From positions 1,707 to 65,706 of the IMG/VR virus record IMGVR_UViG_3300025924_000024: 64,000 nucleotides of DNA. One strand, given 5' to 3'. This document shows positions 1 through 64,000 of this stretch, piece by piece; the stretch's first letter is position 1, and each line of letters starts with the position of its first letter. Under the pieces are notes generated by a model. It was not told where the DNA came from and ran no database searches. It worked only from the letters and a program-made list of their open reading frames with translations. The DNA comes from a virus. Taxonomy: Duplodnaviria > Caudoviricetes. A program made the translations under genes and the position numbers.

Positions 1-1
1 C

Positions 2-316
2 CACCGGCTTGCAAAAAAGGGCGTCGAGATCCGCACGCGCGCGCCGGCGACGCCGCGTGTCAGGGCGCCAAGGCCACCGCGGCTGCCAAAGATCAAGCCG
101 GAGCCCCGGCAGATTGAGGCGCCGCTGGACCCGGAGTTCGCGGTCAGAGTGATCGAGGCCCGCGACGGTCACTGCTGCTGGCCATTCGGCGACCCTCAGC
201 TCGACGAATTCCGATATTGCGGACGGCCAAGATTCGAGGGACACCCCTACTGCGAAGGTCACTGCCGGGACGCCTATCAACCGCGTCAACCGCGCCGGGC
301 CAAGGAGGACGCATGA
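2..316 (+). CDS. gcrA: GcrA-family cell-cycle regulator, C-terminal part (5'-truncated by window)
   Basis: Manual translation of frame 2: Pro/Arg-rich linker, then HCCWPFGDPQLDEFRYCGRPRFEGHPYCEGHCRDAYQP, matching the GcrA C-terminal CxWPxGDP...CG...PYC..H...AYQ pattern. The stop overlaps the next ATG (ATGA, 313-316). Not in the ORF track. Confidence 0.8.
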   Translation, partial: HRLAKKGVEIRTRAPATPRVRAPRPPRLPKIKPEPRQIEAPLDPEFAVRVIEARDGHCCWPFGDPQLDEFRYCGRPRFEGHPYCEGHCRDAYQPRQPRRAKEDA

Positions 317-1479
317 CATATCCCCGCGTGCTCAGCGAAGACGAGACGCTCGATCAGGCCATCGCAGGCAAATGTCTCGCTCGGTATGGTGATGGTGAGC
401 TGAGCCTCGCGCTGGGCGGCGACTGCATCTTTCAGGTCCGCAACGCGGTGCTCGCAAACGAACTCCGAAAAATACTGCTCAGGCCGCGCCCGAACTTGCT
501 GGTGTGCATCCCCAATTGCGAGGCCGAGACCAAGCCCAGCTGGCGCCGGTACGCCGGCGAAACCTACACCCGCCTTTACGACCCGGCGCTGACCTATGGG
601 AGCGCGTTTGTCAGCCGGCCGGACTCGGCCCCGTGGATTGACCGGCCGGACTATTGGGAAAAGCTGACCGGGATCTGGAGGGGCAAGGACGTCACGCTGG
701 TCGCCGGCACCGACGTCTCGCTCAGAGCGGCCGAACTCGGCGCGGCGAGCGTGCGGCTGGTCAAGGGCCCGGGTGAGAACGCGTGGGCCGAGATCGATCG
801 AATCGACGAGGAGATCGGAACCCCGGCCGGGCCGGTGCTGCTCTGTCTTGGGCCGGCGGCGACCGTGCTCGCCTGGCGGCTTTCGCGCCGCAGCGTCCAC
901 GGCCTCGATATGGGGCACGTCGGGCTCTATCTGAGGCACACAGGCGCATACGCCATCGGGCTTGATGACGTGGCGTCGCCCGAATACCGGGCGCTCCTGA
1001 GGGCCGTGCATGCCCGGGAGACATGGGGCGAGCACGGGGCCTCTCACGCGCTGATCGTCTCGGCTTGGGCCCGTGATCTCAATGCGCGGTCGGTTTTGGA
1101 CTATGGCTGCGGGACGGCGACGCTGCCGAGCGCGCTCCACGCCCGGAACGCGGCGCTCAAGGTCCAGATTTATGACCCGGGCCGCGGTCAGACGCACTGG
1201 CCTCCGAAGCCGGCGGATCTGATCGTAGCAACCGACGTCCTCGAACACGTCGAGCCTGACAAGATCAGGACCGTGCTGCGCCACATTTTCCTGCTTGCCG
1301 TGAAGGGCGCCTTCTTCTCGATCTCATGCGAGCCCGCGAAAGAGAGGCTGCCCGACGGCCGCAATGCTCACATTTGCCTTCTCACCCCAGAAGCTTGGCT
1401 GAGCCTGATCGCCGAACTCCCTTGGACAATCGAAAAGACAGACCGCAAAAAGGGAGTTCGGGTGTGGATCAGAAAATAA
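313..1479 (+). CDS. GT-D fold (DUF1792-like) glycosyltransferase fused to a class I SAM methyltransferase
   Basis: N-half LARYGDGE...LLVCIP...VLLCLGPAATVLA...LDMGH; C-half VLDYGCG...DLIVATDVLEH. Likely start is ATG 313 after AGGAGG, not 217. Confidence 0.75.
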   Translation: MTYPRVLSEDETLDQAIAGKCLARYGDGELSLALGGDCIFQVRNAVLANELRKILLRPRPNLLVCIPNCEAETKPSWRRYAGETYTRLYDPALTYGSAFVSRPDSAPWIDRPDYWEKLTGIWRGKDVTLVAGTDVSLRAAELGAASVRLVKGPGENAWAEIDRIDEEIGTPAGPVLLCLGPAATVLAWRLSRRSVHGLDMGHVGLYLRHTGAYAIGLDDVASPEYRALLRAVHARETWGEHGASHALIVSAWARDLNARSVLDYGCGTATLPSALHARNAALKVQIYDPGRGQTHWPPKPADLIVATDVLEHVEPDKIRTVLRHIFLLAVKGAFFSISCEPAKERLPDGRNAHICLLTPEAWLSLIAELPWTIEKTDRKKGVRVWIRK

Positions 1480-2132
1480 GATTTCGCCCCGACTTCGACG
1501 CGTGGTGGCCCAACTATGACCACGCGCCGGAGACCTGTTTCAAGTTCGTGCAGCGCGGGCTTCCCGACGCCGATATCGCCGCGCGGCTGTGCCAGCGCCG
1601 GCGCGTCTGCATTCAGGCCGGCGCGCATGCCGGATTCTGGCCGCGGCGCCTGGCTGGTCATTTCACAACGGTCTACGCGTTCGAGCCCGAGCCCACGCTG
1701 TTCGAGTGCGCGCGGGCCAACCTGAGGCGCTGGCGCGTCAAGAACGTCGACCTGAGGCCGGACGCACTCGGCGATCAGGCCGGCACGGCAGTGCTGCGCG
1801 CACACCGCTCGGCCGGCAGCTGGGCGATTGCGCCGGGCCTGTCGTGGGACAGCGGCCTTACCGACGAGACGGCCGACGTTGAAGTGAAAGTGACGACGAT
1901 CGATGCGCTGGGGCTCCCGGTCGTCGACGCCATCTATCTCGACGTCGAGGGCTTCGAGACGACGGCGCTGACCGGCGCCGCGCGCACGATCGCTCGATCA
2001 CGGCCGATCATCCATCTCGAGGAATTGCCGGACAGCGCGGCGGCAATCGAGATTCACATGGCGGCGCTGCACTATGTCCGCGCGGCCGTTGCGCACAAGG
2101 ACGTGATTTTCAAACCGAGGGAGAGGTCATGA
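1464..2132 (+). CDS. FkbM-family SAM methyltransferase
   Basis: IQAGAHAG, VYAFEPEP, TIDALGLPVVDAIYLDVEGFE motifs. GTG start at 1464 after GGGAG. Confidence 0.75.
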   Translation: MDQKIRFRPDFDAWWPNYDHAPETCFKFVQRGLPDADIAARLCQRRRVCIQAGAHAGFWPRRLAGHFTTVYAFEPEPTLFECARANLRRWRVKNVDLRPDALGDQAGTAVLRAHRSAGSWAIAPGLSWDSGLTDETADVEVKVTTIDALGLPVVDAIYLDVEGFETTALTGAARTIARSRPIIHLEELPDSAAAIEIHMAALHYVRAAVAHKDVIFKPRERS

Positions 2133-2794
2133 GCGACGACAACGAGATCGAATTCGAGCCCGTCATCACCGAGCGGGCGTTTCCGTTTTTGCGCGTCCAG
2201 CAGGGCCGCATTGAGGCGCTGGCCGATGACCCTGCGGCGTGGCGCGAGGCTTACCGGCTGCAGCTGCTCGAGACGCTCGAAGCGATAGACGATTTCATCC
2301 CGCGCCCGCTGACCTCGGTCCTCGATATCGGCGGCGGGATGGGCGGCTTCGACGCGCTGCTCGCGAGGTGCCAACCGGGCTTGCGCATCACCATCATGGA
2401 CGGGTTTTCTGACAAACCCGTGCCCGAGCGCGACAAGGCGTTTTCGCAGAAGACATACTCTGACGCTGATGCGGCGCTCGATTTTCTCAACGCGAACAAC
2501 GTGCCGACCGACGACGTATCCTTCATCAACGCGAACGCGCCGGAGGCGAAGCCGACTCGGCAGTTCGACCTGATCTTGTCGCTGCAGGCGTGGTGTTTCC
2601 ATTTTATGCCTGCGGTCTACATGAAGTTCGCGCTCGCGGCTTCGCGCCCGGGGACGGTCTGGATTCTCGACGTCCGCGTCATGACCAAGTTCTGGGCGTC
2701 AGACCTGTTCTCGCAAGAGCGCCTCGAGCCCATCGGCGAGGCTCCCGGCTTCAACGACAAGTACACGCGCATGGCGTTTCGGGTGATCGCGTGA
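2129..2794 (+). CDS. Class I SAM-dependent methyltransferase
   Basis: VLDIGGGMGG motif I and FDLILSLQAWCFH; ATGA-coupled to the previous gene. Confidence 0.7.
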   Translation: MSDDNEIEFEPVITERAFPFLRVQQGRIEALADDPAAWREAYRLQLLETLEAIDDFIPRPLTSVLDIGGGMGGFDALLARCQPGLRITIMDGFSDKPVPERDKAFSQKTYSDADAALDFLNANNVPTDDVSFINANAPEAKPTRQFDLILSLQAWCFHFMPAVYMKFALAASRPGTVWILDVRVMTKFWASDLFSQERLEPIGEAPGFNDKYTRMAFRVIA

Positions 2795-3420
2795 TCGAGG
2801 TCGTCAGCGTGATCGGCGGCGGCTGGTCGCTGGGCATGCTGAGCCCTGAGGAGCGCGAGCGAATCCCGGGACACCGCATCGGCGTCAATGACAGCTTCTT
2901 GCACCTCGGCTGCGACGAGGGCGTGACCATGGACCGGCTCTGGACCGAAAACCGGTGGCGCGAGTGTGAACTGATCGCCCGGCCGCTTTCGGTGCGCGAC
3001 ACCGCGCTGCGCAATATCAAGGCCCAGCCGCTCTGGCTGACCGCGTTCGCCTGTGACCACGACACTGATCGAATGAGCGACATTCGCGGCACATATAACG
3101 GCCGCAACTCAGGCGCCTGCGCGATCAACGTGGCCTTTCAGATGAAGCCGCGGTTCATCATCCTGTGGGGCTTCGACATGTGCCGGTCGCCGAAGGGCGA
3201 GCCGTATTGGTATCCGGTTTACCCGTGGTCTCGCTGCCGGGAAGGCAACACGCCACCGCGCGTCTATCAGGACTGGAGCGCGGGCTTTCGCATCATCGCG
3301 GCGCAGTGCGCGGAGGCGGGAATCTCGGTCATCAACGCCAGCCCGGTCAGCGCGATCACCACCATTACAAAGGTCGACCCATGCAAGCTGCTCATGCCAA
3401 CGACGTCACGCTCTGCCTGA
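2791..3420 (+). CDS. DUF115/MptE-like or GT29-like Rossmann protein (putative glycan-modifying enzyme)
   Basis: VIGGGWSL, IGVND, NSGACAINVAFQM...IILWGFDM pattern typical of this group. GTG start in a GTGA overlap. Confidence 0.5.
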   Translation: MIEVVSVIGGGWSLGMLSPEERERIPGHRIGVNDSFLHLGCDEGVTMDRLWTENRWRECELIARPLSVRDTALRNIKAQPLWLTAFACDHDTDRMSDIRGTYNGRNSGACAINVAFQMKPRFIILWGFDMCRSPKGEPYWYPVYPWSRCREGNTPPRVYQDWSAGFRIIAAQCAEAGISVINASPVSAITTITKVDPCKLLMPTTSRSA

Positions 3421-4133
3421 GCTATTACGAAAACCCCGAAGTGCTGGCGCTGCAGTACGAGCGGCTCAGAGATCTCCCGGCCATCCTCAAGGAGCACATT
3501 CGGGTGATCGTCGTCGACGACGGCACGGCCGCGCCGGCGCACTCATCATTGCCCGGGCCAGGCGCCAAGACCGGGCCATTCACTCCGGCGTTCAAAGAAA
3601 AGCTGTTCGGCGTCGATCTCAGGCTGCTGGCAATGGACGTCGACGTGCGTTGGAATCAGGATGCCTGCCGCAATCTCGCGGTCTCGCAGGCCGAGACGAA
3701 GTGGCTGCTCCTGACCGACATCGACCATTTGATTCCGGCCGCGACCTGGCGATCGATAATCACGCAGCGCCTGTCATGGAAGAAGGTCTATACCTTTGAG
3801 CGCAAGACTGGCCCGGGCCTCTCGGTGCGCAACCCGCATCCCAACACCTGGCTGCTGACGCGCGACACCTTCGAAGCGGCCGGCGGCTACGACGAGCGCT
3901 TCGCCGGGTATTACGGGACCGATGGCGATTTTCGCGACAGGCTCAGGCGCGTCGCGGTGATCGAGCAGCTGCCGCTGGTGATTCACGAGGTCACGCCTGA
4001 CATGGTGTCGGACTGCCGGACGCGCCGCTATGAGCGAAAAACGCACGATGACAGGGTGACGATTCCTGAGATCAAAAAACGGCGTGGCAACGCGCCGACC
4101 GTCCGCAACCGCTTTCCATGGCATGAGGTCTGA
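3381..4133 (+). CDS. GT-A fold glycosyltransferase (GT2-like)
   Basis: IVVDDG, RNLAV...WLLLTDID (DxD), GGYDERFAGYYGTDGDF. Start ATG 3381. Confidence 0.8.
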   Translation: MQAAHANDVTLCLSYYENPEVLALQYERLRDLPAILKEHIRVIVVDDGTAAPAHSSLPGPGAKTGPFTPAFKEKLFGVDLRLLAMDVDVRWNQDACRNLAVSQAETKWLLLTDIDHLIPAATWRSIITQRLSWKKVYTFERKTGPGLSVRNPHPNTWLLTRDTFEAAGGYDERFAGYYGTDGDFRDRLRRVAVIEQLPLVIHEVTPDMVSDCRTRRYERKTHDDRVTIPEIKKRRGNAPTVRNRFPWHEV

Positions 4134-4134
4134 A

Positions 4135-4494
4135 ATGGCTTTGAGCAGCACGCACACGTTCGCCGAGATGCAGATATCCGGTAAAGCCTATGACGAGATC
4201 CGCGCTAAGCTTGAGGACGCGGGTTACGGCCACGCCCTCCTGCCCATGGAGGGAGGGGTCACACTCGACATGCATGGCATCGGCCTGACGCGCGCGCCTG
4301 AGCCCGTCGGATTCGTGAAGTCCGAGTGCAAGCTGAGCGACGCCGACGTCGCTGAGATCCGGCGCAGCATCGCCGAGGGGCTGATCGGGCCGCAAAACTG
4401 CGGTCGGCCTGTGATCTTGGAATCGGGTGCCCGGGTGATCTTCGAAGCGGCTGCGCCAAAGTCGCTCGAAATGGTGGAGGTCTGGCCGTGCTGA
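4135..4494 (+). CDS. Hypothetical protein
   Basis: Fills the gap between GT2 and HNH in operon orientation; start ATG 4135. Confidence 0.5.
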
Positions 4495-4997
4495 CCGTCG
4501 AGGAGCGTAAGGAGCGCCGCAAAATCAAAGCGCGAAAATACGTTGCCGACTATCGCCGCCGACACCCCGAGAGGCTGTGGGACGTCACTCACCCGGAACG
4601 GGCATCGGAGATCCGCAAGAACGCACCATCAAACACAAAGGCGGCGCGGGCCGAGAGGATGCGAAATTGGCGGCGAAACAATCCAGAACGGAACGCAGCG
4701 ACCGCACTGAAAGGACGTCCGGTCAGGCTAAAGGCGCTCAGAGATTGGCGGCAACGAAACAAAGAAAAAATGCGGGCAGCGTGCGCGGCCTACGATGCCT
4801 TAAAAAAACGCGCGCTTCCCGCGTGGGCTGACCGCAGCGCGATAGAAAAAATCTACCTTGAATGCCCACCCGGAATGGAAGTCGATCACGTCATCCCGCT
4901 GCGCGGCAAGCTGGTGTGCGGTCTGCATGTGCCCGAGAACCTTCAATATCTGACGCCTGCGGAAAACAGGAGCAAGGGCAATAAATGGCACCCTTAA
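4488..4997 (+). CDS. Free-standing HNH endonuclease (homing type)
   Basis: Basic repetitive N-terminus and VDHVIPLRG...[22 protein letters not shown]; visibly more A-rich than its neighbours. Confidence 0.8.
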
Positions 4998-5713
4998 CAA
5001 TCGTTACGTTCCTGTGGCGCCCGAAGAAGCACTACCGATCGAGCTACACGACGGAGCACGTCGACATTCTCCGGCGCATGGTCCGGCGGCACTACAAAAA
5101 GCCGCACCGCTTCGTGCTGGTAACCGATGACCCGACCGGGCTGACCGAGCGCGATATCGAGTGCTTTGAGCTGTGGTCGGATTTCAGCGAAATGGTCAAC
5201 CCGAGCGGCGGCAACAATCCCAGCTGCTATCGGCGCCTGCGCCTGTTCGCGCCTGAGCCCGGCGCGTTCCTCGGCGAGCGTTTCGTCTGTGTGGATCTGG
5301 ACACGGTCATCACCGGAAACCTCGCGCCGCTCTGGGACCGCGAGGAGGACTTCGTCATCTGGAAGTCGCCGGGCGGCGGCAATCACCGCAACCCCTACTG
5401 CGGGTCCATGTTCATGCTCACCGCCGGCGCGCGGCCTCAGGTGTGGATGGATTTCGACCCTCACCGCTCGCCCGTCCTGACGACCGCCCACGGTCTCTTC
5501 GGCAGCGATCAAGCGTGGATTGCCTACCGCCTCGGCCCTGAGGAGGCGACGTGGAGCGAGGCCGACGGCGTCTACAGCTACCGCTCGCAGGTCCAGATGA
5601 AACACAGGGGCGTGCTGCCGCGCGGGGCAAAGATCGTTTTCTTTCACGGCAAGCCCGACCCCGAGGACCCTGAGCCGCAGCGCCTGCAATGGGTGCGGCA
5701 AAACTATCGCTGA
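4985..5713 (+). CDS. GT-A fold glycosyltransferase (GT8-like phage family)
   Basis: [21 protein letters not shown] (DxD), [17 protein letters not shown]. Confidence 0.7.
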
Positions 5714-5728
5714 GCTATAACCCGGGCC

Positions 5729-6115
5729 ATGGGACTCAGCGCCGGCGAATTGGACAGACGAATCGAGGTCGAGATCGGCACGCCCGGCCAGGACGCGGCC
5801 GGCGACGTCGTGCCGGATTGGTCGTTGCTCGAAAAGCGCTGGGCGAAGAAGCGCGAGGGCGTCGGCCGCGAGTTCATGGGCTCCCAGCAGGTCATCCGTG
5901 ACGCCGACACAACGTTCACCCTGCGCTACGACACCGCCAGCCGGGCCTATGCCCCGGAGACGCACCGATTCGTGTACCGCAGCGTGATCTTTGAGATCGT
6001 GGCCATCGCTGAGGTCACCGACGGCCGCTTCAACGGTCTGTCGTTTCTGTGCTGCTCGAGGCCGGACGCTGGCGGCGCGCGCGGCCGTGACACCACGTCG
6101 GATGGCTCGCCGTGA
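5729..6115 (+). CDS. Head closure / head-tail adaptor (SPP1 gp16-like)
   Basis: AGELDRRIEV...W...E...TTFTLRY...RFVY...FEI pattern; first neck gene. Confidence 0.75.
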   Translation: MGLSAGELDRRIEVEIGTPGQDAAGDVVPDWSLLEKRWAKKREGVGREFMGSQQVIRDADTTFTLRYDTASRAYAPETHRFVYRSVIFEIVAIAEVTDGRFNGLSFLCCSRPDAGGARGRDTTSDGSP

Positions 6116-6741
6116 CGACCTACGGCGCCGCAAATCAGCTGGCGCTGCAGCGCTTTCAACAGCTGGGCGGCTCGCGCGCCGCGTTCGCCAAAGCGAGCAA
6201 GGGCGGCAAGCTGATCGCCATGCAATGGGAGGGCGCCTCAGATCTCGAGCAGGCGCTGCGCGGCCTCGGAACTGACCAGAACATCCGCCGCGTCCTCAAG
6301 CGTGCGGCGATCGCCGCCATGGAGCCCGTCGCGAAAGACGCCCGGGCGCACGCGCCGAGATCTCGCGGGCCGGTCAAGACGCGCTCGGGCCGCAGCATCG
6401 ACCCCGGGACCTATGCCGAGTCCATCGACGTGGGCGTCACGCTGAGCCGCCGGCAAAAGGGTACCAGCCAGGTCAAGCCGGCCGGCCCCGACACCGCGGT
6501 CGCCTTTGTCGGGCCGAAGCCAAACGGGCCCGGCGTGCTCGAGGAATTCGGCACCGCTCAGCGTCACTGGCACAGCGGGAAATCGACCGGCTTTGCTCCG
6601 GCTCACCCGCACATGCGGCCGGCGTGGGAGAACAACAAGTTCGGCGTCCTTGATTTGCTCGGGAAAATGCTCTGGGTTGAGATCGAGGCGACCGCGAAAC
6701 GGCTGGCGCGGCGTCAGGCGAAACTGCTGGCGAAAAAATGA
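6112..6741 (+). CDS. HK97 gp10-like neck protein
   Basis: G...EFGT...PAHPHMRPAWE motif and synteny. Confidence 0.75.
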   Translation: MTTYGAANQLALQRFQQLGGSRAAFAKASKGGKLIAMQWEGASDLEQALRGLGTDQNIRRVLKRAAIAAMEPVAKDARAHAPRSRGPVKTRSGRSIDPGTYAESIDVGVTLSRRQKGTSQVKPAGPDTAVAFVGPKPNGPGVLEEFGTAQRHWHSGKSTGFAPAHPHMRPAWENNKFGVLDLLGKMLWVEIEATAKRLARRQAKLLAKK

Positions 6742-7157
6742 TCGTCGAAACCCTCGTCGAGGACATCCTCAAGCAGGAGCCTGAGATCAACGGCCCGGTC
6801 GGCGGCCGGATCTTTCCGCGCCAATTGCCCGACGCGACCGCGTACCCGGCTATCGTCGTGACCAAGGTCTCGGGCAATCCGTTCTATCAGAACGGCCAGG
6901 AGGCCGGAGTTTCGACCGCGCGCGTGCAGGTCGATTGCTACGACGACCGCGGCTACGCGGCGGCGGTCAGGCTCGAGAAGGCGGTGCGCGGGAAACTGAG
7001 CGCCCTTAAGAATTTCAACCAGTCGGGCGCGGCCTGCACGATTGACAGTATCCGGTGCATTAATGATACGGATATGGGCGAGCCGGGAACGGAACGTGCT
7101 GGCCCGAGGTTGCGCCGGCGCATGCTCGAGTTCGCTGTTTTCTACAAGGAGCTTTGA
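6738..7157 (+). CDS. Tail terminator (DUF3168-like)
   Basis: GGRIFP...P...YPAIV...RVQVDCY pattern and synteny. Confidence 0.75.
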   Translation: MIVETLVEDILKQEPEINGPVGGRIFPRQLPDATAYPAIVVTKVSGNPFYQNGQEAGVSTARVQVDCYDDRGYAAAVRLEKAVRGKLSALKNFNQSGAACTIDSIRCINDTDMGEPGTERAGPRLRRRMLEFAVFYKEL

Positions 7158-7163
7158 CCCGCC

Positions 7164-7631
7164 ATGTCAAACCAAGACGCCCACACTGGTTTCGGCGCGC
7201 TATTGCAGCGCGGCGATGGCCAGTCGCCGGAGAACTTCATCACCATGATGGGTGTCAAGTCCATCAACGGGCCGAACATGACCCGGGACACCCATGAGAC
7301 CTCAACGCAGGCTCAGGACTCGAACTTCAAAACCTACATCGGCGGCATGGCCGACGGTGGCGAGGTTTCGTTCGAGGCCAACTTCCTCCCGCGCGACGAC
7401 ACGCAAGGCCAGGAGACCGGCTTCCTGTCGGAGTTCGATCAGACCTCATGCGACTCCTTGCGGAACTGGCGAATCGTGTTGCCGGAATGCGCCGGCGAGA
7501 GCGAGGGCTACTTCGAGTTCAACGGCGTCGTGACGGCCGCGTCGCCGACGTTTCCCATGGACGACATCATGGGGATGAACGGCACGATCAAGGTCAGCGG
7601 GCGCCCGACGCTCGTGTTGCTGACGGGTTGA
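7164..7631 (+). CDS. Major tail tube protein
   Basis: DTHETST...FKTYIGGMADGGEVSFEANF...F.G.VT...GTIKVSGRP, as in lambda gpV/TP901-1-type tubes. Confidence 0.8.
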   Translation: MSNQDAHTGFGALLQRGDGQSPENFITMMGVKSINGPNMTRDTHETSTQAQDSNFKTYIGGMADGGEVSFEANFLPRDDTQGQETGFLSEFDQTSCDSLRNWRIVLPECAGESEGYFEFNGVVTAASPTFPMDDIMGMNGTIKVSGRPTLVLLTG

Positions 7632-7635
7632 GCCG

Positions 7636-7995
7636 ATGACGAAACTCCAGAGCGCCGTTAGAACCTACGAAGTCGACATCAACGGCGCCGAGGAGACCTT
7701 CCACCTCGCGCTCAATTACGCGGCGATGACCGCGCTTTGCGACGAGTGGAAGATCGACATTAACGCGCTGGACACGGCGCTCGATAAACTCGACCCAACC
7801 AAGGTCCCGGACGTCATCTACGCGGCAATGAAGGGCTACGACCCCGACGCCACGAAGGAGCGCTCCGTCAAATTCTGCCGGGCGCTCAGCGTGCCGGACC
7901 TCATCCGCGTCTGCCACGAACTGATAAGTGGCGCGCAGCCGGCGTCGGAGGACGGCGCCAAGGGCCCTCGCGCGCGGCCAGGCTCTACAGCCTAG
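7636..7995 (+). CDS. Tail assembly chaperone (gpG analogue)
   Basis: Lies between the tube and tape measure genes. Confidence 0.65.
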   Translation: MTKLQSAVRTYEVDINGAEETFHLALNYAAMTALCDEWKIDINALDTALDKLDPTKVPDVIYAAMKGYDPDATKERSVKFCRALSVPDLIRVCHELISGAQPASEDGAKGPRARPGSTA

Positions 7996-8306
7996 ACGAA
8001 CTGCTGGCCGAGGCCGCGGCCATTGGAATCAAGCCTCATGAATTCTGGCGCTACACACCGCGCGAGCTCTTCGCGGCGTTCAAGGGCGCGTCGATCGCTG
8101 CCGTTCGTGACAGGCAGCGGGCGCTCTGGCAGGCGTGGTCGATGGCAAATTTCCAGCGCGCCAAAAAGCTGCCACCGATCATGCCGCTCCTTCGCCAACT
8201 TGAGGCGAAGCGTGATATGACCCCGCAGGAATTGCGGACGTCGATCATCGGCATGGCCCACGCGATGGGCGCACAGGTGATCCACAAGAAGAAGGGCGAC
8301 CCCTAA
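7962..8306 (+). CDS. Tail assembly chaperone extension (gpT analogue), expressed by -1 frameshift
   Basis: -1 frame is open from 7962: ...LDELLAEAAAIGIKPHEFWRYTPRELFAAFKG...KKKGDP*. Slippery G GGC CCT at 7962-7968; TAATG overlap with the tape measure start. Confidence 0.65.
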   Translation, partial: GPSRAARLYSLDELLAEAAAIGIKPHEFWRYTPRELFAAFKGASIAAVRDRQRALWQAWSMANFQRAKKLPPIMPLLRQLEAKRDMTPQELRTSIIGMAHAMGAQVIHKKKGDP

Positions 8307-11149
8307 TGTCAGCGGTGATCGGCGCACTCCGGGCAGAACTTTCCGCGTCGATCGCGCAATTCCAAAGTGACCTCGGCAAAGCGGCCGTGAGCCTTAAGGG
8401 TTTCGCGAAAGAGGCCGAGGCCATTGCCAGTGAGATCACCGCGGTCGGCACAAAGATGGCCATCGCCATCACCGGCCCGCTGCTGTTGCTCGCCAAGGCG
8501 TCGCTCGATCAGGCGGTCGAACTCAAGCAGGCGATGGCTCAGGTGGAGACCGCCATCCAATCGACGGGCGGCGTCGCGGGCAAGAACGCCGCTCAGCTGG
8601 AGGAAATGGCCCACCAGCTTGAGAACATTTCGACCTTCGACAAATCCGACATCCTCAAGGGCGTCACGTCTCACCTGCTCCAGTTCCGAAACGTGACCGG
8701 CGACGTTTTCGAGCAGGCGCAGAAACTCATCGTCGACTTCGCGGCGCGCACCGGAACAGACCTCGAGTCGGCGACGCTGAAATGGGGTCGCGCGCTCAAC
8801 GACCCCATCGGCGGCGTCAAGGCGCTCACCCGCGCCGGCGTACAGTTCACGACGCAACAGCAGGCGCAACTCAAGTCGCTCGTCCAAAACGGTCAGGGGC
8901 AAAAGGCGCAGCAACTCATCATCAAGCAGGGCATCGAGCTTTATGGCGGCGCGGCTCAGGCGCTGCGCGATGCCACGCCCACGGCCGCGCTCAACCAGTC
9001 GTGGCGCGACCTGAAAGAGACCATCGGCAACGAACTCCTGCCGCTGCTCAAGCCGCTGATCGATGACCTGCAGCACCTGATCGAGCAATTCCTGCAGCTG
9101 AGCCCGGCCATGCAGCAATCGATCATCAAGTGGGCAGCGATTGCGGCCGTGGCCGGCCCGGTGCTTTTGGTCTTCGGCGAGGTGCTCAAAACCATCGGCG
9201 AGGTCTCAAAGCTGTTCTCTACGCTCGGCGAATTGGTCGCTGGGATAGACTTTGCGCCGATCATTGAAGGGCTGGCGGCGCTGCTCGACCCGTTTGTCGC
9301 AATTGCCGTGGCAATCGGCGCGCTGATCCTGAGCGTGCCCGCGTGGCGCGATCAGATTCTCGGAGCGTTTTCCGCAATCTGGGACATGGCGAAGTCCTCA
9401 TTCGGCGACGCCTGGCAACAGCTCATGGCGGCGGTCGGCGATTCGATCACCCAGCTGGGCGCGGCGTTCAAGGAGGCGTGGGACGGTCCCATCGGCGACT
9501 TCTTCCGTTTTGTCGGCGGCGCGCTGGTCGAGTTCGTGACCGAGGTCGTGAGCACGTTCGGCGGCGTCATCATCGACGCGATTTCTGGCTTTATCATCTT
9601 CCTCGCGCGCTCTGTCGATTTCATCACCGACAGCCTCAAGCTGGTCGTCCACTTCCTGAGCGGCGATTTTTCGAAGGCGTGGCAAGACGCGGCGAACGTC
9701 GCGGCCGACTCCATGGCCACCATCGATCACGCCGCGAGAGTTCACACCCCGCCGCCGCCGAAGCCTCCGCCCCGGGTGACGAACACGTACACGCTTGCGC
9801 CTTACGTGCCGCCGACCGGCGGTGGTGGTGGCGGTGGCGGCGGTTTCGACCTGCACAACGCCGACACGCTCAAAAAGGTCGCCGAGGCCACAAAGGAGTT
9901 CGAGACCACCATCACGGCGATGGACCAGCGCATCCAGCACGGCCTTGATGACCTCGCGCTGCCAAAGTCCGTGGCCACCGCGAACGCGCTCTACGCGCAA
10001 ATCGACGACTTTGTGAAAAAGGCTAAGGACGCCGGCGTCAACACCGGCAAGTGGGCGACGCAGATTGCCGCGCTGCGCGCGCGTATCAGCACGCTCCAGA
10101 TCGCGGGCCTCGTGAAAGAGGCCCAGAAGTTCGGCGAGGAAGTGAACGCTGACGCGCTGGCTGTCGACAAATATGGCAAGGGCGGGCTCGACCCTCTGAC
10201 AGAAAGGCTGCAAGCGGTCGACGACCAGTATCGTCAGCTGCGTGACAAAATCCAAAACGACATCGATGCCAACGCCGCGCTCGCCGACCGCAATAAGGAT
10301 GCGGCCGACGCGATGGAGGTGCTCAAGAAAAAGCTGGCGGACCTCGAGAAGGCGCACAAGACGGCAACGGCTGCAGCCTATGCTCAGGTCGCCGCCGAGC
10401 AGGCGCTCGCTCACCTTCAGAGCCTCGGCGAACAGCTTTCGACCCGGCAAGACATCGAGACGTTCAAGCAGTCGCTCGGCCAGGGCAGCCCGATCTCGAG
10501 CGCGCAGGAGCAGCAACAGCAAATTGCGCGCGACCTCGCAAAGCAACAGAGCGACGGCGAGATCAAGCTGGCTGAACTCATTAAGCAGCGTCAGGAGATC
10601 GAGACCAGCGGAACCCAGCAGCAAAAAGACGACCTCGACGCCCAGATCAAGCTGCAGGAGGAACTTAACGGCCTCGTCAAAAACACGACGGCCGCGCAGC
10701 TTGATGGTCAGAAAAAGATCAACGACGCCTTTAGGAACTTCACGGATAGCCTCAGCAGCGACCTCTCGGACATGGTCACCACGGGCAAGTTCGATTTCCG
10801 CACGTTGCTCGGCGACTTCGAGAAGCTGGGCGAGAATCTGTTCGTCAAGCCGCTCATGGATCAGCTCACGAACGTGCTGGGCTCGTTCCTGAAAAGCCTG
10901 CTCAGTTCGTTCGCCGGCGGCTTCGCCGGCGGCGGCTGGATGCCTCCCGGATCTTGGGGCGTCGTCGGCGAGCAAGGGCCCGAACTCGCGTTCGCCGGCG
11001 CGCACGGCATGTACGTGCAATCGAACAAGGATAGCGGCGGCGCTGGCGGAGTGATCGTCAATCAGTACATTCAAACGCCGGACTATGGTGCATTCCGGGC
11101 AACGCGTCGGCAGCTGGCGCGTCAGGCAAAGCAGGCGATGGGCTCATGA
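8306..11149 (+). CDS. Tape measure protein
   Basis: 947 aa, helical and Ala/Gln-rich, with a hydrophobic mid-region and C-terminal FAGGG...GVVGEQGPE motif. Confidence 0.9.
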   Translation: MSAVIGALRAELSASIAQFQSDLGKAAVSLKGFAKEAEAIASEITAVGTKMAIAITGPLLLLAKASLDQAVELKQAMAQVETAIQSTGGVAGKNAAQLEEMAHQLENISTFDKSDILKGVTSHLLQFRNVTGDVFEQAQKLIVDFAARTGTDLESATLKWGRALNDPIGGVKALTRAGVQFTTQQQAQLKSLVQNGQGQKAQQLIIKQGIELYGGAAQALRDATPTAALNQSWRDLKETIGNELLPLLKPLIDDLQHLIEQFLQLSPAMQQSIIKWAAIAAVAGPVLLVFGEVLKTIGEVSKLFSTLGELVAGIDFAPIIEGLAALLDPFVAIAVAIGALILSVPAWRDQILGAFSAIWDMAKSSFGDAWQQLMAAVGDSITQLGAAFKEAWDGPIGDFFRFVGGALVEFVTEVVSTFGGVIIDAISGFIIFLARSVDFITDSLKLVVHFLSGDFSKAWQDAANVAADSMATIDHAARVHTPPPPKPPPRVTNTYTLAPYVPPTGGGGGGGGGFDLHNADTLKKVAEATKEFETTITAMDQRIQHGLDDLALPKSVATANALYAQIDDFVKKAKDAGVNTGKWATQIAALRARISTLQIAGLVKEAQKFGEEVNADALAVDKYGKGGLDPLTERLQAVDDQYRQLRDKIQNDIDANAALADRNKDAADAMEVLKKKLADLEKAHKTATAAAYAQVAAEQALAHLQSLGEQLSTRQDIETFKQSLGQGSPISSAQEQQQQIARDLAKQQSDGEIKLAELIKQRQEIETSGTQQQKDDLDAQIKLQEELNGLVKNTTAAQLDGQKKINDAFRNFTDSLSSDLSDMVTTGKFDFRTLLGDFEKLGENLFVKPLMDQLTNVLGSFLKSLLSSFAGGFAGGGWMPPGSWGVVGEQGPELAFAGAHGMYVQSNKDSGGAGGVIVNQYIQTPDYGAFRATRRQLARQAKQAMGS

Positions 11150-11853
11150 GCGACGACTTCGAGGACGTCTATCTGCCGCCGAGCCTTGCGCGCATCGCCT
11201 TCACGTCATCGCCGCGGACGTCGACGACGATCACGGCCGTGGCCTCAGGCGCCGAGCAGCGCAACAAGAACTGGAAACACCCGCTGCGGCGCTTCGTGGC
11301 CCCCGGCGCGATCGACTGCGACGAGAAGATCGAAGACCTCAAGGACCATTTTCTCGCGCTCGGCGGTCCCTTCATCCTTTTTCCGCTTCGCGACCCGCTC
11401 GACTTCGCGTCTCGCCGGCTGCCGAAGGCCAATGTCGCGCCGGTCGTCGGGCCAACCGATCAGTTCTTTGGCGAGGGCGACGGTCTCAACCCGCGCTTTC
11501 CGCTCAAGAAGAGCTATGAGCGCGGGACGCGGACCTATGTTCGAAACATCACCCTGCCCATCGTCGACTCGGTGCTTGTGGCCATGAACGCGCTCCCGCC
11601 CGGCACCGCAGACCCGACGCTGCCCGGCGGGCCTTACAGCTTTTCGGTCGACCGCATCACGGGCGTGGTGACATTCGACCCGCCGCCGGCGAACGGAATC
11701 CTGCTCACCGCAGGATATTTGTTCGACGTGCCGGTGAGATTTGAGGCCGACGACATTTTCGACCAGATTGTGTCGTCCTATCAGGTGCGCGAGCAGGCCG
11801 ACCTCAGTTTCGTAGAGGTCCGCTTTCCGTGCCGCAACGGAGACTCGGGATGA
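11146..11853 (+). CDS. GTA-like distal tail protein (DUF2460/TIGR02217-like)
   Basis: SGAEQRNKNWKHPLRRF, FPLRDPLDF, GVVTFDPPP...LTAGYLFDVPVRFE. Confidence 0.85.
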   Translation: MSDDFEDVYLPPSLARIAFTSSPRTSTTITAVASGAEQRNKNWKHPLRRFVAPGAIDCDEKIEDLKDHFLALGGPFILFPLRDPLDFASRRLPKANVAPVVGPTDQFFGEGDGLNPRFPLKKSYERGTRTYVRNITLPIVDSVLVAMNALPPGTADPTLPGGPYSFSVDRITGVVTFDPPPANGILLTAGYLFDVPVRFEADDIFDQIVSSYQVREQADLSFVEVRFPCRNGDSG

Positions 11854-12896
11854 TCCTTTGGGCTGACAGCTTCGACCACTACGGCGACACCGAGTCGAAC
11901 ATGACCGACGGGCCGTGGGCGGAGATCTTCGCCGACATCAGCACCGAGCACCCGCGCACGGGCGCGCGCGGACTCAGGCTCGGCGCCAGCGGCTCGGCGA
12001 TCGCCCGGCGCGTCTTTGGCGGCAACAAGACGGTCGCGGGCGTCGGCATGGCGCTCTATATGCCAGCGCTGCCGACCGTGAACGGCGGCATGGTGCCCAT
12101 CCAGTTCATGGATGACGCGAACGCCGCTCAGGTCCGCGTGGTCGTCGAATCGACCGGCGCAATTTCGGTTTATCTCGGGCCCTTTTCATTCGGCAACATG
12201 CCGGTGGCCACGTCCACCGAACTTGCGACGACGAACGGTCAGAATCATCTCGAGGCCAAATGCGCGTGCGATGCCTCGACGGGCTCGGTCGAGGTCCGCC
12301 TCAATGGCGTCACGGTCTGCAATGTCTCCGGTATCAACACGGACATGTCCGGCCATGGAAACATCGCGCAGTACGCCTCGACAAACTCTTTCAACCGTGG
12401 GGCTGACAGCCAGTGGTTCATCGACGACGTGATCGCTTGGGACGGCAGCGGCACCTATAACAACGACTTCGTGGGCGACAAAAAAGTGTTCACCGATTTC
12501 CCTGACGCCGACACCGCCGATATCGACTGGACGCCGTCGACCGGGACCTCGCGCTTCGCGATGGTCGATGACCCAGATCCTGATGGCGACGGCACCTATG
12601 ACGAGGCGGACGACGTCAACGACGTGATGGGCGTGACCTATCCCGACGTCGACCCGGCGGTACTCACGATCGCCGCGCTGATCTTCCTCCACAAAACGAA
12701 GAAGACCGACGCCGGCACATCGAACGTCCAGCAGTCGGTGATCTCAGGCTCGGATCAGACCGATGGCGATGACCGGCCGATGACGACCGCGTATATCGTT
12801 TATCAGGACGTGATCGAGACCGACCCGGCGACGAGCGCCCCGTGGATGCCCGCGGCGGCGAGCGCCGCGGCTCAGAACCTCACCCGCACCGCCTGA
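11850..12896 (+). CDS. Virion structural protein (beta-rich, possibly lectin-like tail component)
   Basis: Acidic, Gly/Thr-rich, inside the baseplate cluster; start ATG 11850. Confidence 0.55.
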   Translation: MILWADSFDHYGDTESNMTDGPWAEIFADISTEHPRTGARGLRLGASGSAIARRVFGGNKTVAGVGMALYMPALPTVNGGMVPIQFMDDANAAQVRVVVESTGAISVYLGPFSFGNMPVATSTELATTNGQNHLEAKCACDASTGSVEVRLNGVTVCNVSGINTDMSGHGNIAQYASTNSFNRGADSQWFIDDVIAWDGSGTYNNDFVGDKKVFTDFPDADTADIDWTPSTGTSRFAMVDDPDPDGDGTYDEADDVNDVMGVTYPDVDPAVLTIAALIFLHKTKKTDAGTSNVQQSVISGSDQTDGDDRPMTTAYIVYQDVIETDPATSAPWMPAAASAAAQNLTRTA

Positions 12897-12906
12897 GGAG
12901 GGCGCC

Positions 12907-13326
12907 ATGGCATCGCTGATCTTTAATTCGTGGATGGATGACGTTTCGAACGGCAACGTCAAAGCGACCGACACCTTTTACGGCATGCTCGTCGACTCGA
13001 CCTACACGCCGAACAAAGACACCCACACAAAGCGCTCGGACGTGACGGGCGAGATCGCGGGCACCGGCTACACCGCCGGCGGTGCCGTGACCGCGTGCAC
13101 GCCGTCGCTGGACACGTCAGTCGATCAAGAGCTCTGGACGTTCGCGGACATCGCTTGGGCGGCTGCAACCATCACGAACGCGCGCGCGGTCGTCGTCTAC
13201 AAGCACCGCGGCGGTGCGGCCTCGGCCGATGAACTCGTTTTCTATGGTGATTTCGGCGCCAATCAATCGAGCGTGGCAGCGACGTTCACGGCGCACTTCA
13301 CGAGCGCGCTTATCATCCAGAACTGA
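12907..13326 (+). CDS. Minor tail/virion protein
   Basis: EIAGTGYTAGG...FADIAW..ATIT.AR..VVY pattern, common in phage tail modules. Confidence 0.6.
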   Translation: MASLIFNSWMDDVSNGNVKATDTFYGMLVDSTYTPNKDTHTKRSDVTGEIAGTGYTAGGAVTACTPSLDTSVDQELWTFADIAWAAATITNARAVVVYKHRGGAASADELVFYGDFGANQSSVAATFTAHFTSALIIQN

Positions 13327-13337
13327 GGGCGCCGCTC

Positions 13338-15179
13338 ATGGCCCTCGCCGTCGTCCAGTCGTGCTATACGCGCACCGTCTTCGTGAACCACACGGTCACG
13401 TTCCCGGCGCCTGTGACGCCCGGCAACCTCATCCTGCTCTTCTGCAACAATCTCATTCTTTCGATTCTCAACCAGCCGGACTGGACGCCAGTCAACCCGG
13501 CGGACACCGACGGCTTCTTCCTCGCCTATCGCTACGCTCAGGCCGGCGACGGCACGACCCCGCCGCCCTTCTGGCTGGACACGAGCAATATCAGCGCGGC
13601 GGAAGCGGTTGAGATCAGCGGCGTTACCGGCATCTTCGCTTCGGATTTTGAAGGCTATGTCCGCTCGAGTTCGACCCCCGTCACGGGCAACCCGACCGTA
13701 AACCCGAACGCGCTCGCGTTCTGCGCGTCCGGCCAGGGCTCGGGCTTTGGCGCGTACACGGTCGGCGCTGGCTTCACGAACTTGCAGACCAGCGGCACCG
13801 AAAGCATGTCGCTCGATTATGCGGCCGTCCCTGTTGCCGGCACCTCGCCGACCGATGCGCCGAACTGGTCGGCCGGCGGCACCGCCGGGCATTGGGTGAT
13901 GGCGATCGTCGGCAGGTCGTCAGGCTCGCCCGGCGAGGGCGACACCGTTCCCGGCACCGTCACGCTCACCGCGCCCGGTGTCGAGGCTCAGGTGCCCGGC
14001 CAGGGCAGCACAGCCCCGGGCACCGTCACGCTGACGCCGCCGGCCGTCGTCGCTGAGCTGGTCTACGACGCGCCCATCGGCACCGTCAGCCTCAGGGCGC
14101 CGCGTGTGCGCGCCCATATCGAGACCGGCGTCGGCGATGCGCGCGTGACGCAGGCCGCGCGCCTGACGCTCGGGGTCGGTGCCCCGACTCCCCGGGCGAC
14201 GCAAGCCGTGCGCCTCGCCATCGCTGAGATCATCGCCCAGCCTCGAGTCACGCAATGCGTCCGGCTGACGATTGCCCCGGCAATCCCATGCACCACGAAA
14301 TGGTGCCAGTGCTGGCGAATCCAGCGCCGCGACGGCGTGACCTTGCGCTTCACGTCTCTGGACGAGGATTTTCTGTGGGGAAACCTGCTCTACAAAAGCT
14401 GCGACAGCCTCAACCCGTCAGCTGCGGAATCGGCGTCGACCGTGGGCCAGGTCGGAAATATCGAACTGCAGGGCGTCATTTCGTCAGACGATATCACCGA
14501 GGCGGATCTGTACGGCGGTCTCTACGATGACGCCTTCGTGGAGGTCTGGATTGTGCCTTACGAGGACACCGCCGGCGAAGTGCCGCGCCGTCTTGCGGCC
14601 GGCTGGACGGGCAACCTCTCGCACTCCGAGGCCGGGTTTAACATGGAGGTGATCGGGCCCGGCGCGCGGCTCGACCAGCAGGCGCTCACCCAGCAGGTCA
14701 CGCCGACATGCCGCTGGGTGTTCGGCGACAATCACTGCACGAAAGACGCCGAGGCCCTCAAGAAGCAGGGCTTCGTCATGAACAGCACCCGGGACCGCGG
14801 CACCTTTACGGCCGCGATCTCCGAGGGCTCCGAGGGCGCTGGCGATATCTCCGATGGCGACCTTGCCTCAGGCGAAGGCGGCGGCGGTGGCGTCACGCCC
14901 GGGCTGCAATGGGCCAACGGGCGCGTGCGCTGGACGAGCGGCCGCAATCTGTCTCAGGTCTGCGAGGTCAAGAGCGTCGACTTCGACACTGGCACCATCG
15001 TGCTCTGGGCGCTGCCGGCGTTCCTGCCTGAGCCCGGCGACGCCTTCGATCTCCTGCCTGGCTGCGACAACAGCGCCGTGACCTGCAAAGAGGTCTACGG
15101 GAATTATTTGAACTTCGGCGGCTTCAGGGACGTGCCGGGCCAGGACTCGATCAACCAGACCCCCGATGCAAAATACTGA
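13338..15179 (+). CDS. GTA-like baseplate hub (DUF2163/TIGR02218-like) with a ~300-aa N-terminal extension
   Basis: C-half CWRIQRRDGVTLRFTSLD...CRWVFGDNHC...GD.F.LLPGCD...C...YGNYLNFGGF..VPG; N-half is an extra S/T/P/G-rich domain plus repeats. Confidence 0.8.
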   Translation: MALAVVQSCYTRTVFVNHTVTFPAPVTPGNLILLFCNNLILSILNQPDWTPVNPADTDGFFLAYRYAQAGDGTTPPPFWLDTSNISAAEAVEISGVTGIFASDFEGYVRSSSTPVTGNPTVNPNALAFCASGQGSGFGAYTVGAGFTNLQTSGTESMSLDYAAVPVAGTSPTDAPNWSAGGTAGHWVMAIVGRSSGSPGEGDTVPGTVTLTAPGVEAQVPGQGSTAPGTVTLTPPAVVAELVYDAPIGTVSLRAPRVRAHIETGVGDARVTQAARLTLGVGAPTPRATQAVRLAIAEIIAQPRVTQCVRLTIAPAIPCTTKWCQCWRIQRRDGVTLRFTSLDEDFLWGNLLYKSCDSLNPSAAESASTVGQVGNIELQGVISSDDITEADLYGGLYDDAFVEVWIVPYEDTAGEVPRRLAAGWTGNLSHSEAGFNMEVIGPGARLDQQALTQQVTPTCRWVFGDNHCTKDAEALKKQGFVMNSTRDRGTFTAAISEGSEGAGDISDGDLASGEGGGGGVTPGLQWANGRVRWTSGRNLSQVCEVKSVDFDTGTIVLWALPAFLPEPGDAFDLLPGCDNSAVTCKEVYGNYLNFGGFRDVPGQDSINQTPDAKY

Positions 15180-15621
15180 GCGCGCGCGCGTCGTCAGCGT
15201 CGGCCGGGAATGGCTGAGGACGCCTTACGCTCACCAGCACCGCGCGAAAGGAATCGGCGCCGATTGCGCCGGGCTCGTGCACGGCGTCGGCACCGAGGCG
15301 CGCGTGCTCAAGGTCAGCCCGGAAGCGCTCGCGCCGTTCCTGCGCTACTCGTCGACGCCGAATCCCAATTTCCTGCGCCGCTACCTCGAGACGTTTTACG
15401 TGCGCTCAGCGGTGCCGGCCGATCAGATTGCGCCTGACGGCTCGATAGCGTGGATGGCCTGGCGTCAAAATCTGCCGATGCACCTTGCGCTGGTCGCGAC
15501 GGCCTTCGGGCGCCGGACGATCATCCACTCGTGCGAGCCTTTCGGCATGTGCGTCGAGCACACACTTGACGAGCAGTGGCGTTCCAAGGTGCAAAGCTGG
15601 TGGGACTATCCCGGCGGGTGA
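15166..15621 (+). CDS. Tail-associated NlpC/P60 peptidase (TIGR02219-like)
   Basis: WLRTPYAHQ...GADCAGLV, HLALV, IIHS. Confidence 0.85.
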   Translation: MQNTERARVVSVGREWLRTPYAHQHRAKGIGADCAGLVHGVGTEARVLKVSPEALAPFLRYSSTPNPNFLRRYLETFYVRSAVPADQIAPDGSIAWMAWRQNLPMHLALVATAFGRRTIIHSCEPFGMCVEHTLDEQWRSKVQSWWDYPGG

Positions 15622-15622
15622 C

Positions 15623-18031
15623 ATGGCTGTTCTTGCGTTGGGTTTCATTGGCGCCGCTCTTGGCGCCGACATCGGCGGCACCATCTTGGGCGTCGCGGCT
15701 GCCACCATCGGCCAGGCGATCGGCGCGGCCATCGGCGGTCTGATCGATAACATCCTGTTCGCGCAGAAGCAGCAAGGACCGCGGCTCAACGATCTCAGCG
15801 TGACGACCTCAACCTATGGGACGACAATCCCGCTGCCGTATGGCCCTGAGAATCGCTACGCCTGCAATGTCATCTGGTCGACGGGACTAGTTGAGCATTC
15901 CCACGACGAGGGCGGCAAGTTCGGTTTCGGCGGCACCGAGCTCTATACCTACACGGTCAGCTTCGCGGTGCTGCTCGCCGGCCGGCCGATCAAGGGCGTC
16001 TCGAAAATCTGGGCGAATGGCAAGGTCGTCTACGACGCCACGAACGGCGGTGGCTCAGGCTCGGAAAGTCAGCACGGCGACGACGGGATCATTGGCGGCG
16101 TCGGCGACTTCCTCCAGCAGTTCGGCGTGACGCACATCGGATTCGAGTCGATGGCGGTCTATCGCGGGACGTTCGATCAGATGCCGGACCCGACGATCGA
16201 GGCGCACCTCGGCGTGGGCAACGTGTCCGGCTATCGCGGCTCGGCTTATGTCGTCATCAAGAACCTGCAGCTGGCGGATTACGGCAACCGCCTTCCGAAC
16301 ATCGAGTTTCTCGTCGTGGCCGATGACACGATCAGCGTCGGCGCCGTGTGCCTCGATCTCGTCGGGCGCTGCGGGATAGACACGAACAGCGTGGGCACGT
16401 CGGACCTCGACATGACCCTGCGCGGCTATGTGATCGGCACGGACTCGTCTGGCACGGCCGCGCTGCAGCCGCTCAGCCTCGTCTACGATTTCGACTGCGC
16501 TGAGGTCGCCGGCGGCTTGCGCATACTTTCGCGAGACAGCGCAATCCGCGGCATCGTGCCGACGCAAGATCTCGGTGGCCACGCGATCACCGATGACAGG
16601 CCGGTGGCGATCACATGGACGCGCGCGCCCATCACCACGAATCCGAAAGCGGCGACGGTCAGTTTCAAGGACCCCGGCCGCGACTATCAGTCGAATTCCC
16701 AGATGGCTCAGCGCGCGGCCGGATCTGCGAACAACAACCTCGCAGCCGATTTGCCGCTCACGCTCGACGTTGACACCGGCAGGCAGGTTGCCGACCGCAT
16801 GCTCTGGGAGGCGTGGACCGGCTTTCAGACCGCGACCGCCAGCACAGATGACCGCTGGTCTGTGCTCGAAGCCGGGCAGCGCTATCTGTTCGAGACGCCG
16901 GCGGGCCTCGAGCCGCTGAGGATCACGCGGCGCACGCGCGGCGCCAACGGCGTCATCGACCTTGAGCTAAAACGCGACCGCTCTGAGGTCTATCAATCGA
17001 CCGCGTCAGGCGCCGCGGCCGACACGCCGCCGAACACGCTAAAGCTGCCCGGCCCGACAGAACTCATCCTGCTCGATATCCCGATCATGCAGGACGCCGA
17101 CGACAACTCCGGGTTCTATTTCGGAGTGGTCGGCTCCGGTGATGGCTGGCGCGGTGCTGACGTGTTGCGCTCGCTCACGCCGACCGGCGAATTCGACGAG
17201 GTCGCGCCGCTCGGGCTGCAGGCGCGCGTCGGCGCGATCACCGGCACCGTCCCGGCTGGCACGACCGATGGCTATGACGACGTGACGACGATCACGGTCA
17301 CCCTGCGGCATGATAACCAGACGCTGACGTCGGTCAGCGATGACGAACTCGAGAACAACTTTGCGAACGTCGCGTTCTTGGGCGACGAGGGCGACACAAC
17401 GCAGGGTGAGGTCATCCAATATGGCGTCGCCACGCTGCTCGCGCCGGGTGTCTATCAGCTCAGCCACCTGCGCCGCGGTCGCTTTGGCACCGAATTCGCG
17501 GCGCCGCTTCACGCGCCCGGCGAGATCTTCGTGGGGCTCGACAAGGGCATTTTCTTCCGGGTCGATTTCGGCGTGCCGGATCTCAACCAGGAGCGCTGGC
17601 TCAAGGGCGTCAGCCTGCCGCTGCCTCAGGCCGACGTCGACGCCATCGCTTTCACGAATACCGGCGTGGGCCTGCGGCCTTACAGCCCGGTCGATCTTCG
17701 CGTCGACGATCACTCCGAGGGCTTCCTGACCTCGGGCGAAAGCGGCACCGGCGGCGGCGGTGATCTCACGCTCGGATGGACGCGGCGCTCACGCCTGCAA
17801 TCCGGCGTGCTGGGTGAGGCCACCGAACTCTACACCGTGCGAATCCTCGACGCGCTGGGCGCGGTCAAGCGTGAGGCGACCTCGACTGTCGAAAGCTTCA
17901 TCTACACCGCAGCAATGCAGGCCGCGGATTTCGGCGGCACCGTCGCTCACCTTCGCTGGCGCGTTGCTCAGGTTTCGGCGGTCTACGGGAACGGCATCTT
18001 CGCGGAATTTGATGGGCCCGTGGGCCCCTGA
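15623..18031 (+). CDS. Central tail / host-specificity protein (GTA megatron-like, shortened)
   Basis: GPRLNDL.V.TSTYG..IP..YG, GYRGSAYVV...L.L.DYGNRLPN, LS.LRRGRFGTE. Start ATG 15623. Confidence 0.85.
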   Translation: MAVLALGFIGAALGADIGGTILGVAAATIGQAIGAAIGGLIDNILFAQKQQGPRLNDLSVTTSTYGTTIPLPYGPENRYACNVIWSTGLVEHSHDEGGKFGFGGTELYTYTVSFAVLLAGRPIKGVSKIWANGKVVYDATNGGGSGSESQHGDDGIIGGVGDFLQQFGVTHIGFESMAVYRGTFDQMPDPTIEAHLGVGNVSGYRGSAYVVIKNLQLADYGNRLPNIEFLVVADDTISVGAVCLDLVGRCGIDTNSVGTSDLDMTLRGYVIGTDSSGTAALQPLSLVYDFDCAEVAGGLRILSRDSAIRGIVPTQDLGGHAITDDRPVAITWTRAPITTNPKAATVSFKDPGRDYQSNSQMAQRAAGSANNNLAADLPLTLDVDTGRQVADRMLWEAWTGFQTATASTDDRWSVLEAGQRYLFETPAGLEPLRITRRTRGANGVIDLELKRDRSEVYQSTASGAAADTPPNTLKLPGPTELILLDIPIMQDADDNSGFYFGVVGSGDGWRGADVLRSLTPTGEFDEVAPLGLQARVGAITGTVPAGTTDGYDDVTTITVTLRHDNQTLTSVSDDELENNFANVAFLGDEGDTTQGEVIQYGVATLLAPGVYQLSHLRRGRFGTEFAAPLHAPGEIFVGLDKGIFFRVDFGVPDLNQERWLKGVSLPLPQADVDAIAFTNTGVGLRPYSPVDLRVDDHSEGFLTSGESGTGGGGDLTLGWTRRSRLQSGVLGEATELYTVRILDALGAVKREATSTVESFIYTAAMQAADFGGTVAHLRWRVAQVSAVYGNGIFAEFDGPVGP

Positions 18032-18066
18032 TATAGCGCGAGGTCTCAACCAGGAGACCCGACCCC

Positions 18067-18621
18067 ATGACGCTGCCCGCAAAGTTTCAGTACGTGACAA
18101 AGCTGCTCGAAAAGGCCGGCGGCAAACCCCGTCAGGTCGAGGTCGCGGTGAGCGTGTTCGGCACGCATGAGGCACCGGGCAGCGGCGACAATCCCGACAT
18201 CCTTGGCTGGGCTGGCGAACTCGGAGTGGCCGACGTCTACAAGCACGACGCCGTGCCGTGGTGCGGACTGGCGATGGGCTTTTTCATTTCGCGCGCGGGC
18301 TTCAAGCCGCCGAAGGGTTACCTAATGCTGCGCGCTCTTGAGTGGGCGAACTTCGGCGACCCGATCAGTCAAACCGGCGCGATGTTCGGCGACGTCCTCG
18401 TCTTTCACAGGACCGGCGGCGGTCACGTCGGGCTTTATGTCGGCGAGAGCGCGAACGCCTTTGCCGTGCTCGGCGGCAACGAGGGCGACGCGGTCTCGAT
18501 CGTCTACATCGAGAAGGACCGGCTATCGGCGGTGCGGCGCCCGCCCTATGGCGAAACGCTGCCGAACGTCATCAAAATCCCGCTGACCGCTGCCGGCACC
18601 GTCTCGACGAACGAAGCCTGA
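18067..18621 (+). CDS. Endolysin candidate, TIGR02594-family peptidoglycan hydrolase
   Basis: PWCGLAM, GDVLVF.R.GGGHVGLYVGE, VLGGNEGDAVS. Confidence 0.8.
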   Translation: MTLPAKFQYVTKLLEKAGGKPRQVEVAVSVFGTHEAPGSGDNPDILGWAGELGVADVYKHDAVPWCGLAMGFFISRAGFKPPKGYLMLRALEWANFGDPISQTGAMFGDVLVFHRTGGGHVGLYVGESANAFAVLGGNEGDAVSIVYIEKDRLSAVRRPPYGETLPNVIKIPLTAAGTVSTNEA

Positions 18622-18687
18622 CCCGTAGCGTGCAACCCGGTCGAGGGTGTAAGGCTGGGGGCCTCTCTCAAACGGAGGAATCCCAAA

Positions 18688-19401
18688 ATGCAAGTTATGG
18701 CAGGAATGAAAAGCTACCTGCTCGCGGCGGTGATGGTCATCTACGCGGGCACGGGCTTTTTCTATTTTCACACTCTCGACCTCAACACTGCGATGGGTGT
18801 CATCGCTGCGGCCGGCGCGCTCGTCGGAATTCGGTCAGGTCTCTCGACCGAGATCAACAAGCTGCTTGCCGCGCTCGGTGTCGACGTGCAGGGCACCACG
18901 CTGACGCCGTCCGGCATTCAGAGCACGGGCTCGAAACTCGTCACCGCGCTCCGAACGATCGCCACTCCCGCCGGCGGCGGAAAGGCGCTCGGCTTCCTGA
19001 TCGCGGCGATTCTGATCGCGCCGGGCCTTACCGGTTGTCAGACCTATAACGCGCTTTTCAACAGCGGCACGAGCATGAAGCTGTGCTCGACGCCTTCGCA
19101 GTGCGTTTATCAGGCGAAGGGCGGCTTTGCCGCAGCCCTCGCCCTGGCCGTCGCTTATCACGGCCTGCAGGTCTGTCCGACGAACGCTCCCGTCTGCAAG
19201 GACCCCGCGACCGATGCCGCAATCAAGGTGCAGGCCGTGGGCGTGCAGAATGCGCTCAACGCCGCCGACGCGCTGGTGAACTCCGGGCTCTTGCCGAACG
19301 GCGCGAAAGCGACGGCCGACCAGATCCAGGCGGCGGCAACCGACGCGGCAACGCAGGCAGCGTCTTTCAACACGGCCGCGCTCGCGCTGCCGCACAACTG
19401 A
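18688..19401 (+). CDS. Membrane protein with N-terminal TM segments and an internal lipobox (lysis accessory?)
   Basis: Two N-terminal hydrophobic segments, then KALGFLIAAILIAPGLTGC; follows the endolysin. Confidence 0.5.
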   Translation: MQVMAGMKSYLLAAVMVIYAGTGFFYFHTLDLNTAMGVIAAAGALVGIRSGLSTEINKLLAALGVDVQGTTLTPSGIQSTGSKLVTALRTIATPAGGGKALGFLIAAILIAPGLTGCQTYNALFNSGTSMKLCSTPSQCVYQAKGGFAAALALAVAYHGLQVCPTNAPVCKDPATDAAIKVQAVGVQNALNAADALVNSGLLPNGAKATADQIQAAATDAATQAASFNTAALALPHN

Positions 19402-19414
19402 GGAGAAACCATCC

Positions 19415-19615
19415 ATGTGGCTTACATACTTTCAGGTGGCGATGGCCGCGCTGGCCGCGCTCGAGCAGGCCGATCAGAGCGGCGCTGCCATCATCAAAGA
19501 AGTCCAGACAACGATCAATAATGCTCAGACTCAGGGCAACCGCGACCCTACACCTGAGGAGCGCGCGGCGCTCGATGCTGTCATCGCCAGCGAGATGAAA
19601 CAACTCGACAGCTAA
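19415..19615 (+). CDS. Small lysis-region protein
   Basis: GAGGAG RBS, operon orientation. Confidence 0.55.
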   Translation: MWLTYFQVAMAALAALEQADQSGAAIIKEVQTTINNAQTQGNRDPTPEERAALDAVIASEMKQLDS

Positions 19616-19710
19616 GGCGAGAAGTTTGGAAACTTCGCTTAAGGCATTGAAGAAACTCACGGGCGCTGCGAAAACGCTCGTGAGTTTCGTCTCGATTCGA
19701 CGGGGAAGGC

Positions 19711-19977
19711 ATGACAACGGACCCGACGGTCTCAGCAGCACTAACCGGCTTCCTATCGAACCTTGGATTCTTCGGGCCAGCCGCAGTCTTGGGCTGGTGG
19801 GTCATCACGACGCTCCGCAAGGACCTGACGAAGGAACGCGACGAGGCGCGGGCGGATCTGGCGAAAGCACAGTCGCGGAACGATCAGCTCACCGACCGGG
19901 TTATCACGCTCGCACAGAGTGTCGAGCGGACGATGGCGGAGCTGACGACGGCAATCCGCGAAGGCCGCAAGCAGTAG
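19711..19977 (+). CDS. Single-TM plus coiled-coil protein (holin/spanin-like)
   Basis: LGFFGPAAVLGWWVI followed by a charged coiled coil. Confidence 0.5.
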   Translation: MTTDPTVSAALTGFLSNLGFFGPAAVLGWWVITTLRKDLTKERDEARADLAKAQSRNDQLTDRVITLAQSVERTMAELTTAIREGRKQ

Positions 19978-19988
19978 AGGGGTCCGAT

Positions 19989-20192
19989 ATGCTGCAGCGT
20001 CCAGACAGCGAGCCAGGCTATTCGCGCGGAGTGACAGACACCCGCGAGGTTCGGCCTGAGCACGCGCTCGTGCAGGCAATGGCTGCCGCCCGTCAGGTCA
20101 GGTCGCTCCTGCGCGAGAATCACGGGCGCCACACCGAGATAGCGCGGTCGCTCGCCGACGGTCTCACGGTCGGCCCGCTCGTCATCCACTGA
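19989..20192 (+). CDS. Hypothetical protein
   Basis: ATG 19989 after AGAGG; operon orientation. Confidence 0.4.
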   Translation: MLQRPDSEPGYSRGVTDTREVRPEHALVQAMAAARQVRSLLRENHGRHTEIARSLADGLTVGPLVIH

Positions 20193-20230
20193 GGTTGCAA
20201 CCGTCACCGGACAGGTAGAGGTTCGTCGGC

Positions 20231-20554
20231 GTGACCGAACAGCCGTCCCTCGCGCCGACCACGACCGCGCAGCAAGACATGACCACGGCCGGTCAGCGCG
20301 CGATCAACCTGATATGGGAGACGACCCAGAGCCGCATCGCGGTCGGCGTTGTCATGTTCACGCTGGCCCTCGATTCGGCAGTCGTCGTCATGAGCCTCGT
20401 GCTGGCCCGTGAGATCACGGCAACAATGGTGGGCGTGCTCGGCTTCGTGCACATGGTCTGCGGCGTCGTCATCAGCTTTTATTTTTCGCGGACGAACCAC
20501 GCTGCCATCGGTGGCGTTGGGGCGAAACCGAGCGAGCCCTATCAAGGCCGCTGA
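20231..20554 (+). CDS. Two-TM membrane protein (holin-like)
   Basis: Two hydrophobic helices ending VISFYFSRTNH. Confidence 0.55.
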   Translation: MTEQPSLAPTTTAQQDMTTAGQRAINLIWETTQSRIAVGVVMFTLALDSAVVVMSLVLAREITATMVGVLGFVHMVCGVVISFYFSRTNHAAIGGVGAKPSEPYQGR

Positions 20555-21009
20555 CCCCGCTGGCATTCCGGCCCGGGCCCACGCTATGCGTTCGCCCATG
20601 CCGCTCCTCATGATCCGCCAACACTTCGGGACCAACGTCAGCCACTCGATCATCATGTGCGATGACCCGAGGCCGGCAACGGAACTCGGCAAGGAAATTG
20701 CGCGGGTAGAAGTTCCCGAGGCCGTGGCCCGGCTGCCGCTCAGGGTCCTCGCCCGGCTCTTTCCAGCCGTCATTGAGGGCGAGACCGTTTCAGGGCCGTC
20801 CGTGGCCACGGTTGAGGCAGGGCTGCGCAAGGGCGCCCGGCGCGCACGTCGGCGGGGTGAAACCGGAGCGCCCGCCAGCGGCCCGGAAAACGGCTCCACG
20901 GCGAGCCTCAAATGGACGAGACCGCCGTTCAACGGCAAGGCTTGGCAGTAAATAGCCCTATTCCCTCCATCCGGGGGTTTTGGCTATCGGTCGCCCGGGG
21001 CTCAGGGGC

Positions 21010-21049
21010 GTTACTTTTTGCCGCCACGAACGTGAGCCCAAAAAGTAAC
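21010..21049. repeat. 11-bp perfect inverted repeat with an inner hairpin where the late and early operons converge
   Basis: GTTACTTTTTG (21010-21020) and CAAAAAGTAAC (21039-21049); the spacer contains CACG-AA-CGTG. Confidence 0.8.
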
Positions 21050-21082
21050 ATGGGCCGGATTGGGCAAATCCCTTTTTGGGGG

Positions 21083-21451
21083 TCAGGGCCCGGTTCGGTC
21101 GGCCTTGTTGAACGGGTGCCGCGGATCTGATGGCCATCCGTCGTCGTCACGCTCACGCTTGAAGCCTTCGAGTTCCTCGCGCTGCTTCGGCCGCGAGTGA
21201 CAGCTATCGCACTGGCTTTCGAGTTCGCCGTGCCAAAACAGCAGCGGGTCGCCGCGGTGAGGGATGACATGGTCGGCGGTGTTTGCCGGGCGTGATCGGC
21301 CGGCGCGCTTGCATGGCTCGCACCACGGGATTCGGTCCAGCTGGGCCCTGCGTTTCAGTTTCCAACGCTTCGTGCGGTACCAGCGGCGCCACGGCTTCTC
21401 GCGCTCGCGCTTCCTGTCAGCCTCGGCGCGCGACGCGGCGCGCCGGTTCAT
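21083..21451 (-). CDS. HNH endonuclease, HK97 gp74-like packaging type
   Basis: WY.T.RW...R..QL...PWCEPC...ADHVIPHRGD...F...L.SQC..CHS..KQREE...DDGWP.DP.HP. Confidence 0.85.
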   Translation of the reverse strand: MNRRAASRAEADRKREREKPWRRWYRTKRWKLKRRAQLDRIPWCEPCKRAGRSRPANTADHVIPHRGDPLLFWHGELESQCDSCHSRPKQREELEGFKRERDDDGWPSDPRHPFNKADRTGP

Positions 21452-21675
21452 TTCACGTCGAAGCGCAGGAGGACGTCGCCGGTCTCAGGGTCGCGAAACT
21501 CGATTCGGCCCTCGGGCAGCGTCGGGTCAGAGATCACCTTCATGCCGAACAGCTGGGCAATCTCTTTGCCCTCGAGATCTGGCACGACGATGCCCTCGGT
21601 GCCCAGCTTGTGTTTAAGGGCGTCGAAATTCCAGACGCTCAGCCCGGGCCCCATGAAGTGATAGGTCTTGGTCAA
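21448..21675 (-). CDS. Hypothetical protein
   Basis: Overlap-coupled within the leftward operon. Confidence 0.5.
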   Translation of the reverse strand: MTKTYHFMGPGLSVWNFDALKHKLGTEGIVVPDLEGKEIAQLFGMKVISDPTLPEGRIEFRDPETGDVLLRFDVK

Positions 21676-22343
21676 AACCGTTTGTCCTCGTCAACGCCGC
21701 CCAGCGGCTCGTCCCACCCTTGCGAGTAATAGGCGCGGTCGATCTGAGCGCGGTGCGCAGGGTTTATATACCCGTTGCGCTGATGCTGCTTCCTGATCGC
21801 CTCGAAGTGCTCACGCTTGCGCTCGTCCAGCTTGGTCCGCTTCAAGATGGCGTCGAGCCTCAGGCGCGCGCGCGCGATGGCAGTCTTCTCATCGCCGCCG
21901 CCGGATCTCAGCGCCTCGGGGTCGTACCCTGCAGCGCGGACGAGTTCCTCCCATAGTTTGTTGGCTTCGCGCCGCGCTTGCTCTTTCGCCGCAGCCATCG
22001 TCTCGGCGTTGCTTGATTGGGTTGTGCCGGAATCAAAATTGCCGCTCTTGGTCTGCGAGCGCTCCCAAGCCTCACGGAAAGGGTCGGTACCGAAGCCGCC
22101 GAATCCCGGATTGCTCGATCGCCATGCGCTCTGGCCATGCTCAGCATCCCAGCGGCGTTGGGCGTCTCTGAAAGCCGAGCCCGGCGGCGGCGGCGTGGCC
22201 TGGCCCAATATCTCCGCCCACGTCGTCTTGTTGCGGGCGAGCAGCGCAGTCGCCTTCCTGACTGCGGCGAGCGCCTCGCCGTCGTGGTCGCTGCCAGTCA
22301 TCCCCATCAGCTTGACGAGCATCGCGCGGTCTTTCGCGTCCAT
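21672..22343 (-). CDS. Protein with DUF2786-like N-terminus
   Basis: LVKLMGMTGSDHDGEALAA.RKA..LL. Confidence 0.5.
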   Translation of the reverse strand: MDAKDRAMLVKLMGMTGSDHDGEALAAVRKATALLARNKTTWAEILGQATPPPPGSAFRDAQRRWDAEHGQSAWRSSNPGFGGFGTDPFREAWERSQTKSGNFDSGTTQSSNAETMAAAKEQARREANKLWEELVRAAGYDPEALRSGGGDEKTAIARARLRLDAILKRTKLDERKREHFEAIRKQHQRNGYINPAHRAQIDRAYYSQGWDEPLGGVDEDKRF

Positions 22344-22489
22344 CAGACACCGCGCCGGCTGAAACGGCGCAGCACCCGGCGCAGCGCGTTCCTGACGTTG
22401 AACAGCCGCGTGGCCCGGCGCGCCGAGCGATAGGCCGCGTTCTTTTCCTGAGCAGCGACGCGCCGGCGCTCTTTGCGGTTATCGGACAT
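22343..22489 (-). CDS. 48-aa Arg-rich peptide
   Basis: MSDNRKERRRVAAQEKNAAYRSARRATRLFNVRNALRRVLRRFSRRGV; fills the gap and overlaps both neighbours. Confidence 0.45.
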   Translation of the reverse strand: MSDNRKERRRVAAQEKNAAYRSARRATRLFNVRNALRRVLRRFSRRGV

Positions 22490-22775
22490 CGCCGAGATCC
22501 GCGTGACTGATCTCAACGAGGCCGAATTCGTGGGCGAGGTCGGTCAGCTCATACGCGTGCGGATTGTTACGCCAGAAGCTGCCGATCACCACGTACTCGC
22601 TGCCGCGCGGCGTGCCGTAAAGCCTTTGCCGGTCTCTCACCATCCGCGCGCAGCGGCCATCATCGGACTCCCACCGGCCGGTCTCAGCCGTCCGGCGCCA
22701 GCCTCGCAGCTGCAATTCGTGATCGGCCTCATGCTCACGGCCGGCGAACACGATGATCGGATTCGGCGCGCTCAT
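22479..22775 (-). CDS. Hypothetical protein
   Basis: Overlap-coupled within the operon. Confidence 0.5.
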   Translation of the reverse strand: MSAPNPIIVFAGREHEADHELQLRGWRRTAETGRWESDDGRCARMVRDRQRLYGTPRGSEYVVIGSFWRNNPHAYELTDLAHEFGLVEISHADLGDVR

Positions 22776-23020
22776 CCGAACAGCCCTCCCGGCTCTTCGG
22801 GCGGCTGGACAGAGAGTGACCTGAGCGCGTTGTCGAGGGCGCGTTCCCAGTCCTTTGAGCGCATGAGGTTCTCCTGCGACCGGTCCTTGAAATAACGTTT
22901 CTGCGCAACGCGCATGCCGGCCGCTATCACCAGCGCGCTGCGATAAGACGTGCTGCAGGGCGTGCCAACCGGCAGCGCCTTGAACTCGGCATCGAGCCTG
23001 AGTGGGAGCGCCTCCTTCAT
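22772..23020 (-). CDS. Small helical protein (paralogue A)
   Basis: Start ATG 23020; MRVAQKRYFKDRSQENLMRSKDWERALD. Confidence 0.55.
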   Translation of the reverse strand: MKEALPLRLDAEFKALPVGTPCSTSYRSALVIAAGMRVAQKRYFKDRSQENLMRSKDWERALDNALRSLSVQPPEEPGGLFG

Positions 23021-23247
23021 CGGTCGCCCACCTTCACGCCCTGACGCTCGAGCGTCGCGTCGAGCACCTTTTCCCACGCAAGACACAGCTGCAGGCCCTC
23101 AAACGTCGGGTCGGCCGAATATCGTTTCTGGTGATCGCGCACGGTGGCCGTGATGTTCGCCACCATCATGAGCGCGGCCGGTGATCGCTCGCCTTCCTTG
23201 AACAGCGAATTGAACTCCGCCTCGATTGCCTTGGGGTCACGCATCAA
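23017..23247 (-). CDS. Small helical protein (paralogue B)
   Basis: VRDHQKRYSADPTFEGLQLCLAWEKVLD. Confidence 0.55.
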   Translation of the reverse strand: MMRDPKAIEAEFNSLFKEGERSPAALMMVANITATVRDHQKRYSADPTFEGLQLCLAWEKVLDATLERQGVKVGDR

Positions 23248-24032
23248 ATTCCCTCCTTCATGAGACTATGAAAAGCGTCGTCCGCGCGGTCGACGAGATC
23301 TGCCGCGTCGCGCAGCCTCTTGGCGGCGCTCGCGAAGTCCGCGTGGGTCCGGCCCTCATTGATCGCGCGCATGCTCTTGATCGCGGCGACCACCTTGGGC
23401 TTCGCCAGCCAGGCGATCGACGGGCCGAACGCCTCCCTGAGCGCCGTCATGAGCTCAGCGTCGGCGGTGTCGTTGGCTGGCTTGACGAGAAGGGACGCGG
23501 CCCGGTTTACGCTTTCTGTAAAGTCGCCTTTTTCAGCAGCCACGCGGCGTTTCACCTCGCGCTCGATTCGCTCGTACTCGCCCTTGACGGCCGCGCGGAT
23601 CAGCGCGAACGCAAACCGCTTCTCGAATTGCACGGGCGGGATCATCGTTGGCGCCTTTTTGCGGATGACCTGTTCGCCCTTTGCCGTGATCTCCATCCAG
23701 CCCCACGGGCCCGGGATTTCCTCGATCTTGGCGATGGGCGTTTCGTGACCCTTCTTCTGCGGCGTCACGAGCCACCAGTGATCGCAGCGCACAAAGTGAG
23801 CGTCGGCCTTCGCCGGCATCTGTAGTTCGCGCTGCCAGTCTGAGCGCGAGACCTTGATCTCGAGGCCCTCGATGTAAAGGCCGCGGCTTTCCCAAAAGCT
23901 GACGGCGATGGCGTCGGCCAGGCGACCGGTGCGCCGGCCGCGCCCGAGGCCGTCGGTCACCTCGAACATGATCGCGCTCTCGGGCCGGTTATAGATCCGG
24001 CGCAAGTGTTCGCGGACCTCGTCGGCTTTCAT
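23244..24032 (-). CDS. MmcB-like PD-(D/E)XK-fold protein
   Basis: FEV...RLADAIAV..W.SRG....GLEIKVSRSDW..EL..P.KA......D.WWLV. Confidence 0.65.
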   Translation of the reverse strand: MKADEVREHLRRIYNRPESAIMFEVTDGLGRGRRTGRLADAIAVSFWESRGLYIEGLEIKVSRSDWQRELQMPAKADAHFVRCDHWWLVTPQKKGHETPIAKIEEIPGPWGWMEITAKGEQVIRKKAPTMIPPVQFEKRFAFALIRAAVKGEYERIEREVKRRVAAEKGDFTESVNRAASLLVKPANDTADAELMTALREAFGPSIAWLAKPKVVAAIKSMRAINEGRTHADFASAAKRLRDAADLVDRADDAFHSLMKEGI

Positions 24033-24536
24033 CGGATGACGCCCAAAGCGTGAAGGCCGAAGACGATCAGCACGCCGAGGATTGTCCCGAGGGCCTCAAG
24101 AAATTGGTCGCTTTTCACGGGATCACACCCAGACTGCGCAACAGCGCGTCCGAAAGAAGGATGGCGCTGACGACGATCACCACGGCAAAGAGCAACAGCA
24201 GGCAGCCGTTGCCCTCGACCGGCTCAGTGTCGTCGACGACCAAAAGTGGCGGCGTCGGGCGCGGATGGTGAAGGCCGCGGCAGTGACCGCGCGGGCACGC
24301 AACCTCCGTCGGTGCGATAGGGTTGCCAGTGAAATTCATCTGGTCGCCGCAAAGCGGACAGGTCAGGTCGTCGTACATCAAAGCGGCCTCAGGTAAGGCA
24401 AGAGCGCGTCCGCTGCGGCCCACGCGATCACCGCAAGGACGATCAGAAACCCGATGCCGGCCAGACAGCCGGCGCACCCGTCGCTGCCGCCGCGGCGCTC
24501 AGCGCGCCAATCGCGCCGGTCCTCATAGCCTGACAT
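24029..24536 (-). other. Three tiny membrane-peptide ORFs (24378-24536, 52 aa; 24115-24378, 87 aa with CxxC motifs; 24029-24118, 29 aa)
   Basis: Manual translation; each has one hydrophobic helix, and they are chained by stop/start overlaps. Confidence 0.5.
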
Positions 24537-24993
24537 CGTGGACCTCCGTCAGCGCGCCCCACTCGATCAGCCAGCCGTCAAGCAGCTGCAGGTCGGTTCG
24601 CTCGTTGCGCGCGATTTGCTTGTTCCAGTAAATCCAAAAATCCGACCAGTCCTTGAAGCCGTCGGCGAGCGCGAATGGGTCGAGTTCGATATGAGACCCG
24701 TCCCAGCAATTCAGGCGGCGCGGCTTCTTGCCCGGCGTCTCGTAGAGATCAACCCAGCTGTGGATGACCTCGACCGTGATCCTGATCGTCCGCTTGCATA
24801 CCGCGCGCCCAATGAGCTGACAGCCCGGCTGCCGCATGCCGGTGTAAAGCTGGACCTCGTCGCCTGGCAGCGCGTGACCGCCGACGTGCTTTCGGCTCGG
24901 CGGCGGATTTTTGCGGCCCTCGCGGATGGTGTGGATTTTGGTCCCGGCAATGATCGGCGGGACGAGGAAACGTCTGAAATTATAAGCGACCAT
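24523..24993 (-). CDS. ASCH/PUA-like domain protein
   Basis: F...I.AGTK.HTIR...PGD.VQLYTGMR...C..IG; start ATG 24993. Confidence 0.6.
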   Translation of the reverse strand: MVAYNFRRFLVPPIIAGTKIHTIREGRKNPPPSRKHVGGHALPGDEVQLYTGMRQPGCQLIGRAVCKRTIRITVEVIHSWVDLYETPGKKPRRLNCWDGSHIELDPFALADGFKDWSDFWIYWNKQIARNERTDLQLLDGWLIEWGALTEVHDVRL

Positions 24994-26465
24994 CACTTGC
25001 CCCTGATGACCTTGCTGGCGATCACCACCAGCAAGATGGCCCACGCGGCCTCCCACAAAAACGCGATGACGATATCGACCTCGTCGAGTTCGAGCGCCGC
25101 GCCGGTCTTGCTGATGACCTCCCAGAGCGCGAAGAACAGCAGCGCGATGCTGACCCACTCGGCGGTTTCGCGGCGGACAGATTCAAAAATCCTCTTGAGC
25201 ATCAGCGTTTCTCCTTGGCCACGGTCACGCGCGCGGCCTTAAGAATTTTAATCAGGTGAGGGCGCATTGCGTTCATGAGATCGACCTCGAGCGGGCCCGT
25301 CATGTCGCCGAAGCAGCCGTTTTGCGCCTTGCTCTTCGCGCGCGACCGGCGGTGAGCCAGCCAGAGCATGCGGTCGATCTTTTCGAGCGTCAGTTTCGCC
25401 GCCATCACACTTCCCCCTTGCCGTTGCCTTCTGGAAACTCAGCGAGCCGCGCGTCGCCCACCGGCGGCGTTATCTGACGCCTGAGCCGGTCGTCCTCGGC
25501 CACCACGACGTCATAGCGATCGAGCAGCGCCTGCTCGTTTGCGAACGTCTCGACGACCGTCTCGCTCGGCCGGCCGTTTCTTGGGTGATCGCTCACCTGC
25601 ATGGTCAAGCGGAAATTGACCCTGTCCAGCGTCATCGAATCGATTAGGCGAACGCGTCCCATCTGACCCCTCCTTGAGCCCGTCAAAGCGAATGAGACAC
25701 CGGTCGTCGAGGTCTCTGAATTCGGCCGAGCCTTCGGGCAGCGAGGCGTCGGCAAAGATTGTGAAACCGAACAGGAAACAAGCGTGCGCGTAGACCCTCG
25801 CGCAGTCCACGGGCTTCTTGACCAACGTCGTGCGGGGCGCGTGTGATCTCAACCGGTCGTCGAACGCGCGGGAGAACGCCTGAAAGTTCCAGACGGCGAG
25901 CCGGGCCCAAGGCAGCGGTCGCGGTTTCCTAGTCACTGGACGCCCTGCGCGTCACGCATCGGCTTCGTGACCTCGAGCATCCTGTCAGAGCACTCGCGCG
26001 TGGTCTGAAAGAAATTGTCGAAGTATCGGCCGTCCAGTGCGAGCGCGAGCGCAATTGCCGTCGACGTCTGAATCGCCAGGATCATCGCTTGGATTTCCTC
26101 GACGTTACGGCTCCTCACGGCCTGCAAAACGAGCAACCCGAAGTCCCGCTTGTAAAGCGAGTTCAAACGGTCTGCGTTCGTCATCCCGGGCTTCGCGGCG
26201 TCAAGGATTAGCTCGCGCTCCATCATTTCCAACGGGGTCATTGCGGAGATCTCCACGCGTAAGGCAGGTCGAGCAGGGGGTCATCGCTGGTGAACTGCCC
26301 AAAGCTGTCAACGACGACCTCGGTCACCCTGATCTTTGCTGCGGCCGTGCAAGACGGGTCGGCGCGGTGCGTGTCCATGGCGGCTTCGGCGGTCGCCTCG
26401 CCGTCGTGAATCGAGCGGATGAACACGCCGCCATATTGCGCCCTGACGTGAAAAGCCGCGCTCAT
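24993..26465 (-). other. Run of small hypothetical ORFs (24993-25202 membrane; 25202-25408; ~25405-25662; ~25659-25936; 25933-~26240; 26238-26465)
   Basis: Same-strand ORFs with stop/start overlaps; no family recognised; some starts uncertain. Confidence 0.45.
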
Positions 26466-27112
26466 GACGACCGCTCCCGTATCAGCGCCAGCGCGCGGTC
26501 CCTCGCCTCGACGAGTTCGGCCATGAGGATGTTCGAACCGCCGCGGTCAGGGTGAGCGGTTTTCGACTTCTCGCGAAATGCGAAGCTGACGGCCTCGGCG
26601 GTCGAGTCCGGCTTGAGGCCGAGGATTTCCCACGGCGACTTCGGTGGCGGCAAAGCGTCAAAGCCCGTGAACGCGCGCTCGAGAATCTGAGCGCCACCGT
26701 GCCGCTCGATCGCGCGCATGGCCTCGAGCGTTTTGGCGATCGCCGCGAGGTTATCGCGCACGCGGGTATAGCGGTCGATCGCCATGACCTTCGTCTCGGT
26801 CTTGCCTTTCGGCGTCCAATAGACCGCGACTCCGGTGTCGGCCGGCTCTCCCTGATCGCCGCGCGGCAGCCCGGCCATGTTCGTGCGCAGCTGCGTTGAG
26901 ATCATGCAATCGTCCTCGCTGACGCCGAGGCGCTGGAGTTCGTAGCGAACACGTTTCGCCGCCTCCTCCATCGTTATGTCGCCTTTCGACTGCCAGCTGT
27001 TCTGCCGGTCAGGGCTCCACTTCGTCTCAGCCTTTCCGAACTGACCCGTGACCTTTGTCGGCGACCGGCCCCAGCCCTCGGGCCATTTGAGCGGGTGTGT
27101 GAAAATCGTCAT
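26462..27112 (-). CDS. Phage J-domain (DnaJ-like) protein
   Basis: C-terminal WEILGL...FREKSKTAHPDRGGS (HPD motif); N-terminal DTGVAVYW...AID.Y..V.DN typical of this prophage family. Confidence 0.8.
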   Translation of the reverse strand: MTIFTHPLKWPEGWGRSPTKVTGQFGKAETKWSPDRQNSWQSKGDITMEEAAKRVRYELQRLGVSEDDCMISTQLRTNMAGLPRGDQGEPADTGVAVYWTPKGKTETKVMAIDRYTRVRDNLAAIAKTLEAMRAIERHGGAQILERAFTGFDALPPPKSPWEILGLKPDSTAEAVSFAFREKSKTAHPDRGGSNILMAELVEARDRALALIRERSS

Positions 27113-27302
27113 GACTCGACCTTCCATTCGTCTTTGAGAACGAGGCTTCGCGCCTCGCGATAGATGACGTGGTTAGGCGCGCTCAGCTGCAGGCCGAACG
27201 CTCGCTCGCCCCACACCATCACCGCCGGCGGCGGCGAAGGAATGGGAGCCTCGAACAGCGCGACGTTCTCTCGCGCGTCGAGGCTCAACAGTGTGACGCG
27301 CA

Positions 27303-27680
27303 TCAAGCGGCCATTTCCTCGAGCAGGTTGAGCGCGCGCGTGCGAAGCTTGCCGGGTGGAATCCTGTCGATCGCCTTCGCCGCGCGCCGTCCGCACTCGC
27401 TGAGATCCGCGGCCGTGATCGATTTCTTGTATTTGCCGTGCTCAAGGCCGTCCGTGATCTGGGTCACCGGGATCTCGAGCGCGTCGCAAATCTGGACGAG
27501 GCGGCTGACGCTGACGCGGTTGTCGCCGTGCTCGTATTTCTGGATCTGCTGAAACGTGATCCCGCACGCCCGCGCAAGCTGATCTTGCGACCAGCCTTTT
27601 GCGGTGCGCGCCGCTCGGATTCGCGAGCCAGCCTTCACGTCAATCGGGTGCGGTTCGGTGTCGTCGTTTTTCTGTGCCAT
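27303..27680 (-). CDS. XRE-family HTH regulator
   Basis: G.RIRAAR...GWSQDQLA...GITFQQIQKYE.G.NRVS.SRL..I...L. Confidence 0.85.
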   Translation of the reverse strand: MAQKNDDTEPHPIDVKAGSRIRAARTAKGWSQDQLARACGITFQQIQKYEHGDNRVSVSRLVQICDALEIPVTQITDGLEHGKYKKSITAADLSECGRRAAKAIDRIPPGKLRTRALNLLEEMAA

Positions 27681-27730
27681 GTCGGTTACTCACTCCTTGG
27701 GTTGTGCCCGGTGACCGCCGGGCGCGGTGA

Positions 27731-29095
27731 TTACTTCGGGCGCCGACCGCTGCGGCTCAGAGACCGCTTGCGTTCGGCACACATGGTCGACCAGCGGCCG
27801 AGCAGGACAGCGCGGTCCTCGGGGTCGAGATCTTCGCGGCCGGTCAGCGTCTCTTTGACCGTCGCCTGCATCGCGTCGACGTCCTCGGGCGTCTTGCAGC
27901 CCGGCAGGCCCTCATGGTCCTCGTTGAGCGAGGTGAGGTTTGCGAGCGCGGTGTCGAACAGGTGCTGGCGCTCTTCCTCGAGCGCAGCCGCCCGCTCGTG
28001 ACTGTCGACCGCGTCGCCGGCGTTTTGACCCGGCTGGACGACGACCGTCTCCGCCGGCGGAATTTGCCCGGCCACGGGCTCAGGCTTGGGCTCAGGCTTG
28101 GCTTCGGTCTTCCCGGCGCCGTTCGCCGCCTCAGTCTTGCCGCCGCCCTGTGCCGGCTCCGTGGCCGCGCCCTTGACGGTTTCGGATGCGGGCTTGTCAG
28201 ACTTGCCGTCGGCCTTTCCTTTTTCGCCCTCCGGCTTGTCTTTTCCGGTCTGACCGCCCTCGCCCTCGGCGAACGCCGGCCGTGACTGGCCGGCCTGAGC
28301 CGCGACCTCGGCCTTGGGCCAGATTTCATCGGCGGGCGCCATGCCATCCGTGACCGCCTGAATTTCGGAGATCGTCTTTGCGACGTCCTGAGCGGTGAAC
28401 TCGGCGATCTTTCGGCCGCGCAACGTCTCAATCCTCAACGGGTCAATGTCGAGTTCGGTCAGGCGCTGCGTGATGCGCTCGCGGTACCGCGGAAGGTTCT
28501 TGCTGATTTTCTCGATCAGCTCTTCGCGCGCGACGTCATAGGCAAAGTCCGTGAAGGTGCTCAGCGCATTGCAGATGACATTGCGCGCGGCCTTCGAGAC
28601 GGCAATCTGGAACACGATATCGAGCGCGCGGTCGGCGTCGAACTTGCTGCCGATGTTCTGATTTTTGCGCTGCTGAAACGGCCGCTCGAGGACGTAGCCG
28701 GTCTCCATGTCGTAAAACTGAGCATAGAAAATCCAGTGCGGGCCGAGATCGAACGCGCGCACCTTGACCGAGCAGTTCCCATAAATCCGGCTGACGGCGT
28801 TGGCGCATTTGATCGTGGGGCCGCTGATTTCGACCTTGCGGTTCTTCTTTCTGTCGTCGACCTCCCAGCTGTAGAAAAAGTCATCGCCGGCGGCGGTCGC
28901 CTCGGCGCGGATCATCTGCATCACGCGGCTGATATCGCGGCGCTGCTCGATCTTCATCGCGCCCTGCGGCCGCTCGTCCATGATCTGCTGGACGATCGCG
29001 GCCGGCAGCTGCGGCTCAGGCGCCTCGCGCGCGAACGCCTCCTTGAACGCGCCCTCGACGTCAGCGCTGCGGGAATCGGTTGTGGTCTTGGCCAT
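27731..29095 (-). CDS. Putative ssDNA-annealing/recombination protein with low-complexity C-terminus
   Basis: GPTIKCANAV.R.YGN...D.ETG...SKA.RN.I pattern seen in phage recombination loci; family not certain. Confidence 0.4.
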   Translation of the reverse strand: MAKTTTDSRSADVEGAFKEAFAREAPEPQLPAAIVQQIMDERPQGAMKIEQRRDISRVMQMIRAEATAAGDDFFYSWEVDDRKKNRKVEISGPTIKCANAVSRIYGNCSVKVRAFDLGPHWIFYAQFYDMETGYVLERPFQQRKNQNIGSKFDADRALDIVFQIAVSKAARNVICNALSTFTDFAYDVAREELIEKISKNLPRYRERITQRLTELDIDPLRIETLRGRKIAEFTAQDVAKTISEIQAVTDGMAPADEIWPKAEVAAQAGQSRPAFAEGEGGQTGKDKPEGEKGKADGKSDKPASETVKGAATEPAQGGGKTEAANGAGKTEAKPEPKPEPVAGQIPPAETVVVQPGQNAGDAVDSHERAAALEEERQHLFDTALANLTSLNEDHEGLPGCKTPEDVDAMQATVKETLTGREDLDPEDRAVLLGRWSTMCAERKRSLSRSGRRPK

Positions 29096-29110
29096 GTGTT
29101 TTTTCCTCTT

Positions 29111-29395
29111 TCAACTGTTGAGCGTTTGAGCGTCGCCGCCGCTCAGTTCGCGGCATTGCATCGATAGTGCCTGGTTGAAAAATATGAGCGCCTCGGCGGA
29201 CGGCGTCTCACCCTTCGGGCCCGACGTGCCGCTCAGGACGTGAGCGGTCACGATGCCGAGCGCGTTGAGCGCCGCGAGCACGTTCTCCTTGCCCTGACGG
29301 TTGCCGGCCATGTGACGCCGCACGACTGCGGAGAGCTCATGGACGAGCGGCATAACGTCATCGTTCGGCATCGGCGGTCTGTGCTCAGCCATCAC
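29111..29395 (-). CDS. Hypothetical protein
   Basis: Operon orientation. Confidence 0.45.
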   Translation of the reverse strand: MMAEHRPPMPNDDVMPLVHELSAVVRRHMAGNRQGKENVLAALNALGIVTAHVLSGTSGPKGETPSAEALIFFNQALSMQCRELSGGDAQTLNS

Positions 29396-30378
29396 CGCCT
29401 CACATTGGTCCGAAGGTTGATAAAGAACTCGACGCCGACGAGCGGCTGCTCCTTCTTGGCGATGCGCTTCTTGATATCGGTCGCGTTGACGCGGGCATAA
29501 TCGCGCAGCGCGGACTCAATGTGCTCGGTCTTGATGAAGGCCCACACCTGAGCGGGGTCGAATTTCGCTCTGTCGAAGTCTCGAAAGTCGACGAACTCCT
29601 GACCGCTCTGGATGGCGTTCGGCGATCGCTGGCGCGTCACGTCTGCGGCCTTGGCGCCGGCGTGCTTCGCGGCGCGGTGAGCCTCGGCGGATTTGTCGTC
29701 GGCGAGATCACGCGCGGCCCTGGCCCTGGCGTCTAGTTCGTCGGCCTTCTCGATCGCCTTGAACACCGCCTTGCCCGGCAGCTTCGGTTTCGCTGCAGCG
29801 CTCTTGTCCTTGGCCAGCTGACGGGCGCGGTCCTCGTCGATCTTGCGCTGAGCTTCCTCGCGGGCCTTGCGCGCTGCTTCGGCGGCTTTGCGCTCTTCCT
29901 CCCGGGCCTTGGCCTCTTCGTCCCGTTTTTTCTTGGCCTCGGCCTCACGCTTCTCGCGCTCCTGTCTGAGCACGGCCGCGTTGTACGCGGTCATCGGGAC
30001 CTCGACCGCCTTCTTGATCGCGTCGAGGTCATCTTTCGGCATGCCCAAGATGCCGCGCACCTGAGCCTGAGCCGTGCGGTATGGCGCGCCCTCAAGATCA
30101 TAGGCTGACGCGAGACGGGTGATCGCCTCCTGCAGCTGAGCCACGTACTCGGTCGACCGCTTGAGATCCGCCGGCGTCTCGCATTTCAGGAACGCGCCCT
30201 GCTTCTCGATCAGCTCTTTCGCGCGAGCGATCAACGTCGCGTAGTGGGTCTCGACCTTTTCCTGCAGTTCGGTCCCGACCGGCAGCCACTCGGGCCCCAT
30301 GTTGTGACCGATGCCGTGAGACGGCGCGACCACAACGACCTCGGAAAAGCCGTCGTCGAATCTGTCATCTTTGCCCAT
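29392..30378 (-). CDS. Coiled-coil protein (GIGHN motif), usually next to phage recombination genes
   Basis: Long Ala/Glu/Arg/Lys helix; start ATG 30378. Confidence 0.5.
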   Translation of the reverse strand: MGKDDRFDDGFSEVVVVAPSHGIGHNMGPEWLPVGTELQEKVETHYATLIARAKELIEKQGAFLKCETPADLKRSTEYVAQLQEAITRLASAYDLEGAPYRTAQAQVRGILGMPKDDLDAIKKAVEVPMTAYNAAVLRQEREKREAEAKKKRDEEAKAREEERKAAEAARKAREEAQRKIDEDRARQLAKDKSAAAKPKLPGKAVFKAIEKADELDARARAARDLADDKSAEAHRAAKHAGAKAADVTRQRSPNAIQSGQEFVDFRDFDRAKFDPAQVWAFIKTEHIESALRDYARVNATDIKKRIAKKEQPLVGVEFFINLRTNVRR

Positions 30379-31629
30379 TGACGTGCTCCTTGACCGCCGC
30401 CTCGAGCGTCTCGAAAAAATATTCGGATGACATGGTGCCGAGCCGACCCGAGAAACGGCTTTTGACCATCCAATAAGTGTCGTGCTCACGGTCAGCGACG
30501 GCGATCAGGTGAGCGTCGGTCACCTCGGCGCTCGAGCACGGCAACGATTCGGACGTAACGTCACGCGAGCGCCGCGGCGAGCCTTTCAGTTCGGTGCTAT
30601 CGAAAATCAGGATTCTCATTTGCGCCCTCGATTCTTCGGCCGCGCATTCTTGGTTCGCTTGCCGACCCACCGGTCAAGTTCGGTGGCGGACGCGACCAGC
30701 GCAGTCAGCGCGAGAGACGCGAACTTCGCCGTCTCAGCCAGCCGGTATGCCGACTCGGCCATCACCATCTGGGTGGTCATCAGGTGAGCGCGCGCAAACG
30801 CGACCGTGCCCGGCTTGACGGCCATGCGCGCCATGCGCGTGACGATCATGTCGTCCAGCTGGCGCTGCATGCGTTGCTCTTCCGTCTCAGGCGGTTTCTT
30901 TTTCGTCATCGTCAGTCGGTCTCCCTTTCGATTAGCAGTGACGTGTCCAAGTCGGCGGCAGCGAAGGCCACGACCGACTCCGGCGTGAAAAGCAACAGCG
31001 CTCGAGCAACGCTCGCCCGCTTAAAGTCTTTTGAGCGCGCCCAATGCTTGAGGCGACGCTCGACGGCCTCCCCTGACAGTTTCGGTCTGCGCTTTGCCAT
31101 CACTCGCGCCCCACGATCAGACCAACAGGGCCGAGGCAAAACGTGACGTCCTCAGAGTCCCAGCAGACGCCTATCGTCCAATTGCGCGGATTCCAGCAGA
31201 GCCACGTCCGTTTCGTCAGCTGCATGGTCACTCCTCCAGAATCGGCGTCTTGAGATGGTCGACCGGACGCCACGCGGCCTGATATTCCTCCGGCGCGTTG
31301 GCGCGTTGCCACGCCCGCAGCCGGGTCATGTATTCGAACTCGGTCTGCGTGATCGGGTACTGACAGAGCCGCGTCCATTCGGCCACCGGGTCTTTCGGCA
31401 CGCCGTCAATCTCACAGAGCAACACCTCGGGCGACGTCAACTCACCCGCGTCGTCGACCTCCTGCCTCAACCAGATCCGCGCCGGCACGAACGGCGCCTT
31501 GCGCGCGAGCCGCGCCTTGAAAAACCCGCACAGCGGTTCGTCCTCGTGGATCTGGACGTGCCACGCGCGGCCGGCGCACGCCTGCGCGTGCCAGGCGAAA
31601 GCGAGCGCGAGGTCAGACGGCTTTCGCAC
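30365..31629 (-). other. Small hypothetical ORFs (30365-~30620, 30616-30909, 30912-~31103, 31228-31629)
   Basis: Chained same-strand ORFs. Confidence 0.45.
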
Positions 31630-33259
31630 GGTCGACCTCCACGGGCTGAGGCCGACGCGCGCGCTCGAGTTCGGCCTTGATGCGCCGGCCGACCCACGCG
31701 ATCACCGGCACCGCCATGCTGTTTCCGAGTTCGCGGTACCGGAGGCTGTTGCTTGCCGGTTTCCCGCGCACAGGCACGAGCGTGTAATCGTCATCAAAGC
31801 CGAACAGCCGCTCCCACTCGCGCGGCGTCAGGCGGCGGACGACGGCGCCGGCGGCGCGCACCGGGTCCTGATCGCCTTTATCAGCGTCGGCGCTGAGACC
31901 GAACGCAACGTCCTGCGGCTTGCCGTCTTTGCCGCGCGTGAAATGGCTGGGCTTGAACATCACCGCCAGCTGACTGCCGCCGTTCGTGTTCGCCTGGTCG
32001 GCGTTCATCGCCCGCGCGGTCGGCGCGAGATCTTCGCAGGCATCGCCCGCGTCAGATTTGCAATTGAACACGAGCGGCCGGCTGTCCGTTCTCAGCGCCG
32101 GCGAGACGTCCGGGCTGGGCTGGGTCCGGTCGTTGGGTGCCGTGAGGTCTTTGCCGTTGACGACCGTCACACCTTCGAACAGCAGCGGGAGGCTCGAGCC
32201 GCTGAGCGTCGGCCCGGCGCCGTCGGCCGACGATGGACGGCTGCGGTTGTCGGGTGAGGTCAGCTGCACGGCGTCAGCGATCACGACGTGGCTGCTTGGG
32301 TCTTTCGCGCCCATGAGCGTGTCGACCTTGTCGCCAGTCGAATAACCGCCCTCGCTCGAGGTCACCCGAAAAGCCTCAACGAGCAGGTGCCCGTCTTTCG
32401 TGTTGCTGTCGACGCCCTTGGCATCGCGCTCCTGCAGCGCCCACGCGGCCTCAGGCGGCTCAACGATGAACGCGCCCTGCTGATCTAGGTCCGTCGTTCT
32501 GAAACCGCCCTGAGCGTTGCTTCCAAGTGTGCCGGCAACGTCTTCCCCCGCTTGACGGCGCGACGGAGGATTCCGCGACACGCCAGCCGGCTCAAATAAA
32601 ACTCGGGCGGGATCTGGCCCGTCTCTAAAACTGACGACAAGGAACACACGCTCGCGTCGTTGGGCCAGGCCGAAGTATTGAGCGTCCAAAACACGCCACG
32701 CGGCCCGCGCCAATGGTCCGGCAACCATACCCGCGTCGGGCCACCGTCCGCGTTGGAGTGGCGAAACGAGGGCGGCATCTGAGCCGACAAAGCCTGCAAG
32801 GAGACATCCGAAGGCGTTGTCGTCGGTGCTGAGGACGCCCGGGACGTTTTCCCAGCAGATAGTGAGTCCGCGTTTCCCGGCTCGAAGCCGTCGAGCGTCA
32901 ATTGCACGTGCAAGCCTCACAAATGAAAGGGCCAGGTTACCGCGGTCGTCGCTCAGGCTTAGACGTTTGCCAGCGACGCTGAAAGACTGACAGGGCGTGC
33001 CGCCGATCAAGAGCTCAGGCAGCGCGATACCGAGGCGCTCCATGTGCCGCACGCGCAGCGCCGAGAAGTCACCCCAAAGCGGCACCCATGATCTTGGCGC
33101 CGCGCCGGCGCGCGAGTCGAAGGCTCGCCACCGGTACTTCAGCAGCGCAACCGGGCCCGCGTCGATCTCGCTGAGCATGACCGGCTCGAAGCCGAGCGGC
33201 GTCAGCGCGCAAGACGCGGCCTCGATTCCCGAGCAGACGCTCATGAAGGGAATGGTCAT
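31613..33259 (-). CDS. DNA (cytosine-5) methyltransferase with a long variable region
   Basis: SVCSGIEA (I), GGTPCQSFS (IV), ENVPG (VI), QRRERVF (VIII), RRLTPRE.ERL.GF (IX), RY..LGNSMAVPV (X). Confidence 0.92.
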   Translation of the reverse strand: MTIPFMSVCSGIEAASCALTPLGFEPVMLSEIDAGPVALLKYRWRAFDSRAGAAPRSWVPLWGDFSALRVRHMERLGIALPELLIGGTPCQSFSVAGKRLSLSDDRGNLALSFVRLARAIDARRLRAGKRGLTICWENVPGVLSTDDNAFGCLLAGFVGSDAALVSPLQRGRWPDAGMVAGPLARAAWRVLDAQYFGLAQRRERVFLVVSFRDGPDPARVLFEPAGVSRNPPSRRQAGEDVAGTLGSNAQGGFRTTDLDQQGAFIVEPPEAAWALQERDAKGVDSNTKDGHLLVEAFRVTSSEGGYSTGDKVDTLMGAKDPSSHVVIADAVQLTSPDNRSRPSSADGAGPTLSGSSLPLLFEGVTVVNGKDLTAPNDRTQPSPDVSPALRTDSRPLVFNCKSDAGDACEDLAPTARAMNADQANTNGGSQLAVMFKPSHFTRGKDGKPQDVAFGLSADADKGDQDPVRAAGAVVRRLTPREWERLFGFDDDYTLVPVRGKPASNSLRYRELGNSMAVPVIAWVGRRIKAELERARRPQPVEVDRAKAV

Positions 33260-33261
33260 GC

Positions 33262-35443
33262 TCAGTCCGCCGTCGATTTTGCGAGATCACTCTCGCGGTA
33301 ACGCTTCGCTGCCCGGATCATCGACGCGCATGTGCGGCAGCTGATCTTGGGCTTCTTGGGGGGCAGCGCCACGACGCGTCCGACGCTTTCGTCATCGTCG
33401 ACGCTCACGCCGCAAAACGTGCCGTAATTTCCCGACACGTCGGTCGCGTGGATAAGCACGCCCTCTTCGTTCTTGACCGCAACGAACTCAGGTCTCGGCT
33501 TGCTCATGGGCGACCGTGCGCTTTCATTGCTTCGGCGATCGATGGGTAAACGTCAGAATGGTCCAGCTTGCCCGGGTCGAAATAGCCCAGCCGCTCAGCG
33601 ACCTGCATGATTTGATTCGGCTGACCGGCGCGGTGCAAGAGCGACATGAGCCCGGCACACTGCTGCGGGTGATCGCCGTGACCCGGGTGCTCGCCGCCCT
33701 CGTCGTCATAGGTCGCGCCGTCATAGTCGAGAGTCTTGTGACACTGAAATGCCGGGCCCGCGAAGATCTCCGCCAGCCGCGCTGGGTGAAGCTGAAATAG
33801 CTCGCCCTGGCCGAGCCGGAAGGGACAGGTCACGCAAGGGCGGGTCAGTTTGAACATCACGCAGCCCGCTTTTTCAAAAGGGCCGGGAGATTGGTTTCGA
33901 ATATCTCGAGCCAGCTGATCGCAAAAAAGCTGTAGCCCGCCTCGCCGTTCCACGCGGGGAATGGCCAGCGCTCTTTGTCGCTTTCGCCGACCTCGCCGAA
34001 CTCGTCGGCAATCGCGACCGTGACCTCGTCGAGGCGCTCCCGCATGGCGTCCGAGTCGGAGAACCACTCGCTGTCACCGCAGACCACATAATAATTCGGC
34101 CGATAGTTCGTCGGCGTGATCCCGAGCAAGTAATTCCCGTCGCCAAATTGCCGGGTGAGCAAGCGCGGCGTGACGAAGTGGGCTCTCGTCCACAACGTCC
34201 GCTTTTGCCGGCGCTCAATGCAAAGTCGTAGCGCGTCGATGCCGTCCATCGGTCAAATGATCTCCTGCGCAGGCCGCAACAGATAAGCGTTCGACGCGTC
34301 AGCGAAGCCGAAGTTCGACCGGCGATCGTGACCGTTCCACGCCAGCGGGTTGACTCGCGTGATCTCAGGAGGCCGCGCCATCGCGCTCGCGCTCAGCACC
34401 GCAATCTCGGCGCGCTGGTCAAGCCGCTGCAGCTGAGCAACGAGTTCGCCAACGGTCATCGACCGATAGGTCTGCTTGAAGGCGACGCTTTCCGTGCGCC
34501 GCGTCTCTGTGTTCGCGGCGCTCATTTTGCGTTCGGCTCCGCGAGATAGATCAGGCCGAGCAAGGAGCGGCCGTCGATCTCGACCGGCACGACCACGCCG
34601 GTCTGGAATTCGCCGGCGGGTTTCCAGATCTTCGCCATCACCTCGCGCTTGAGCTGAGCGAGATCATTGGCGTCGGGTATCAGCAATTCAGCGGGCACGG
34701 GTCTTCCTCCGGTTCGGCGCCTGACGCGCCAGTGACATGACGAATCGCACGACCTCCTCGACGTCGACGCCGGCGGCGAACTGATAGCGGCCGTCCTTAA
34801 GCGCCTTGGCGATCGGGTTGTCTTGTGGGTCCTGACCGCCGCCGAAAGTGCGGAATTTGCGGCCGACCTTTGCGGTGATCTCTTGAACGCGGGTCATCGG
34901 CGGCTCGTCTCCGTTGTGATGCGATAGGGATAGCTCTGACCGGCGTCGTTTGCGCCGCGCTGCATGTTCCGCATGTGCGCGACCGTGTAGGCGGTCTCGG
35001 CCGCGTTGCTGTCAGCGAAACCGAACGCTGGCTCCTTGAGCAGCGCGTCGACAATTTTCGGGCCGGCCTCTTTAGCCGGGAACGGCCCCACCATGCGGTC
35101 AGAGCCCTCGTTAAAAAAGCCTGCGGCCATCGTCCGCACGCCGTCTTGCTCAACGTAGATCAGGTCAAAGCGCATTTGTGTCTCTCTCCTCCTCAGCCCA
35201 CGACATGACCGTGATTCAGTTCGTCAGCGAGCGCCTTCAGCTTCTCGAGCAAAAGGCCGTGCTGGATATCGGTGTCGTCCAGCGCTGACGATTTCACATG
35301 CTGCGGCGCGTGAGCGATCGGCGTGCCGATTGAGCGAATCTCATGGATGACCACGGACCCGTCTGACCGCCACACGCATTCGAACCGCCACAAAAAATTG
35401 AGGTCGCCTGTGATCTCACGAACCGGTGTGATGCTGACTTCCA
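33262..35443 (-). other. Run of small hypothetical ORFs (33262-33507; 33504-33857 with CxxCPF/CH motifs; 33857-34249; 34253-34525; 34688-34897; 34894-35175; 35193-35443)
   Basis: Chained ORFs; no function recognised. Confidence 0.45.
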
Positions 35444-35455
35444 TGCCGCTCCTCC

Positions 35456-37201
35456 TCAGAGCCGATAGTGCTTGTCGACGAAGCCGAGTTCGGGGTCGCC
35501 GACGAGGCACCACCGAACCCAAGATTTGTGGTTTTCGTAATGACGCCAGTGGCCACGCCGGAAATGAAGCCGCGGACTCGCGTGCGTCCCGCGCTCGCCT
35601 TCGAAGTCCGGCAGCCGCTCAGGCCGCGTGCGCCGGGCCAGGTTGACGACGTGATAGTCGAGAATCGGAAGCTTGCCCTTGCGCTCGCGCGCCTTGTTGA
35701 GCTTCGCCGGCGCGCGGACGCACTCGGTGACAGCAACCTCGGCCTCGAGCGCGATGGCCATTGCGCGGATCTGTGAGATGCACAGCGCGAACACGGCGTC
35801 CGCGTCCTCATGACCCTTGCTCGCTGTCCACTTCCCGTGCGCGAACGTGTAGACACCCGTCAAACACCAGCCGGACGGCGCTTCGACACACATGAGCGCG
35901 GTCGATGGGCTATGGTCTTGGTGGGTTGCCACGCTGGCGATCACGCGGCTGCCTGAAATCCGAAACTCGAAAATGGTCTCGTCGTAGCTGAGCCTCCACT
36001 CGCCCGCGTCGAATTCCTGAGCCTTATCGAAGGCCGCTGCCCAATTGTGCTGGACAACAAACGTCGGAGACGCGGCGTCGAGGACGCTCTTGAACTCCGC
36101 CGGGAAGATCTCGTCCTTGTGGATCATGAGCACGTCGCGCTGACGGAACGCCTCCAGCAGCTTGTGAAAGCCGGTCTCGCCCAGCTTGTTGAGCTGAGGG
36201 GATTTGTTGAGGGCGTGAACGTGGTTGGCCGCGAGCGCGCAACGCTTGAGCCATTCGATCTCGGAGCGCGTGCCAGCGAGGCGCGACTCAATCTCGCCGA
36301 TTTGCAGGTCGAGAATCTTGACAGCGATGCGCGAGCCGGCGGCGATATCAGGGTGATCCCTGAGCGCCGAGACGGTGTCCCTGACGTCGCCCGGCTTCAT
36401 TGCGCTCGCGGCCTCGTCGATCAGGCGTTGGAAATCCTCACGCTCACACCGCGCGGTGCCATCCGCGACGTCGTGGAGCATTGCGCGCGATAAGCCGAGT
36501 TTGAGTTCCGCGCGCCGGTATGGGTCAGGACTGGCCGCGAACTTCTTTTGCAGCTGGCTCAGCACGGCAAAGCGCTTCGCGCCTGACAGGCCCGAGAGAT
36601 GTTCGGCCACCACACCAGCGATAGGTCTCACGCGCTCGTCACCCGGCGGGTACTCAGCCGCGCGTAGCGTGTTTGGCATGTCTCTGACCGCCTGATCGAT
36701 GGAGGCGGCGATAGCGCGGTCGGGCCCGGGCGGATAGAATTTGTGCGGCGGTGTTGAGCCGTCAGTGCCCTTGTATTTCCCCATCACCCGGTCGACGACA
36801 TCATTGTCGGTCTCGCCCGGGCGCCGCGCCTTATCGAGTTTCCGCGCAGTGTTTTTGCCTATCTTGATTTTGACCTTACCGTCGGGACCGGGCTTGCTAT
36901 CCCAAGACGTGTCCAGCGGTGGCGGCTGCCACTCTGACGTCGGGCCGCTTGGCGTGCCAAACACGCCGCCGTGCCAGCGCGGCTTGTTCTGATCGAGATC
37001 AAATCCCGGCGGCTCTTTGATAGGCCGGCCAGTGACGTGCGCGCCCTCGACGCGGCCGAACACCTGAGCGGCAACCGGGCCACCGAGCGACGATTGAATC
37101 GGGTCACGGCGCGCACGCCGTGTTGCGTCTCCCGCGCGCTCAGGGTCGTTTGTTTTGGGAGGCTCGGAGGCCATCATTCGTCCTCCGACGGCGGCGCGCA
37201 T
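35456..37201 (-). CDS. Multidomain hypothetical protein (RHH-like and HTH-like segments, C-terminal SPRLHFRRGHWR motif)
   Basis: 581-aa ORF, start uncertain; motifs read by eye. Confidence 0.55.
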   Translation of the reverse strand: MRAAVGGRMMASEPPKTNDPERAGDATRRARRDPIQSSLGGPVAAQVFGRVEGAHVTGRPIKEPPGFDLDQNKPRWHGGVFGTPSGPTSEWQPPPLDTSWDSKPGPDGKVKIKIGKNTARKLDKARRPGETDNDVVDRVMGKYKGTDGSTPPHKFYPPGPDRAIAASIDQAVRDMPNTLRAAEYPPGDERVRPIAGVVAEHLSGLSGAKRFAVLSQLQKKFAASPDPYRRAELKLGLSRAMLHDVADGTARCEREDFQRLIDEAASAMKPGDVRDTVSALRDHPDIAAGSRIAVKILDLQIGEIESRLAGTRSEIEWLKRCALAANHVHALNKSPQLNKLGETGFHKLLEAFRQRDVLMIHKDEIFPAEFKSVLDAASPTFVVQHNWAAAFDKAQEFDAGEWRLSYDETIFEFRISGSRVIASVATHQDHSPSTALMCVEAPSGWCLTGVYTFAHGKWTASKGHEDADAVFALCISQIRAMAIALEAEVAVTECVRAPAKLNKARERKGKLPILDYHVVNLARRTRPERLPDFEGERGTHASPRLHFRRGHWRHYENHKSWVRWCLVGDPELGFVDKHYRL

Positions 37202-37358
37202 GCGGCGGCAAGCTGACTCTCGATCAGTTTGATCTTGTCGCGCGTGATGCCGTCAGCGAACGCGCCCTGCCCGAAGCTGTTTTGCAGCGTGTTGAGTTCA
37301 TCCTCGAGACGGGCCACGTCTCTGACCGTGAGGCCGGTTCGCGGAAGCGGCGCTATCG

Positions 37359-37679
37359 TCATTTCAGGCGCTCGGCAATTTCGCCGCGCACGGCCTCGAC
37401 ATCGACTTCCCACGCCGCCTGCTCAGGGTTGTCGGCCTCGCCGCCCATCACGCCTTCGGCGGTCTCGAGCACAATGTCGCAACGCTTGAGGAGGACGTCG
37501 TCATGGCGGCCATTCCACCTGTTCGCCGCCTCTTGAACTCCGGCAAGGCCAGAGATGCTTGACGGCAGCGGACCATCGGCGCCGCAGGTATCGCACCTGA
37601 CCACGCCAACGATTCGCAAATCGGTGCCGCCGCAAAACGGGCACGGCCTCAGTGTCGGCTCGGTGATCTCGTCCGTCAT
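37359..37679 (-). CDS. lar: Lar-family restriction alleviation protein
   Basis: LRPCPFCGG...VRCDTCGADGP...EAANRWNGR. Confidence 0.75.
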   Translation of the reverse strand: MTDEITEPTLRPCPFCGGTDLRIVGVVRCDTCGADGPLPSSISGLAGVQEAANRWNGRHDDVLLKRCDIVLETAEGVMGGEADNPEQAAWEVDVEAVRGEIAERLK

Positions 37680-37966
37680 GGCGCAACCTTTCCGCACGTC
37701 TTGCGGTGCGCGTTGAGGAATTCGAACAGCGCAGGCCGGTTGACCTGACACCATTGCCGCCCGGGCCGCTTGCCCTCGGCCATGAGCCCCATCGGCATCT
37801 TGCCGCCGCACTGGACGACGTCGTTGAGCGCGGGCGTTTGGACCCTGACGAGATCTCCGCGCGTCTGACGGTTGAACTCGCCCCAAAGGTGGTGCCAGTG
37901 ATCGTCTGTGCAGGGTTTCTTTTCCGGCCCGTTATAAGGCTCGACCTTTCCGTGGATGATCGTCAT
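37676..37966 (-). CDS. Hypothetical protein
   Basis: ATGA-coupled to the pilin-like gene. Confidence 0.5.
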   Translation of the reverse strand: MTIIHGKVEPYNGPEKKPCTDDHWHHLWGEFNRQTRGDLVRVQTPALNDVVQCGGKMPMGLMAEGKRPGRQWCQVNRPALFEFLNAHRKTCGKVAP

Positions 37967-38121
37967 TTGCCGCACTCGTTGTGGTCAGCGGTCGGCGCGT
38001 GAGGGTTGAGCGTGTGGGCGATGGTCGAAAACGTGTGCTTGATCTCGCAGCCCGTATCCTTGACCGAGCCGAGGATGACGAGCGCGATCAGCGCGACGAT
38101 GATTCCGTATTCAATGTGCAT
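37963..38121 (-). CDS. Leaderless Flp/Fap (type IVb Tad) pilin-like peptide, 52 aa
   Basis: MHIEYGIIVALIALVILGSVKDTGCEIKHTFSTIAHTLNPHAPTADHNECGK; GGAGG 6 nt upstream; overlaps both neighbours. Confidence 0.7.
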   Translation of the reverse strand: MHIEYGIIVALIALVILGSVKDTGCEIKHTFSTIAHTLNPHAPTADHNECGK

Positions 38122-38590
38122 GAGCGGCCTCCTGAGCCTTTGCGTAGACCATCATCCCGACCGGGCCCGTGACGTGATTGTCGACGATGGCCTGCGTGAC
38201 GATTTTTCTTTGACCGACGTCCCACCAGAGGTCGTCGACCTTGACATAGCGCCCGTCGGTGGTTGCGAGACTGATCGCGCCGCGCCCGAGCGCGGGCATT
38301 GCCGCCTCCCACGCCTCGTTCCACCGCGTGGTTGCGGCGCAGGCTTCGTCTGACGGAGCCGCGCTCACGTCATCCTGATCTATGTCGGGCAACGGGTCAG
38401 CGCCGAACTTTCGGAACGCGCGGTCCATCGCCATGTTCGCGTCACAGTAATCGTGGCTATGACAAACGAGGTCGTCCTGCTCAACGGCGTTGAGCATGCG
38501 CATGGTAAGGAATTCGACCGGGTCGAGCCAAAGCTTGAGGACCGAGACGAACTCGGCGGCGAGATCTTCTGCGCTCGGGAGCGAGGCCAT
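38111..38590 (-). CDS. Hypothetical protein (CHSHDYCDANM motif)
   Basis: Early-operon gene. Confidence 0.55.
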   Translation of the reverse strand: MASLPSAEDLAAEFVSVLKLWLDPVEFLTMRMLNAVEQDDLVCHSHDYCDANMAMDRAFRKFGADPLPDIDQDDVSAAPSDEACAATTRWNEAWEAAMPALGRGAISLATTDGRYVKVDDLWWDVGQRKIVTQAIVDNHVTGPVGMMVYAKAQEAAHAH

Positions 38591-38593
38591 GGC

Positions 38594-39133
38594 TCAGGAC
38601 TCCGCCTTCTCGTTATCGTCGTAGGTTTTTTCGCAGTCCGCATATGCCTGAAGCAGCGCGCGCACGTCGTCCCGTTCGTCACCGGAGAAATACTGACCGG
38701 CAACACCGCCGTCGGTCACGCCGATGCGGTCCTGCACGATCAGGGCGAGCGCGTTGACCGCGTCCTCGACGACCGCGTCGGTGATGGTGAAGCGGTCATC
38801 GGCGAGCGGCGCGCGGCTGCAATAGTCCTCGCTGGCCGCGAACTCGAAAAGCTGACGCTCAAACCGGCTGAGGTCGAAACCGATTTCGGTCTGGGCACCG
38901 ATCAGCATGTGAAAGCTTCCTTGCGCCCTGATATCGTCGGGCCACGCCTCGTCGAGGATTTCGATATAGAGCGGCCCCGGCACGCCCGGTTTGCCGAGAT
39001 AGGTGAAACCGGTGCGGCTCACCTCCTTAGCGTCGATGCCGAGCGCCTTGGGCAGGTCAGAGCAAAAGCGGCGAGTCTTCTGGAAGTCGGCGAAGGTGAG
39101 GTTTGCGAATTCGAAGACGGTTGAGGTCGTCAT
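38594..39133 (-). CDS. Hypothetical protein
   Basis: AAGGAG RBS; acidic. Confidence 0.55.
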   Translation of the reverse strand: MTTSTVFEFANLTFADFQKTRRFCSDLPKALGIDAKEVSRTGFTYLGKPGVPGPLYIEILDEAWPDDIRAQGSFHMLIGAQTEIGFDLSRFERQLFEFAASEDYCSRAPLADDRFTITDAVVEDAVNALALIVQDRIGVTDGGVAGQYFSGDERDDVRALLQAYADCEKTYDDNEKAES

Positions 39134-39146
39134 CGGTGAAGTCTCC

Positions 39147-39443
39147 TTAAACGGTTGCGGCGGTTTTGGTCTTGGCGCTCACGAAGGCGAGCACCGCGTT
39201 CCAGTCATCGGAGTCGAAAAACGTCTCGTTGTGACCGTCGGTCTCGGGATTCGCTTGGACCGAGAAGCGCTTCGACTCGGGACACTCGCGCTCAGACGGC
39301 TCTGGATAGTCGATGAACACGATCAGCCTGCCGACTCCGAAACACGGGCAGGCGTCGTTGGCCCAAGACATGTCCGTCCAGCCCTCAGGAATTGGCGGCA
39401 GGCGGTGCGCGGGATAGTCGGGAAACTCGGTCTCTAACTTCAT
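39147..39443 (-). CDS. First gene of the leftward operon, hypothetical (DMSWANDACPCF motif)
   Basis: AAGGAG before ATG 39443; an alternative in-frame start exists ~170 nt upstream. Confidence 0.55.
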   Translation of the reverse strand: MKLETEFPDYPAHRLPPIPEGWTDMSWANDACPCFGVGRLIVFIDYPEPSERECPESKRFSVQANPETDGHNETFFDSDDWNAVLAFVSAKTKTAATV

Positions 39444-39619
39444 GGGCGTGCTCCTTGCTGTGGCTGCGCGGGCCTCTTCCAAAGACCGCAGCGGCGGCGT
39501 CACAAGGACGAGTCCGGCGGGGGTGATTACGGGCACGGCGCTGATCGGCATGCCCGTCCGGCAGCCCCGGGTGTCGGTCATCCTGACGTAAGGCTCGGAT
39601 TCGGGGGAAAACATTGCGG

Positions 39620-39718
39620 CACTCCGTTGAGGTTGTGCAATCCATAGCGTGCCCAATTGACAGGAGGCAACCGCCACGGTCAGGTTGGCTTAACGAAACC
39701 TCACCGGCTTCCATAAAG
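39620..39718. promoter_or_regulatory. Divergent promoter region
   Basis: Strand switch; TTGACA at 39657-39662 (+); TTGCCT...GCTATGG on the - strand. Confidence 0.5.
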
Positions 39719-40066
39719 ATGACGACGCTTCAGGAATGGCGGGAAAAACGCGGCATGACCCGCGTCGCCCTGGCCGAAAAGCTGGGCTCCGCCGACATCA
39801 CAGTGGGGCGCTGGGAAAAGGGACGGCTGCCTGAGACCCCGTTTTTGCACAGCATTATTGAGCTGACCGGGGCTGCGGTGACGCCTAACGACTGGTTTCG
39901 GGCTGAGATCACCTCGGCCAGGCAGCAACCCAAGGAGCCCAAACATGGCAGCAAGAGTGAAGGCCGGCGGCGTGCCGGCAAAGACGCCCAAAAAGAAAAA
40001 GACCGCGGCAAAACCAAAGGGCGGCGGGTCACGGAAGAATACGCTCAGCGCCGAGGAAGCCGCTGA
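39719..40066 (+). CDS. Cro-like XRE HTH protein
   Basis: LQEWREKRGMTRVALAEKLG....TVGRWEKGRLP......I.ELT.AAVTPNDW; first rightward gene. Confidence 0.75.
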   Translation: MTTLQEWREKRGMTRVALAEKLGSADITVGRWEKGRLPETPFLHSIIELTGAAVTPNDWFRAEITSARQQPKEPKHGSKSEGRRRAGKDAQKEKDRGKTKGRRVTEEYAQRRGSR

Positions 40067-40430
40067 GGCGTTCGAGGAACTGTTCAACCTCCACGCCGAA
40101 CTTTCGACCGTCAGCGGTGAGGTCAGGAAGCGCATCGCCGACGAGTACGCGACCGTCGCCAAGCGACTCGAGGTCCCCAAGAAAATCGTCAAGCATGAGT
40201 TCGCGCTCGAGCGGCACCGCCGCCAGATTGCGAAGATCGAGGCCGAGTTCGACGGCCGCGACCGCGACGCGCTCATGAAACTCGCTCAGATCTTCGGCGA
40301 GGATTCGCCGTTCGGTGAGTTCGCGCTGCGCGCTGCCAACCGCGCCAAGCGTGACGACTTCGGCGGTCAGGCTGAGACTGGCGATGGCGGCGAAAGCGAG
40401 ACCGCTGACGAGGAAGGCCCCGAGGGCTGA
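39945..40430 (+). CDS. Possible GapR/DUF2312-like DNA-binding protein with a Lys-rich N-tail
   Basis: Helical core FEELFNLHAEL...RIADEYATVAKRL.V.KK.VK and SPFG near the C-terminus; resemblance only. Confidence 0.4.
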   Translation: MAARVKAGGVPAKTPKKKKTAAKPKGGGSRKNTLSAEEAAEAFEELFNLHAELSTVSGEVRKRIADEYATVAKRLEVPKKIVKHEFALERHRRQIAKIEAEFDGRDRDALMKLAQIFGEDSPFGEFALRAANRAKRDDFGGQAETGDGGESETADEEGPEG

Positions 40431-40433
40431 TCG

Positions 40434-41030
40434 ATGACGACCCTGGCTCTTGATCTCGCGACGAATACCGGCTTCGCGCTCGGTGACCTGAGCGGGGTCA
40501 AGATCTCGGGCAGTCGTCGATTCCCGTCGACCGGCGATGATCTCTACACGTTCGCGAAGGCGTTTCGCGAATGGCTGACGACCGGGCTCAAGCGTCACAA
40601 GCCCGACCGCATCGTCTACGAGCAGCCGCTGTTGCCCGGCGAGACGACGCTCATCACCTGCCGCAAGCTTTACGGACTCGCGTGGCAGACAGAGATCACC
40701 GCCGGCGACCTCGGATACGTCGGCGAACAGAAAATCGCCGAAGTCATGAACAACGACTGGATGAAGCATTTTCTCGGCGCTGGAAACGTGCCGCGGAAAA
40801 GCAAGGACCGGAAAGCCGCCGTCCAGCGCATGTGCAAGATTCGCGGCTTTCACTTCGACGACGAGGACGAGGCCGACGCAATCGGCATCCTCGACTATGA
40901 CCTCGCCTGCAGCAGCCCGGCGTCGGCGATCTTCGCCACGCCGCTGTTCGCGGGCCAGGCCCCGAAACCCACTGCCAAGCTAAGCGTCGCTGAGATCCGC
41001 GCGCAGCAAGCTGGCCTAAGGAGAGAGTGA
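40434..41030 (+). CDS. RuvC-like Holliday junction resolvase
   Basis: LALDLATNTGFA, IVYEQP, DEADAIGI acidic triad. Confidence 0.75.
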   Translation: MTTLALDLATNTGFALGDLSGVKISGSRRFPSTGDDLYTFAKAFREWLTTGLKRHKPDRIVYEQPLLPGETTLITCRKLYGLAWQTEITAGDLGYVGEQKIAEVMNNDWMKHFLGAGNVPRKSKDRKAAVQRMCKIRGFHFDDEDEADAIGILDYDLACSSPASAIFATPLFAGQAPKPTAKLSVAEIRAQQAGLRRE

Positions 41031-41423
41031 TGGCCGAGCACCTGAAATTCACGACCAAGACCGGCGTCGCGGTGAGCGTCACAAAGACAGCTCAGCGCGA
41101 CCTGCTGACCGTCAGCGATTCGACGCTGCCATTTTTCGCGCTCGAGCCTGACGAACTGCGCGACCTCGCCAAGGCGGTCGGCGAGGAGTGGGTAAAAATC
41201 CGGACTCAGCAGATCGAGCAAACGGGCGTGGCGACCCAGCGGCCAGGCGTGCCCTCGGCGAGGAACTGATGCAGGTCAGGGGCGGCGGCTTCACGCTTTG
41301 GACGGACGACCCGGTGATGATCGCCGTCGTCAAGCGCTGCGATGATCTCAAGCGCGAAAATGACGCGCTCGTCGCGGCGCTGCTTTCGAATGACCGCAAG
41401 CGGCTACCGATCAGGCGGTCGAC

Positions 41424-41810
41424 GTGACGCAAGGATGGATTGGAGTCGATCTCGACGGCACGCTCGCCTTCTGGGATGACAGCTTCCGCGGCGCCGACAA
41501 TATCGGTCCACCGCTGCCGCTCATGCTTGAGCGCGTGAAGGCTTGGGTTGCTGACGGCAAGGACGTTCGAATTTTCACCGCGCGCGTCGGGCCCAATAGA
41601 GGGCGCGACCCGGAATATGAAACGCGGGCTCGAGAGGCGATCACGGCGTGGTATGTTGAGCACGTCGGCAGAGCGCTTCCGATCACCGCGACAAAGGACT
41701 TCTCGATGATCGAACTCTGGGACGACCGCGCGGTGCAGGTCATCCCGAACACAGGGCGCACGTTGTCTGACGCAACGCTCGCTGAGATCACCGCGCTGGA
41801 GGGAAAGTGA
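41424..41810 (+). CDS. HAD-superfamily phage hydrolase
   Basis: IGVDLDGTLA, VRIFTAR, KDF.MIELWDDRAVQV. Confidence 0.7.
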   Translation: MTQGWIGVDLDGTLAFWDDSFRGADNIGPPLPLMLERVKAWVADGKDVRIFTARVGPNRGRDPEYETRAREAITAWYVEHVGRALPITATKDFSMIELWDDRAVQVIPNTGRTLSDATLAEITALEGK

Positions 41811-43527
41811 TGGCAAAGACAATCGCGAACGGCCGCTATCTCATGGGCATCGAGCTCTTGGGCGATCACACGGCAAACATGGTCCTCGTCCCGATGGGCG
41901 GCAGGAACATTCCGAACTGGACCGCTGCTCAGACGATGACGCAGGAAGACTTCCAAGCCTTCATGCGCGTGCGCAAAGAGCGCCGGGCCGAGGCCGAGCA
42001 AAAGCGGACGGCGAAATGAGCGACCGTCTTTGGACTGCGCTGATAATCGGGTCGGCGTTTCTTCTCGGGGCCGTCGTCGGCAGCGGGCTCACCGACATGT
42101 GGATTTTGCATGCCAATTGACCACGGCGCGCTGACAGCTGCAGAGCGCAAGGCGCTGCGCTCGACCGGGCAACTGCCAAAGCGTGAGCCGGTCGAGCCGA
42201 TCATCCCGGGCACGCGCGAGGCCCCGCCTCCGCGCATCCCGTCAGATCCGCCAATAGTGCGCGAGCGCGTCATCGAGAAGATTGAGCGGCCTGAGGTGCC
42301 GGCCGACTTCGAACACGACCAACGCACGATGCTCAGGGTGAGGGCGCTCGAGTTCGCGCTCGAAGCCGCGCGCTATCTCAATGCCAAGTTCTCGAGCGGC
42401 GAGGAACTGCTCGGCCAGGCCGAACACATCGAGCGCTGGATTGCCATGTCGAAGGGCCCGAAGCCGTGAGCTGGATTCGCGCCGGCGGAAAATATGAGAC
42501 GGCCGACGGCCGCACCGCAAAGGTCACGAGGAAGGGAACGATCAAATTCGGCATCGGCAACCGGCAAGCGGTCGAGGCTTGGTTCGGCAAGATCACTGGC
42601 ATCGACCATGAGGTCGCGTGGTCTCTCAGTGGCGGCTTTGACGACAAGGCGGCGCACCCCTGTAATCTCGTGAGGCCAGCGGCACCCAAGCCGGCGGTCG
42701 CGGCCTCGCCTGTCAAAAAGAAGCGCCGCAAATGAGCCGCTTCTACACCGCCGACGACTTCGACGTTGTGTTCACGCGCGAGGTCAAGCCCGGCTTTACG
42801 AGCTACTTCAAGCGCAAAAAATGCATCGCCACGGTGCGCATCGGCGAGACCGCGCCGGCCGGTTACACCGAGGTCCGCCTCAACCCGCGCGACAAGTGGG
42901 CCTGCCCGGAGACGCCGCAACAGCGCCGCGCGGCAAAAAAAGTCATCAAGCGAAAGGTCAGACCATGAAGGCATCCGACATTGCAGAAGCCCACACGATC
43001 GCTGGCGAACTTGCCTTCCTCGGTCAAAGCCTGGCCAGCGTCAGCAGCGCAGACCCCATCTATTGTGAAACTGCGGGCATGGCCTTTGAGAAGGGCGAGG
43101 ACGGCTTCGACGTCATCCGCGCCGGTCTGATCCGCGCGCTCGGTACCAAGATCAAAAACAAAGAGGCCAGGCTGCGCGATATCGGTGTCGCCTTCGAGCC
43201 GGGCTCGCTCACCGCGGCACCGGCACCGGGCACTCTTCCAAAATGAGCGTGGAAGAGCAGCTGGACATGGGCTTTGAGCCCGTGAGGCACGCGAGATTCC
43301 GTCGCTGCGGCGGCAACCGCGTGGCCTACATCAAGGCGCGTTTCCCGGATCTCGAGCCGCCGGCGACGTCCGAGTCCGACTCGGTTTACATGGACGTGAT
43401 GTACCAGCGGTCACACGGCTCGACCTGTTACCGCGTGGGGCAGAAGACGCATTTGCTCAACGGCGAGATTGTCTCGTCCCAGCAGCTGCGAGCAAGGTCA
43501 GGTGGCGCATGGACTTCGTCTACATAG
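41810..43527 (+). other. Run of small hypothetical ORFs (41810-42019, 42110-42469, 42466-42735, 42732-42968, 42965-43246, 43243-43527)
   Basis: Chained by overlaps. Confidence 0.45.
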
Positions 43528-43880
43528 CAAGCCCGTGGAGCGAGCCGGTGTACGCGAAAGCGTGCCTGCGCAATTCGCTGTTGCGCGGTGAGACCGCTGC
43601 AGCGATGGCGCTATTGTTCGACGGCGCCCTCGATCTCCGCGTTGAGATCGAACGCGCGGCCGGCCTGCAGGCTGCGTTGATGGCGGTTCGCGTCTGTCAC
43701 CGGCTTGCGGTCTATATCGAAAAGGGCATCAGCCACGAAATGCGGCGCGTGATCTCTGAGGCGCGCGATTGCGGTTGTCCACTCTCCTTTCGTCATGTCA
43801 GCAGCCCCGCGCTGGATCTGCCGGGCTGGGTTGTCGGCTCACCCGAGCCTCTCGCAGTGATCGAGGGAGGTAAGCGGTGA
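43509..43880 (+). CDS. Nucleoside 2-deoxyribosyltransferase-like fold protein
   Basis: VYIASP...ACLRNSLLRGE...ER..G...LAVYIEKGIS.EM..VI..A; some conserved positions look degenerate. Confidence 0.5.
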   Translation: MDFVYIASPWSEPVYAKACLRNSLLRGETAAAMALLFDGALDLRVEIERAAGLQAALMAVRVCHRLAVYIEKGISHEMRRVISEARDCGCPLSFRHVSSPALDLPGWVVGSPEPLAVIEGGKR

Positions 43881-45002
43881 CCGAGCCAGTCTTCAAGATC
43901 CGGCCGCCGATTGAGGAAATGCCGGAGGGCACCGAGTTCGAGTTCACCTACCGCGGTCGCTCCTATCGGGCGACCCGCTTTGCGTCTGACGGCAAGAACC
44001 GCACCTATGGTCATCCGAACCTCGCGCTCAACGGCGAATACGGCCGCGCCATCCTGGCCGACGCGCTCGGCCGCACGCTCGAGGACGGCCTCGTTGCGAT
44101 TAGGACATTCGAAACCGAATCCCAGCGTCAGGCCCGCATGGCGCTGCAGCGCGAGAAGAACGCGCTCATCAAGGAAGCTATGGCCCACAAGGGAAAACCC
44201 GCACAGAAGGCGCGCTGGTGATGGCAGAGACAGATGACGACGAGACAGTTCGCGAGTTCAAGGCGCTGTTGCGCGCTGAGGGCTATGCGGTCACTGACGC
44301 CAGCGGAAATATCATCGACGTCAATGCCGCCGGCCGAGCCTGGCTACGCTCGATCGGTTTCAATTGGCCCGATGACAAGACGATGCTCGTGCTCGGGCTC
44401 GAAGCGCTCGCCGAAGAGGTCTGCGTCGAGGAAATGGAAAAGGCCGCTGGCCGGCCGATGGTGCGGGACGCCTAAGCTGTGTGCGCGCGCGGTGACACGG
44501 TCGTCGTCCAGCTGGCTAAGGGACCGGTCGACGTTGACCGTTGCCTCGCGCCGCTCATTGTGGCGCTCAACCAGGCCGGCCTCGCCACCCGGGCATGCTG
44601 TTGCGGGCACGGCGACGTTTTGGGCTCCGTGGCGCTGTGGGACGGCCGGGAGATCATCCTGGCCCCTTGCTGGGAAACGGCGCGCGCGATCGAGCGCAAC
44701 TTCTTTCCGTGATCTCTGACCGCACGCCCTGCCTTGTCCCGTTTTGCCGCAGGACGAGCGGCCGTGACGCCTTCTGGGGTGACGCTTGCGAGTTCCTTTG
44801 CGGCAAACACTATCCCCTCGTCGACAAGCGGCTCAGGTGGCTGCGTGGGCGCGTCAAGGCCAAGGCGCGGCGGCTGGGCTGGACGCCGGCGCTGATCGCC
44901 TTGGAGACGCGCCTGTGGGCCCGTGCCAAGGCTCAGGCGCTTGACCGGGCTGCCGCAATCGGCCCACCGCCGAGCAAGTATCTTTCGGGTAAAGTTACTT
45001 GA
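43877..45002 (+). other. Small hypothetical ORFs (43877-44221, 44221-44475, 44479-44712, 44709-45002)
   Basis: Chained ORFs, two of them Cys-rich. Confidence 0.45.
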
Positions 45003-45007
45003 AACCG

Positions 45008-45072
45008 GTAACCGGGCGTTAACCCGTTGCGCAACGCCGAGTGGCAATCGCCCGGGCCTAGCCCTATGTTCA
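45008..45072 (+). promoter_or_regulatory. CtrA-box-like site and putative promoter upstream of the small-gene cassette
   Basis: GTAA-CCGGGCG-TTAAC (45008-45023) is one mismatch from TTAA-N7-TTAA; TATGTT follows within an AT-rich gap. Confidence 0.35.
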
Positions 45073-45105
45073 TGACAACGAAAAAAACGAACCACGGGTA
45101 ATGAC

Positions 45106-47663
45106 ATGAACACGGACCAAATCACCGCCACGAACCAGCCCGGAATTTTCCTCGGCCTCGGCTCTTATTGGCGCGGCTGCTATCGCGGACGCACAGAGCG
45201 TCAGCTAATTGGCCTCGTCGAAGTATTTGAGGCTTGCCCGGGCGAATACTTTTCCGCGCCGCAGTCGCGCGTGATCGACGTTGAGGTCTGACCATGAACC
45301 TTGATCTCAAACCCCACGTTGACGCTGTTGCCGAGTCGATGAAGCAGATCATCCCGAGCAGCCTGCAGCGTCCCGTCACGCGCGGCGAACTTGCCGCCGC
45401 CTTCGACCTCGTCAGCAACAAGGAAAACTGGAAGGCACCCATTGACGCCTATGTGTGGCTTGACGACGAGCAAGTGACCCTCGTCACCGAGGCCGTCGTT
45501 TTCTTCGCGGGATGCGTTCCCGAGTTCGAAAACATGCTGCGCCGTAAGGAAGGCAAGGTCCGGTACCGCGTGACCGCCATCGGCTATTACGAGGCGGTCG
45601 GCGCATGACGCTCAAATGCGACATGTGCCACAAGCCGCTCAAGTCGGGAGCGAAGCGCTACGTGATCGTGCCGCCGCTCCGGCCTGATCTCACCATGACC
45701 GTCGGGCCCGAGTGCTTTCGCAAATCCAAGAAGGCCCGGGCGGCGCTGGCAGCTCGGATGACACCTGACCAGATCACCGCCATGCAACTCAAACTCGCAC
45801 AGGAGCACCCAAAATGATCTATCACCTCGAGACGAATACCGGCACGCGCATTGTCTCCTTCAAGCCGACCGAAGATCTCGCCGCCGCAAAACGCGAGGCT
45901 GACAGGCTCAGGGCCGAGTGCCTTGAGGACCGACGCGTGAACGAAGTCGACCTCAGCACGGCACCGCACTATCACGTCATCGCGACCGAGACGGTCTACG
46001 TCACGTCGACCCTTGGCGACCTGCTCACATGAGCCGCCGGAGATCTCGGTTCGCTGACCCGGGCGGCAAGAGCGCGTTGCGCGCCGCGTCGCCCAGCAAC
46101 CCGCGCAACTTGCCGTGCCCGACATGCAAGCAGCCCGACAAGCTGACACCCGAGGACAAGCGCCACGGCTATCAATGTGACGACTGCGCAACCCGTGACG
46201 AAGGCGGAGGCTTCTTTCCATGAGCCGCTACAGCGAAACGTTCAAGCGGCTGCAGCCGAACTATGACCCTCGGCACATTGAAGCGTTCGTGAGGCTTGAG
46301 CGCCCAACGCTGGGCAGCCTGAGCGAGCGCACGCTCAAAGCCGAGGCCAGAATCGCAGCGCGGTGCGTTGACGAAGGCGGGCTCGAGGGCGCAGAGCGCC
46401 TCGCGCGGAGTTTCGGGCTATGAGGCGCGCCGCTATGAAGTACACCGATTTCACCGATCAGATGATCGCCGATATCGTCGCTGGCCGGCGCGCGCTCACA
46501 GAAGACGAGCGCGCATTCCTGCTGAGCGACACGCCGCACTTTGAGGAGTGTTCGAAAGACACGGCAGCGGAATTGCCGACCATGTCCGACGCGGACCTAA
46601 TCAGAACGGCCTTCAACGTGTGGGCCGAATACGCACAGGGGCAAACCCAATGAAACACCTTGTCATCCTTGCCGCGCTGATCTCAGCGCCTGCTGCAGCA
46701 TCGCCGAGCGGCGACTTCCAAGACGCCTGCGAGCGCGAGATCAAAACGCACCTGACGCAACCGGCCACGTTCGAGCCTAACTATTTCGGAGCTACTCGAC
46801 CGCGCGTCATCACCTTCCCGGCTGACCGGTCGACGTCGTGGCTCTGGAGCGTGCCGTTCACGGCCGCAAACCGCTTCGGCGCCGTCGGTCACTATCGCGC
46901 GACGTGCTCACAGGCACCGAACGGGCGCGTGGTCACCATGATCGGCGAGGACGGCTGACCATGCGCATCCCGAAAAGAGTTTTTCCGCGCTACCGCGTCG
47001 ACGTGACCGACGAGACGCTCGAACTCGCTGAGCCGGGTCTGCGAATCGTCAATTGTGATGGCGAACACGTCGTCAGCGTTCTCGATGACGCCGAAGGGTT
47101 TTTTGACCTCAACGTCGCGCTGATATTGGCAGCGCTTGACCGTCAGGACCGTGGCGAGAGGATCATCACGCTATGACGCCGAAACAATTTAAGGCTCTGC
47201 AGCGCGGTGACATCGTCCGAAACGTCGGCGCGAGCGAATCCTACGTCGTCACGGGAAACTACGGTGGCCGCATCACCGCCGTGCGCAGCGTCGACATGAC
47301 AAACCCGCGCGAGTGGGATTTGATCGACCCCGAGACGGGAAAGTCAAAGCCGTGACGCTGCGCCCCGATCAGCTGCACCGGAATCGCTTTCATCAGATTG
47401 TGATCCGTGGCCCGAAGATCTCCGGCAAGCGCCGTCACCTTGCGACCGTCGGGTCTCAGCGCCGCACAGCTCAGCCCGAGCGCGACGCTGAGGAGCGCGA
47501 ACTTGCGGTCCTCTTCCTTGGCGCGCGCAGGCTGCTCACCGCCGCCCAAGCAATCCTTCAGACCTATCCCGGATCAAACGACCCGGCTTTCGTGAACTTG
47601 CGCCTCGCCGTCCAAGCGGTTTCTGTGGAAAACTCGCAGACCGCAACCGAAGGCAGTGGATGA
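45106..47663 (+). other. Cassette of ~11 small ORFs, including a secreted protein (46650-46958)
   Basis: ATGA-chained; 46650 begins MKHLVILAALISAPAAA (Sec-type signal). Confidence 0.55.
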
Positions 47664-47746
47664 CCTGTCTCATGCCGTGGCGCTCGCGCGGGCGCTTCGG
47701 CAACGTCATCCGGCGCCTGTCTGGGCGTCCATTACCCAAGAACTTG

Positions 47747-47780
47747 AGCCTCGGGCCGGCCAGCCCGGGGCTTCTTTTTT
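47747..47780 (+). terminator. Rho-independent terminator
   Basis: AGCCTCGGGC-CGGCCA-GCCCGGGGCT followed by TCTTTTTT. Confidence 0.8.
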
Positions 47781-47893
47781 GCCGATGACGGAGCTAACGT
47801 CAGCCCGCGCGGGTGAGAAGCGCGCGTTTTCGTGATGACTATCCCCCCAACCGGCCTGAGGCGGCGCCTTACACGGACGCCGCCTCAGTGTTG

Positions 47894-48133
47894 TCAGCCC
47901 GCAGCGGAGTCTGCTGCGGCCTCTTCCTGAATCTCGGCGATGATCTCTTGCATGCCCGGCACAACGATTGCCGTGACATAGCCGCCGGCGTCGACGTCGA
48001 TCTCGACCGGCGGCTGACCCCTGGCGATTGGGCCCAGCTTGATCGATTTCGCCTTTGGCCCACCCGAGCCCTCAAGTTCTAACACGACCGCGTTGCGGGC
48101 GTCGTCCAGCTTCACGCGCAAAGATATCTGCAT
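47894..48133 (-). CDS. Lone antisense-oriented small protein (DUF2283-like)
   Basis: GGGAG RBS; ...VEIDVDAGGYVTAIVV. Confidence 0.4.
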   Translation of the reverse strand: MQISLRVKLDDARNAVVLELEGSGGPKAKSIKLGPIARGQPPVEIDVDAGGYVTAIVVPGMQEIIAEIQEEAAADSAAG

Positions 48134-48311
48134 TTGTCCACTCCCTTTTTTCATGAGGTGCCCGAAATGTTCGCTTGCGCTCAGGCGAATGTCGAGTACC
48201 GATGCGGGCTTGCGTCCACGGCCGATCAGCTCTGAGCGCAAACGCGCGCAGGGGCGTCCGTGTTGAGGACGGCCGTTCCTGCGTGCGGCCTCCGCCTCAA
48301 CCGGAAGCCTC

Positions 48312-49817
48312 ATGTCAGGAACGAAGAGCACCTACGACGAACTATTTGTCGACGCGGACGGCAAGCAATTCTGGCCGTTCGACGTTGAGACCGAGCAGGC
48401 CCTGATCGGCTGGGCGCTGCTCGAGCGCCGGGCGATCGCCGTCATGCAGACCGAAATGTCGGTCGACGACGTCTATGACCCCGTCCACGCCCTGATCTTC
48501 GAGCGCATCTTCGCGAAGTACGAGGCCGAGTCGCCGATCACGCCGCTCACCCTCAACGCTTCGCTGAAACACGTCTTTGCCAAGGCCGAATTCAACGGCC
48601 TGTCCTACCTGGTCGGTTGCGCTCAGGCTGCGCCGGCAGCGCCGACGATGGAAATGCTGTTCGAGCAGGTCAAAGACGCCGCGCGAACTGTTGCTGACCA
48701 CAAGATCCGCCGGCGCGCGTCCGAGGCCCTCGTCGACGGCGTTGAGGCCATGCGCTCCGGCGAATCCGTTACCGATGCTCTCGCTCACGTCGTCACGGTA
48801 TCCGACGAGGAAAACGAGCGGGTCGAAATGCGCCGCGGCGCCGTCTCCGTCAGCGAGGCCGCGAACACGCTGGTAACCGACCTCGAGCGCAACGAGGACA
48901 TCCGAATCCCGGCCGCGCCGACAGGTCTCATAACGCTCGATCAGATTGTCGGCGGCAATTTCCCGGGCGAGTTCGTCGTCGTTGGCGGTCGGCCAGGCAT
49001 GGGCAAATCGGTCGTCGGCGAAATGATGGCGCGTCATGCCGCCATGGATGACTTCGCGGTCGACTATTTCGACCTCGAGAACAAGACCGGCGTGCTGACC
49101 GCGCGCATGCTTTGCGATATCGATTACGACCGCGCGTTCGCCGAGGGCCTAAAGCCCATCCAGTTTTCGCGCATCCGCCTGCGCCGCATCAGCGCGGACG
49201 AGCGTCAGCGCCTCGCCGAGGCAACGCTCAAGCTTCGCGAACTGGATATTCAAATCCACGACCGCGAAGAAATGACCATCGACGCGATCACCGCTATCTG
49301 CCGCGCCAAACGCGCGCGCACAAAAAAACGCATGATGGTTGTCGTCGACCACATGCACCTCGTTGAGCCGAGCAAGCGCTACTTCGGCCGCAAGGTCGAC
49401 GAGATCTCCGAAATTACGAAAGGTCTAAAGCGGCTCGCCAAGCGTCTCGACGCGTCGGTCGTCGCCCTCGCTCAGCTCAGCCGCGGCGTTGAAGGCCGCG
49501 ATGACAAGCGGCCGACCATGTCTGACTTCCGGGAATCGGGGTCAATCGAGCAAGACGCCGATGCGATGTATGGCCTTCACCGGCCGCAATACTATCTCGA
49601 GCGCAATAAGCCCAAGGCTGACGCGAGCGAAGTCGACAGGGGCAAGCACGCGGCAATGCTGATCGCCTCGCACAACGTGCTCGACTTCGGCCTGCTCAAA
49701 AACCGGCATGGGCCAACGACCGACCTTCAGGTCTATTGCGACGTCGCGTGCTCAGCGGTCAGAGACGAAAAACCGAGCAATGGCCCGACGCTCGATTACA
49801 AGGGATTGTTCGCGTGA
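48312..49817 (+). CDS. dnaB: DnaB-family replicative helicase
   Basis: GGRPGMGKS (Walker A), VVVDHMHL, LAQLSRGVEGRDDKRPTMSDFRESGSIEQDAD, KNRHGPT. Confidence 0.93.
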   Translation: MSGTKSTYDELFVDADGKQFWPFDVETEQALIGWALLERRAIAVMQTEMSVDDVYDPVHALIFERIFAKYEAESPITPLTLNASLKHVFAKAEFNGLSYLVGCAQAAPAAPTMEMLFEQVKDAARTVADHKIRRRASEALVDGVEAMRSGESVTDALAHVVTVSDEENERVEMRRGAVSVSEAANTLVTDLERNEDIRIPAAPTGLITLDQIVGGNFPGEFVVVGGRPGMGKSVVGEMMARHAAMDDFAVDYFDLENKTGVLTARMLCDIDYDRAFAEGLKPIQFSRIRLRRISADERQRLAEATLKLRELDIQIHDREEMTIDAITAICRAKRARTKKRMMVVVDHMHLVEPSKRYFGRKVDEISEITKGLKRLAKRLDASVVALAQLSRGVEGRDDKRPTMSDFRESGSIEQDADAMYGLHRPQYYLERNKPKADASEVDRGKHAAMLIASHNVLDFGLLKNRHGPTTDLQVYCDVACSAVRDEKPSNGPTLDYKGLFA

Positions 49818-50707
49818 GCGCGCCAACGCGGCCGGCGCTTCGCTGGCATGGCGGCAAATGGCTGCTCGCGCCGTGGATCATCGGGTTTTTCCCGCCTCAC
49901 AGGATCTACGTCGAGCCGTTCGGCGGCGCGGCCTCGGTCCTCCTCCGCAAGCCGCGGTCCTATGGCGAGATTTACAACGACCTCGACTCCGAAGTGGTCA
50001 ACCTTTTCCGCGTGCTCAGATCTCCGGCTGACGCCGAGCGGCTCGTCTGGTCGCTGAGGATCACGCCGTTCGCGCGAGACGAATTCGCGCTCGCCTACGA
50101 GTGGGCGCTCGACCCGGCTGAGCAGGCACGCCGTCTAGTCGTCCGCTCGTTCATGGGTTTCGGCTCTGACGGTCATAACCGGCTTGTCACCACCGGCTTC
50201 CGGTCCAACGCGAATCGCGCCGGCACCACGCCAGCGCATGACTGGATGAACTACCCTGACGCGCTCGAAATGACGGTCGAGCGGTTGCGCGGCGTCGTGA
50301 TCGAGAACCGGCCGGCGATCAAGGTGATGGCGCACCACGACTCGCCCGAGACGCTCCACTACGTCGACCCGCCGTACTTACCCACAACGCGCTCACAAAA
50401 AAGTCGGAAGTCGGGAGAGCGGTATCACACCTACACCCACGAAATGTCCGCCGCCGATCATTATGAGCTCTTGCAATTTCTCAACGGCGCGAGCGGGATG
50501 GTCGTTCTCTCAGGCTATCCCGCGCCGCTTTACGAAGAGGCGCTGACCGGCTGGGAACGCCACGAACGCGAAGCGCTCGCTGACGGTGCCCGGCCACGAA
50601 CGGAGGTTGTGTGGCTCAATCCCGCATGCGTCGCCGCTCGCGCCCTGGCCGCAAAGCCGCAAGCGGCCGTGATCGCTCACCCTGACCTGTTCACCTTTGG
50701 AGGCTGA
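49814..50707 (+). CDS. Dam-like (D12 class) DNA adenine methyltransferase
   Basis: LRWHGGKW, YVEPFGGAASVL, YNDLD, HYVDPPY. GTG start at 49814. Confidence 0.9.
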   Translation: MSAPTRPALRWHGGKWLLAPWIIGFFPPHRIYVEPFGGAASVLLRKPRSYGEIYNDLDSEVVNLFRVLRSPADAERLVWSLRITPFARDEFALAYEWALDPAEQARRLVVRSFMGFGSDGHNRLVTTGFRSNANRAGTTPAHDWMNYPDALEMTVERLRGVVIENRPAIKVMAHHDSPETLHYVDPPYLPTTRSQKSRKSGERYHTYTHEMSAADHYELLQFLNGASGMVVLSGYPAPLYEEALTGWERHEREALADGARPRTEVVWLNPACVAARALAAKPQAAVIAHPDLFTFGG

Positions 50708-50709
50708 CC

Positions 50710-51216
50710 ATGCCGCGTAAACCGAAACCGAAACCCAGCAAGATCCGCGCGTGGGCCACGCAGATACCCGGCAGCCCGATCACCCTCGTCGACGCGAGAA
50801 TGGCTGCGCACCCGTTTTCAATTTATCGGACGCGAAAGTCAGCGCGCCAAATGCGCGACCCGATTGCCGGCGAGCAGGTTGTCCCGGTCACCATCACCGT
50901 CGGGCACTGACCCATGGCCGAAAGCCCCGGGCCTGTGATCGCTGACGACGCCGAAGATCAGATCCGCGGGCCGACAAAACGCGGCATCGTGCTTGACCTC
51001 ATGCGGAGCCTCGGGTTTGCGGTTGAGCGCCTTTCGGTTCCCGGCAAATGCAGCAGCGTGCTCACGGCACCCGCCGCGAGGACTTTGCGCGAGCCCGGCG
51101 ATGACATGACATGCAAGCGGCCAGCCCTCTATCTGGTCCGCAGCGAACCGTTTTGCCGCTCACACGCGGCGTCCGAGATCTTCTCTTTTTTGACCGGCGA
51201 CGAAGGGGTCCGATGA
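50710..51216 (+). other. Two small hypothetical ORFs (50710-50910, 50914-51216)
   Basis: Operon orientation. Confidence 0.45.
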
Positions 51217-51217
51217 C

Positions 51218-52339
51218 ATGGCAGGCACCACATATTCGAAGTTCTTTTGGCAAGACTGGCAAGGCGACAACGAGCTAAAGGTCTGCTCCATCGGCGCTCA
51301 GGGCTGGTGGATGCGCCTGCTCTGTATTGCCGGTGCCGCCGGCAACGGTGGCCGGGTCACGGTCAGCGGCCGAAAGCCCACCTATGACGACCTCCAGCGG
51401 ATCACCGGAGTGCGGGACTCGCAGGCCCAAATCGACAAGTGGGAAGACGAGCTGATCCGCAACGGCGTGTGCGACGTTGACCCTGACGGGGTGCTCGTGT
51501 CGCGCCGAATGAGGCGCGCGGCCGACCTCGCCCATCCTCAGCGCGCCGGAGGTCACAAAAGGGCAAAAACCGCAGCGCGACAAGGAGGCCGATTCGCACC
51601 AGCGAACCAGCTGACAAATCCACCAGCTGGTGGCACCAGCTGGTCACCAGCTGAAACGGAAAACGCTGGTGGCGAAAAACGCAATGCGCAAGGCGACTTA
51701 TCACCAGCGAACCAGGTGTCGCCACCAGCTACCATCAACCATCAACCAGAATCCATCAACCATCAACCATCAGAGTCGGCTGGGGATTCGGGTGACGATT
51801 CGCCGTTCGAACCCTTCGGCAAGATTGCCCAGCTGTCCGAGGCCATTGGCTGGGACCTCACCGCTCAGGTCAGCGGTCACCGGTTCGTCGATCAGCTGGT
51901 GTCGCTGGTGACTGAGGGCTTCGACTTCGACGAGGACATTATGCCGGCGGTGCGTGACGCGCGCGCGGCGGGAAAGATACCGCGTGACCTGAGATCGCTG
52001 GAGTGGTTCCGGCAGCGGTTCGAGTCCAAGCGCGCCCAGCGCAAGGTCAAGACAATCGCGGCAGTGCCTGCTGCTGATCCGACGCTGTCACGAGACGAGT
52101 GGATCAATGCGCTCAGAACGTTTGTGGTCGTCGGCGCGTGGGTCACGAGCGAGTGGGGTCCGAAGCCCACCGAGCCAGGTTGCAAGGCACCCCACGATCT
52201 ACTGGCCGAGGCCGAGCGGGCTTGGGTCAATGCCGGCAATCACCCGCGGTCGGCCTTCGACGGGAACGCGCTGATCGCTTGGAGTCCTGAGCGATCAGAC
52301 TTCAAGACGCCCTGCCCATTTTTCCCCCGCGCGGCGTAG
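51218..52339 (+). CDS. Replication initiator (lambda O analogue)
   Basis: KFFWQDWQGD..L..CS.GAQGWWMRLLC N-terminus, and internal DNA repeats. Confidence 0.75.
   Translation: MAGTTYSKFFWQDWQGDNELKVCSIGAQGWWMRLLCIAGAAGNGGRVTVSGRKPTYDDLQRITGVRDSQAQIDKWEDELIRNGVCDVDPDGVLVSRRMRRAADLAHPQRAGGHKRAKTAARQGGRFAPANQLTNPPAGGTSWSPAETENAGGEKRNAQGDLSPANQVSPPATINHQPESINHQPSESAGDSGDDSPFEPFGKIAQLSEAIGWDLTAQVSGHRFVDQLVSLVTEGFDFDEDIMPAVRDARAAGKIPRDLRSLEWFRQRFESKRAQRKVKTIAAVPAADPTLSRDEWINALRTFVVVGAWVTSEWGPKPTEPGCKAPHDLLAEAERAWVNAGNHPRSAFDGNALIAWSPERSDFKTPCPFFPRAA
51597..51769 (+). repeat. Iteron-like repeats, putative replication origin
   Basis: CACCAGCGAACCAG x2 (51597, 51702), further (C)ACCAGC copies, and CCATCAACCATCAACCA x2 (51732, 51753). 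Confidence 0.7.
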
Positions 52340-52519
52340 ACCTCGTTTCGTTCTCATCTGCCTCAGGGAAGCCCGTACAGCGGCGCGCTCCCGCGCGGGC
52401 TGTCAGCGTCGGCGAAGCGTCTGCCTTTGCCTGTCCGTGAGGCTGTGCCCCGGCAAGGGCGGTTTTCCGCGCGATCTCCCGAGCGCGGTGTGTCATCGCG
52501 GGACCGAAGGAGGGGCTCA

Positions 52520-52612
52520 GGTGATAGGGGGGTGAAAAGTCGAGCGGTCGAAGCCGGGAAACCGGCGGGGGCCCCCATCTTTCAAAATCGCATGTTTTGA
52601 ACCGGGGGTCTT
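52520..52612 (+). other. cos-like packaging region
   Basis: GGGGGGTGAAAAGT...GGAAACCGGCGGGGGCCCCCATCTTTCAAAATCGCATGTTTTGAACCGGGGGT, intergenic and upstream of the terminase cluster, resembling HK97-type cos regions. Confidence 0.6.
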
Positions 52613-52696
52613 GGCAAAGACCGGGCGTCGGGCAATGGTCCCGGGCCTCGCCGCTCAGCCCGGGCCCGAGGTTTTGCTCCGGGGGTCGAACCGAAA

Positions 52697-53212
52697 ATGC
52701 CGAGAAAAGGTCTGCAAGAACTCGAGGAGGCTGTTGCTCAGTTTAGCCAATGCGAGAGCACGCCCAGCGTTGACCTTGCGCGCGCCGGCCAGGTGCTCGC
52801 TCACAACGTCTCCAAGATCATCACCGACATGCGCGCCGCGCCACGCGGCGAGCGAAAGGGCCTTCCCGAACTCGACGACGCGCTTGCCAGGCTGACGCAA
52901 GCAGTCCACGCGTCACCGCATGAGGTCATCGGCGCGCGGCCGTTGCTCGCTGAGATGGCGCGAATCCTGTCAGACATCCGCGCGGAGCCGCCTTGGCCCA
53001 CCGATATCGACGTGCGGCGCCTTAAGCTGGGGCCGCGAGATCTTCTCGCCGTGAGCACGCCCAAGACGCTCAATCCTGACCAGATATTGCGGGTCAACGA
53101 GACAGTGCGCGCCGCGCTCAAGGACGCCGGTCACCCTGAGACGAAGGTCCTAATCCTGACCGAGGGCACGTCGCTTGGCGTGATCGAGCCTGAAGCCGAA
53201 CCGCAAGGCTGA
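52697..53212 (+). CDS. Hypothetical protein
   Basis: First ORF after cos. Confidence 0.55.
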   Translation: MPRKGLQELEEAVAQFSQCESTPSVDLARAGQVLAHNVSKIITDMRAAPRGERKGLPELDDALARLTQAVHASPHEVIGARPLLAEMARILSDIRAEPPWPTDIDVRRLKLGPRDLLAVSTPKTLNPDQILRVNETVRAALKDAGHPETKVLILTEGTSLGVIEPEAEPQG

Positions 53213-53215
53213 CCG

Positions 53216-53515
53216 ATGGCGCACGGCTGGGAATATTACGTTGAAGGGGTCTGCTTTGTTGGCAGCGTGTCCTGTGTTGTGATCCATGGTCACTGGCGAG
53301 GTGCTCGACTGGAGCGGAAATCTCGTTGCCGTCGCGTCCGGCGCGAGCCCGAGGGCTGACCGATGGGCGCCATTGCTGCAGCTGTTTATTTCGGCGCCTG
53401 CTTTGCCGTCAGCGTGTCTTGTATCGCGCTCATGGTCATAGGCCAGGCGCTCGACTGGCTGCGAGAGCGCAACGCTCGTCGCCGGCGTTTGAGAGAGGAG
53501 GCGCGCAATGGCTGA
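53216..53515 (+). other. Tandem paralogous small hydrophobic ORFs (53216-53359, 47 aa; 53363-53515, 50 aa)
   Basis: GVCFVGSVSCVV versus GACFAVSVSCIA; both starts lie in GGCTGACCGATGG. Confidence 0.6.
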
Positions 53516-53831
53516 TCTCAACCGTCGCGCGCTGCTCGGGTCCGTTGCCGCTGCAGCTGTCACCGCTGCCGCTGGCATCCGCCGCGCGCCCGGGCTGGCC
53601 TATGCCACGTTCGAATCGATTCCGCTCGAGCGCTTCGGCGTCGATCTCGCTTCGGAGCCTGATAGCTATGCGCTGTCTCAGGTCAACTGGGCGACGGACG
53701 GCCTTTCGCCCGGCGGGGTCAAACTCATGAAGCTGTGGCGTGACGGGCGCCTGATCTTCGACGCGACAGAGCCCGCCGAGGGGCACGTCGACGCCGAGGC
53801 CGCTCACACGCTCGCGGGTATCGTGACGTGA
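53508..53831 (+). CDS. Small protein with Tat-like signal
   Basis: MADLNRRALLGSVAAAAVTAAA. Confidence 0.6.
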   Translation: MADLNRRALLGSVAAAAVTAAAGIRRAPGLAYATFESIPLERFGVDLASEPDSYALSQVNWATDGLSPGGVKLMKLWRDGRLIFDATEPAEGHVDAEAAHTLAGIVT

Positions 53832-54148
53832 CCGCGCTCAGCCGCCGCTCGCTCCTGTGCTCGACCGCCTCGTTCGCGCTCGTTGCCGGTATCCCAATGC
53901 CTGCACGCAAGTTCGCGACCGGCGGTCTCATTCCGCCGGGCACGCTCGGCCTGATCGGCGAGCGCGGACCCGAGCCGTTCCGCATTAGCCCGGTCGCTTA
54001 CGCGAACATGCAGGTCCAACGAGCGCTCCTGCGCGATGGCTCTTTGACGGTCACCCTGAGCGAACTGCGCGAACTCGACCGGCGGGTGAAAGTCACGCAG
54101 CACCGCTTCGCCGAAGTCCGGCCGGGAGACGTTTCATGGTGGTCATGA
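53828..54148 (+). CDS. Small protein with Tat-like signal and a tape-measure-like motif
   Basis: MTALSRRSLLCSTASFALVAG, then FATGGLIPPGTLGLIGERGPE. Confidence 0.6.
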   Translation: MTALSRRSLLCSTASFALVAGIPMPARKFATGGLIPPGTLGLIGERGPEPFRISPVAYANMQVQRALLRDGSLTVTLSELRELDRRVKVTQHRFAEVRPGDVSWWS

Positions 54149-54330
54149 CCCGCGAGGAATTCATCAAGGGCTATTATGACCGCAGCGGCATCGCGGCGTC
54201 TGAGCGCAGGCCGGACGGTTTCCAAATCGGTTCTCACCGCCGCGTCGCCGTGCCGTGCGATTGCGGTGAGGACGATTGCCAAGGCTGGCAAATGATGGCG
54301 GTCGGCGCGCTCGAGGACGTTGGACCATGA
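54136..54330 (+). CDS. Small Cys-containing protein
   Basis: VPCDCGEDDCQGW. Confidence 0.5.
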   Translation: MVVMTREEFIKGYYDRSGIAASERRPDGFQIGSHRRVAVPCDCGEDDCQGWQMMAVGALEDVGP

Positions 54331-54554
54331 CGGACCTCAGCCGCCGCCAGATCTTCGCTGTCACGGCCGGCGCTGCAGCGGCGACGTTGCCGTTGCCGGC
54401 CGCGCCCGTGGTGAGGACGGTCATCGACAACCAGACCGGTCGCGTCATCAGCCGTGCGCGCCCGCTTGACTCGTGGAACGCGGCGGCGCTGGGTTTCATG
54501 ACGCGCGCTGAGATCCGCGCGCTCGAGGACCTCCCGCCCCTGCAGGAAACATGA
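54327..54554 (+). CDS. Small protein with Tat-like signal
   Basis: MTDLSRRQIFAVTAGAAAATLPLPAAP; ATGA overlap. Confidence 0.6.
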   Translation: MTDLSRRQIFAVTAGAAAATLPLPAAPVVRTVIDNQTGRVISRARPLDSWNAAALGFMTRAEIRALEDLPPLQET

Positions 54555-56131
54555 CCGAGACCGACACCGAAAAGTCGTCCACCGCGAAACCCGCCGCAAA
54601 GCTGGCGAAAGCCGGCAAAGCGGACGAGAAAAAGAAAACGCCCAAAAATCGTCCAGCTGCGCCGGCGCATCATGGAGCGCCGGCCGCTCAGGCTTTCATC
54701 GAGGTTCGCCCGGGCCGCGGTGGACCGAAGCGCGTGGCGCCCTGGCCGGCGTGCACGGTCGAAATGGTGCCGATCAAGGAATTGATCCCTTACGCGAAGA
54801 ACGCCCGCACGCACTCGCCGTCTCAGGTCCAGTCGATCGCGCGCTCGCTTGAGAAGTTCGGCTGGACCAACTCGGTGCTGCGTGACGAGAAGAACGTCAT
54901 CATCGCCGGCCACGGCCGCTTGCTCGGCGCTGACGTGCTCGTCCAGCGCGGGCTCAAGCGCTTCGAGGAGGCGCCGGTCATCACCGCCACCGGCTGGACC
55001 GAGCCTCAGAAGCGCGCGTACGCAATCGCCGACAACCAGATCGCGCTGGCGGCTGGCTGGGACGCAAAGCTGCTCGAGTCCGAACTGAAAGAGATCTCGG
55101 GCATGGGTTTCCAAATGGACCTGCTCGGCTTCTCAGCTCACGAACTGCGGCGCTACCTCGGGACGAGCGGTGCCGGCGCTGGTGACCCTGACAACGTGCC
55201 CGAGGCGCTCACGCACACGGTCAGCCGCCGCGGTGATCTCTGGATGCTCGGGCCGCACCGGGTCCTGTGTGGCGACGCGACTTCGCGCACCGACGTCAGC
55301 CGGCTGCTGGGCAACGGCAAGAGCCCGGTGCTGATGGCGACCGACCCGCCTTACGGCGTCGACTATAAGCCGGAATGGCGCAAAGACGTCGGAGGCGCAT
55401 TCGCTCGCGATAAAACATCGACGGGGACGGTCATGAACGATGATCGGATTGACTGGCGCGAGGCGTTCATACTTTTCCCCGGCAGTGTTGCCTATATTTG
55501 GCATGCGCCAACGTTCCAGCCCGAGGTCAAGGCTTCCTTGTCAGCCGCTGGTTTCGAAGTGCGCTCCCAGATCATCTGGCGCAAGCCACATTTCACGATG
55601 GGCCGCGGCGACTATCATTGGCAGCATGAGGCTGCCGAATACGCCGTCAGGAAGGGCTCGCGCTCGAACTGGAAAGGCGGACGCAAGCAATCGACCATCT
55701 GGGATATCGCCGGACTCAACCCGGCCGGGCGTGGCGCTCAGACCGAGGAAAACAAGGCAACCGGTCACGGCACGCAAAAGCCGGTCGAGTGCATGCTGCG
55801 CCCGATTGAGAACAACACCAGCGAGGACGACGTCGTCTACGACCCGTTCTTGGGCTCAGGCACGACGCTGATCGCGGCCGAGCAGTCGAAGCGGATCTGC
55901 TTTGCCGTTGAGCTGAAACCCGCCTACGTCGACCTCGCGGTCAGGCGCTGGCAAGCGTTCACAGGAGGCGTCGCGTTGCTGTCGGGGCGCAACCTGAGTT
56001 TTGAGGAGATCGACGGCGAGAGGAAACATGGGCAACCGAGGACCAAAACCAAAACCGACAAAGCTGAAACTGCTCCTCGGAAACGCCGGGCACCGGCCGC
56101 TAAATCAGAGCGAGCCGGAGCCTCCGTCTGA
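54551..56131 (+). CDS. ParB-like N-domain fused to an N4/N6 DNA methyltransferase
   Basis: LIPYAKNARTH...IIAGHGRL; TDPPYG, HGTQKPVE, YDPFLGSGTTLIAA. Confidence 0.9.
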   Translation: MTETDTEKSSTAKPAAKLAKAGKADEKKKTPKNRPAAPAHHGAPAAQAFIEVRPGRGGPKRVAPWPACTVEMVPIKELIPYAKNARTHSPSQVQSIARSLEKFGWTNSVLRDEKNVIIAGHGRLLGADVLVQRGLKRFEEAPVITATGWTEPQKRAYAIADNQIALAAGWDAKLLESELKEISGMGFQMDLLGFSAHELRRYLGTSGAGAGDPDNVPEALTHTVSRRGDLWMLGPHRVLCGDATSRTDVSRLLGNGKSPVLMATDPPYGVDYKPEWRKDVGGAFARDKTSTGTVMNDDRIDWREAFILFPGSVAYIWHAPTFQPEVKASLSAAGFEVRSQIIWRKPHFTMGRGDYHWQHEAAEYAVRKGSRSNWKGGRKQSTIWDIAGLNPAGRGAQTEENKATGHGTQKPVECMLRPIENNTSEDDVVYDPFLGSGTTLIAAEQSKRICFAVELKPAYVDLAVRRWQAFTGGVALLSGRNLSFEEIDGERKHGQPRTKTKTDKAETAPRKRRAPAAKSERAGASV

Positions 56132-56519
56132 CGACGGCTCCGACCCGCCGCCCTGGCTGACGGAAAAGGAAACCGAGTGCTGGCATGAGCTCGTCGCGAT
56201 GCTCGAGCCGCTCGGTCTGTTCACCGAGGCCGACCGGATCAGCCTGTCGCTCATCTGCGAACTGCTTGTGCGCTATCAGCAGACCAAGAAGCACATGCAG
56301 GAAATGAGCGACGCCGACACCACGACCTACGGCGTCTTGATGAAAACGCAGGGCGGCAACGTCATCCAGAATCCGATGGTGGGCGCGCTCAACAAGATCC
56401 GCGCGGCGCTCAGCAAGGAACTCGCGAAGTTCGGCATGGACCCGTCGTCACGCTCGCAGATTGAGGTCTTCGGCAAGACGACCGACCCGATCATGAAAAA
56501 GTACGGGATCATAGGATGA
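56028..56519 (+). CDS. Terminase small subunit, P27 family
   Basis: MGNRGPKPKPTKLKLL.GN.G.R...PPPWL...QNP......LAKFGMDPSSR. Confidence 0.9.
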   Translation: MGNRGPKPKPTKLKLLLGNAGHRPLNQSEPEPPSDDGSDPPPWLTEKETECWHELVAMLEPLGLFTEADRISLSLICELLVRYQQTKKHMQEMSDADTTTYGVLMKTQGGNVIQNPMVGALNKIRAALSKELAKFGMDPSSRSQIEVFGKTTDPIMKKYGIIG

Positions 56520-56716
56520 CGACGACTCCGAAGGACGTTTTGCGCGCGGCCGTGAAAGAGCACCCGCGCGCCGGCGAGCGTGAGATCCGCGCAATCGTTT
56601 CGAAGCGCCTGCTCGACGGCGACCGGGCCATCTTGCACGTCGTGATCTCAGAGTGGCTGGACCGGAACTACTACCCGGCCGCGTACCGCAAGGGCTCGGC
56701 GATCGCCGGGCGGTGA
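56516..56716 (+). CDS. Small hypothetical between terS and terL
   Basis: ATGA-coupled to terS. Confidence 0.45.
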   Translation: MTTTPKDVLRAAVKEHPRAGEREIRAIVSKRLLDGDRAILHVVISEWLDRNYYPAAYRKGSAIAGR

Positions 56717-56761
56717 TGGCCCATTGCCCGCGTTGACGTGGGCCAGCCATAAAGGGCGCGC

Positions 56762-58591
56762 ATGCCGCGCACGAAGCCGCCCCGTCATCAGCACGCGAAA
56801 GACCCAGCGACGCAATATGCGCAGCTGGTGGTCAGCGGCAAGATTATCGCCGGCCCCTATGTGCGCCTCGCGTGCCAGCGGCACCTGACCGACCTCGAGA
56901 CGCAACATGCGCGCGGGCTCTTTTGGGACCTCAAGGCCGCGCGCCGCGCGATGGAGTTCTTTCCCGATTTCCTCAACGTCGAGTCCGACGCCGACGTCGT
57001 CCCGTTTCACCTGATGGGCTGGCAGTGCTTTTGCACCGGCGCCGTGTTCGGCTGGAAGAACGCGGCGACAGGTCTGCGCCGATTCCGCCGCGCGTACATT
57101 GAGACGGCCAAGGGCTCCGGCAAGACGCCGATGCTCGGCGGCTGGGGCCTCTACATGATGCTGCTCGACGGCGAAATGAGCGCGGAGGTTTTCTGCGCCG
57201 GCGCCGTGCGCAACCAGAGCATGGTCATGTTCAAAGACGTGATGAACATGGTCGACCGCTCACCGCGGATGCGCCTGTTCAATATCCGCAAGACCGGCAA
57301 GAATCCTGGCTCGCAGCTGACGCACATTCCCACGGGCTCGATCTATAGGCCGGTGGCGTCAGACAAATCGAAGTCGGGCCCGCGCGTCTCCTGCGGTCTC
57401 GTCGACGAACTTCACGAGCACCGCGACCGCTACACGATCGACATGCTGCAGGCGGGCTTCAAGCGCCGCAAGCAACCGCTGCTCGCCGTCGCCACGAACG
57501 CGGGCTTCGACCGCGAGAGCATTTGCTGGGAGTGGCATGACAACGCCTGCGCGGTGCTCGAGGGCCTGCGCGAGGACGATCAGCTTTTCGCCTACGTCAT
57601 GAGCCTCGACCCCGGCGATGACCCGCTCGAGGACGAGGCGTGCTGGCCGAAGACCAACCCGGGAATCGGCACCACCATCACCATCGAGTACCTGAGAGAT
57701 CAGGTGCGCGAGGCGCGTCAGATTCCCGGCCGCGAAAGCGGCGTGCGCCGTTTGAACTTTTGCGAGTGGACCGACGCCGCTGAAACGTGGATGACCCGCA
57801 AAGTCTGGGTCGAAAACGAAGAGCCGCCGCCCGGGCTCGGCCGCGAGTCCGAGGGCAAGCTGATCGAGACGCCGTTCGAGCCTGACCCCGAAGAGGGGCC
57901 GGCGTCGTGCTTCCTCGGCCTCGATCTCTCTTTCGCGTTCGACCTCACCGCGCTCGCGCTCGTCTTCCCTGACGGCGATCACCTGGCCGCGTGGATTGAA
58001 TATTTCACGCCGAAGGAGACTGCCAAGGACCGCGAGAAAAAGGACGGCGTGCCCTATGTGCAGTGGATTGATAACGGCCTCGTCCACGGCGTGCCCGGCA
58101 AGATCGTCCGCAAGGAGTACGTCGCCGCGCGCATTGCCGAGATCTCCGGCCGCTATGACGTGCGCTGGGCAGCCTATGACCGGTACCGCCACAAAGAGCT
58201 CGCGCAGGAAATGGCGGAGGCCGGTGTCGACGTGCCGTGGATTGAGCACCCGCAGGGTTTCAGGCGCGGCGGTCAGCTCGATATCGTCGGCCAGGACGGC
58301 AAGAAGCTGGACAACCCGCTCTGGATGCCTGACAGCGTTCAACAGTTCGAGACTCGCCTGATCGAGAAGACGCTCAGGGTGCAACCGTCGAAGGTGACTC
58401 GTTGGCAGGTTTCCTCGGTCGTGATACGCCAAGACCCTGCGGGCACGGGGAATCGTGTGTTCGACAAGGCGAAGGCAACCGGGAGAATCGACGGCGTCGT
58501 CGCTTTGGCAATGGCAATCGGAGCAGCTGAGATGCACCTTCCCGAGCGCGACCTCAGTGATTTCCTCAAGCGTCCGGTGGTTGCGCGATGA
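56762..58591 (+). CDS. Terminase large subunit
   Basis: ETAKGSGKT (Walker A), GLVDELHEH (Walker B), LGLDLS, RIDGVVALAMA. Confidence 0.95.
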   Translation: MPRTKPPRHQHAKDPATQYAQLVVSGKIIAGPYVRLACQRHLTDLETQHARGLFWDLKAARRAMEFFPDFLNVESDADVVPFHLMGWQCFCTGAVFGWKNAATGLRRFRRAYIETAKGSGKTPMLGGWGLYMMLLDGEMSAEVFCAGAVRNQSMVMFKDVMNMVDRSPRMRLFNIRKTGKNPGSQLTHIPTGSIYRPVASDKSKSGPRVSCGLVDELHEHRDRYTIDMLQAGFKRRKQPLLAVATNAGFDRESICWEWHDNACAVLEGLREDDQLFAYVMSLDPGDDPLEDEACWPKTNPGIGTTITIEYLRDQVREARQIPGRESGVRRLNFCEWTDAAETWMTRKVWVENEEPPPGLGRESEGKLIETPFEPDPEEGPASCFLGLDLSFAFDLTALALVFPDGDHLAAWIEYFTPKETAKDREKKDGVPYVQWIDNGLVHGVPGKIVRKEYVAARIAEISGRYDVRWAAYDRYRHKELAQEMAEAGVDVPWIEHPQGFRRGGQLDIVGQDGKKLDNPLWMPDSVQQFETRLIEKTLRVQPSKVTRWQVSSVVIRQDPAGTGNRVFDKAKATGRIDGVVALAMAIGAAEMHLPERDLSDFLKRPVVAR

Positions 58592-59970
58592 CGACGTACA
58601 ATGGTTTGTTTCAATGGCTCGGCAAGCGCATTGGGCTTGGCGCTGACAGCGCCGCGTTCTGGCGAGCGTTCGGCGGCAACGAAACGTGGTCCGGCGAAGT
58701 CGTCACGCCCGAGAAGGCCATGTCGATCGCCGCGTTCTGGCGCGGCGTGCGCCTCACCGCTGAGACCGTCGCCACGCTCCCGTTCAACGTCTACGCCTAC
58801 GGCCGCGACGGCCGCGGAACAATTGTTCGCGACCCTGGCAATCAGTACGACATGGTGCTGAGGGTCACGCCCAACGCCGCGCAGACGCCGACGGAATTTT
58901 GGGAAGGCATTGTCGGGTGCATGCTCGTCGTCGGCGACGGCATGGCTCACAAGGACCGCATCGGCGACAGGCTGGTGGGCATGACGCTCATGGACCCGAC
59001 CAAGGTCCAGACCGACCGGAGCACCGGTCAGCTCAGGTATGTCTATCGCGACTACAACGGCCGGCAGGAAATTTACCCGGCGGACGACGTCTTTCACGTC
59101 AAGGGATTCAGCTTCGGCGGCGACCGCGGCATGAGCGTGATCCAGTACGGCGCGCAATCGCTGGGCTCGACGATCGCCGCCGACAAAGTCGCCGGCAAGA
59201 TGTTCCGGTCGGGCCTGACGTCGAGCGGCTTCCTCGAGACGAACCAAGTTCTCAACGAGGACGACCGCGGCAGGCTCGAGCAGATCCTGAGCGAATATCT
59301 CGGCTCCGACAACGCCGGGAAACTCATGATCCTCGAAGGCGGCATGAAGTACACCGGGATCACGATGACCGCCGCCGACGCCCAGCTGTTGCTGAGCCGT
59401 CAGTACAATATCGAGGAGGTCGGCCGCTGGCTCGGCATGCCGCCGATCTTGCTCGGCCACTCCGGCGCCGGCCAGACAATGTGGGGCACGGGCGTCGAGC
59501 AGATCATCCACGCGTGGTATATGCTCAGCCTGCGCGCGCTGATCGTTCGAATCGAAAAGGCCATCCAGAAGCGCGTCATTGAGCCGGCCGACATGAACAA
59601 GTACTACGCCAAGTTCGCGGTCGAGGGCTTGCTGCGCGGTGACAGCGTCGCTCGCTCGAACCTCTACAGCGTGTTCGCGCAGAACGGCATCATGACCCGG
59701 GACGAAATGCGTGACCTCGAAGAGCTGCCGCCTTACACGAAGGGCGGCTCCGACGTGCTGACCGCGCAGGTCAACCTCACCACGCTCGATCAGATTGGGC
59801 GCGCGGCTGCGGCCGGCACACAGGACCTGCAGGTGAGAAACATGCTGCGCAACTGGCTGGGCGTCGACGAGATCACCGCCGACCAAATGCGACTGCTCGA
59901 GGCCCGTGTCAGAATGCTCAAGGACGCGCAGACGCCGCCCGACCGCATGGACGAGCGCCTGGCCGCGTAG
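58588..59970 (+). CDS. HK97-family portal protein
   Basis: DVFHVKGFSFGG.RGMS, GKLMILEGGMKY, Q.L..RQY..EEV.RW.G.PP, MTRDEMR.LE.LP. Confidence 0.95.
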   Translation: MTTYNGLFQWLGKRIGLGADSAAFWRAFGGNETWSGEVVTPEKAMSIAAFWRGVRLTAETVATLPFNVYAYGRDGRGTIVRDPGNQYDMVLRVTPNAAQTPTEFWEGIVGCMLVVGDGMAHKDRIGDRLVGMTLMDPTKVQTDRSTGQLRYVYRDYNGRQEIYPADDVFHVKGFSFGGDRGMSVIQYGAQSLGSTIAADKVAGKMFRSGLTSSGFLETNQVLNEDDRGRLEQILSEYLGSDNAGKLMILEGGMKYTGITMTAADAQLLLSRQYNIEEVGRWLGMPPILLGHSGAGQTMWGTGVEQIIHAWYMLSLRALIVRIEKAIQKRVIEPADMNKYYAKFAVEGLLRGDSVARSNLYSVFAQNGIMTRDEMRDLEELPPYTKGGSDVLTAQVNLTTLDQIGRAAAAGTQDLQVRNMLRNWLGVDEITADQMRLLEARVRMLKDAQTPPDRMDERLAA

Positions 59971-59996
59971 ACCTGCTGACCGCGTGACGGTATAGT
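59968..59996 (+). promoter_or_regulatory. Sigma70-like promoter of the moron gene
   Basis: TAGACC-N17-TATAGT. Confidence 0.5.
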
Positions 59997-60058
59997 CGCG
60001 GCGCCGGTTTAGAAGCACCGGCCGTTGAGACCAGAAACATGAACAGGAGAAAACCAGA

Positions 60059-60445
60059 ATGCCTAACCTCACCGTGAAGTGGGTGCAAAAACTGCGCGAG
60101 GGCGAGATCACCCGAATCTTTGCCGCTCAAAGCGTGGCGATCGCTTACCCTGATGCCTCGATTGTCTTTGACGCCGGCCCCGACGGTCAGCCGCCCGGCG
60201 ATTTCCTCGAAGTCCTCTACAGCCCGTCGCCTAACGGGATCATCTATCTCGGTCCCAAGGACGCGTGCCTGCTGATCGACCCCGACGACGAGCGCACTGC
60301 GAAGCGCCTTGCCGAAGGCACCTGCTACGTCGTCAACGAGCAGGGCCGAACCATCGGGACCTATCGCCTCGACGACGTCGACATCAACGGCGGCTCGAGC
60401 CAGAAGGCGATCAGATCTTCGCGCCATCATCCGCTTAGCACCTGA
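60059..60445 (+). CDS. Moron-like hypothetical protein between portal and protease
   Basis: Own promoter, AGGAG RBS and downstream hairpin. Confidence 0.6.
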   Translation: MPNLTVKWVQKLREGEITRIFAAQSVAIAYPDASIVFDAGPDGQPPGDFLEVLYSPSPNGIIYLGPKDACLLIDPDDERTAKRLAEGTCYVVNEQGRTIGTYRLDDVDINGGSSQKAIRSSRHHPLST

Positions 60446-60450
60446 CCCGG

Positions 60451-60490
60451 CAAGGCGCGGCCAGATCCGGCCGCGCCTTGTGCCTTTGCT
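60451..60490 (+). terminator. 12-bp stem hairpin, probable terminator
   Basis: CAAGGCGCGGCC-AGATCC-GGCCGCGCCTTG, with only a weak T-tract. Confidence 0.55.
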
Positions 60491-60538
60491 CGGTCTCGGG
60501 ATATTGCTTGCGCGACTCAAGCAGGAGCGCTGAGCGCC

Positions 60539-61870
60539 ATGAGCATTCGCAAACTGCCGGACGTCCGCAATTTCGTGGAGCCCGAGGACTTCGAACCGGT
60601 CCCGTCAGCGGACGCGGTCAATCACTGGCTGCCGAGCATTCGCTATGACGGCGCGTCCGATGGCCTGACGGTCATCGAGATCCTGACCGAGATCGGGAAA
60701 GACCCGTGGACCGGCCAGGGCATTGACGCCACCGACGTCGCGGCTCAGCTCAAGGGCGCAAAGGACGTGCTCGTCGTGATGAACACGCTGGGCGGTTCGT
60801 TCGCTCAGGCCGTGACCATTTACAATTTGCTCCGCGGTCATCCGGGCAAGGTCATCGTGAAGGTGATCGGCATGGCGGCGTCAGCGGGCTCGATCATCTG
60901 CATGGCGGGCGACGAGATTCAGATGGGCCCCGCAGCCTTCATGATGATTCACAACGGGCAGGGCGTCTGCCAGGGCGACCGCCACGCCATGCAAAACGCC
61001 GCCACGAACCTTGAGGCGATCGACGCCAGCATCCGTGATCTCTACGTCGCGCGCACCGGCAAGCACGCGAACGGCATCGCGCAAATGATGGACGCCGAAA
61101 CGCTCATGAACGCGCGCGACGCCATCAAGGCGGGCTTCGCTGACAGCTTGATCCCGGCCGGCCAGATCACCGAGCAGGTCACAAACTCGATGACGACCGC
61201 CATCGCGGCAAAGAAGTTCGCGGACGTCGTCTTTGCGCACGCCGGCGTGCCGCGCTCACGGCGCCGGGAGATCTTCGCGGCGATCAAAGCCGGGCCCGTC
61301 GACCCCGTGCTCGCCGGCGCGGCCGAAGCGTTCGAGGGCTTGCGCGGTGAGATGCAGGAACTGCGCTCGCTGCTGGCGACGACCCGCAACGAGGCGGCAA
61401 AGGCACCCGAGTGGCACGTCGGCGCTCCGACGAACCTGCCGCTTGATCCGAGCGAAAGCTGGGACGGCCCGGCGGCTGCGCAGCGGTTGCTCGATGCGGC
61501 CGGCTATGGCGGTGACGGCATGAACTACGCGGCGGCGCGCCGCGGCTTCCTGTTCTGTGACACGGCCAACCCTGACCTCGCCGAGTCCTACAAGGACCCC
61601 ATCGCTGACATCGTCGGCGGCGAAATGAAGGCGGTGCGCGGTGGCGTTCGCGCTGCGGCGTCGCGGTTGTCTCAGACCTCAGACATCCCGGCGGACGTTG
61701 CAAAACAGGCGCGCGCCGTCGTACAGCACTACGAAGACAGATTCGCCGGTGCCCAAGGCCCGGGTGGCACGCAAAACGCTGCCGAGGACGTCCAGCTTCA
61801 TGCGGACGACATGCGTGCCCTCGCGGATGACCTGCGTGGGTTTCTTCCAACGGCAAGGACTGAATCATGA
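60539..61870 (+). CDS. ClpP-type (S14) prohead protease with a C-terminal extra domain
   Basis: NTLGGS, GMAASAGSII.MAGD, MMIHN, ET.M.A..A...GFAD; C-terminal WDGPAA..R...YKDPIAD..GG.MKAV. Confidence 0.85.
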   Translation: MSIRKLPDVRNFVEPEDFEPVPSADAVNHWLPSIRYDGASDGLTVIEILTEIGKDPWTGQGIDATDVAAQLKGAKDVLVVMNTLGGSFAQAVTIYNLLRGHPGKVIVKVIGMAASAGSIICMAGDEIQMGPAAFMMIHNGQGVCQGDRHAMQNAATNLEAIDASIRDLYVARTGKHANGIAQMMDAETLMNARDAIKAGFADSLIPAGQITEQVTNSMTTAIAAKKFADVVFAHAGVPRSRRREIFAAIKAGPVDPVLAGAAEAFEGLRGEMQELRSLLATTRNEAAKAPEWHVGAPTNLPLDPSESWDGPAAAQRLLDAAGYGGDGMNYAAARRGFLFCDTANPDLAESYKDPIADIVGGEMKAVRGGVRAAASRLSQTSDIPADVAKQARAVVQHYEDRFAGAQGPGGTQNAAEDVQLHADDMRALADDLRGFLPTARTES

Positions 61871-63162
61871 GAACCCACTATCCCTTCAACGTTTTGCGCC
61901 GGCCGCAGGGCCTGCGCGGCGTTCGGATGGACGGCGGTGCCGACGTTGCAAAGGAAGTCCGCACGCTGATGCAGGACGTCCGCAACGAGCTGACCCGTCG
62001 CGACACCGAACTGAAAACGCTGGTCGAGACTGCCACCAACCAGATCAAGGAGCAGGGCACGATCAGCGCCGAACTGAAGACCAAGCTGACCGAGCACGTC
62101 GAAGCCTCGGGCGCGCTGCAGACCCGCGTGGTTGCGGTCGAGCAGGCGCTGGCGGCGATCAGAAACCTCAGGCCCGGCAGCGAAGCGCGCCAGACCTTGG
62201 GCCGCATGGTCATCGGGAACGAAGAGGTCAAGAACTGGCTCAAGCAGGGCATCGGTGCGCGCGGTCATGTGCGCATGGAAGTCAAGAACGCGATTCAGGA
62301 ATTTGTGTCCGGCGGCTCCGGTACCGGCGCCAACGAGATCATTATCCCGCAGCGCGTTCCGGGCTGGATCACGCCGGCGAACAGGACGCTGCGCGTTCGT
62401 CAGCTCCTGCAGGCCGGCCGCACCGTCTCCAACGCCGTCGACTTCGTGAAGGAATCCGGTTTCACGAATGCGGCGCGCGCTGTTGCCGAGGGCGAGACCA
62501 AGCCCGAGTCGAACCTGACCTTCACGCTTGAGACCGCTCCGGTTCGCACTATCGCGCACTGGATTCAGGCGTCGAAGCAGGTGCTCGAGGACATCCCTCA
62601 GCTTGAAAGCTACATCGACACGCGCCTGCGCTACGGCCTGGCGCTGGTCGAGGAAGAGCAGCTGCTGAGCGGTGACGGCACGGGCCACAACCTGCTGGGT
62701 CTCATCCCGCAGGCCACGCCGTTCGATATGAGCCGGCGCAAGGTCGGCGACACCCGCATGGACATCGTGCGCCGCGCGATGACCCAGCTGCGGATTTCCG
62801 AGTACCAGCCCGACGCGATCGTGCTGCACCCCTCGGATTGGGAGGATATCGAACTGACGAAAAACAGCTTCGGCCAGTACATCCGGGCGAATCCCGGCTC
62901 GCTGCTGCCGCCGACGCTATGGGGTCTTCCCGTCCTCGACTCGACGTCGCTTGCCCCGGGTGAGTTCATGGTCGGCGCGTTCGGCATGGCCGCGCAGATT
63001 TGGGACCGCGACGACGCGAGCGTCGAGATCTCGACCGAAGACCGGGACAACTTCATCAAGAACATGGTCACCATCCGCGCCGAGTTGCGGTTGGCCCTGA
63101 CCGTGTACCGTCCCGAGTCCTTCATCTTCGGAGACTTCTCCGACGACGTTTCGGGCGGCTGA
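61867..63162 (+). CDS. HK97-fold major capsid protein
   Basis: Coiled-coil delta domain, V.EG..KPES, IAHW...S.QVL.D, QLL.GDG, F.KNMVTIRAE.RLAL.VYRP. Confidence 0.95.
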   Translation: MRTHYPFNVLRRPQGLRGVRMDGGADVAKEVRTLMQDVRNELTRRDTELKTLVETATNQIKEQGTISAELKTKLTEHVEASGALQTRVVAVEQALAAIRNLRPGSEARQTLGRMVIGNEEVKNWLKQGIGARGHVRMEVKNAIQEFVSGGSGTGANEIIIPQRVPGWITPANRTLRVRQLLQAGRTVSNAVDFVKESGFTNAARAVAEGETKPESNLTFTLETAPVRTIAHWIQASKQVLEDIPQLESYIDTRLRYGLALVEEEQLLSGDGTGHNLLGLIPQATPFDMSRRKVGDTRMDIVRRAMTQLRISEYQPDAIVLHPSDWEDIELTKNSFGQYIRANPGSLLPPTLWGLPVLDSTSLAPGEFMVGAFGMAAQIWDRDDASVEISTEDRDNFIKNMVTIRAELRLALTVYRPESFIFGDFSDDVSGG

Positions 63163-63210
63163 GATACACAGCGCGGAAATGGCCCGGGCAAGTAGCGCCG
63201 GGCCAGCGAG

Positions 63211-63244
63211 AGGGCGTCGGGAAACCGGCGCCCTTTTCGTTCGT
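63211..63244 (+). terminator. Terminator after the major capsid gene
   Basis: AGGGCGTCGG-GAAA-CCGGCGCCCT then TTTCGTTCGTTT. Confidence 0.7.
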
Positions 63245-63402
63245 TTAGATCCGGCGATTGAGCCTGCGTCCGCGCGCCGATAAGCTGCGCAGATTGGGAG
63301 TCGTTCGTGCCATGTCAGCGAGGGGCCGGTGAGAGATCACCGGCCCTTGTCGTTTGCCGGGGCACCATGGCAAAGAACGGCCTCCAACGAAGGAGACTCC
63401 CA

Positions 63403-63684
63403 ATGTCATGGAATGAAGGGTGGCGCGGCCCGCGCTCAGACGCCCGCTCGAAGACGGCAACGATCACGAACATTCCGACGAACGTTCAATCAATGGTGAC
63501 AGCGGCGATCGACGCCGCGCCTGAGATCGCCGGCAAGCCCGACATTCGGGTGACGACGCACGGCCATATCGACGAGAGCCATTACGGCGTTCACATCGCG
63601 GTCGAAGTGTTGCCGGCCGAAAGCACCGTCGTCGACGACCAGCCAAAGGCTGACCAGCCCAAGGGTGAGGACGACGGCGCCTGA
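63403..63684 (+). CDS. Small hypothetical flanked by repeated hairpin modules
   Basis: GGAGAC RBS before ATG 63403. Confidence 0.55.
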   Translation: MSWNEGWRGPRSDARSKTATITNIPTNVQSMVTAAIDAAPEIAGKPDIRVTTHGHIDESHYGVHIAVEVLPAESTVVDDQPKADQPKGEDDGA

Positions 63685-63783
63685 GATCAGCGCCAAAGGG
63701 AACACGCGAGGGGTCGGCGGCAGCGTCGGCCCCTTTTCGTTTGCCGGGGCCCGGGATAGGAATTGGGGGCAAAGGAGACGCCC

Positions 63784-64000
63784 ATGCCGCCAGCACCCGC
63801 TCCAACGATTGCCGAGGTCACGAGGCCCTACAGCGGGCAGGAGGGTTTCCGGGTGAAAGCCGGCACGCGGCTCGCGGTCGGCAAGCCGGTCGACGGTCTC
63901 AAGGTCATCACCGAGGACCGCTATAACCAGCTGCTCAAAAGCGGTCTCGCTCGTCCCTTCGGCGCTCAGAACGGCCCGCTGTCTCAAACCCCGCCGCCGC
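63784..64000 (+). CDS. Head-region small protein (3'-truncated by window)
   Basis: MPPAPAPTIAEVTRPYSGQEGFRVKAGTRL...; GGAGAC RBS. Confidence 0.55.
   Translation, partial: MPPAPAPTIAEVTRPYSGQEGFRVKAGTRLAVGKPVDGLKVITEDRYNQLLKSGLARPFGAQNGPLSQTPPP

Follow-up and report, generated by a model that had tools for sequence, protein, structure and literature searches.

In mycobacteriophages, the subunits of capsid and tail tube are glycosylated by glycosyltransferases (GTs) that the phage itself encodes together with an O-methyltransferase (Freeman et al. 2023, cited through PMC11600133, PMC12363180 and PMC12619734), and it is only for mycobacterial phages that glycosylation of the particle by such enzymes has been experimentally shown. 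Che8, Corndog and Myrna carry tandem GTs with an O-methyltransferase, soluble and thought to decorate virion proteins, an arrangement resembling that of the phage described here. Unlike the mycobacteriophages, the present phage has a Gram-negative host, draws on GT-D, Maf-like and GT8-like enzyme families, has a major capsid protein (MCP) and a tail tube devoid of a C-terminal S/T tail, and carries its cassette inside the head-neck module, with one enzyme apparently made by frameshifting. No sequence homology to the mycobacteriophage GTs was detected, which speaks against the virion reading, and no Mycobacterium phage appeared among the tblastn matches.

Related folds are found in bacterial systems. 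The protein encoded by g4 (Table 1) shares its fold with Maf, the nonulosonic-acid O-glycosyltransferase for flagellin (Magnetospirillum, PDB 5mu5), and with CstII/CstI (CAZy GT42). This Maf is an alphaproteobacterial protein O-glycosyltransferase; in contrast, g4 and its relative DUF115b comprise only about 200 aa without the Maf flanking domains, and the phage lacks nonulosonate biosynthesis genes. Characterised GT-D and GT8 (GlyE) members act in the glycosylation of streptococcal serine-rich-repeat adhesins (GT-D dGT1/SP_1767 family), where, as in the system proposed here, cytoplasmic enzymes extend an O-glycan stepwise on a protein; g1 matches PF08759/TIGR03728 and g8 matches GlyE, although the phage has neither the GtfA/B priming pair, nor SecA2/Y2 export, nor a serine-rich repeat protein.

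Among phages, the closest cultured relative is “Tetraselmis viridis virus” S20/SI1 (TvV-S20, NC_020840), a tailed phage judged by its gene content, with identities of 54% (TerL), 52% (MCP) and 58% (tail tube). Its genes run MCP - small ORF / -1 Maf-like - Ad1 - GT-D - Maf-like - MTase - GT2 - FkbM - GT8-like - Hc1, an order that we regard as the same as in the present phage. It differs in its separate GT-D and methyltransferase genes, in the lack of GcrA, g6 and HNH genes, and in its smaller genome (39 kb). Pseudomonas phage D3 (orf6.5/orf7, plus orf12/orf13) and P1 (pmgO/pmgP) also carry Maf-like members of phrog_4603 in their late operons, which in D3 include a Maf-like gene between MCP and Ad1, as here, and, as in L024 and L027, a nearby Methyltransf_23 gene together with an unknown gene of about 300 aa. 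Both differ in having minimal cassettes of one or two Maf-like genes plus a methyltransferase or GT-A gene, without GT-D, GT2 or a GT8-like g8. In P1, phiNP and CcrColossus, the neighbours of the related mini-cassette are packaging, lysis or tail genes and not the capsid gene, which counts against a virion target. A further point against it is that, to our knowledge, no virion glycoprotein has been described from D3 or P1, long as both have been studied.

The gene run and its enzymes

The window, a stretch of 64,000 nucleotides, belongs to an IMG/VR record whose ends overlap by 126 nt and which therefore closes into a circle; it represents a complete genome of about 65.6 kb from a phage whose host is probably an alphaproteobacterium. 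Because the record circularises, the block can be placed between the capsid gene and Hc1, in the order MCP - small ORF (SMALL) - second Maf-like gene (DUF115b) - Ad1 adaptor - GcrA - block - Hc1. A sequence-only reading of the window had described seven overlap-coupled genes between head and neck genes, directly before the head-closure gene: the coupling and the immediate vicinity of Hc1 hold, the head-neck position holds on the circle but not on the linear record, and the count rises to eight, a nuclease gene (g7) having been overlooked.

Table 1. Features of the cassette and its surroundings (positions in the window unless indicated)
Feature	Position	Strand	Evidence and remarks
MCP, HK97 type	61867..63162	+	phrog_10 major head protein, E 1.4e-77; head-side marker of cassette
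SMALL, 5' part	63763..64000	+	ATG at 63784; continues past window end at record start
DUF115b, second Maf-like domain	record ~262-957 = L001:56-751, outside window	-1 frame of SMALL	phrog_4603, E 2.8e-43
GcrA-like regulator	2..316	+	PF07750, E 1.7e-14; stop overlaps g1 start (ATGA)
g1, GT-D (DUF1792) glycosyltransferase + class-I SAM methyltransferase fusion	313..1479	+	PF08759 E 4.3e-23; PF13489 (Methyltransf_23) E 3.8e-8
g2, FkbM-family methyltransferase	1464..2132	+	PF05050 44.2 bits (cut-off 22.7); TIGR01444 72.7 bits (cut-off 37.7)
g3, probable class-I SAM methyltransferase	2129..2794	+	PF13489 24.3 bits, under cut-off 27
g4, Maf/CstII-fold, DUF115-like, sialyltransferase-like glycosyltransferase	2791..3420	+	phrog_4603 E 1.4e-12; AF2 model
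g5, GT2-like (GT-A) glycosyltransferase	3381..4133	+	PF10111 29.2 bits vs cut-off 27.3; 40 residues matched
g6, 123-aa protein	4123..4494	+	no Pfam, PHROG or NCBIfam match
g7, HNH/endonuclease-VII-type nuclease	4488..4997	+	phrog_26577 E 3.5e-16; phrog_1035 endonuclease VII E 1.4e-13; phrog_1271 HNH
g8, GT8-fold retaining-type GT-A glycosyltransferase	4985..5713	+	phrog_1962 E 1.6e-11; DLD motif; AF2 model
Hc1, head-closure protein	5729..6115	+	PF05521 E 3e-15; phrog_25 E 2.2e-14; neck-side marker of cassette

The eight co-directional ORFs of the run (313-5713) overlap by 4-40 nt, and gene junctions either overlap or leave a gap of at most 15 nt. Neither a sigma-70-like nor an internal promoter was found in the run, and its terminator-like matches (10 vs 6.5 +/- 2.8 in shuffles) show no excess. 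The enzymes are soluble and, as the sequence-only reading had noted, show no transmembrane segments, the top hydropathy over 19 residues being 1.56. Coupled genes, with neither membrane segments, nor a promoter of their own, nor an excess of terminators, point to late co-expression with the structural genes, in the cytoplasm.

Counting DUF115b upstream of the window, five sugar-transferase-like and three methyltransferase domains lie inside this head-and-neck assembly operon. Fold or family was confirmed for six of the eight ORFs (Pfam, PHROG, NCBIfam, AF2 models), so that the GT-D+MTase fusion, FkbM, DUF115-like (here Maf/CstII-fold), GT2 and GT8-like assignments proposed earlier proved well founded on profile and structure matches (PF08759, PF05050, PF10111, Maf, LgtC), while that of g3 is probable. 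In g1, the match to TIGR03728 (SP_1767 family) is significant (E 1.6e-24) with a score of 86.8, far under the cut-off of 290.75. Neither D27-G-E29 nor the LDYGCG motif varies across 16 homologues. Its fused form, found in 922 proteins from metagenomes and on 17 IMG/VR contigs but in 4 of 185,579 species genomes, is essentially phage-specific. Orthologues of g3 occupy the same position in at least 12 loci, and the TvV-S20 orthologue of g5 matches PF00535 above cut-off.

The AF2 model of g4 (pLDDT 95) finds its best structural match in Maf 5mu5 (Z 14.4, rmsd 3.5, 178 aligned), followed by CstII (Z 11-12) and MptE/TPK-type pyrophosphokinases (Z 10-11, 117-141 aligned). g4 and DUF115b are paralogues that can be aligned over their full length, both with an N-terminal G-G/S-G-P/W-S motif and a GFD motif; CstII leads the PDB matches of their family profile, and their PF01973 scores (12.8-30.6) lie under the cut-off of 34.6. 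In g8, D104-L-D106 is invariant, all 21 leading PDB matches of the profile are GT8 proteins (E about 0.08 and above), and the AF2 model (pLDDT 92) resembles LgtC (Z 19.0, rmsd 2.9, 216 aligned), glycogenin (Z 16.8) and GlyE (Z 16.2).

Across more than 100 loci, g6 has no tblastn match; it is specific to the present phage and belongs to an insertion that separates g5 from g8. Likewise, g7 is missing from all relatives, g5 abutting g8 in 11 loci, and is probably a mobile insertion. The GcrA-like gene is not found between Ad1 and GT-D in L022 or TvV-S20, and L002 has a fragment of it; it is an insertion observed solely in the present phage and L002, and no cassette enzyme.

A probable SMALL/DUF115b frameshift

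SMALL follows the capsid gene, encodes an N-terminal domain of about 60 aa and then a P/S/T-rich tail, and was found only where DUF115b is present. The DUF115b frame has no ATG, GTG or TTG ahead of its nucleotide-binding motif, and the heptamer C_CCT_TTG, identical in TvV-S20, stands in SMALL in the correct phase for a -1 slip. A conserved -1 ribosomal frameshift in SMALL appears to give rise to DUF115b, and the same seems true of Pseudomonas phage D3. An X_XXY_YYZ heptamer in the right phase occurs in 15 of 16 loci, heptamers number 23 in this phase but 1 and 2 in the two others, and 13 of the 16 loci have no start codon ahead of the N-terminal motif; in TvV-S20, TGA codons close the -1 frame right up to the heptamer. 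Furthermore, between L008 and L013, 15 of 21 substitutions before the heptamer fall at zero-frame third positions, vs 5 of 6 and then 26 of 28 at -1-frame third positions after it. Any RNA structure downstream of the heptamer is weak or inconsistent, with z from +0.2 to -2.5. In P1, L014, L104 and L106 the Maf-like enzyme has its own start codon. In D3 its gene runs in the -1 frame relative to a small S-rich ORF that it overlaps, and the heptamer is C_CCA_AAG.

The proposed arrangement recalls the gpG/gpGT tail assembly chaperones, where a short ORF inside a morphogenesis operon likewise has a canonical X_XXY_YYZ heptamer close to its end, giving short and C-terminally extended products that share an N-domain. 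Unlike gpG/gpGT, the putative SMALL site follows the capsid gene, and its extension is an enzyme-like domain.

Conservation, acceptors and the likely target

The synteny expected for such a block does exist: the core g1-g3-g4-g5-g8 keeps its order, at 40-68% identity, in more than 20 viral contigs and prophages whose TerL and MCP are 21-61% and 36-57% identical to those of the present phage, and it lies among head or neck genes in every locus with visible neighbours, TvV-S20 included. In the Bradyrhizobium prophage L104 the core is present and the upstream capsid-like ORF does not match the present MCP. The closest relatives, L024, L025 and L027, do without g1-g8, a fact that counts against a virion role, and the block can be regarded as accessory or dispensable.

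Concerning acceptors, the S/T/P-rich stretches suggested earlier were borne out in one case. The protein starting at 63784 does stand out; it corresponds to the zero-frame product of the frameshift gene, from which a -1 slip would yield another glycosyltransferase-like enzyme. The S/T content of the SMALL tail is partly imposed by the -1 frame that runs through the same DNA, codons for VVIV reading as SSSS. The 11829 (previously 11850) protein and the tail and hub proteins are not unusually S/T-rich: like MCP and the tail tube, they have no stretch above the phage's other proteins (maxima of 0.28-0.40 S/T per 25 residues). The C-termini of MCP and tail tube lack the S/T-rich tail that mycobacteriophage C-terminal glycans would predict, and no mucin-like stretch occurs in these or in the phage's other virion proteins, which also counts against virion glycosylation.

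Gene content, folds, operon position, synteny and the frameshift signature are observed features, and several targets could be proposed from them. Remodelling of a host envelope glycoconjugate (LPS/LOS, capsule, EPS, glycosylated flagellin or pilin) late in infection, keeping progeny off debris or excluding competitors, for example, is unlikely, even though GT8 (LgtC, Z 19), CstII-type and GT2 enzymes are classic builders of LOS and LPS, a fact that also weighs against a virion target. D3 is a serotype-converting phage, and the variation of the block among close relatives is moron-like. Nevertheless, the phage run encodes neither membrane proteins nor a flippase nor Gtr-type components, its linkage to head and neck genes persists across unrelated structural modules, and one enzyme would be a translational fusion with a protein whose gene lies beside the capsid gene; moreover, coupling within the late structural operon, with no promoter or terminator of its own, would leave the cassette silent in a lysogen. 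It is similarly improbable that the target is a small molecule or a protein absent from the finished particle, such as a scaffold, an assembly chaperone, SMALL itself in a soluble role, or a receptor or defence protein of the host. The lack of a convincing acceptor motif on the major virion proteins would suit this possibility, as would the strict co-occurrence of SMALL with DUF115b, which makes it a potential substrate or carrier, and the fold that g4 shares with pyrophosphokinases; but g4 fits Maf and CstII better than the kinases, the head/neck position is conserved, and a set of five transferase-like plus three methyltransferase domains amounts to a heavy outlay for a transient factor.

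Hypermodification of phage DNA with methylated sugars, evading restriction, is very improbable, in line with the initial reading: the ORFs scanned include no hydroxymethylase, nucleotide kinase or other gene for base hypermodification, and the DNA of the mini-cassette carriers D3 and P1 is ordinary and restrictable. We know of no DNA glycosyltransferase from the GT-D, Maf-like, GT8 or FkbM families. On the other hand, late expression would fit modification at packaging, three DNA methyltransferases indicate that the phage invests in protecting its DNA, and the best-known activity of phage GTs is the glycosylation of DNA (PMC12619734, citing Pyle et al. 2024).

Altogether, we consider it somewhat better than an even chance (about 0.55) that the cassette is a phage-borne protein-glycosylation and sugar-methylation set whose acceptor is most likely a protein of the assembling virion. 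Enzyme folds, solubility, late-operon position and synteny favour the methylated multi-sugar glycan on virion proteins originally proposed, and S/T-rich acceptor sites do not; the invariant catalytic-type motifs (DGE in GT-D, DLD in g8) and a position kept in many phages with diverged structural genes lend further support. From these features we infer the enzyme activities, donors and virion target, as well as any role in, for example, shielding or adhesion. Expressed late along with the head and neck genes, the soluble set of DUF115b and g4 (Maf/CstII-fold), GT-D, GT2, the GT8-fold transferase and three methyltransferase domains would work in the cytoplasm, using nucleotide sugars of the host to build a short, methylated oligosaccharide. 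The first enzyme, DUF115b, would be produced only upon a -1 ribosome slip near the end of SMALL and, being made by slippage within that gene, would carry the N-terminal domain of SMALL, which may plausibly recruit the enzyme to its substrate or to the head.

Genome ends and the order of the late genes

The source record (65,706 nt, of which the window covers bases 1707-65706) is rated 100% complete by CheckV. Its last 126 nt repeat positions 24-149 (window 63875-64000 = record 24-149), its first 23 nt are an inverted copy, i.e., an assembly artefact, and one ORF is split across the record boundary. Since the record ends overlap by 126 nt, the genome closes as a circle, and the "linear" record represents about 65.56 kb of closed or terminally redundant DNA.

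Read round this junction, the late operon confirms what had been proposed by a sequence-only reading, namely that a block of sugar-transferase and methyltransferase genes lies between head and neck genes and directly before the head-closure gene, from which a gap of 15 nt separates it. Seven overlap-coupled genes had been counted; the coupling is real, with junction overlaps of 4-40 nt, but the block comprises eight co-directional ORFs, g1 to g8. No sigma-70-like promoter was found within it, and its terminator-like matches are no commoner than in shuffles.

Features of the late region, in operon order as read round the record junction (window positions unless stated otherwise)
Feature	Position	Remark
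Large terminase subunit (TerL)	56762-58591	first in the late operon
Portal, then ClpP-type prohead protease		between TerL and MCP
HK97-type major capsid protein (MCP)	61867-63162	
Two small ORFs, then Maf-like gene		downstream of MCP, upstream of Ad1
SMALL/DUF115b region	63763-64000, then record 24-957	enzyme domain L001:56-751 (L001, upstream part of the record)
Head-tail adaptor (Ad1)	record 878-1591	
GcrA-like gene	2-316 (record 1585-2022)	
g1-g8 block	313-5713	co-directional, between GcrA-like gene and Hc1
g6	in 4123-4997 insertion, with g7	unknown protein
g7	in 4123-4997 insertion, with g6	HNH/endonuclease-VII-type nuclease, overlooked by the sequence-only reading
Head closure (Hc1)	5729-6115	
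Neck1, tail terminator, major tail protein, tape measure		after Hc1

The GcrA-like gene inserted between Ad1 and g1, which runs into g1 through an ATGA overlap, is otherwise found only in one compared viral locus (L002), and it is not at the Ad1/g1 junction in locus L022 or in 'Tetraselmis viridis virus' S20/SI1 (TvV-S20, NC_020840); a transcription cofactor amid a head-neck operon is unusual. Directly after the tape measure gene, window 11146-11853 matches phrog_2913, 'glycoside hydrolase' (E 1.5e-37), and is kept in several cassette-bearing relatives; its product could be a virion-borne glycan-degrading enzyme. Elsewhere in the window, three DNA methyltransferases of the C5-cytosine, D12 N6-adenine and N4/N6 types (31613-33259, minus strand; 49736-50707 and 54551-56131, plus strand) suggest a heavy anti-restriction investment through DNA methylation.

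Enzymes of the cassette

The block together with DUF115b, a paralogue of g4 encoded upstream of it (see below), comprises five glycosyltransferase-like domains, of four folds, and three methyltransferase domains. No protein of the block contains a hydrophobic segment of membrane-spanning type, in agreement with the sequence-only reading. The product of g1 is indeed a fusion of a GT-D domain (residues 22-203; PF08759, E 4e-23, 82.7 bits against a gathering score of 27), with a distant match to the SP_1767 family TIGR03728, and a class-I methyltransferase. Both its D27-G28-E29 triad and its LDYGCG motif are invariant in 16 homologues. The structure paper on dGT1 reportedly gives DxE as the metal-binding motif of GT-D, the equivalence of the g1 triad to it being judged by eye and not by superposition. 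In turn, g2 is the FkbM methyltransferase it had been taken for (PF05050, 44.2 against a cut-off of 22.7; TIGR01444, 72.7 against 37.7), while g3, described as a SAM methyltransferase, is a probable one whose match falls just under the Pfam cut-off. The GT2 assignment of g5 is marginal, as PF10111 matches just 40 of its residues, at 29.2 against a cut-off of 27.3; it is backed by the TvV-S20 orthologue, which matches PF00535 (26.5 against 23.3).

For g4, the description as a DUF115/GT29-like protein agrees with a match to phrog_4603 and with the sialyltransferase-like fold of its AF2 model (pLDDT 95). The model is closest in structure to Maf, a flagellin glycosyltransferase from Magnetospirillum (5mu5; Z 14.4, rmsd 3.5, 178 aligned), then to CstII/CstI (Z 11-12), and after these to pyrophosphokinases and GT29 enzymes, with unrelated chains at Z 4.3 or less. 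The gathering score of PF01973 (Maf/DUF115), 34.6, is not reached by g4 (12.8 bits), by its paralogue DUF115b (19.2) or by the copy in locus L007 (30.6). By its modelled fold, g4 is a predicted Maf/CstII-fold transferase, for which transfer of CMP-nonulosonic acid is only a family trait.

The GT8-like label of g8 is upheld by a full-length GT8 fold and a DxD motif (D104-L-D106, invariant in 14 homologues), but not by sequence-model membership. Its AF2 model matches LgtC (Z 19.0, 216 aligned), Skp1 alpha-GalT (17.2), glycogenin (16.8) and GlyE (16.2), whereas Pfam Glyco_transf_8 gives no match even at E up to 5 and the profile search against the PDB has a best E of 0.08. Having the fold and the motif but no sequence-model match, g8 is called GT8-like only, a predicted relative and not a filed member of GT8. 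A link of g8 to pmgQ of phage P1 was considered and dropped, as tblastn with g8 does not reach pmgQ.

Between g5 and g8, the pair g6 and g7 forms an insertion of about 870 bp that all relatives lack, g5 being directly followed by g8 in 11 loci; the pair is probably a mobile homing-endonuclease cassette within the glyco-operon.

Modularity of the cassette and a candidate frameshift beside the capsid gene

The fused g1 is present at full length in 17 IMG/VR contigs and is matched by 922 metagenome proteins (E 1e-10 or better), whereas 185,579 species genomes yield only four occurrences (one in a Bradyrhizobium prophage, the others on three MAG contigs, all short), so that the fusion is essentially a phage gene. 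Its closest homologues, P0002 and P0003, share 74% identity with it. In a synteny survey by tblastn maps, of the kind that the sequence-only reading had suggested, the core g1-g3-g4-g5-g8 keeps its order at 40-68% identity, in relatives that have diverged elsewhere (terminase 21-61%, capsid protein 36-57% identical). Wherever neighbours are visible, this core adjoins genes of the head/neck module, usually in the order MCP, cassette, connector. In loci L004 (2179-9780) and L005 it sits between TerL and portal and not after the capsid gene, and in the Bradyrhizobium prophage it follows a capsid-like ORF unlike this MCP, which is lambda-E-like by eye only. In TvV-S20, a close cultured relative (TerL 54%, MCP 52%, tail tube 58% identity), the whole cassette lies between Ad1 and Hc1; a blastn search of the block against phage records returned only a 245-nt match, to this virus. 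TvV-S20, L022 and L017 encode GT-D and its methyltransferase separately, and the nearest relatives of the phage (L024, L025, L027) are without g1-g8. On comparative gene content, the cassette is judged to be accessory, modular and dispensable.

At the junction corresponding to the block (Ad1/Hc1), L024 (9723-11278) and L027 (11900-13494) carry a gene for an unknown protein of about 300 aa and a Methyltransf_23 gene; in Pseudomonas phage D3 (L103:5394-6789), orf12/orf13 are a gene for a protein of about 300 aa with a Methyltransf_23 gene nearby. The pair looks like a minimal cassette, and its protein of about 300 aa, which has no Pfam match in L024, L027 and D3, may be an unrecognised transferase. 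In Citrobacter phage phiNP, a stretch without annotated gene (L147:3001-3576) contains a full-length phrog_4603 homologue. It lies in the interval from the lysis genes to terS, with a paralogue annotated as 'sialyltransferase' and two hypothetical genes downstream of it.

Just after the MCP gene, the small gene SMALL (ATG at window 63784) encodes an N-domain of about 60 aa followed by a P/S/T-rich tail, and in its -1 frame lies DUF115b, the g4 paralogue (phrog_4603, E 2.8e-43). Upstream of the N-terminal nucleotide-binding motif of the enzyme, VIVAGGPS, there is no ATG, GTG or TTG, the first start coming 121 codons later; the downstream frame is start-less in most compared loci as well. This architecture, invariably -1, recurs in 15 further loci, including the independently sequenced D3 (orf6.5/orf7) and TvV-S20 (loci named with it: L007-L013, L018, L022, L024-L027, L102, L103, L105, L107).

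In 15 of 16 loci the overlap contains a heptamer of the form X_XXY_YYZ in zero-frame phase; 23 heptamers are in phase, and the control phases have 1 and 2. The heptamer is C_CCT_TTG in this phage, L022 and TvV-S20, G_GGA_AAA/G/C in the L008-L018 group, and C_CCA_AAG in D3, L026 and L027. In TvV-S20, four TGA codons close the -1 frame right up to the heptamer. Moreover, between L008 and L013 (91% identical), a single pair outside this phage's own clade, 15 of 21 substitutions upstream of the heptamer fall at zero-frame third positions; downstream of it, in a stretch that lies entirely before any start codon, they fall at -1-frame third positions (5/6, then 26/28). RNA folding 3' of the heptamers is weak and inconsistent (z +0.18 to -2.46 over 11 loci), and a metagenome scan with DUF115b returned distant relatives only (33-37% identity). 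The enzyme has its own start codon in L014, L104, L106 and P1. Among about 100 MCP-related loci, none has SMALL but lacks DUF115b. We regard the SMALL-DUF115b junction as a candidate for a conserved programmed -1 frameshift. The public annotations of D3 and TvV-S20 truncate the Maf-like enzyme, and literature searches on PmgO, orf6.5 or such a frameshift brought up no relevant work. A lambda FI-like identity of the SMALL N-domain, taken from an ESM Atlas cluster at rank 14 (0.77), was set aside as not supported by Pfam; the ESM Atlas search with this domain gave chance-level scores only (<=0.81).

Candidate acceptors and probable role of the cassette

We consider that the cassette glycosylates one or more virion proteins, with a probability of about 0.55. 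Five transferase-like and three methyltransferase domains, soluble and co-translated with head and neck proteins, point to enzymes that would build a short methylated glycan stepwise in the cytoplasm, late in infection. An acceptor that is a virion protein, or a protein close to the virion, is favoured because the cassette keeps its place among morphogenesis genes even where the structural modules are unrelated, because one enzyme would be fused by recoding to a protein encoded beside the capsid gene, and because for three of the enzyme types the nearest characterised relatives modify proteins, namely flagellin (Maf) and serine-rich adhesins (GT-D and GlyE). On the other side, no acceptor is evident. 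The S/T-rich acceptors that had been proposed find no support in a scan of all structural proteins, except for SMALL. The MCP (...GDFSDDVSGG) and the tail tube (...RPTLVLLTG) have no S/T-rich C-terminal acceptor tail, and neither they nor the proposed candidates apart from SMALL are S/T-rich. SMALL, which had been listed as an S/T/P-rich head protein at window 63784, does have such a tail, but its richness is partly a by-product of the frame overlap. Furthermore, the block is dispensable, and the mini-cassettes of P1, phiNP and CcrColossus adjoin packaging, lysis or tail genes and not the capsid gene. We know of no report of virion glycoproteins in D3 or P1.

It also counts against a virion target that GT8, GT2 and CstII enzymes build LPS/LOS too. 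Late remodelling of host envelope glycans seems unlikely to us, and a non-virion protein or small molecule as target equally so. DNA hypermodification, rightly ranked low by the sequence-only reading, is very improbable, as the scanned ORFs include no hydroxymethylase-type gene and the enzymes belong to families unsuited to such a role.

Among the MCP C-termini compared in 95 loci, a PAGSST-type tail occurs only in one carrier clade (L006-L018), and the MCP of this phage and its clade ends ...VSGG or ...VTG. The tail was rejected as a marker of carriers, since it does not separate them from non-carriers, many of which end in PTP. In L006-L013 and L018 the HK97-type MCP ends PAG(S/T/E)ST(T/H), reminiscent of the C-terminal sites at which mycobacteriophage capsids are glycosylated.

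To our knowledge, mycobacteriophages are the only phages whose own enzymes have been shown to glycosylate virions, which weakens antibody recognition there. As later papers describe the work of Freeman et al. 2023 (PMC11600133, PMC12363180, PMC12619734), phage glycosyltransferases and an O-methyltransferase act on capsid and tail tube. Soluble phage-encoded glycosyltransferases, usually with an O-methyltransferase, are common to both systems, those of the present phage being predicted. However, the enzyme families differ, C-terminal acceptor tails are absent here, and no Mycobacterium phage is matched when g1, g8 and DUF115b are compared by tblastn with 50,697 phage records. On these three grounds the cassette, by analogy, would work like the mycobacteriophage system without being a member of it. 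TvV-S20 has the same uncharacterised cassette, of which the functionally unstudied mini-cassettes of D3 and P1 (pmgO/pmgP), with one or two Maf-like genes and a methyltransferase or GT-A gene, can be seen as smaller counterparts, the present one being an expanded version.

As to how a virion protein would be glycosylated, a more specific scheme can be put forward tentatively, and we find it rather doubtful as a whole. In many Gram-negative phages, D3 and TvV-S20 included, the frameshift would give a Maf-like enzyme the N-domain that belongs to a small protein associated with the head; the SMALL N-domain would tether DUF115b, as a "priming" transferase of the capsid module, to the assembling head or to SMALL's own P/S/T-rich tail, and accessory enzymes, here g1-g8, would extend the primer to a methylated oligosaccharide of about five sugars. 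Proteobacterial phages would thereby have glycan-coated virions, made by a mechanism unlike the mycobacteriophage one.

Lacking a start codon, the first enzyme is regularly shortened or overlooked in genome annotation. If a frameshift does attach it to a protein of the head module, recoding would have a role new to phage assembly. The cassette also offers, in compact form, sugar methyltransferases together with soluble enzymes of the GT-D, Maf-like and GT8-like kinds, and it yields a prediction testable in cultured phages. If it does glycosylate virions, particles with a glycan coat would be widespread in proteobacterial phages, including the tractable D3, Caulobacter phages and TvV-S20, with a bearing on phage therapy (immunogenicity, clearance), adsorption and environmental stability.

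Follow-up and report, generated by a model that had tools for sequence, protein, structure and literature searches.

A tailed phage known from metagenomes carries, in a leftward operon, a 52-codon gene for a homologue of Flp/Fap (Tad) pilins that begins directly at the mature pilin and has no prepilin leader. Its most likely role is that of a ready-made pilin mimic, which would interfere with the host pilus or with the sensing of pilin. The viral record is 65.7 kb long and complete by CheckV's rating; the stretch analysed here (the window) takes in 64 kb of it. Three relatives of the gene, also leaderless, occupy the same place in other phage-like contigs. The leaderless Flp-like gene is conserved in a small clade of tailed phages that are uncultured and probably infect Alphaproteobacteria.

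In the translation of the window, the frame starts MHIEYG, runs through its 52 codons uninterrupted by stops and lies on the minus, not the plus, strand (Table 1). An earlier, sequence-only reading of this DNA had described a 52-aa gene with a strong ribosome-binding site and overlaps on both sides, a description that held throughout: AGGAGG stands 6 nt 5' of the ATG, the ATG lies 11 nt within the end of the upstream 159-aa gene, and the TGA stop shares ATGA at 37966 with the ATG of the 96-aa gene (4-nt overlap). That reading had also reported the gene as missed by the ORF track, which is correct for the track it used but not for public gene callers: in three independent assemblies they predict the gene, for which an Flp_Fap match is stored. 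The sequence of the gene is identical in four independent assemblies. Its third-position GC content (GC3) is 0.83, compared with 0.75–0.79 in its neighbours, and this value, conservation in three other phage contigs and a dN/dS of 0.17 for the closest pair establish that the frame is a real gene and not a chance one. An in-frame stop lies 11 codons 5' of the ATG, and the codons between the two include no ATG, GTG or TTG start and no Gly; the 52-aa product is therefore truly leaderless in its own frame, as the earlier claim of a missing prepilin leader and cleavage Gly had it. A hidden leader or a frameshift fusion to the upstream gene was considered and rejected, given the upstream stop and the lack of Gly at −1, and also because the in-frame upstream residues vary among the phages while the ATG and the ribosome-binding site are kept.

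Table 1. Features of the window around the Flp-like gene and in the wider phage genome (positions count from the first letter of the window)
Feature	Position	Strand	Basis or remark
Leaderless Flp/Fap pilin homologue (P0002)	37963..38121	-	52 aa; ORF and Pfam Flp_Fap match above cut-off
AGGAGG ribosome-binding site	38128..38133	-	6 nt before the Flp-like ATG, within the 3' end of the 159-aa gene
155-aa gene, first in the leftward operon	39147..39614	-	Start set by homology and public call
179-aa gene, second in the leftward operon	38594..39133	-	ORF; conserved order
159-aa gene (phrog_21393)	38111..38590	-	Last 11 nt overlap the Flp-like start
96-aa gene	37676..37966	-	ATG overlaps the Flp-like stop (ATGA)
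Lar-like restriction-alleviation gene	37359..37679	-	Pfam Lar_restr_allev and phrog_599; limits from public call
572-aa gene, same operon, conserved in related phages	35456..37174	-	Synteny and public call
Divergent control region, 104 bp	39615..39718	.	Between the leftward Flp-like operon and the rightward HTH/replication operon
XRE/Cro-type HTH gene heading the rightward operon	39719..40066	+	Pfam HTH_3, E = 4e-7
GcrA-domain protein	2..316	+	
C5 methylase	31613..33259	-	
Dam-like D12 methylase	49736..50707	+	
ParB-fused N6/N4 methylase	54551..56131	+	

The sequence-only reading had noted a match to the mature Flp pattern and had put forward an Flp/Fap HMM search as a check. Against Pfam Flp_Fap (PF04964), the protein scored 37.4 bits (cut-off 32.2; E = 2e-9), and a search of the DNA of the whole record agreed (36.3 bits). 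The match spans residues 3–37 of the protein and positions 11–45 of the 46 in the profile, that is, the mature pilin only, upholding the proposed pattern. The three relatives scored 22.9–27.1 bits, below the cut-off (E = 4e-6 to 7e-5), with matches restricted to profile positions 10/12–46; no NCBIfam model gave a match. A profile of the family also matched the mature PilA chains of solved Tad pili (8u1k_A, E = 6e-6; 8u2b, E = 2e-5). In this match, family position 2 pairs with mature PilA residue 4, and the phage Met of the window copy therefore stands opposite mature pilin residue 2 and that of the relatives opposite residue 3, leaving an N-terminus 1–2 residues shorter than that of a processed pilin. 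When aligned with six alphaproteobacterial Flp prepilins taken from genomes, the phage protein lacks about 20 leader columns (of the type K-D-E-S-G-A-T-A), its body aligns without gaps, and G24, F31, A35 and L38 fall on Flp-conserved columns. Beyond the Flp body, a tail extends for 10–14 residues across the family and for 14 in the window copy. In the protein, a short N-terminus (MHIEY) leads into a hydrophobic helix (residues 6–20, mean Kyte–Doolittle value 2.9), an amphipathic helix comes second, and the C-terminal tail bears Cys25 and Cys50; AlphaFold placed helices at residues 3–19 and 21–38 with a pLDDT of 67, a low to moderate confidence. By its sequence, the protein is a true Flp/Fap homologue. 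We file it as an Flp-derived protein rather than as an Flp prepilin because it has no leader or cleavage site and no tad locus alongside.

The leader is a constant of ordinary Flp genes. A G-x4-EY leader was present in 56/56 of those inspected, which came from species genomes (10), metagenomes (13), a sample of 301 alphaproteobacterial genomes (10) and IMG/VR viral contigs (23). The 301 genomes yielded ordinary Flp genes only, at 29–53% identity, and the roughly 110 matches found in them all begin at query residue 3; the sample includes one genome flagged as unpublished (G249), whose locus L064 is one of the ten leader-bearing genes. The mature regions of the 10–11 Flp genes from the sampled alphaproteobacterial genomes contain no Cys. 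In a scan of IMG/VR for canonical Flp, each of the 23 genes returned had a normal leader. Orphan Flp prepilin genes of full length, whose leader is normal (MKKLFSK...DESGATA-IEYGLI), occur in about a dozen phage-like contigs of IMG/VR (L072, L074, L076–L082, L084 and L085; mostly 10–55 kb, one of 92 kb). The orphan gene of L077 has phage-metallopeptidase, Imm8 and NusG-like genes beside it, and no tad gene lies within 3 kb. Such orphan genes would be phage cargo pilins that still need a host peptidase.

Searched exhaustively with phmmer (E up to 1e-3), a set of 1.84 billion representative proteins returned only eight matches: the query, three long multi-stretch proteins, two longer Flp-containing proteins and two small ones, 51 and 48 aa in length, with alignments that begin at residues 2–3; a profile search added another 48-aa member. 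The family consists of four distinct sequences of 48–52 aa, the three relatives (48–51 aa) coming from other metagenomes, where their contigs have phage-like early regions with the Flp-like gene at the same place in a syntenic operon. The search of phage genomes for leaderless Flp genes, another check put forward in the sequence-only reading, was thus answered by three relatives in metagenomes and by none elsewhere: blastn and tblastn against 50,697 GenBank phage records gave no match to the gene or its protein, and IMG/VR scans with the protein, with the family alignment and with two strict back-translated patterns of M-x(1,2)-E-x-GIIVAL gave chance matches only, such as GroES-like frames.

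The four copies share their setting and a defined set of residues. In 4/4 copies, an (A)AGGAG motif stands 6–7 nt 5' of the ATG, the upstream gene runs 8–11 nt into the Flp-like gene, and the downstream gene is joined to it through an ATGA or GTGA overlap. Met1, Glu4, GIIVAL at 6–11, Ile16-Leu17-Gly18, Gly24-Cys25, Phe31, Ala35, Leu38, Pro40 and the C-terminal Lys are invariant, and a second Cys stands two or three residues from the C-terminus in all four. The invariant Glu nevertheless lies at +4 in the window copy and at +3 in the relatives, whereas ordinary mature Flp pilins have Glu at +5 and Tyr at +6; Tyr follows the Glu only in the window copy, its place being taken by Leu in two relatives and by Lys in the third. 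The dN/dS values of more distant pairs, at 0.3–1.0, are saturated or noisy, and constraint on the tail is weak by this measure. The small size of the family and its variable tail would suit a functionless, decaying remnant of a captured pilin gene. We give that idea almost no credence, as the frame, the ribosome-binding site and both overlaps are intact in four diverged phages, the closest pair shows the low dN/dS given above, GC3 matches that of the genome, and the same sequence recurs in four assemblies.

Four independent datasets each yielded the phage genome (about 65.6 kb), in assemblies that start and end at different points, which implies that the genome is complete and circular or circularly permuted. 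It is of siphovirus type, with genes for a large terminase, portal, protease and major capsid protein, and a 947-codon ORF is taken to be the tape measure on its size and position. No integrase was seen in the record. Its GcrA-domain protein, tail genes of the phiJL001-Gp84, BR0599 and Rcc01698 kinds (RcGTA/phiJL001-type) and GC content of 64% point to an alphaproteobacterial host. The record contains no tRNA genes, capsid relatives are spread across Alpha- and Gammaproteobacteria at no more than 48% identity, and no prophage relatives of the early genes were found. Besides the GcrA-domain protein, the phage encodes C5, Dam-like D12 and ParB-fused N6/N4 methylases (Table 1), a combination that suggests interplay with alphaproteobacterial cell-cycle methylation control. 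Searches of the complete 65.7-kb record for a prepilin peptidase (A24, PF01478), a T2SSE ATPase (PF00437) and a T2SSF platform protein (PF00482) gave no match, and the Flp-like protein must therefore act on host components.

The Flp-like gene is the fourth of its leftward operon, after the 155-, 179- and 159-aa genes and before the 96-aa gene, the Lar-like gene and, further on, the gene for a protein of about 570 aa; a C5 methylase gene belongs to the same operon. The order recurs in contig L028 with one extra gene inserted after the Flp-like gene. The 159-aa gene is 68% identical to the gene at the same place in L028. More distant relatives of it occur in 13 other viral contigs, in which no Flp-like frame was found by the Pfam model (five contigs searched) or the family HMM (all 13); an obligate pairing of the Flp-like gene with the 159-aa gene was rejected on this ground. 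No other small gene of the module is as well conserved as the 96-aa gene, which shares about 80% identity with its L028 and L053 homologues and is rich in Cys, His and Trp; it matched no Pfam family. The Lar-like gene scored 30.6–31.9 bits for Lar_restr_allev (cut-off 28.6). For the 572-aa gene, public tables store a weak AcrVA2-like (anti-CRISPR) Pfam match, which was not reproduced in our own Pfam run. The layout suggests that the operon is probably an early or host-takeover one, in keeping with the earlier description of the Flp-like gene as part of an early operon.

A divergent control region bounds the operon on its right. Three of the four phages share its promoter-like elements (TTTAC ... 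GCTATG) and its near-CtrA box. The putative box reads TTAA-N7-TGAC in the window and TTAA-N7-TAAC in L029 and L053. A conserved CAACCTCAACGGAG directly precedes the first ATG at this region. The rightward operon comprises the HTH gene, 161-aa and 198-aa genes, DUF7768, DnaB and a Dam-type methylase, and synteny places the genes to the right of 39.7 kb on the plus strand. The XRE/Cro-type HTH gene is absent from public calls and overlaps the 161-aa gene (39945–40430) by about 120 nt.

This neighbourhood invites the view that the Flp-like protein descends from a pilin but now serves as a membrane peptide with a role apart from pili, for example in anti-defence, in modulating the membrane or lysis timing, or as a partner of its coupled neighbours. 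The gene sits among genes of anti-defence type (the Lar-like gene, the methylases and the stored weak AcrVA2-like match) and is tightly coupled to two conserved neighbours, and the family has lost Tyr6 in three of four members and has a fast-evolving tail. Such an exaptation nevertheless seems unlikely to us, because the pilin-specific Glu, Gly6, Gly24, Phe31, Ala35 and Leu38 are retained beyond what hydrophobicity would ask for, and an obligate complex with the 159-aa protein is itself unlikely, as that family occurs in other phages without an Flp-like partner.

We propose instead, tentatively and with rather less than even confidence, that the protein is a peptidase-independent inner-membrane pilin mimic that jams or poisons assembly of the Tad pilus. 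The sequence-only reading had likewise suggested a decoy that would poison or cap pilus assembly and block superinfection, and had added that the phage may use the Tad pilus as its receptor. The product would be a small inner-membrane copy of the processed host Tad/Flp pilin, needing no prepilin peptidase and expressed from the leftward, probably early operon beside anti-restriction genes. It would insert in pilin orientation, with the N-terminus inside and the C-terminal tail reaching the periplasm, and there a disulfide could form between the two conserved cysteines. The conservation of the Cys pair speaks for a tail in the periplasm and hence for this orientation, but the topology is uncertain because the charges flanking the helix of the window protein give no clear positive-inside signal. 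Since it retains the packing face of the pilin (the Glu, a hydrophobic helix rich in Gly and, further on, the Gly, Phe and Ala/Leu positions), the mimic could be mistaken for pilin by the Tad machine, whether by its platform proteins or at the base of the growing fibre. Because its N-terminus is 1–2 residues short and starts with Met, the Tyr of the Glu–Tyr network is mostly lost and its extra tail may be locked by a disulfide, it would then block or end pilus assembly. Pili would be lost soon after infection, such that superinfection is stopped, pilus-dependent phages are excluded and progeny are not wasted on infected cells.

Work on Caulobacter bears on several of these steps. In its PilA, Glu19 (mature position +5) forms hydrogen bonds with the Ala17 backbone of one neighbour and with Tyr20 of another (PMC11067988), and Glu19 and Tyr20 are both crucial if the Tad pilus is to assemble, though not for expression of the pilin (PMC11067988). 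The phage protein could, in principle, still be a working pilin that the host Tad machine polymerises without processing, yielding altered or mixed pili that mask the receptor of other phages or change host adhesion; virus-encoded pilins that use host machinery are documented for the archaeal virus SNJ2 (PMC12426801), and the orphan full-length prepilin genes in about a dozen IMG/VR phage-like contigs fit with viral carriage of pilins. Three features nevertheless make this reading very unlikely: the assembly-critical Tyr6 is missing in three of four members, the N-terminal register is shifted by 1–2 residues, and the Cys-bearing tail is one not seen in Flp genes from the sampled alphaproteobacterial genomes. 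Given the loss of Tyr6 in 3/4 members, the shorter N-terminus and the new Cys pair, we favour a mimic that would not polymerise over a working pilin. A finding that counts against a mimic acting in the membrane is that leaderless PilA15-59 failed to complement the defective timing of the cell cycle in a pilA deletion (PMC7196804), a failure that its authors explained by failed translocation (PMC7196804).

Mimicry of a pilin signal to PleC is an alternative equally specific as pilus blocking. The first 17 residues of mature PilA, termed CIP, bind the first transmembrane segment of PleC (TM1) and trigger c-di-GMP synthesis and cell-cycle entry (PMC7196804). The phage protein could act as a counterfeit mature-pilin signal of this kind, raising c-di-GMP and driving the G1-to-S transition with pilus retraction as a side effect, and, together with the GcrA homologue and the methylases of the phage, it would reprogramme the cell cycle of the host. 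The CIP sequence alone suffices to signal through PleC TM1 (PMC7196804), and synthetic CIP cut susceptibility to phiCbK by 77% and attachment by 71% (PMC7196804). The window protein equals CIP at 12/16 aligned positions, a match that, with the GcrA-domain protein and the three DNA methylases, makes the idea attractive; the near-CtrA box conserved upstream of the operon would also suit it. The relatives, however, equal CIP at only 7–9/15 positions and depart from it within the first five residues, and the C-terminal Gly-Cys, Phe, Ala/Leu, Pro and terminal Cys are kept in the family, though a CIP-like signal needs none of them. The link between PilA and PleC was shown in Caulobacter only, and the failure of PilA15-59 to complement (PMC7196804) weighs on this reading too. 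On balance, we think it rather improbable. A broader form of the idea, which we regard as speculative and quite improbable, would have the protein deliver a counterfeit 'pili have retracted' signal through a PleC-type sensor, eliciting a c-di-GMP burst, the G1-to-S transition and a shutdown of piliation in concert with the GcrA homologue and methylases, and would make leaderless-pilin substrate mimicry a recurrent strategy against type IV filaments. The pilus-blocking and signal-mimic readings are mutually compatible.

In Alphaproteobacteria, Tad pili drive adhesion, the sensing of surfaces and entry into the cell cycle; many other bacteria use them for colonisation. If the pilus-blocking proposal is true, this would be the first such phage factor aimed at Tad (type IVc) pili, and the protein would be a compact, genetically encoded tool for shutting them down. 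Its 52 residues also offer a natural test of whether the prepilin leader is needed for membrane insertion or only for the control of assembly, and of which pilin features are read by the Tad platform and by the PleC sensor. A full-text literature search found no paper describing a leaderless phage pilin gene.

Compared with the type IVc (Tad) pilins of the Flp/Fap family, such as PilA of 8u1k, the phage protein is homologous across the mature pilin, sharing the Glu, the hydrophobic helix rich in Gly and Ile/Leu and, beyond it, the Gly, Phe and Ala/Leu positions, with the Tyr shared by the window copy only. It differs from them in having no leader or cleavage Gly, in starting with Met 1–2 residues short, in the loss of Tyr in 3/4 members, and in the two conserved Cys and the 10–14-residue tail extension of its family, and it is carried by a phage without other Tad genes. 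The PilA1/2 pilins of SNJ2 and the orphan IMG/VR Flp genes (L072–L085) are likewise virus-carried pilins without assembly machinery; they keep the leader and cleavage site, and those of SNJ2 have been shown to assemble, whereas the present family has no leader. CIP belongs to the host's own pilin, and the phage protein, like the synthetic peptide, would be present without processing.

Known phage anti-pilus proteins bind the motor or the platform. PfsE of Pseudomonas phage Pf4, a very small inner-membrane protein with a cytoplasmic N-terminus, binds the platform protein PilC, stops pilus extension and causes superinfection exclusion (PMC8764522), and Tip of D3112 and Aqs1 of DMS3 bind and block PilB (PMC8764522). 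PfsE offers a working analogy for the small inner-membrane pilus inhibitor proposed here. PfsE, Tip and Aqs1 are unrelated to the phage Flp-like protein in sequence and have no homology to pilins, and it is type IVa pili that they act on, through PilC or PilB. Unlike these motor and platform binders, a trimmed, leaderless pilin would represent a different principle, if the proposal is true: mimicry of the substrate or product, by which the protein would inhibit type IVc (Tad) pili as a copy of their own subunit.
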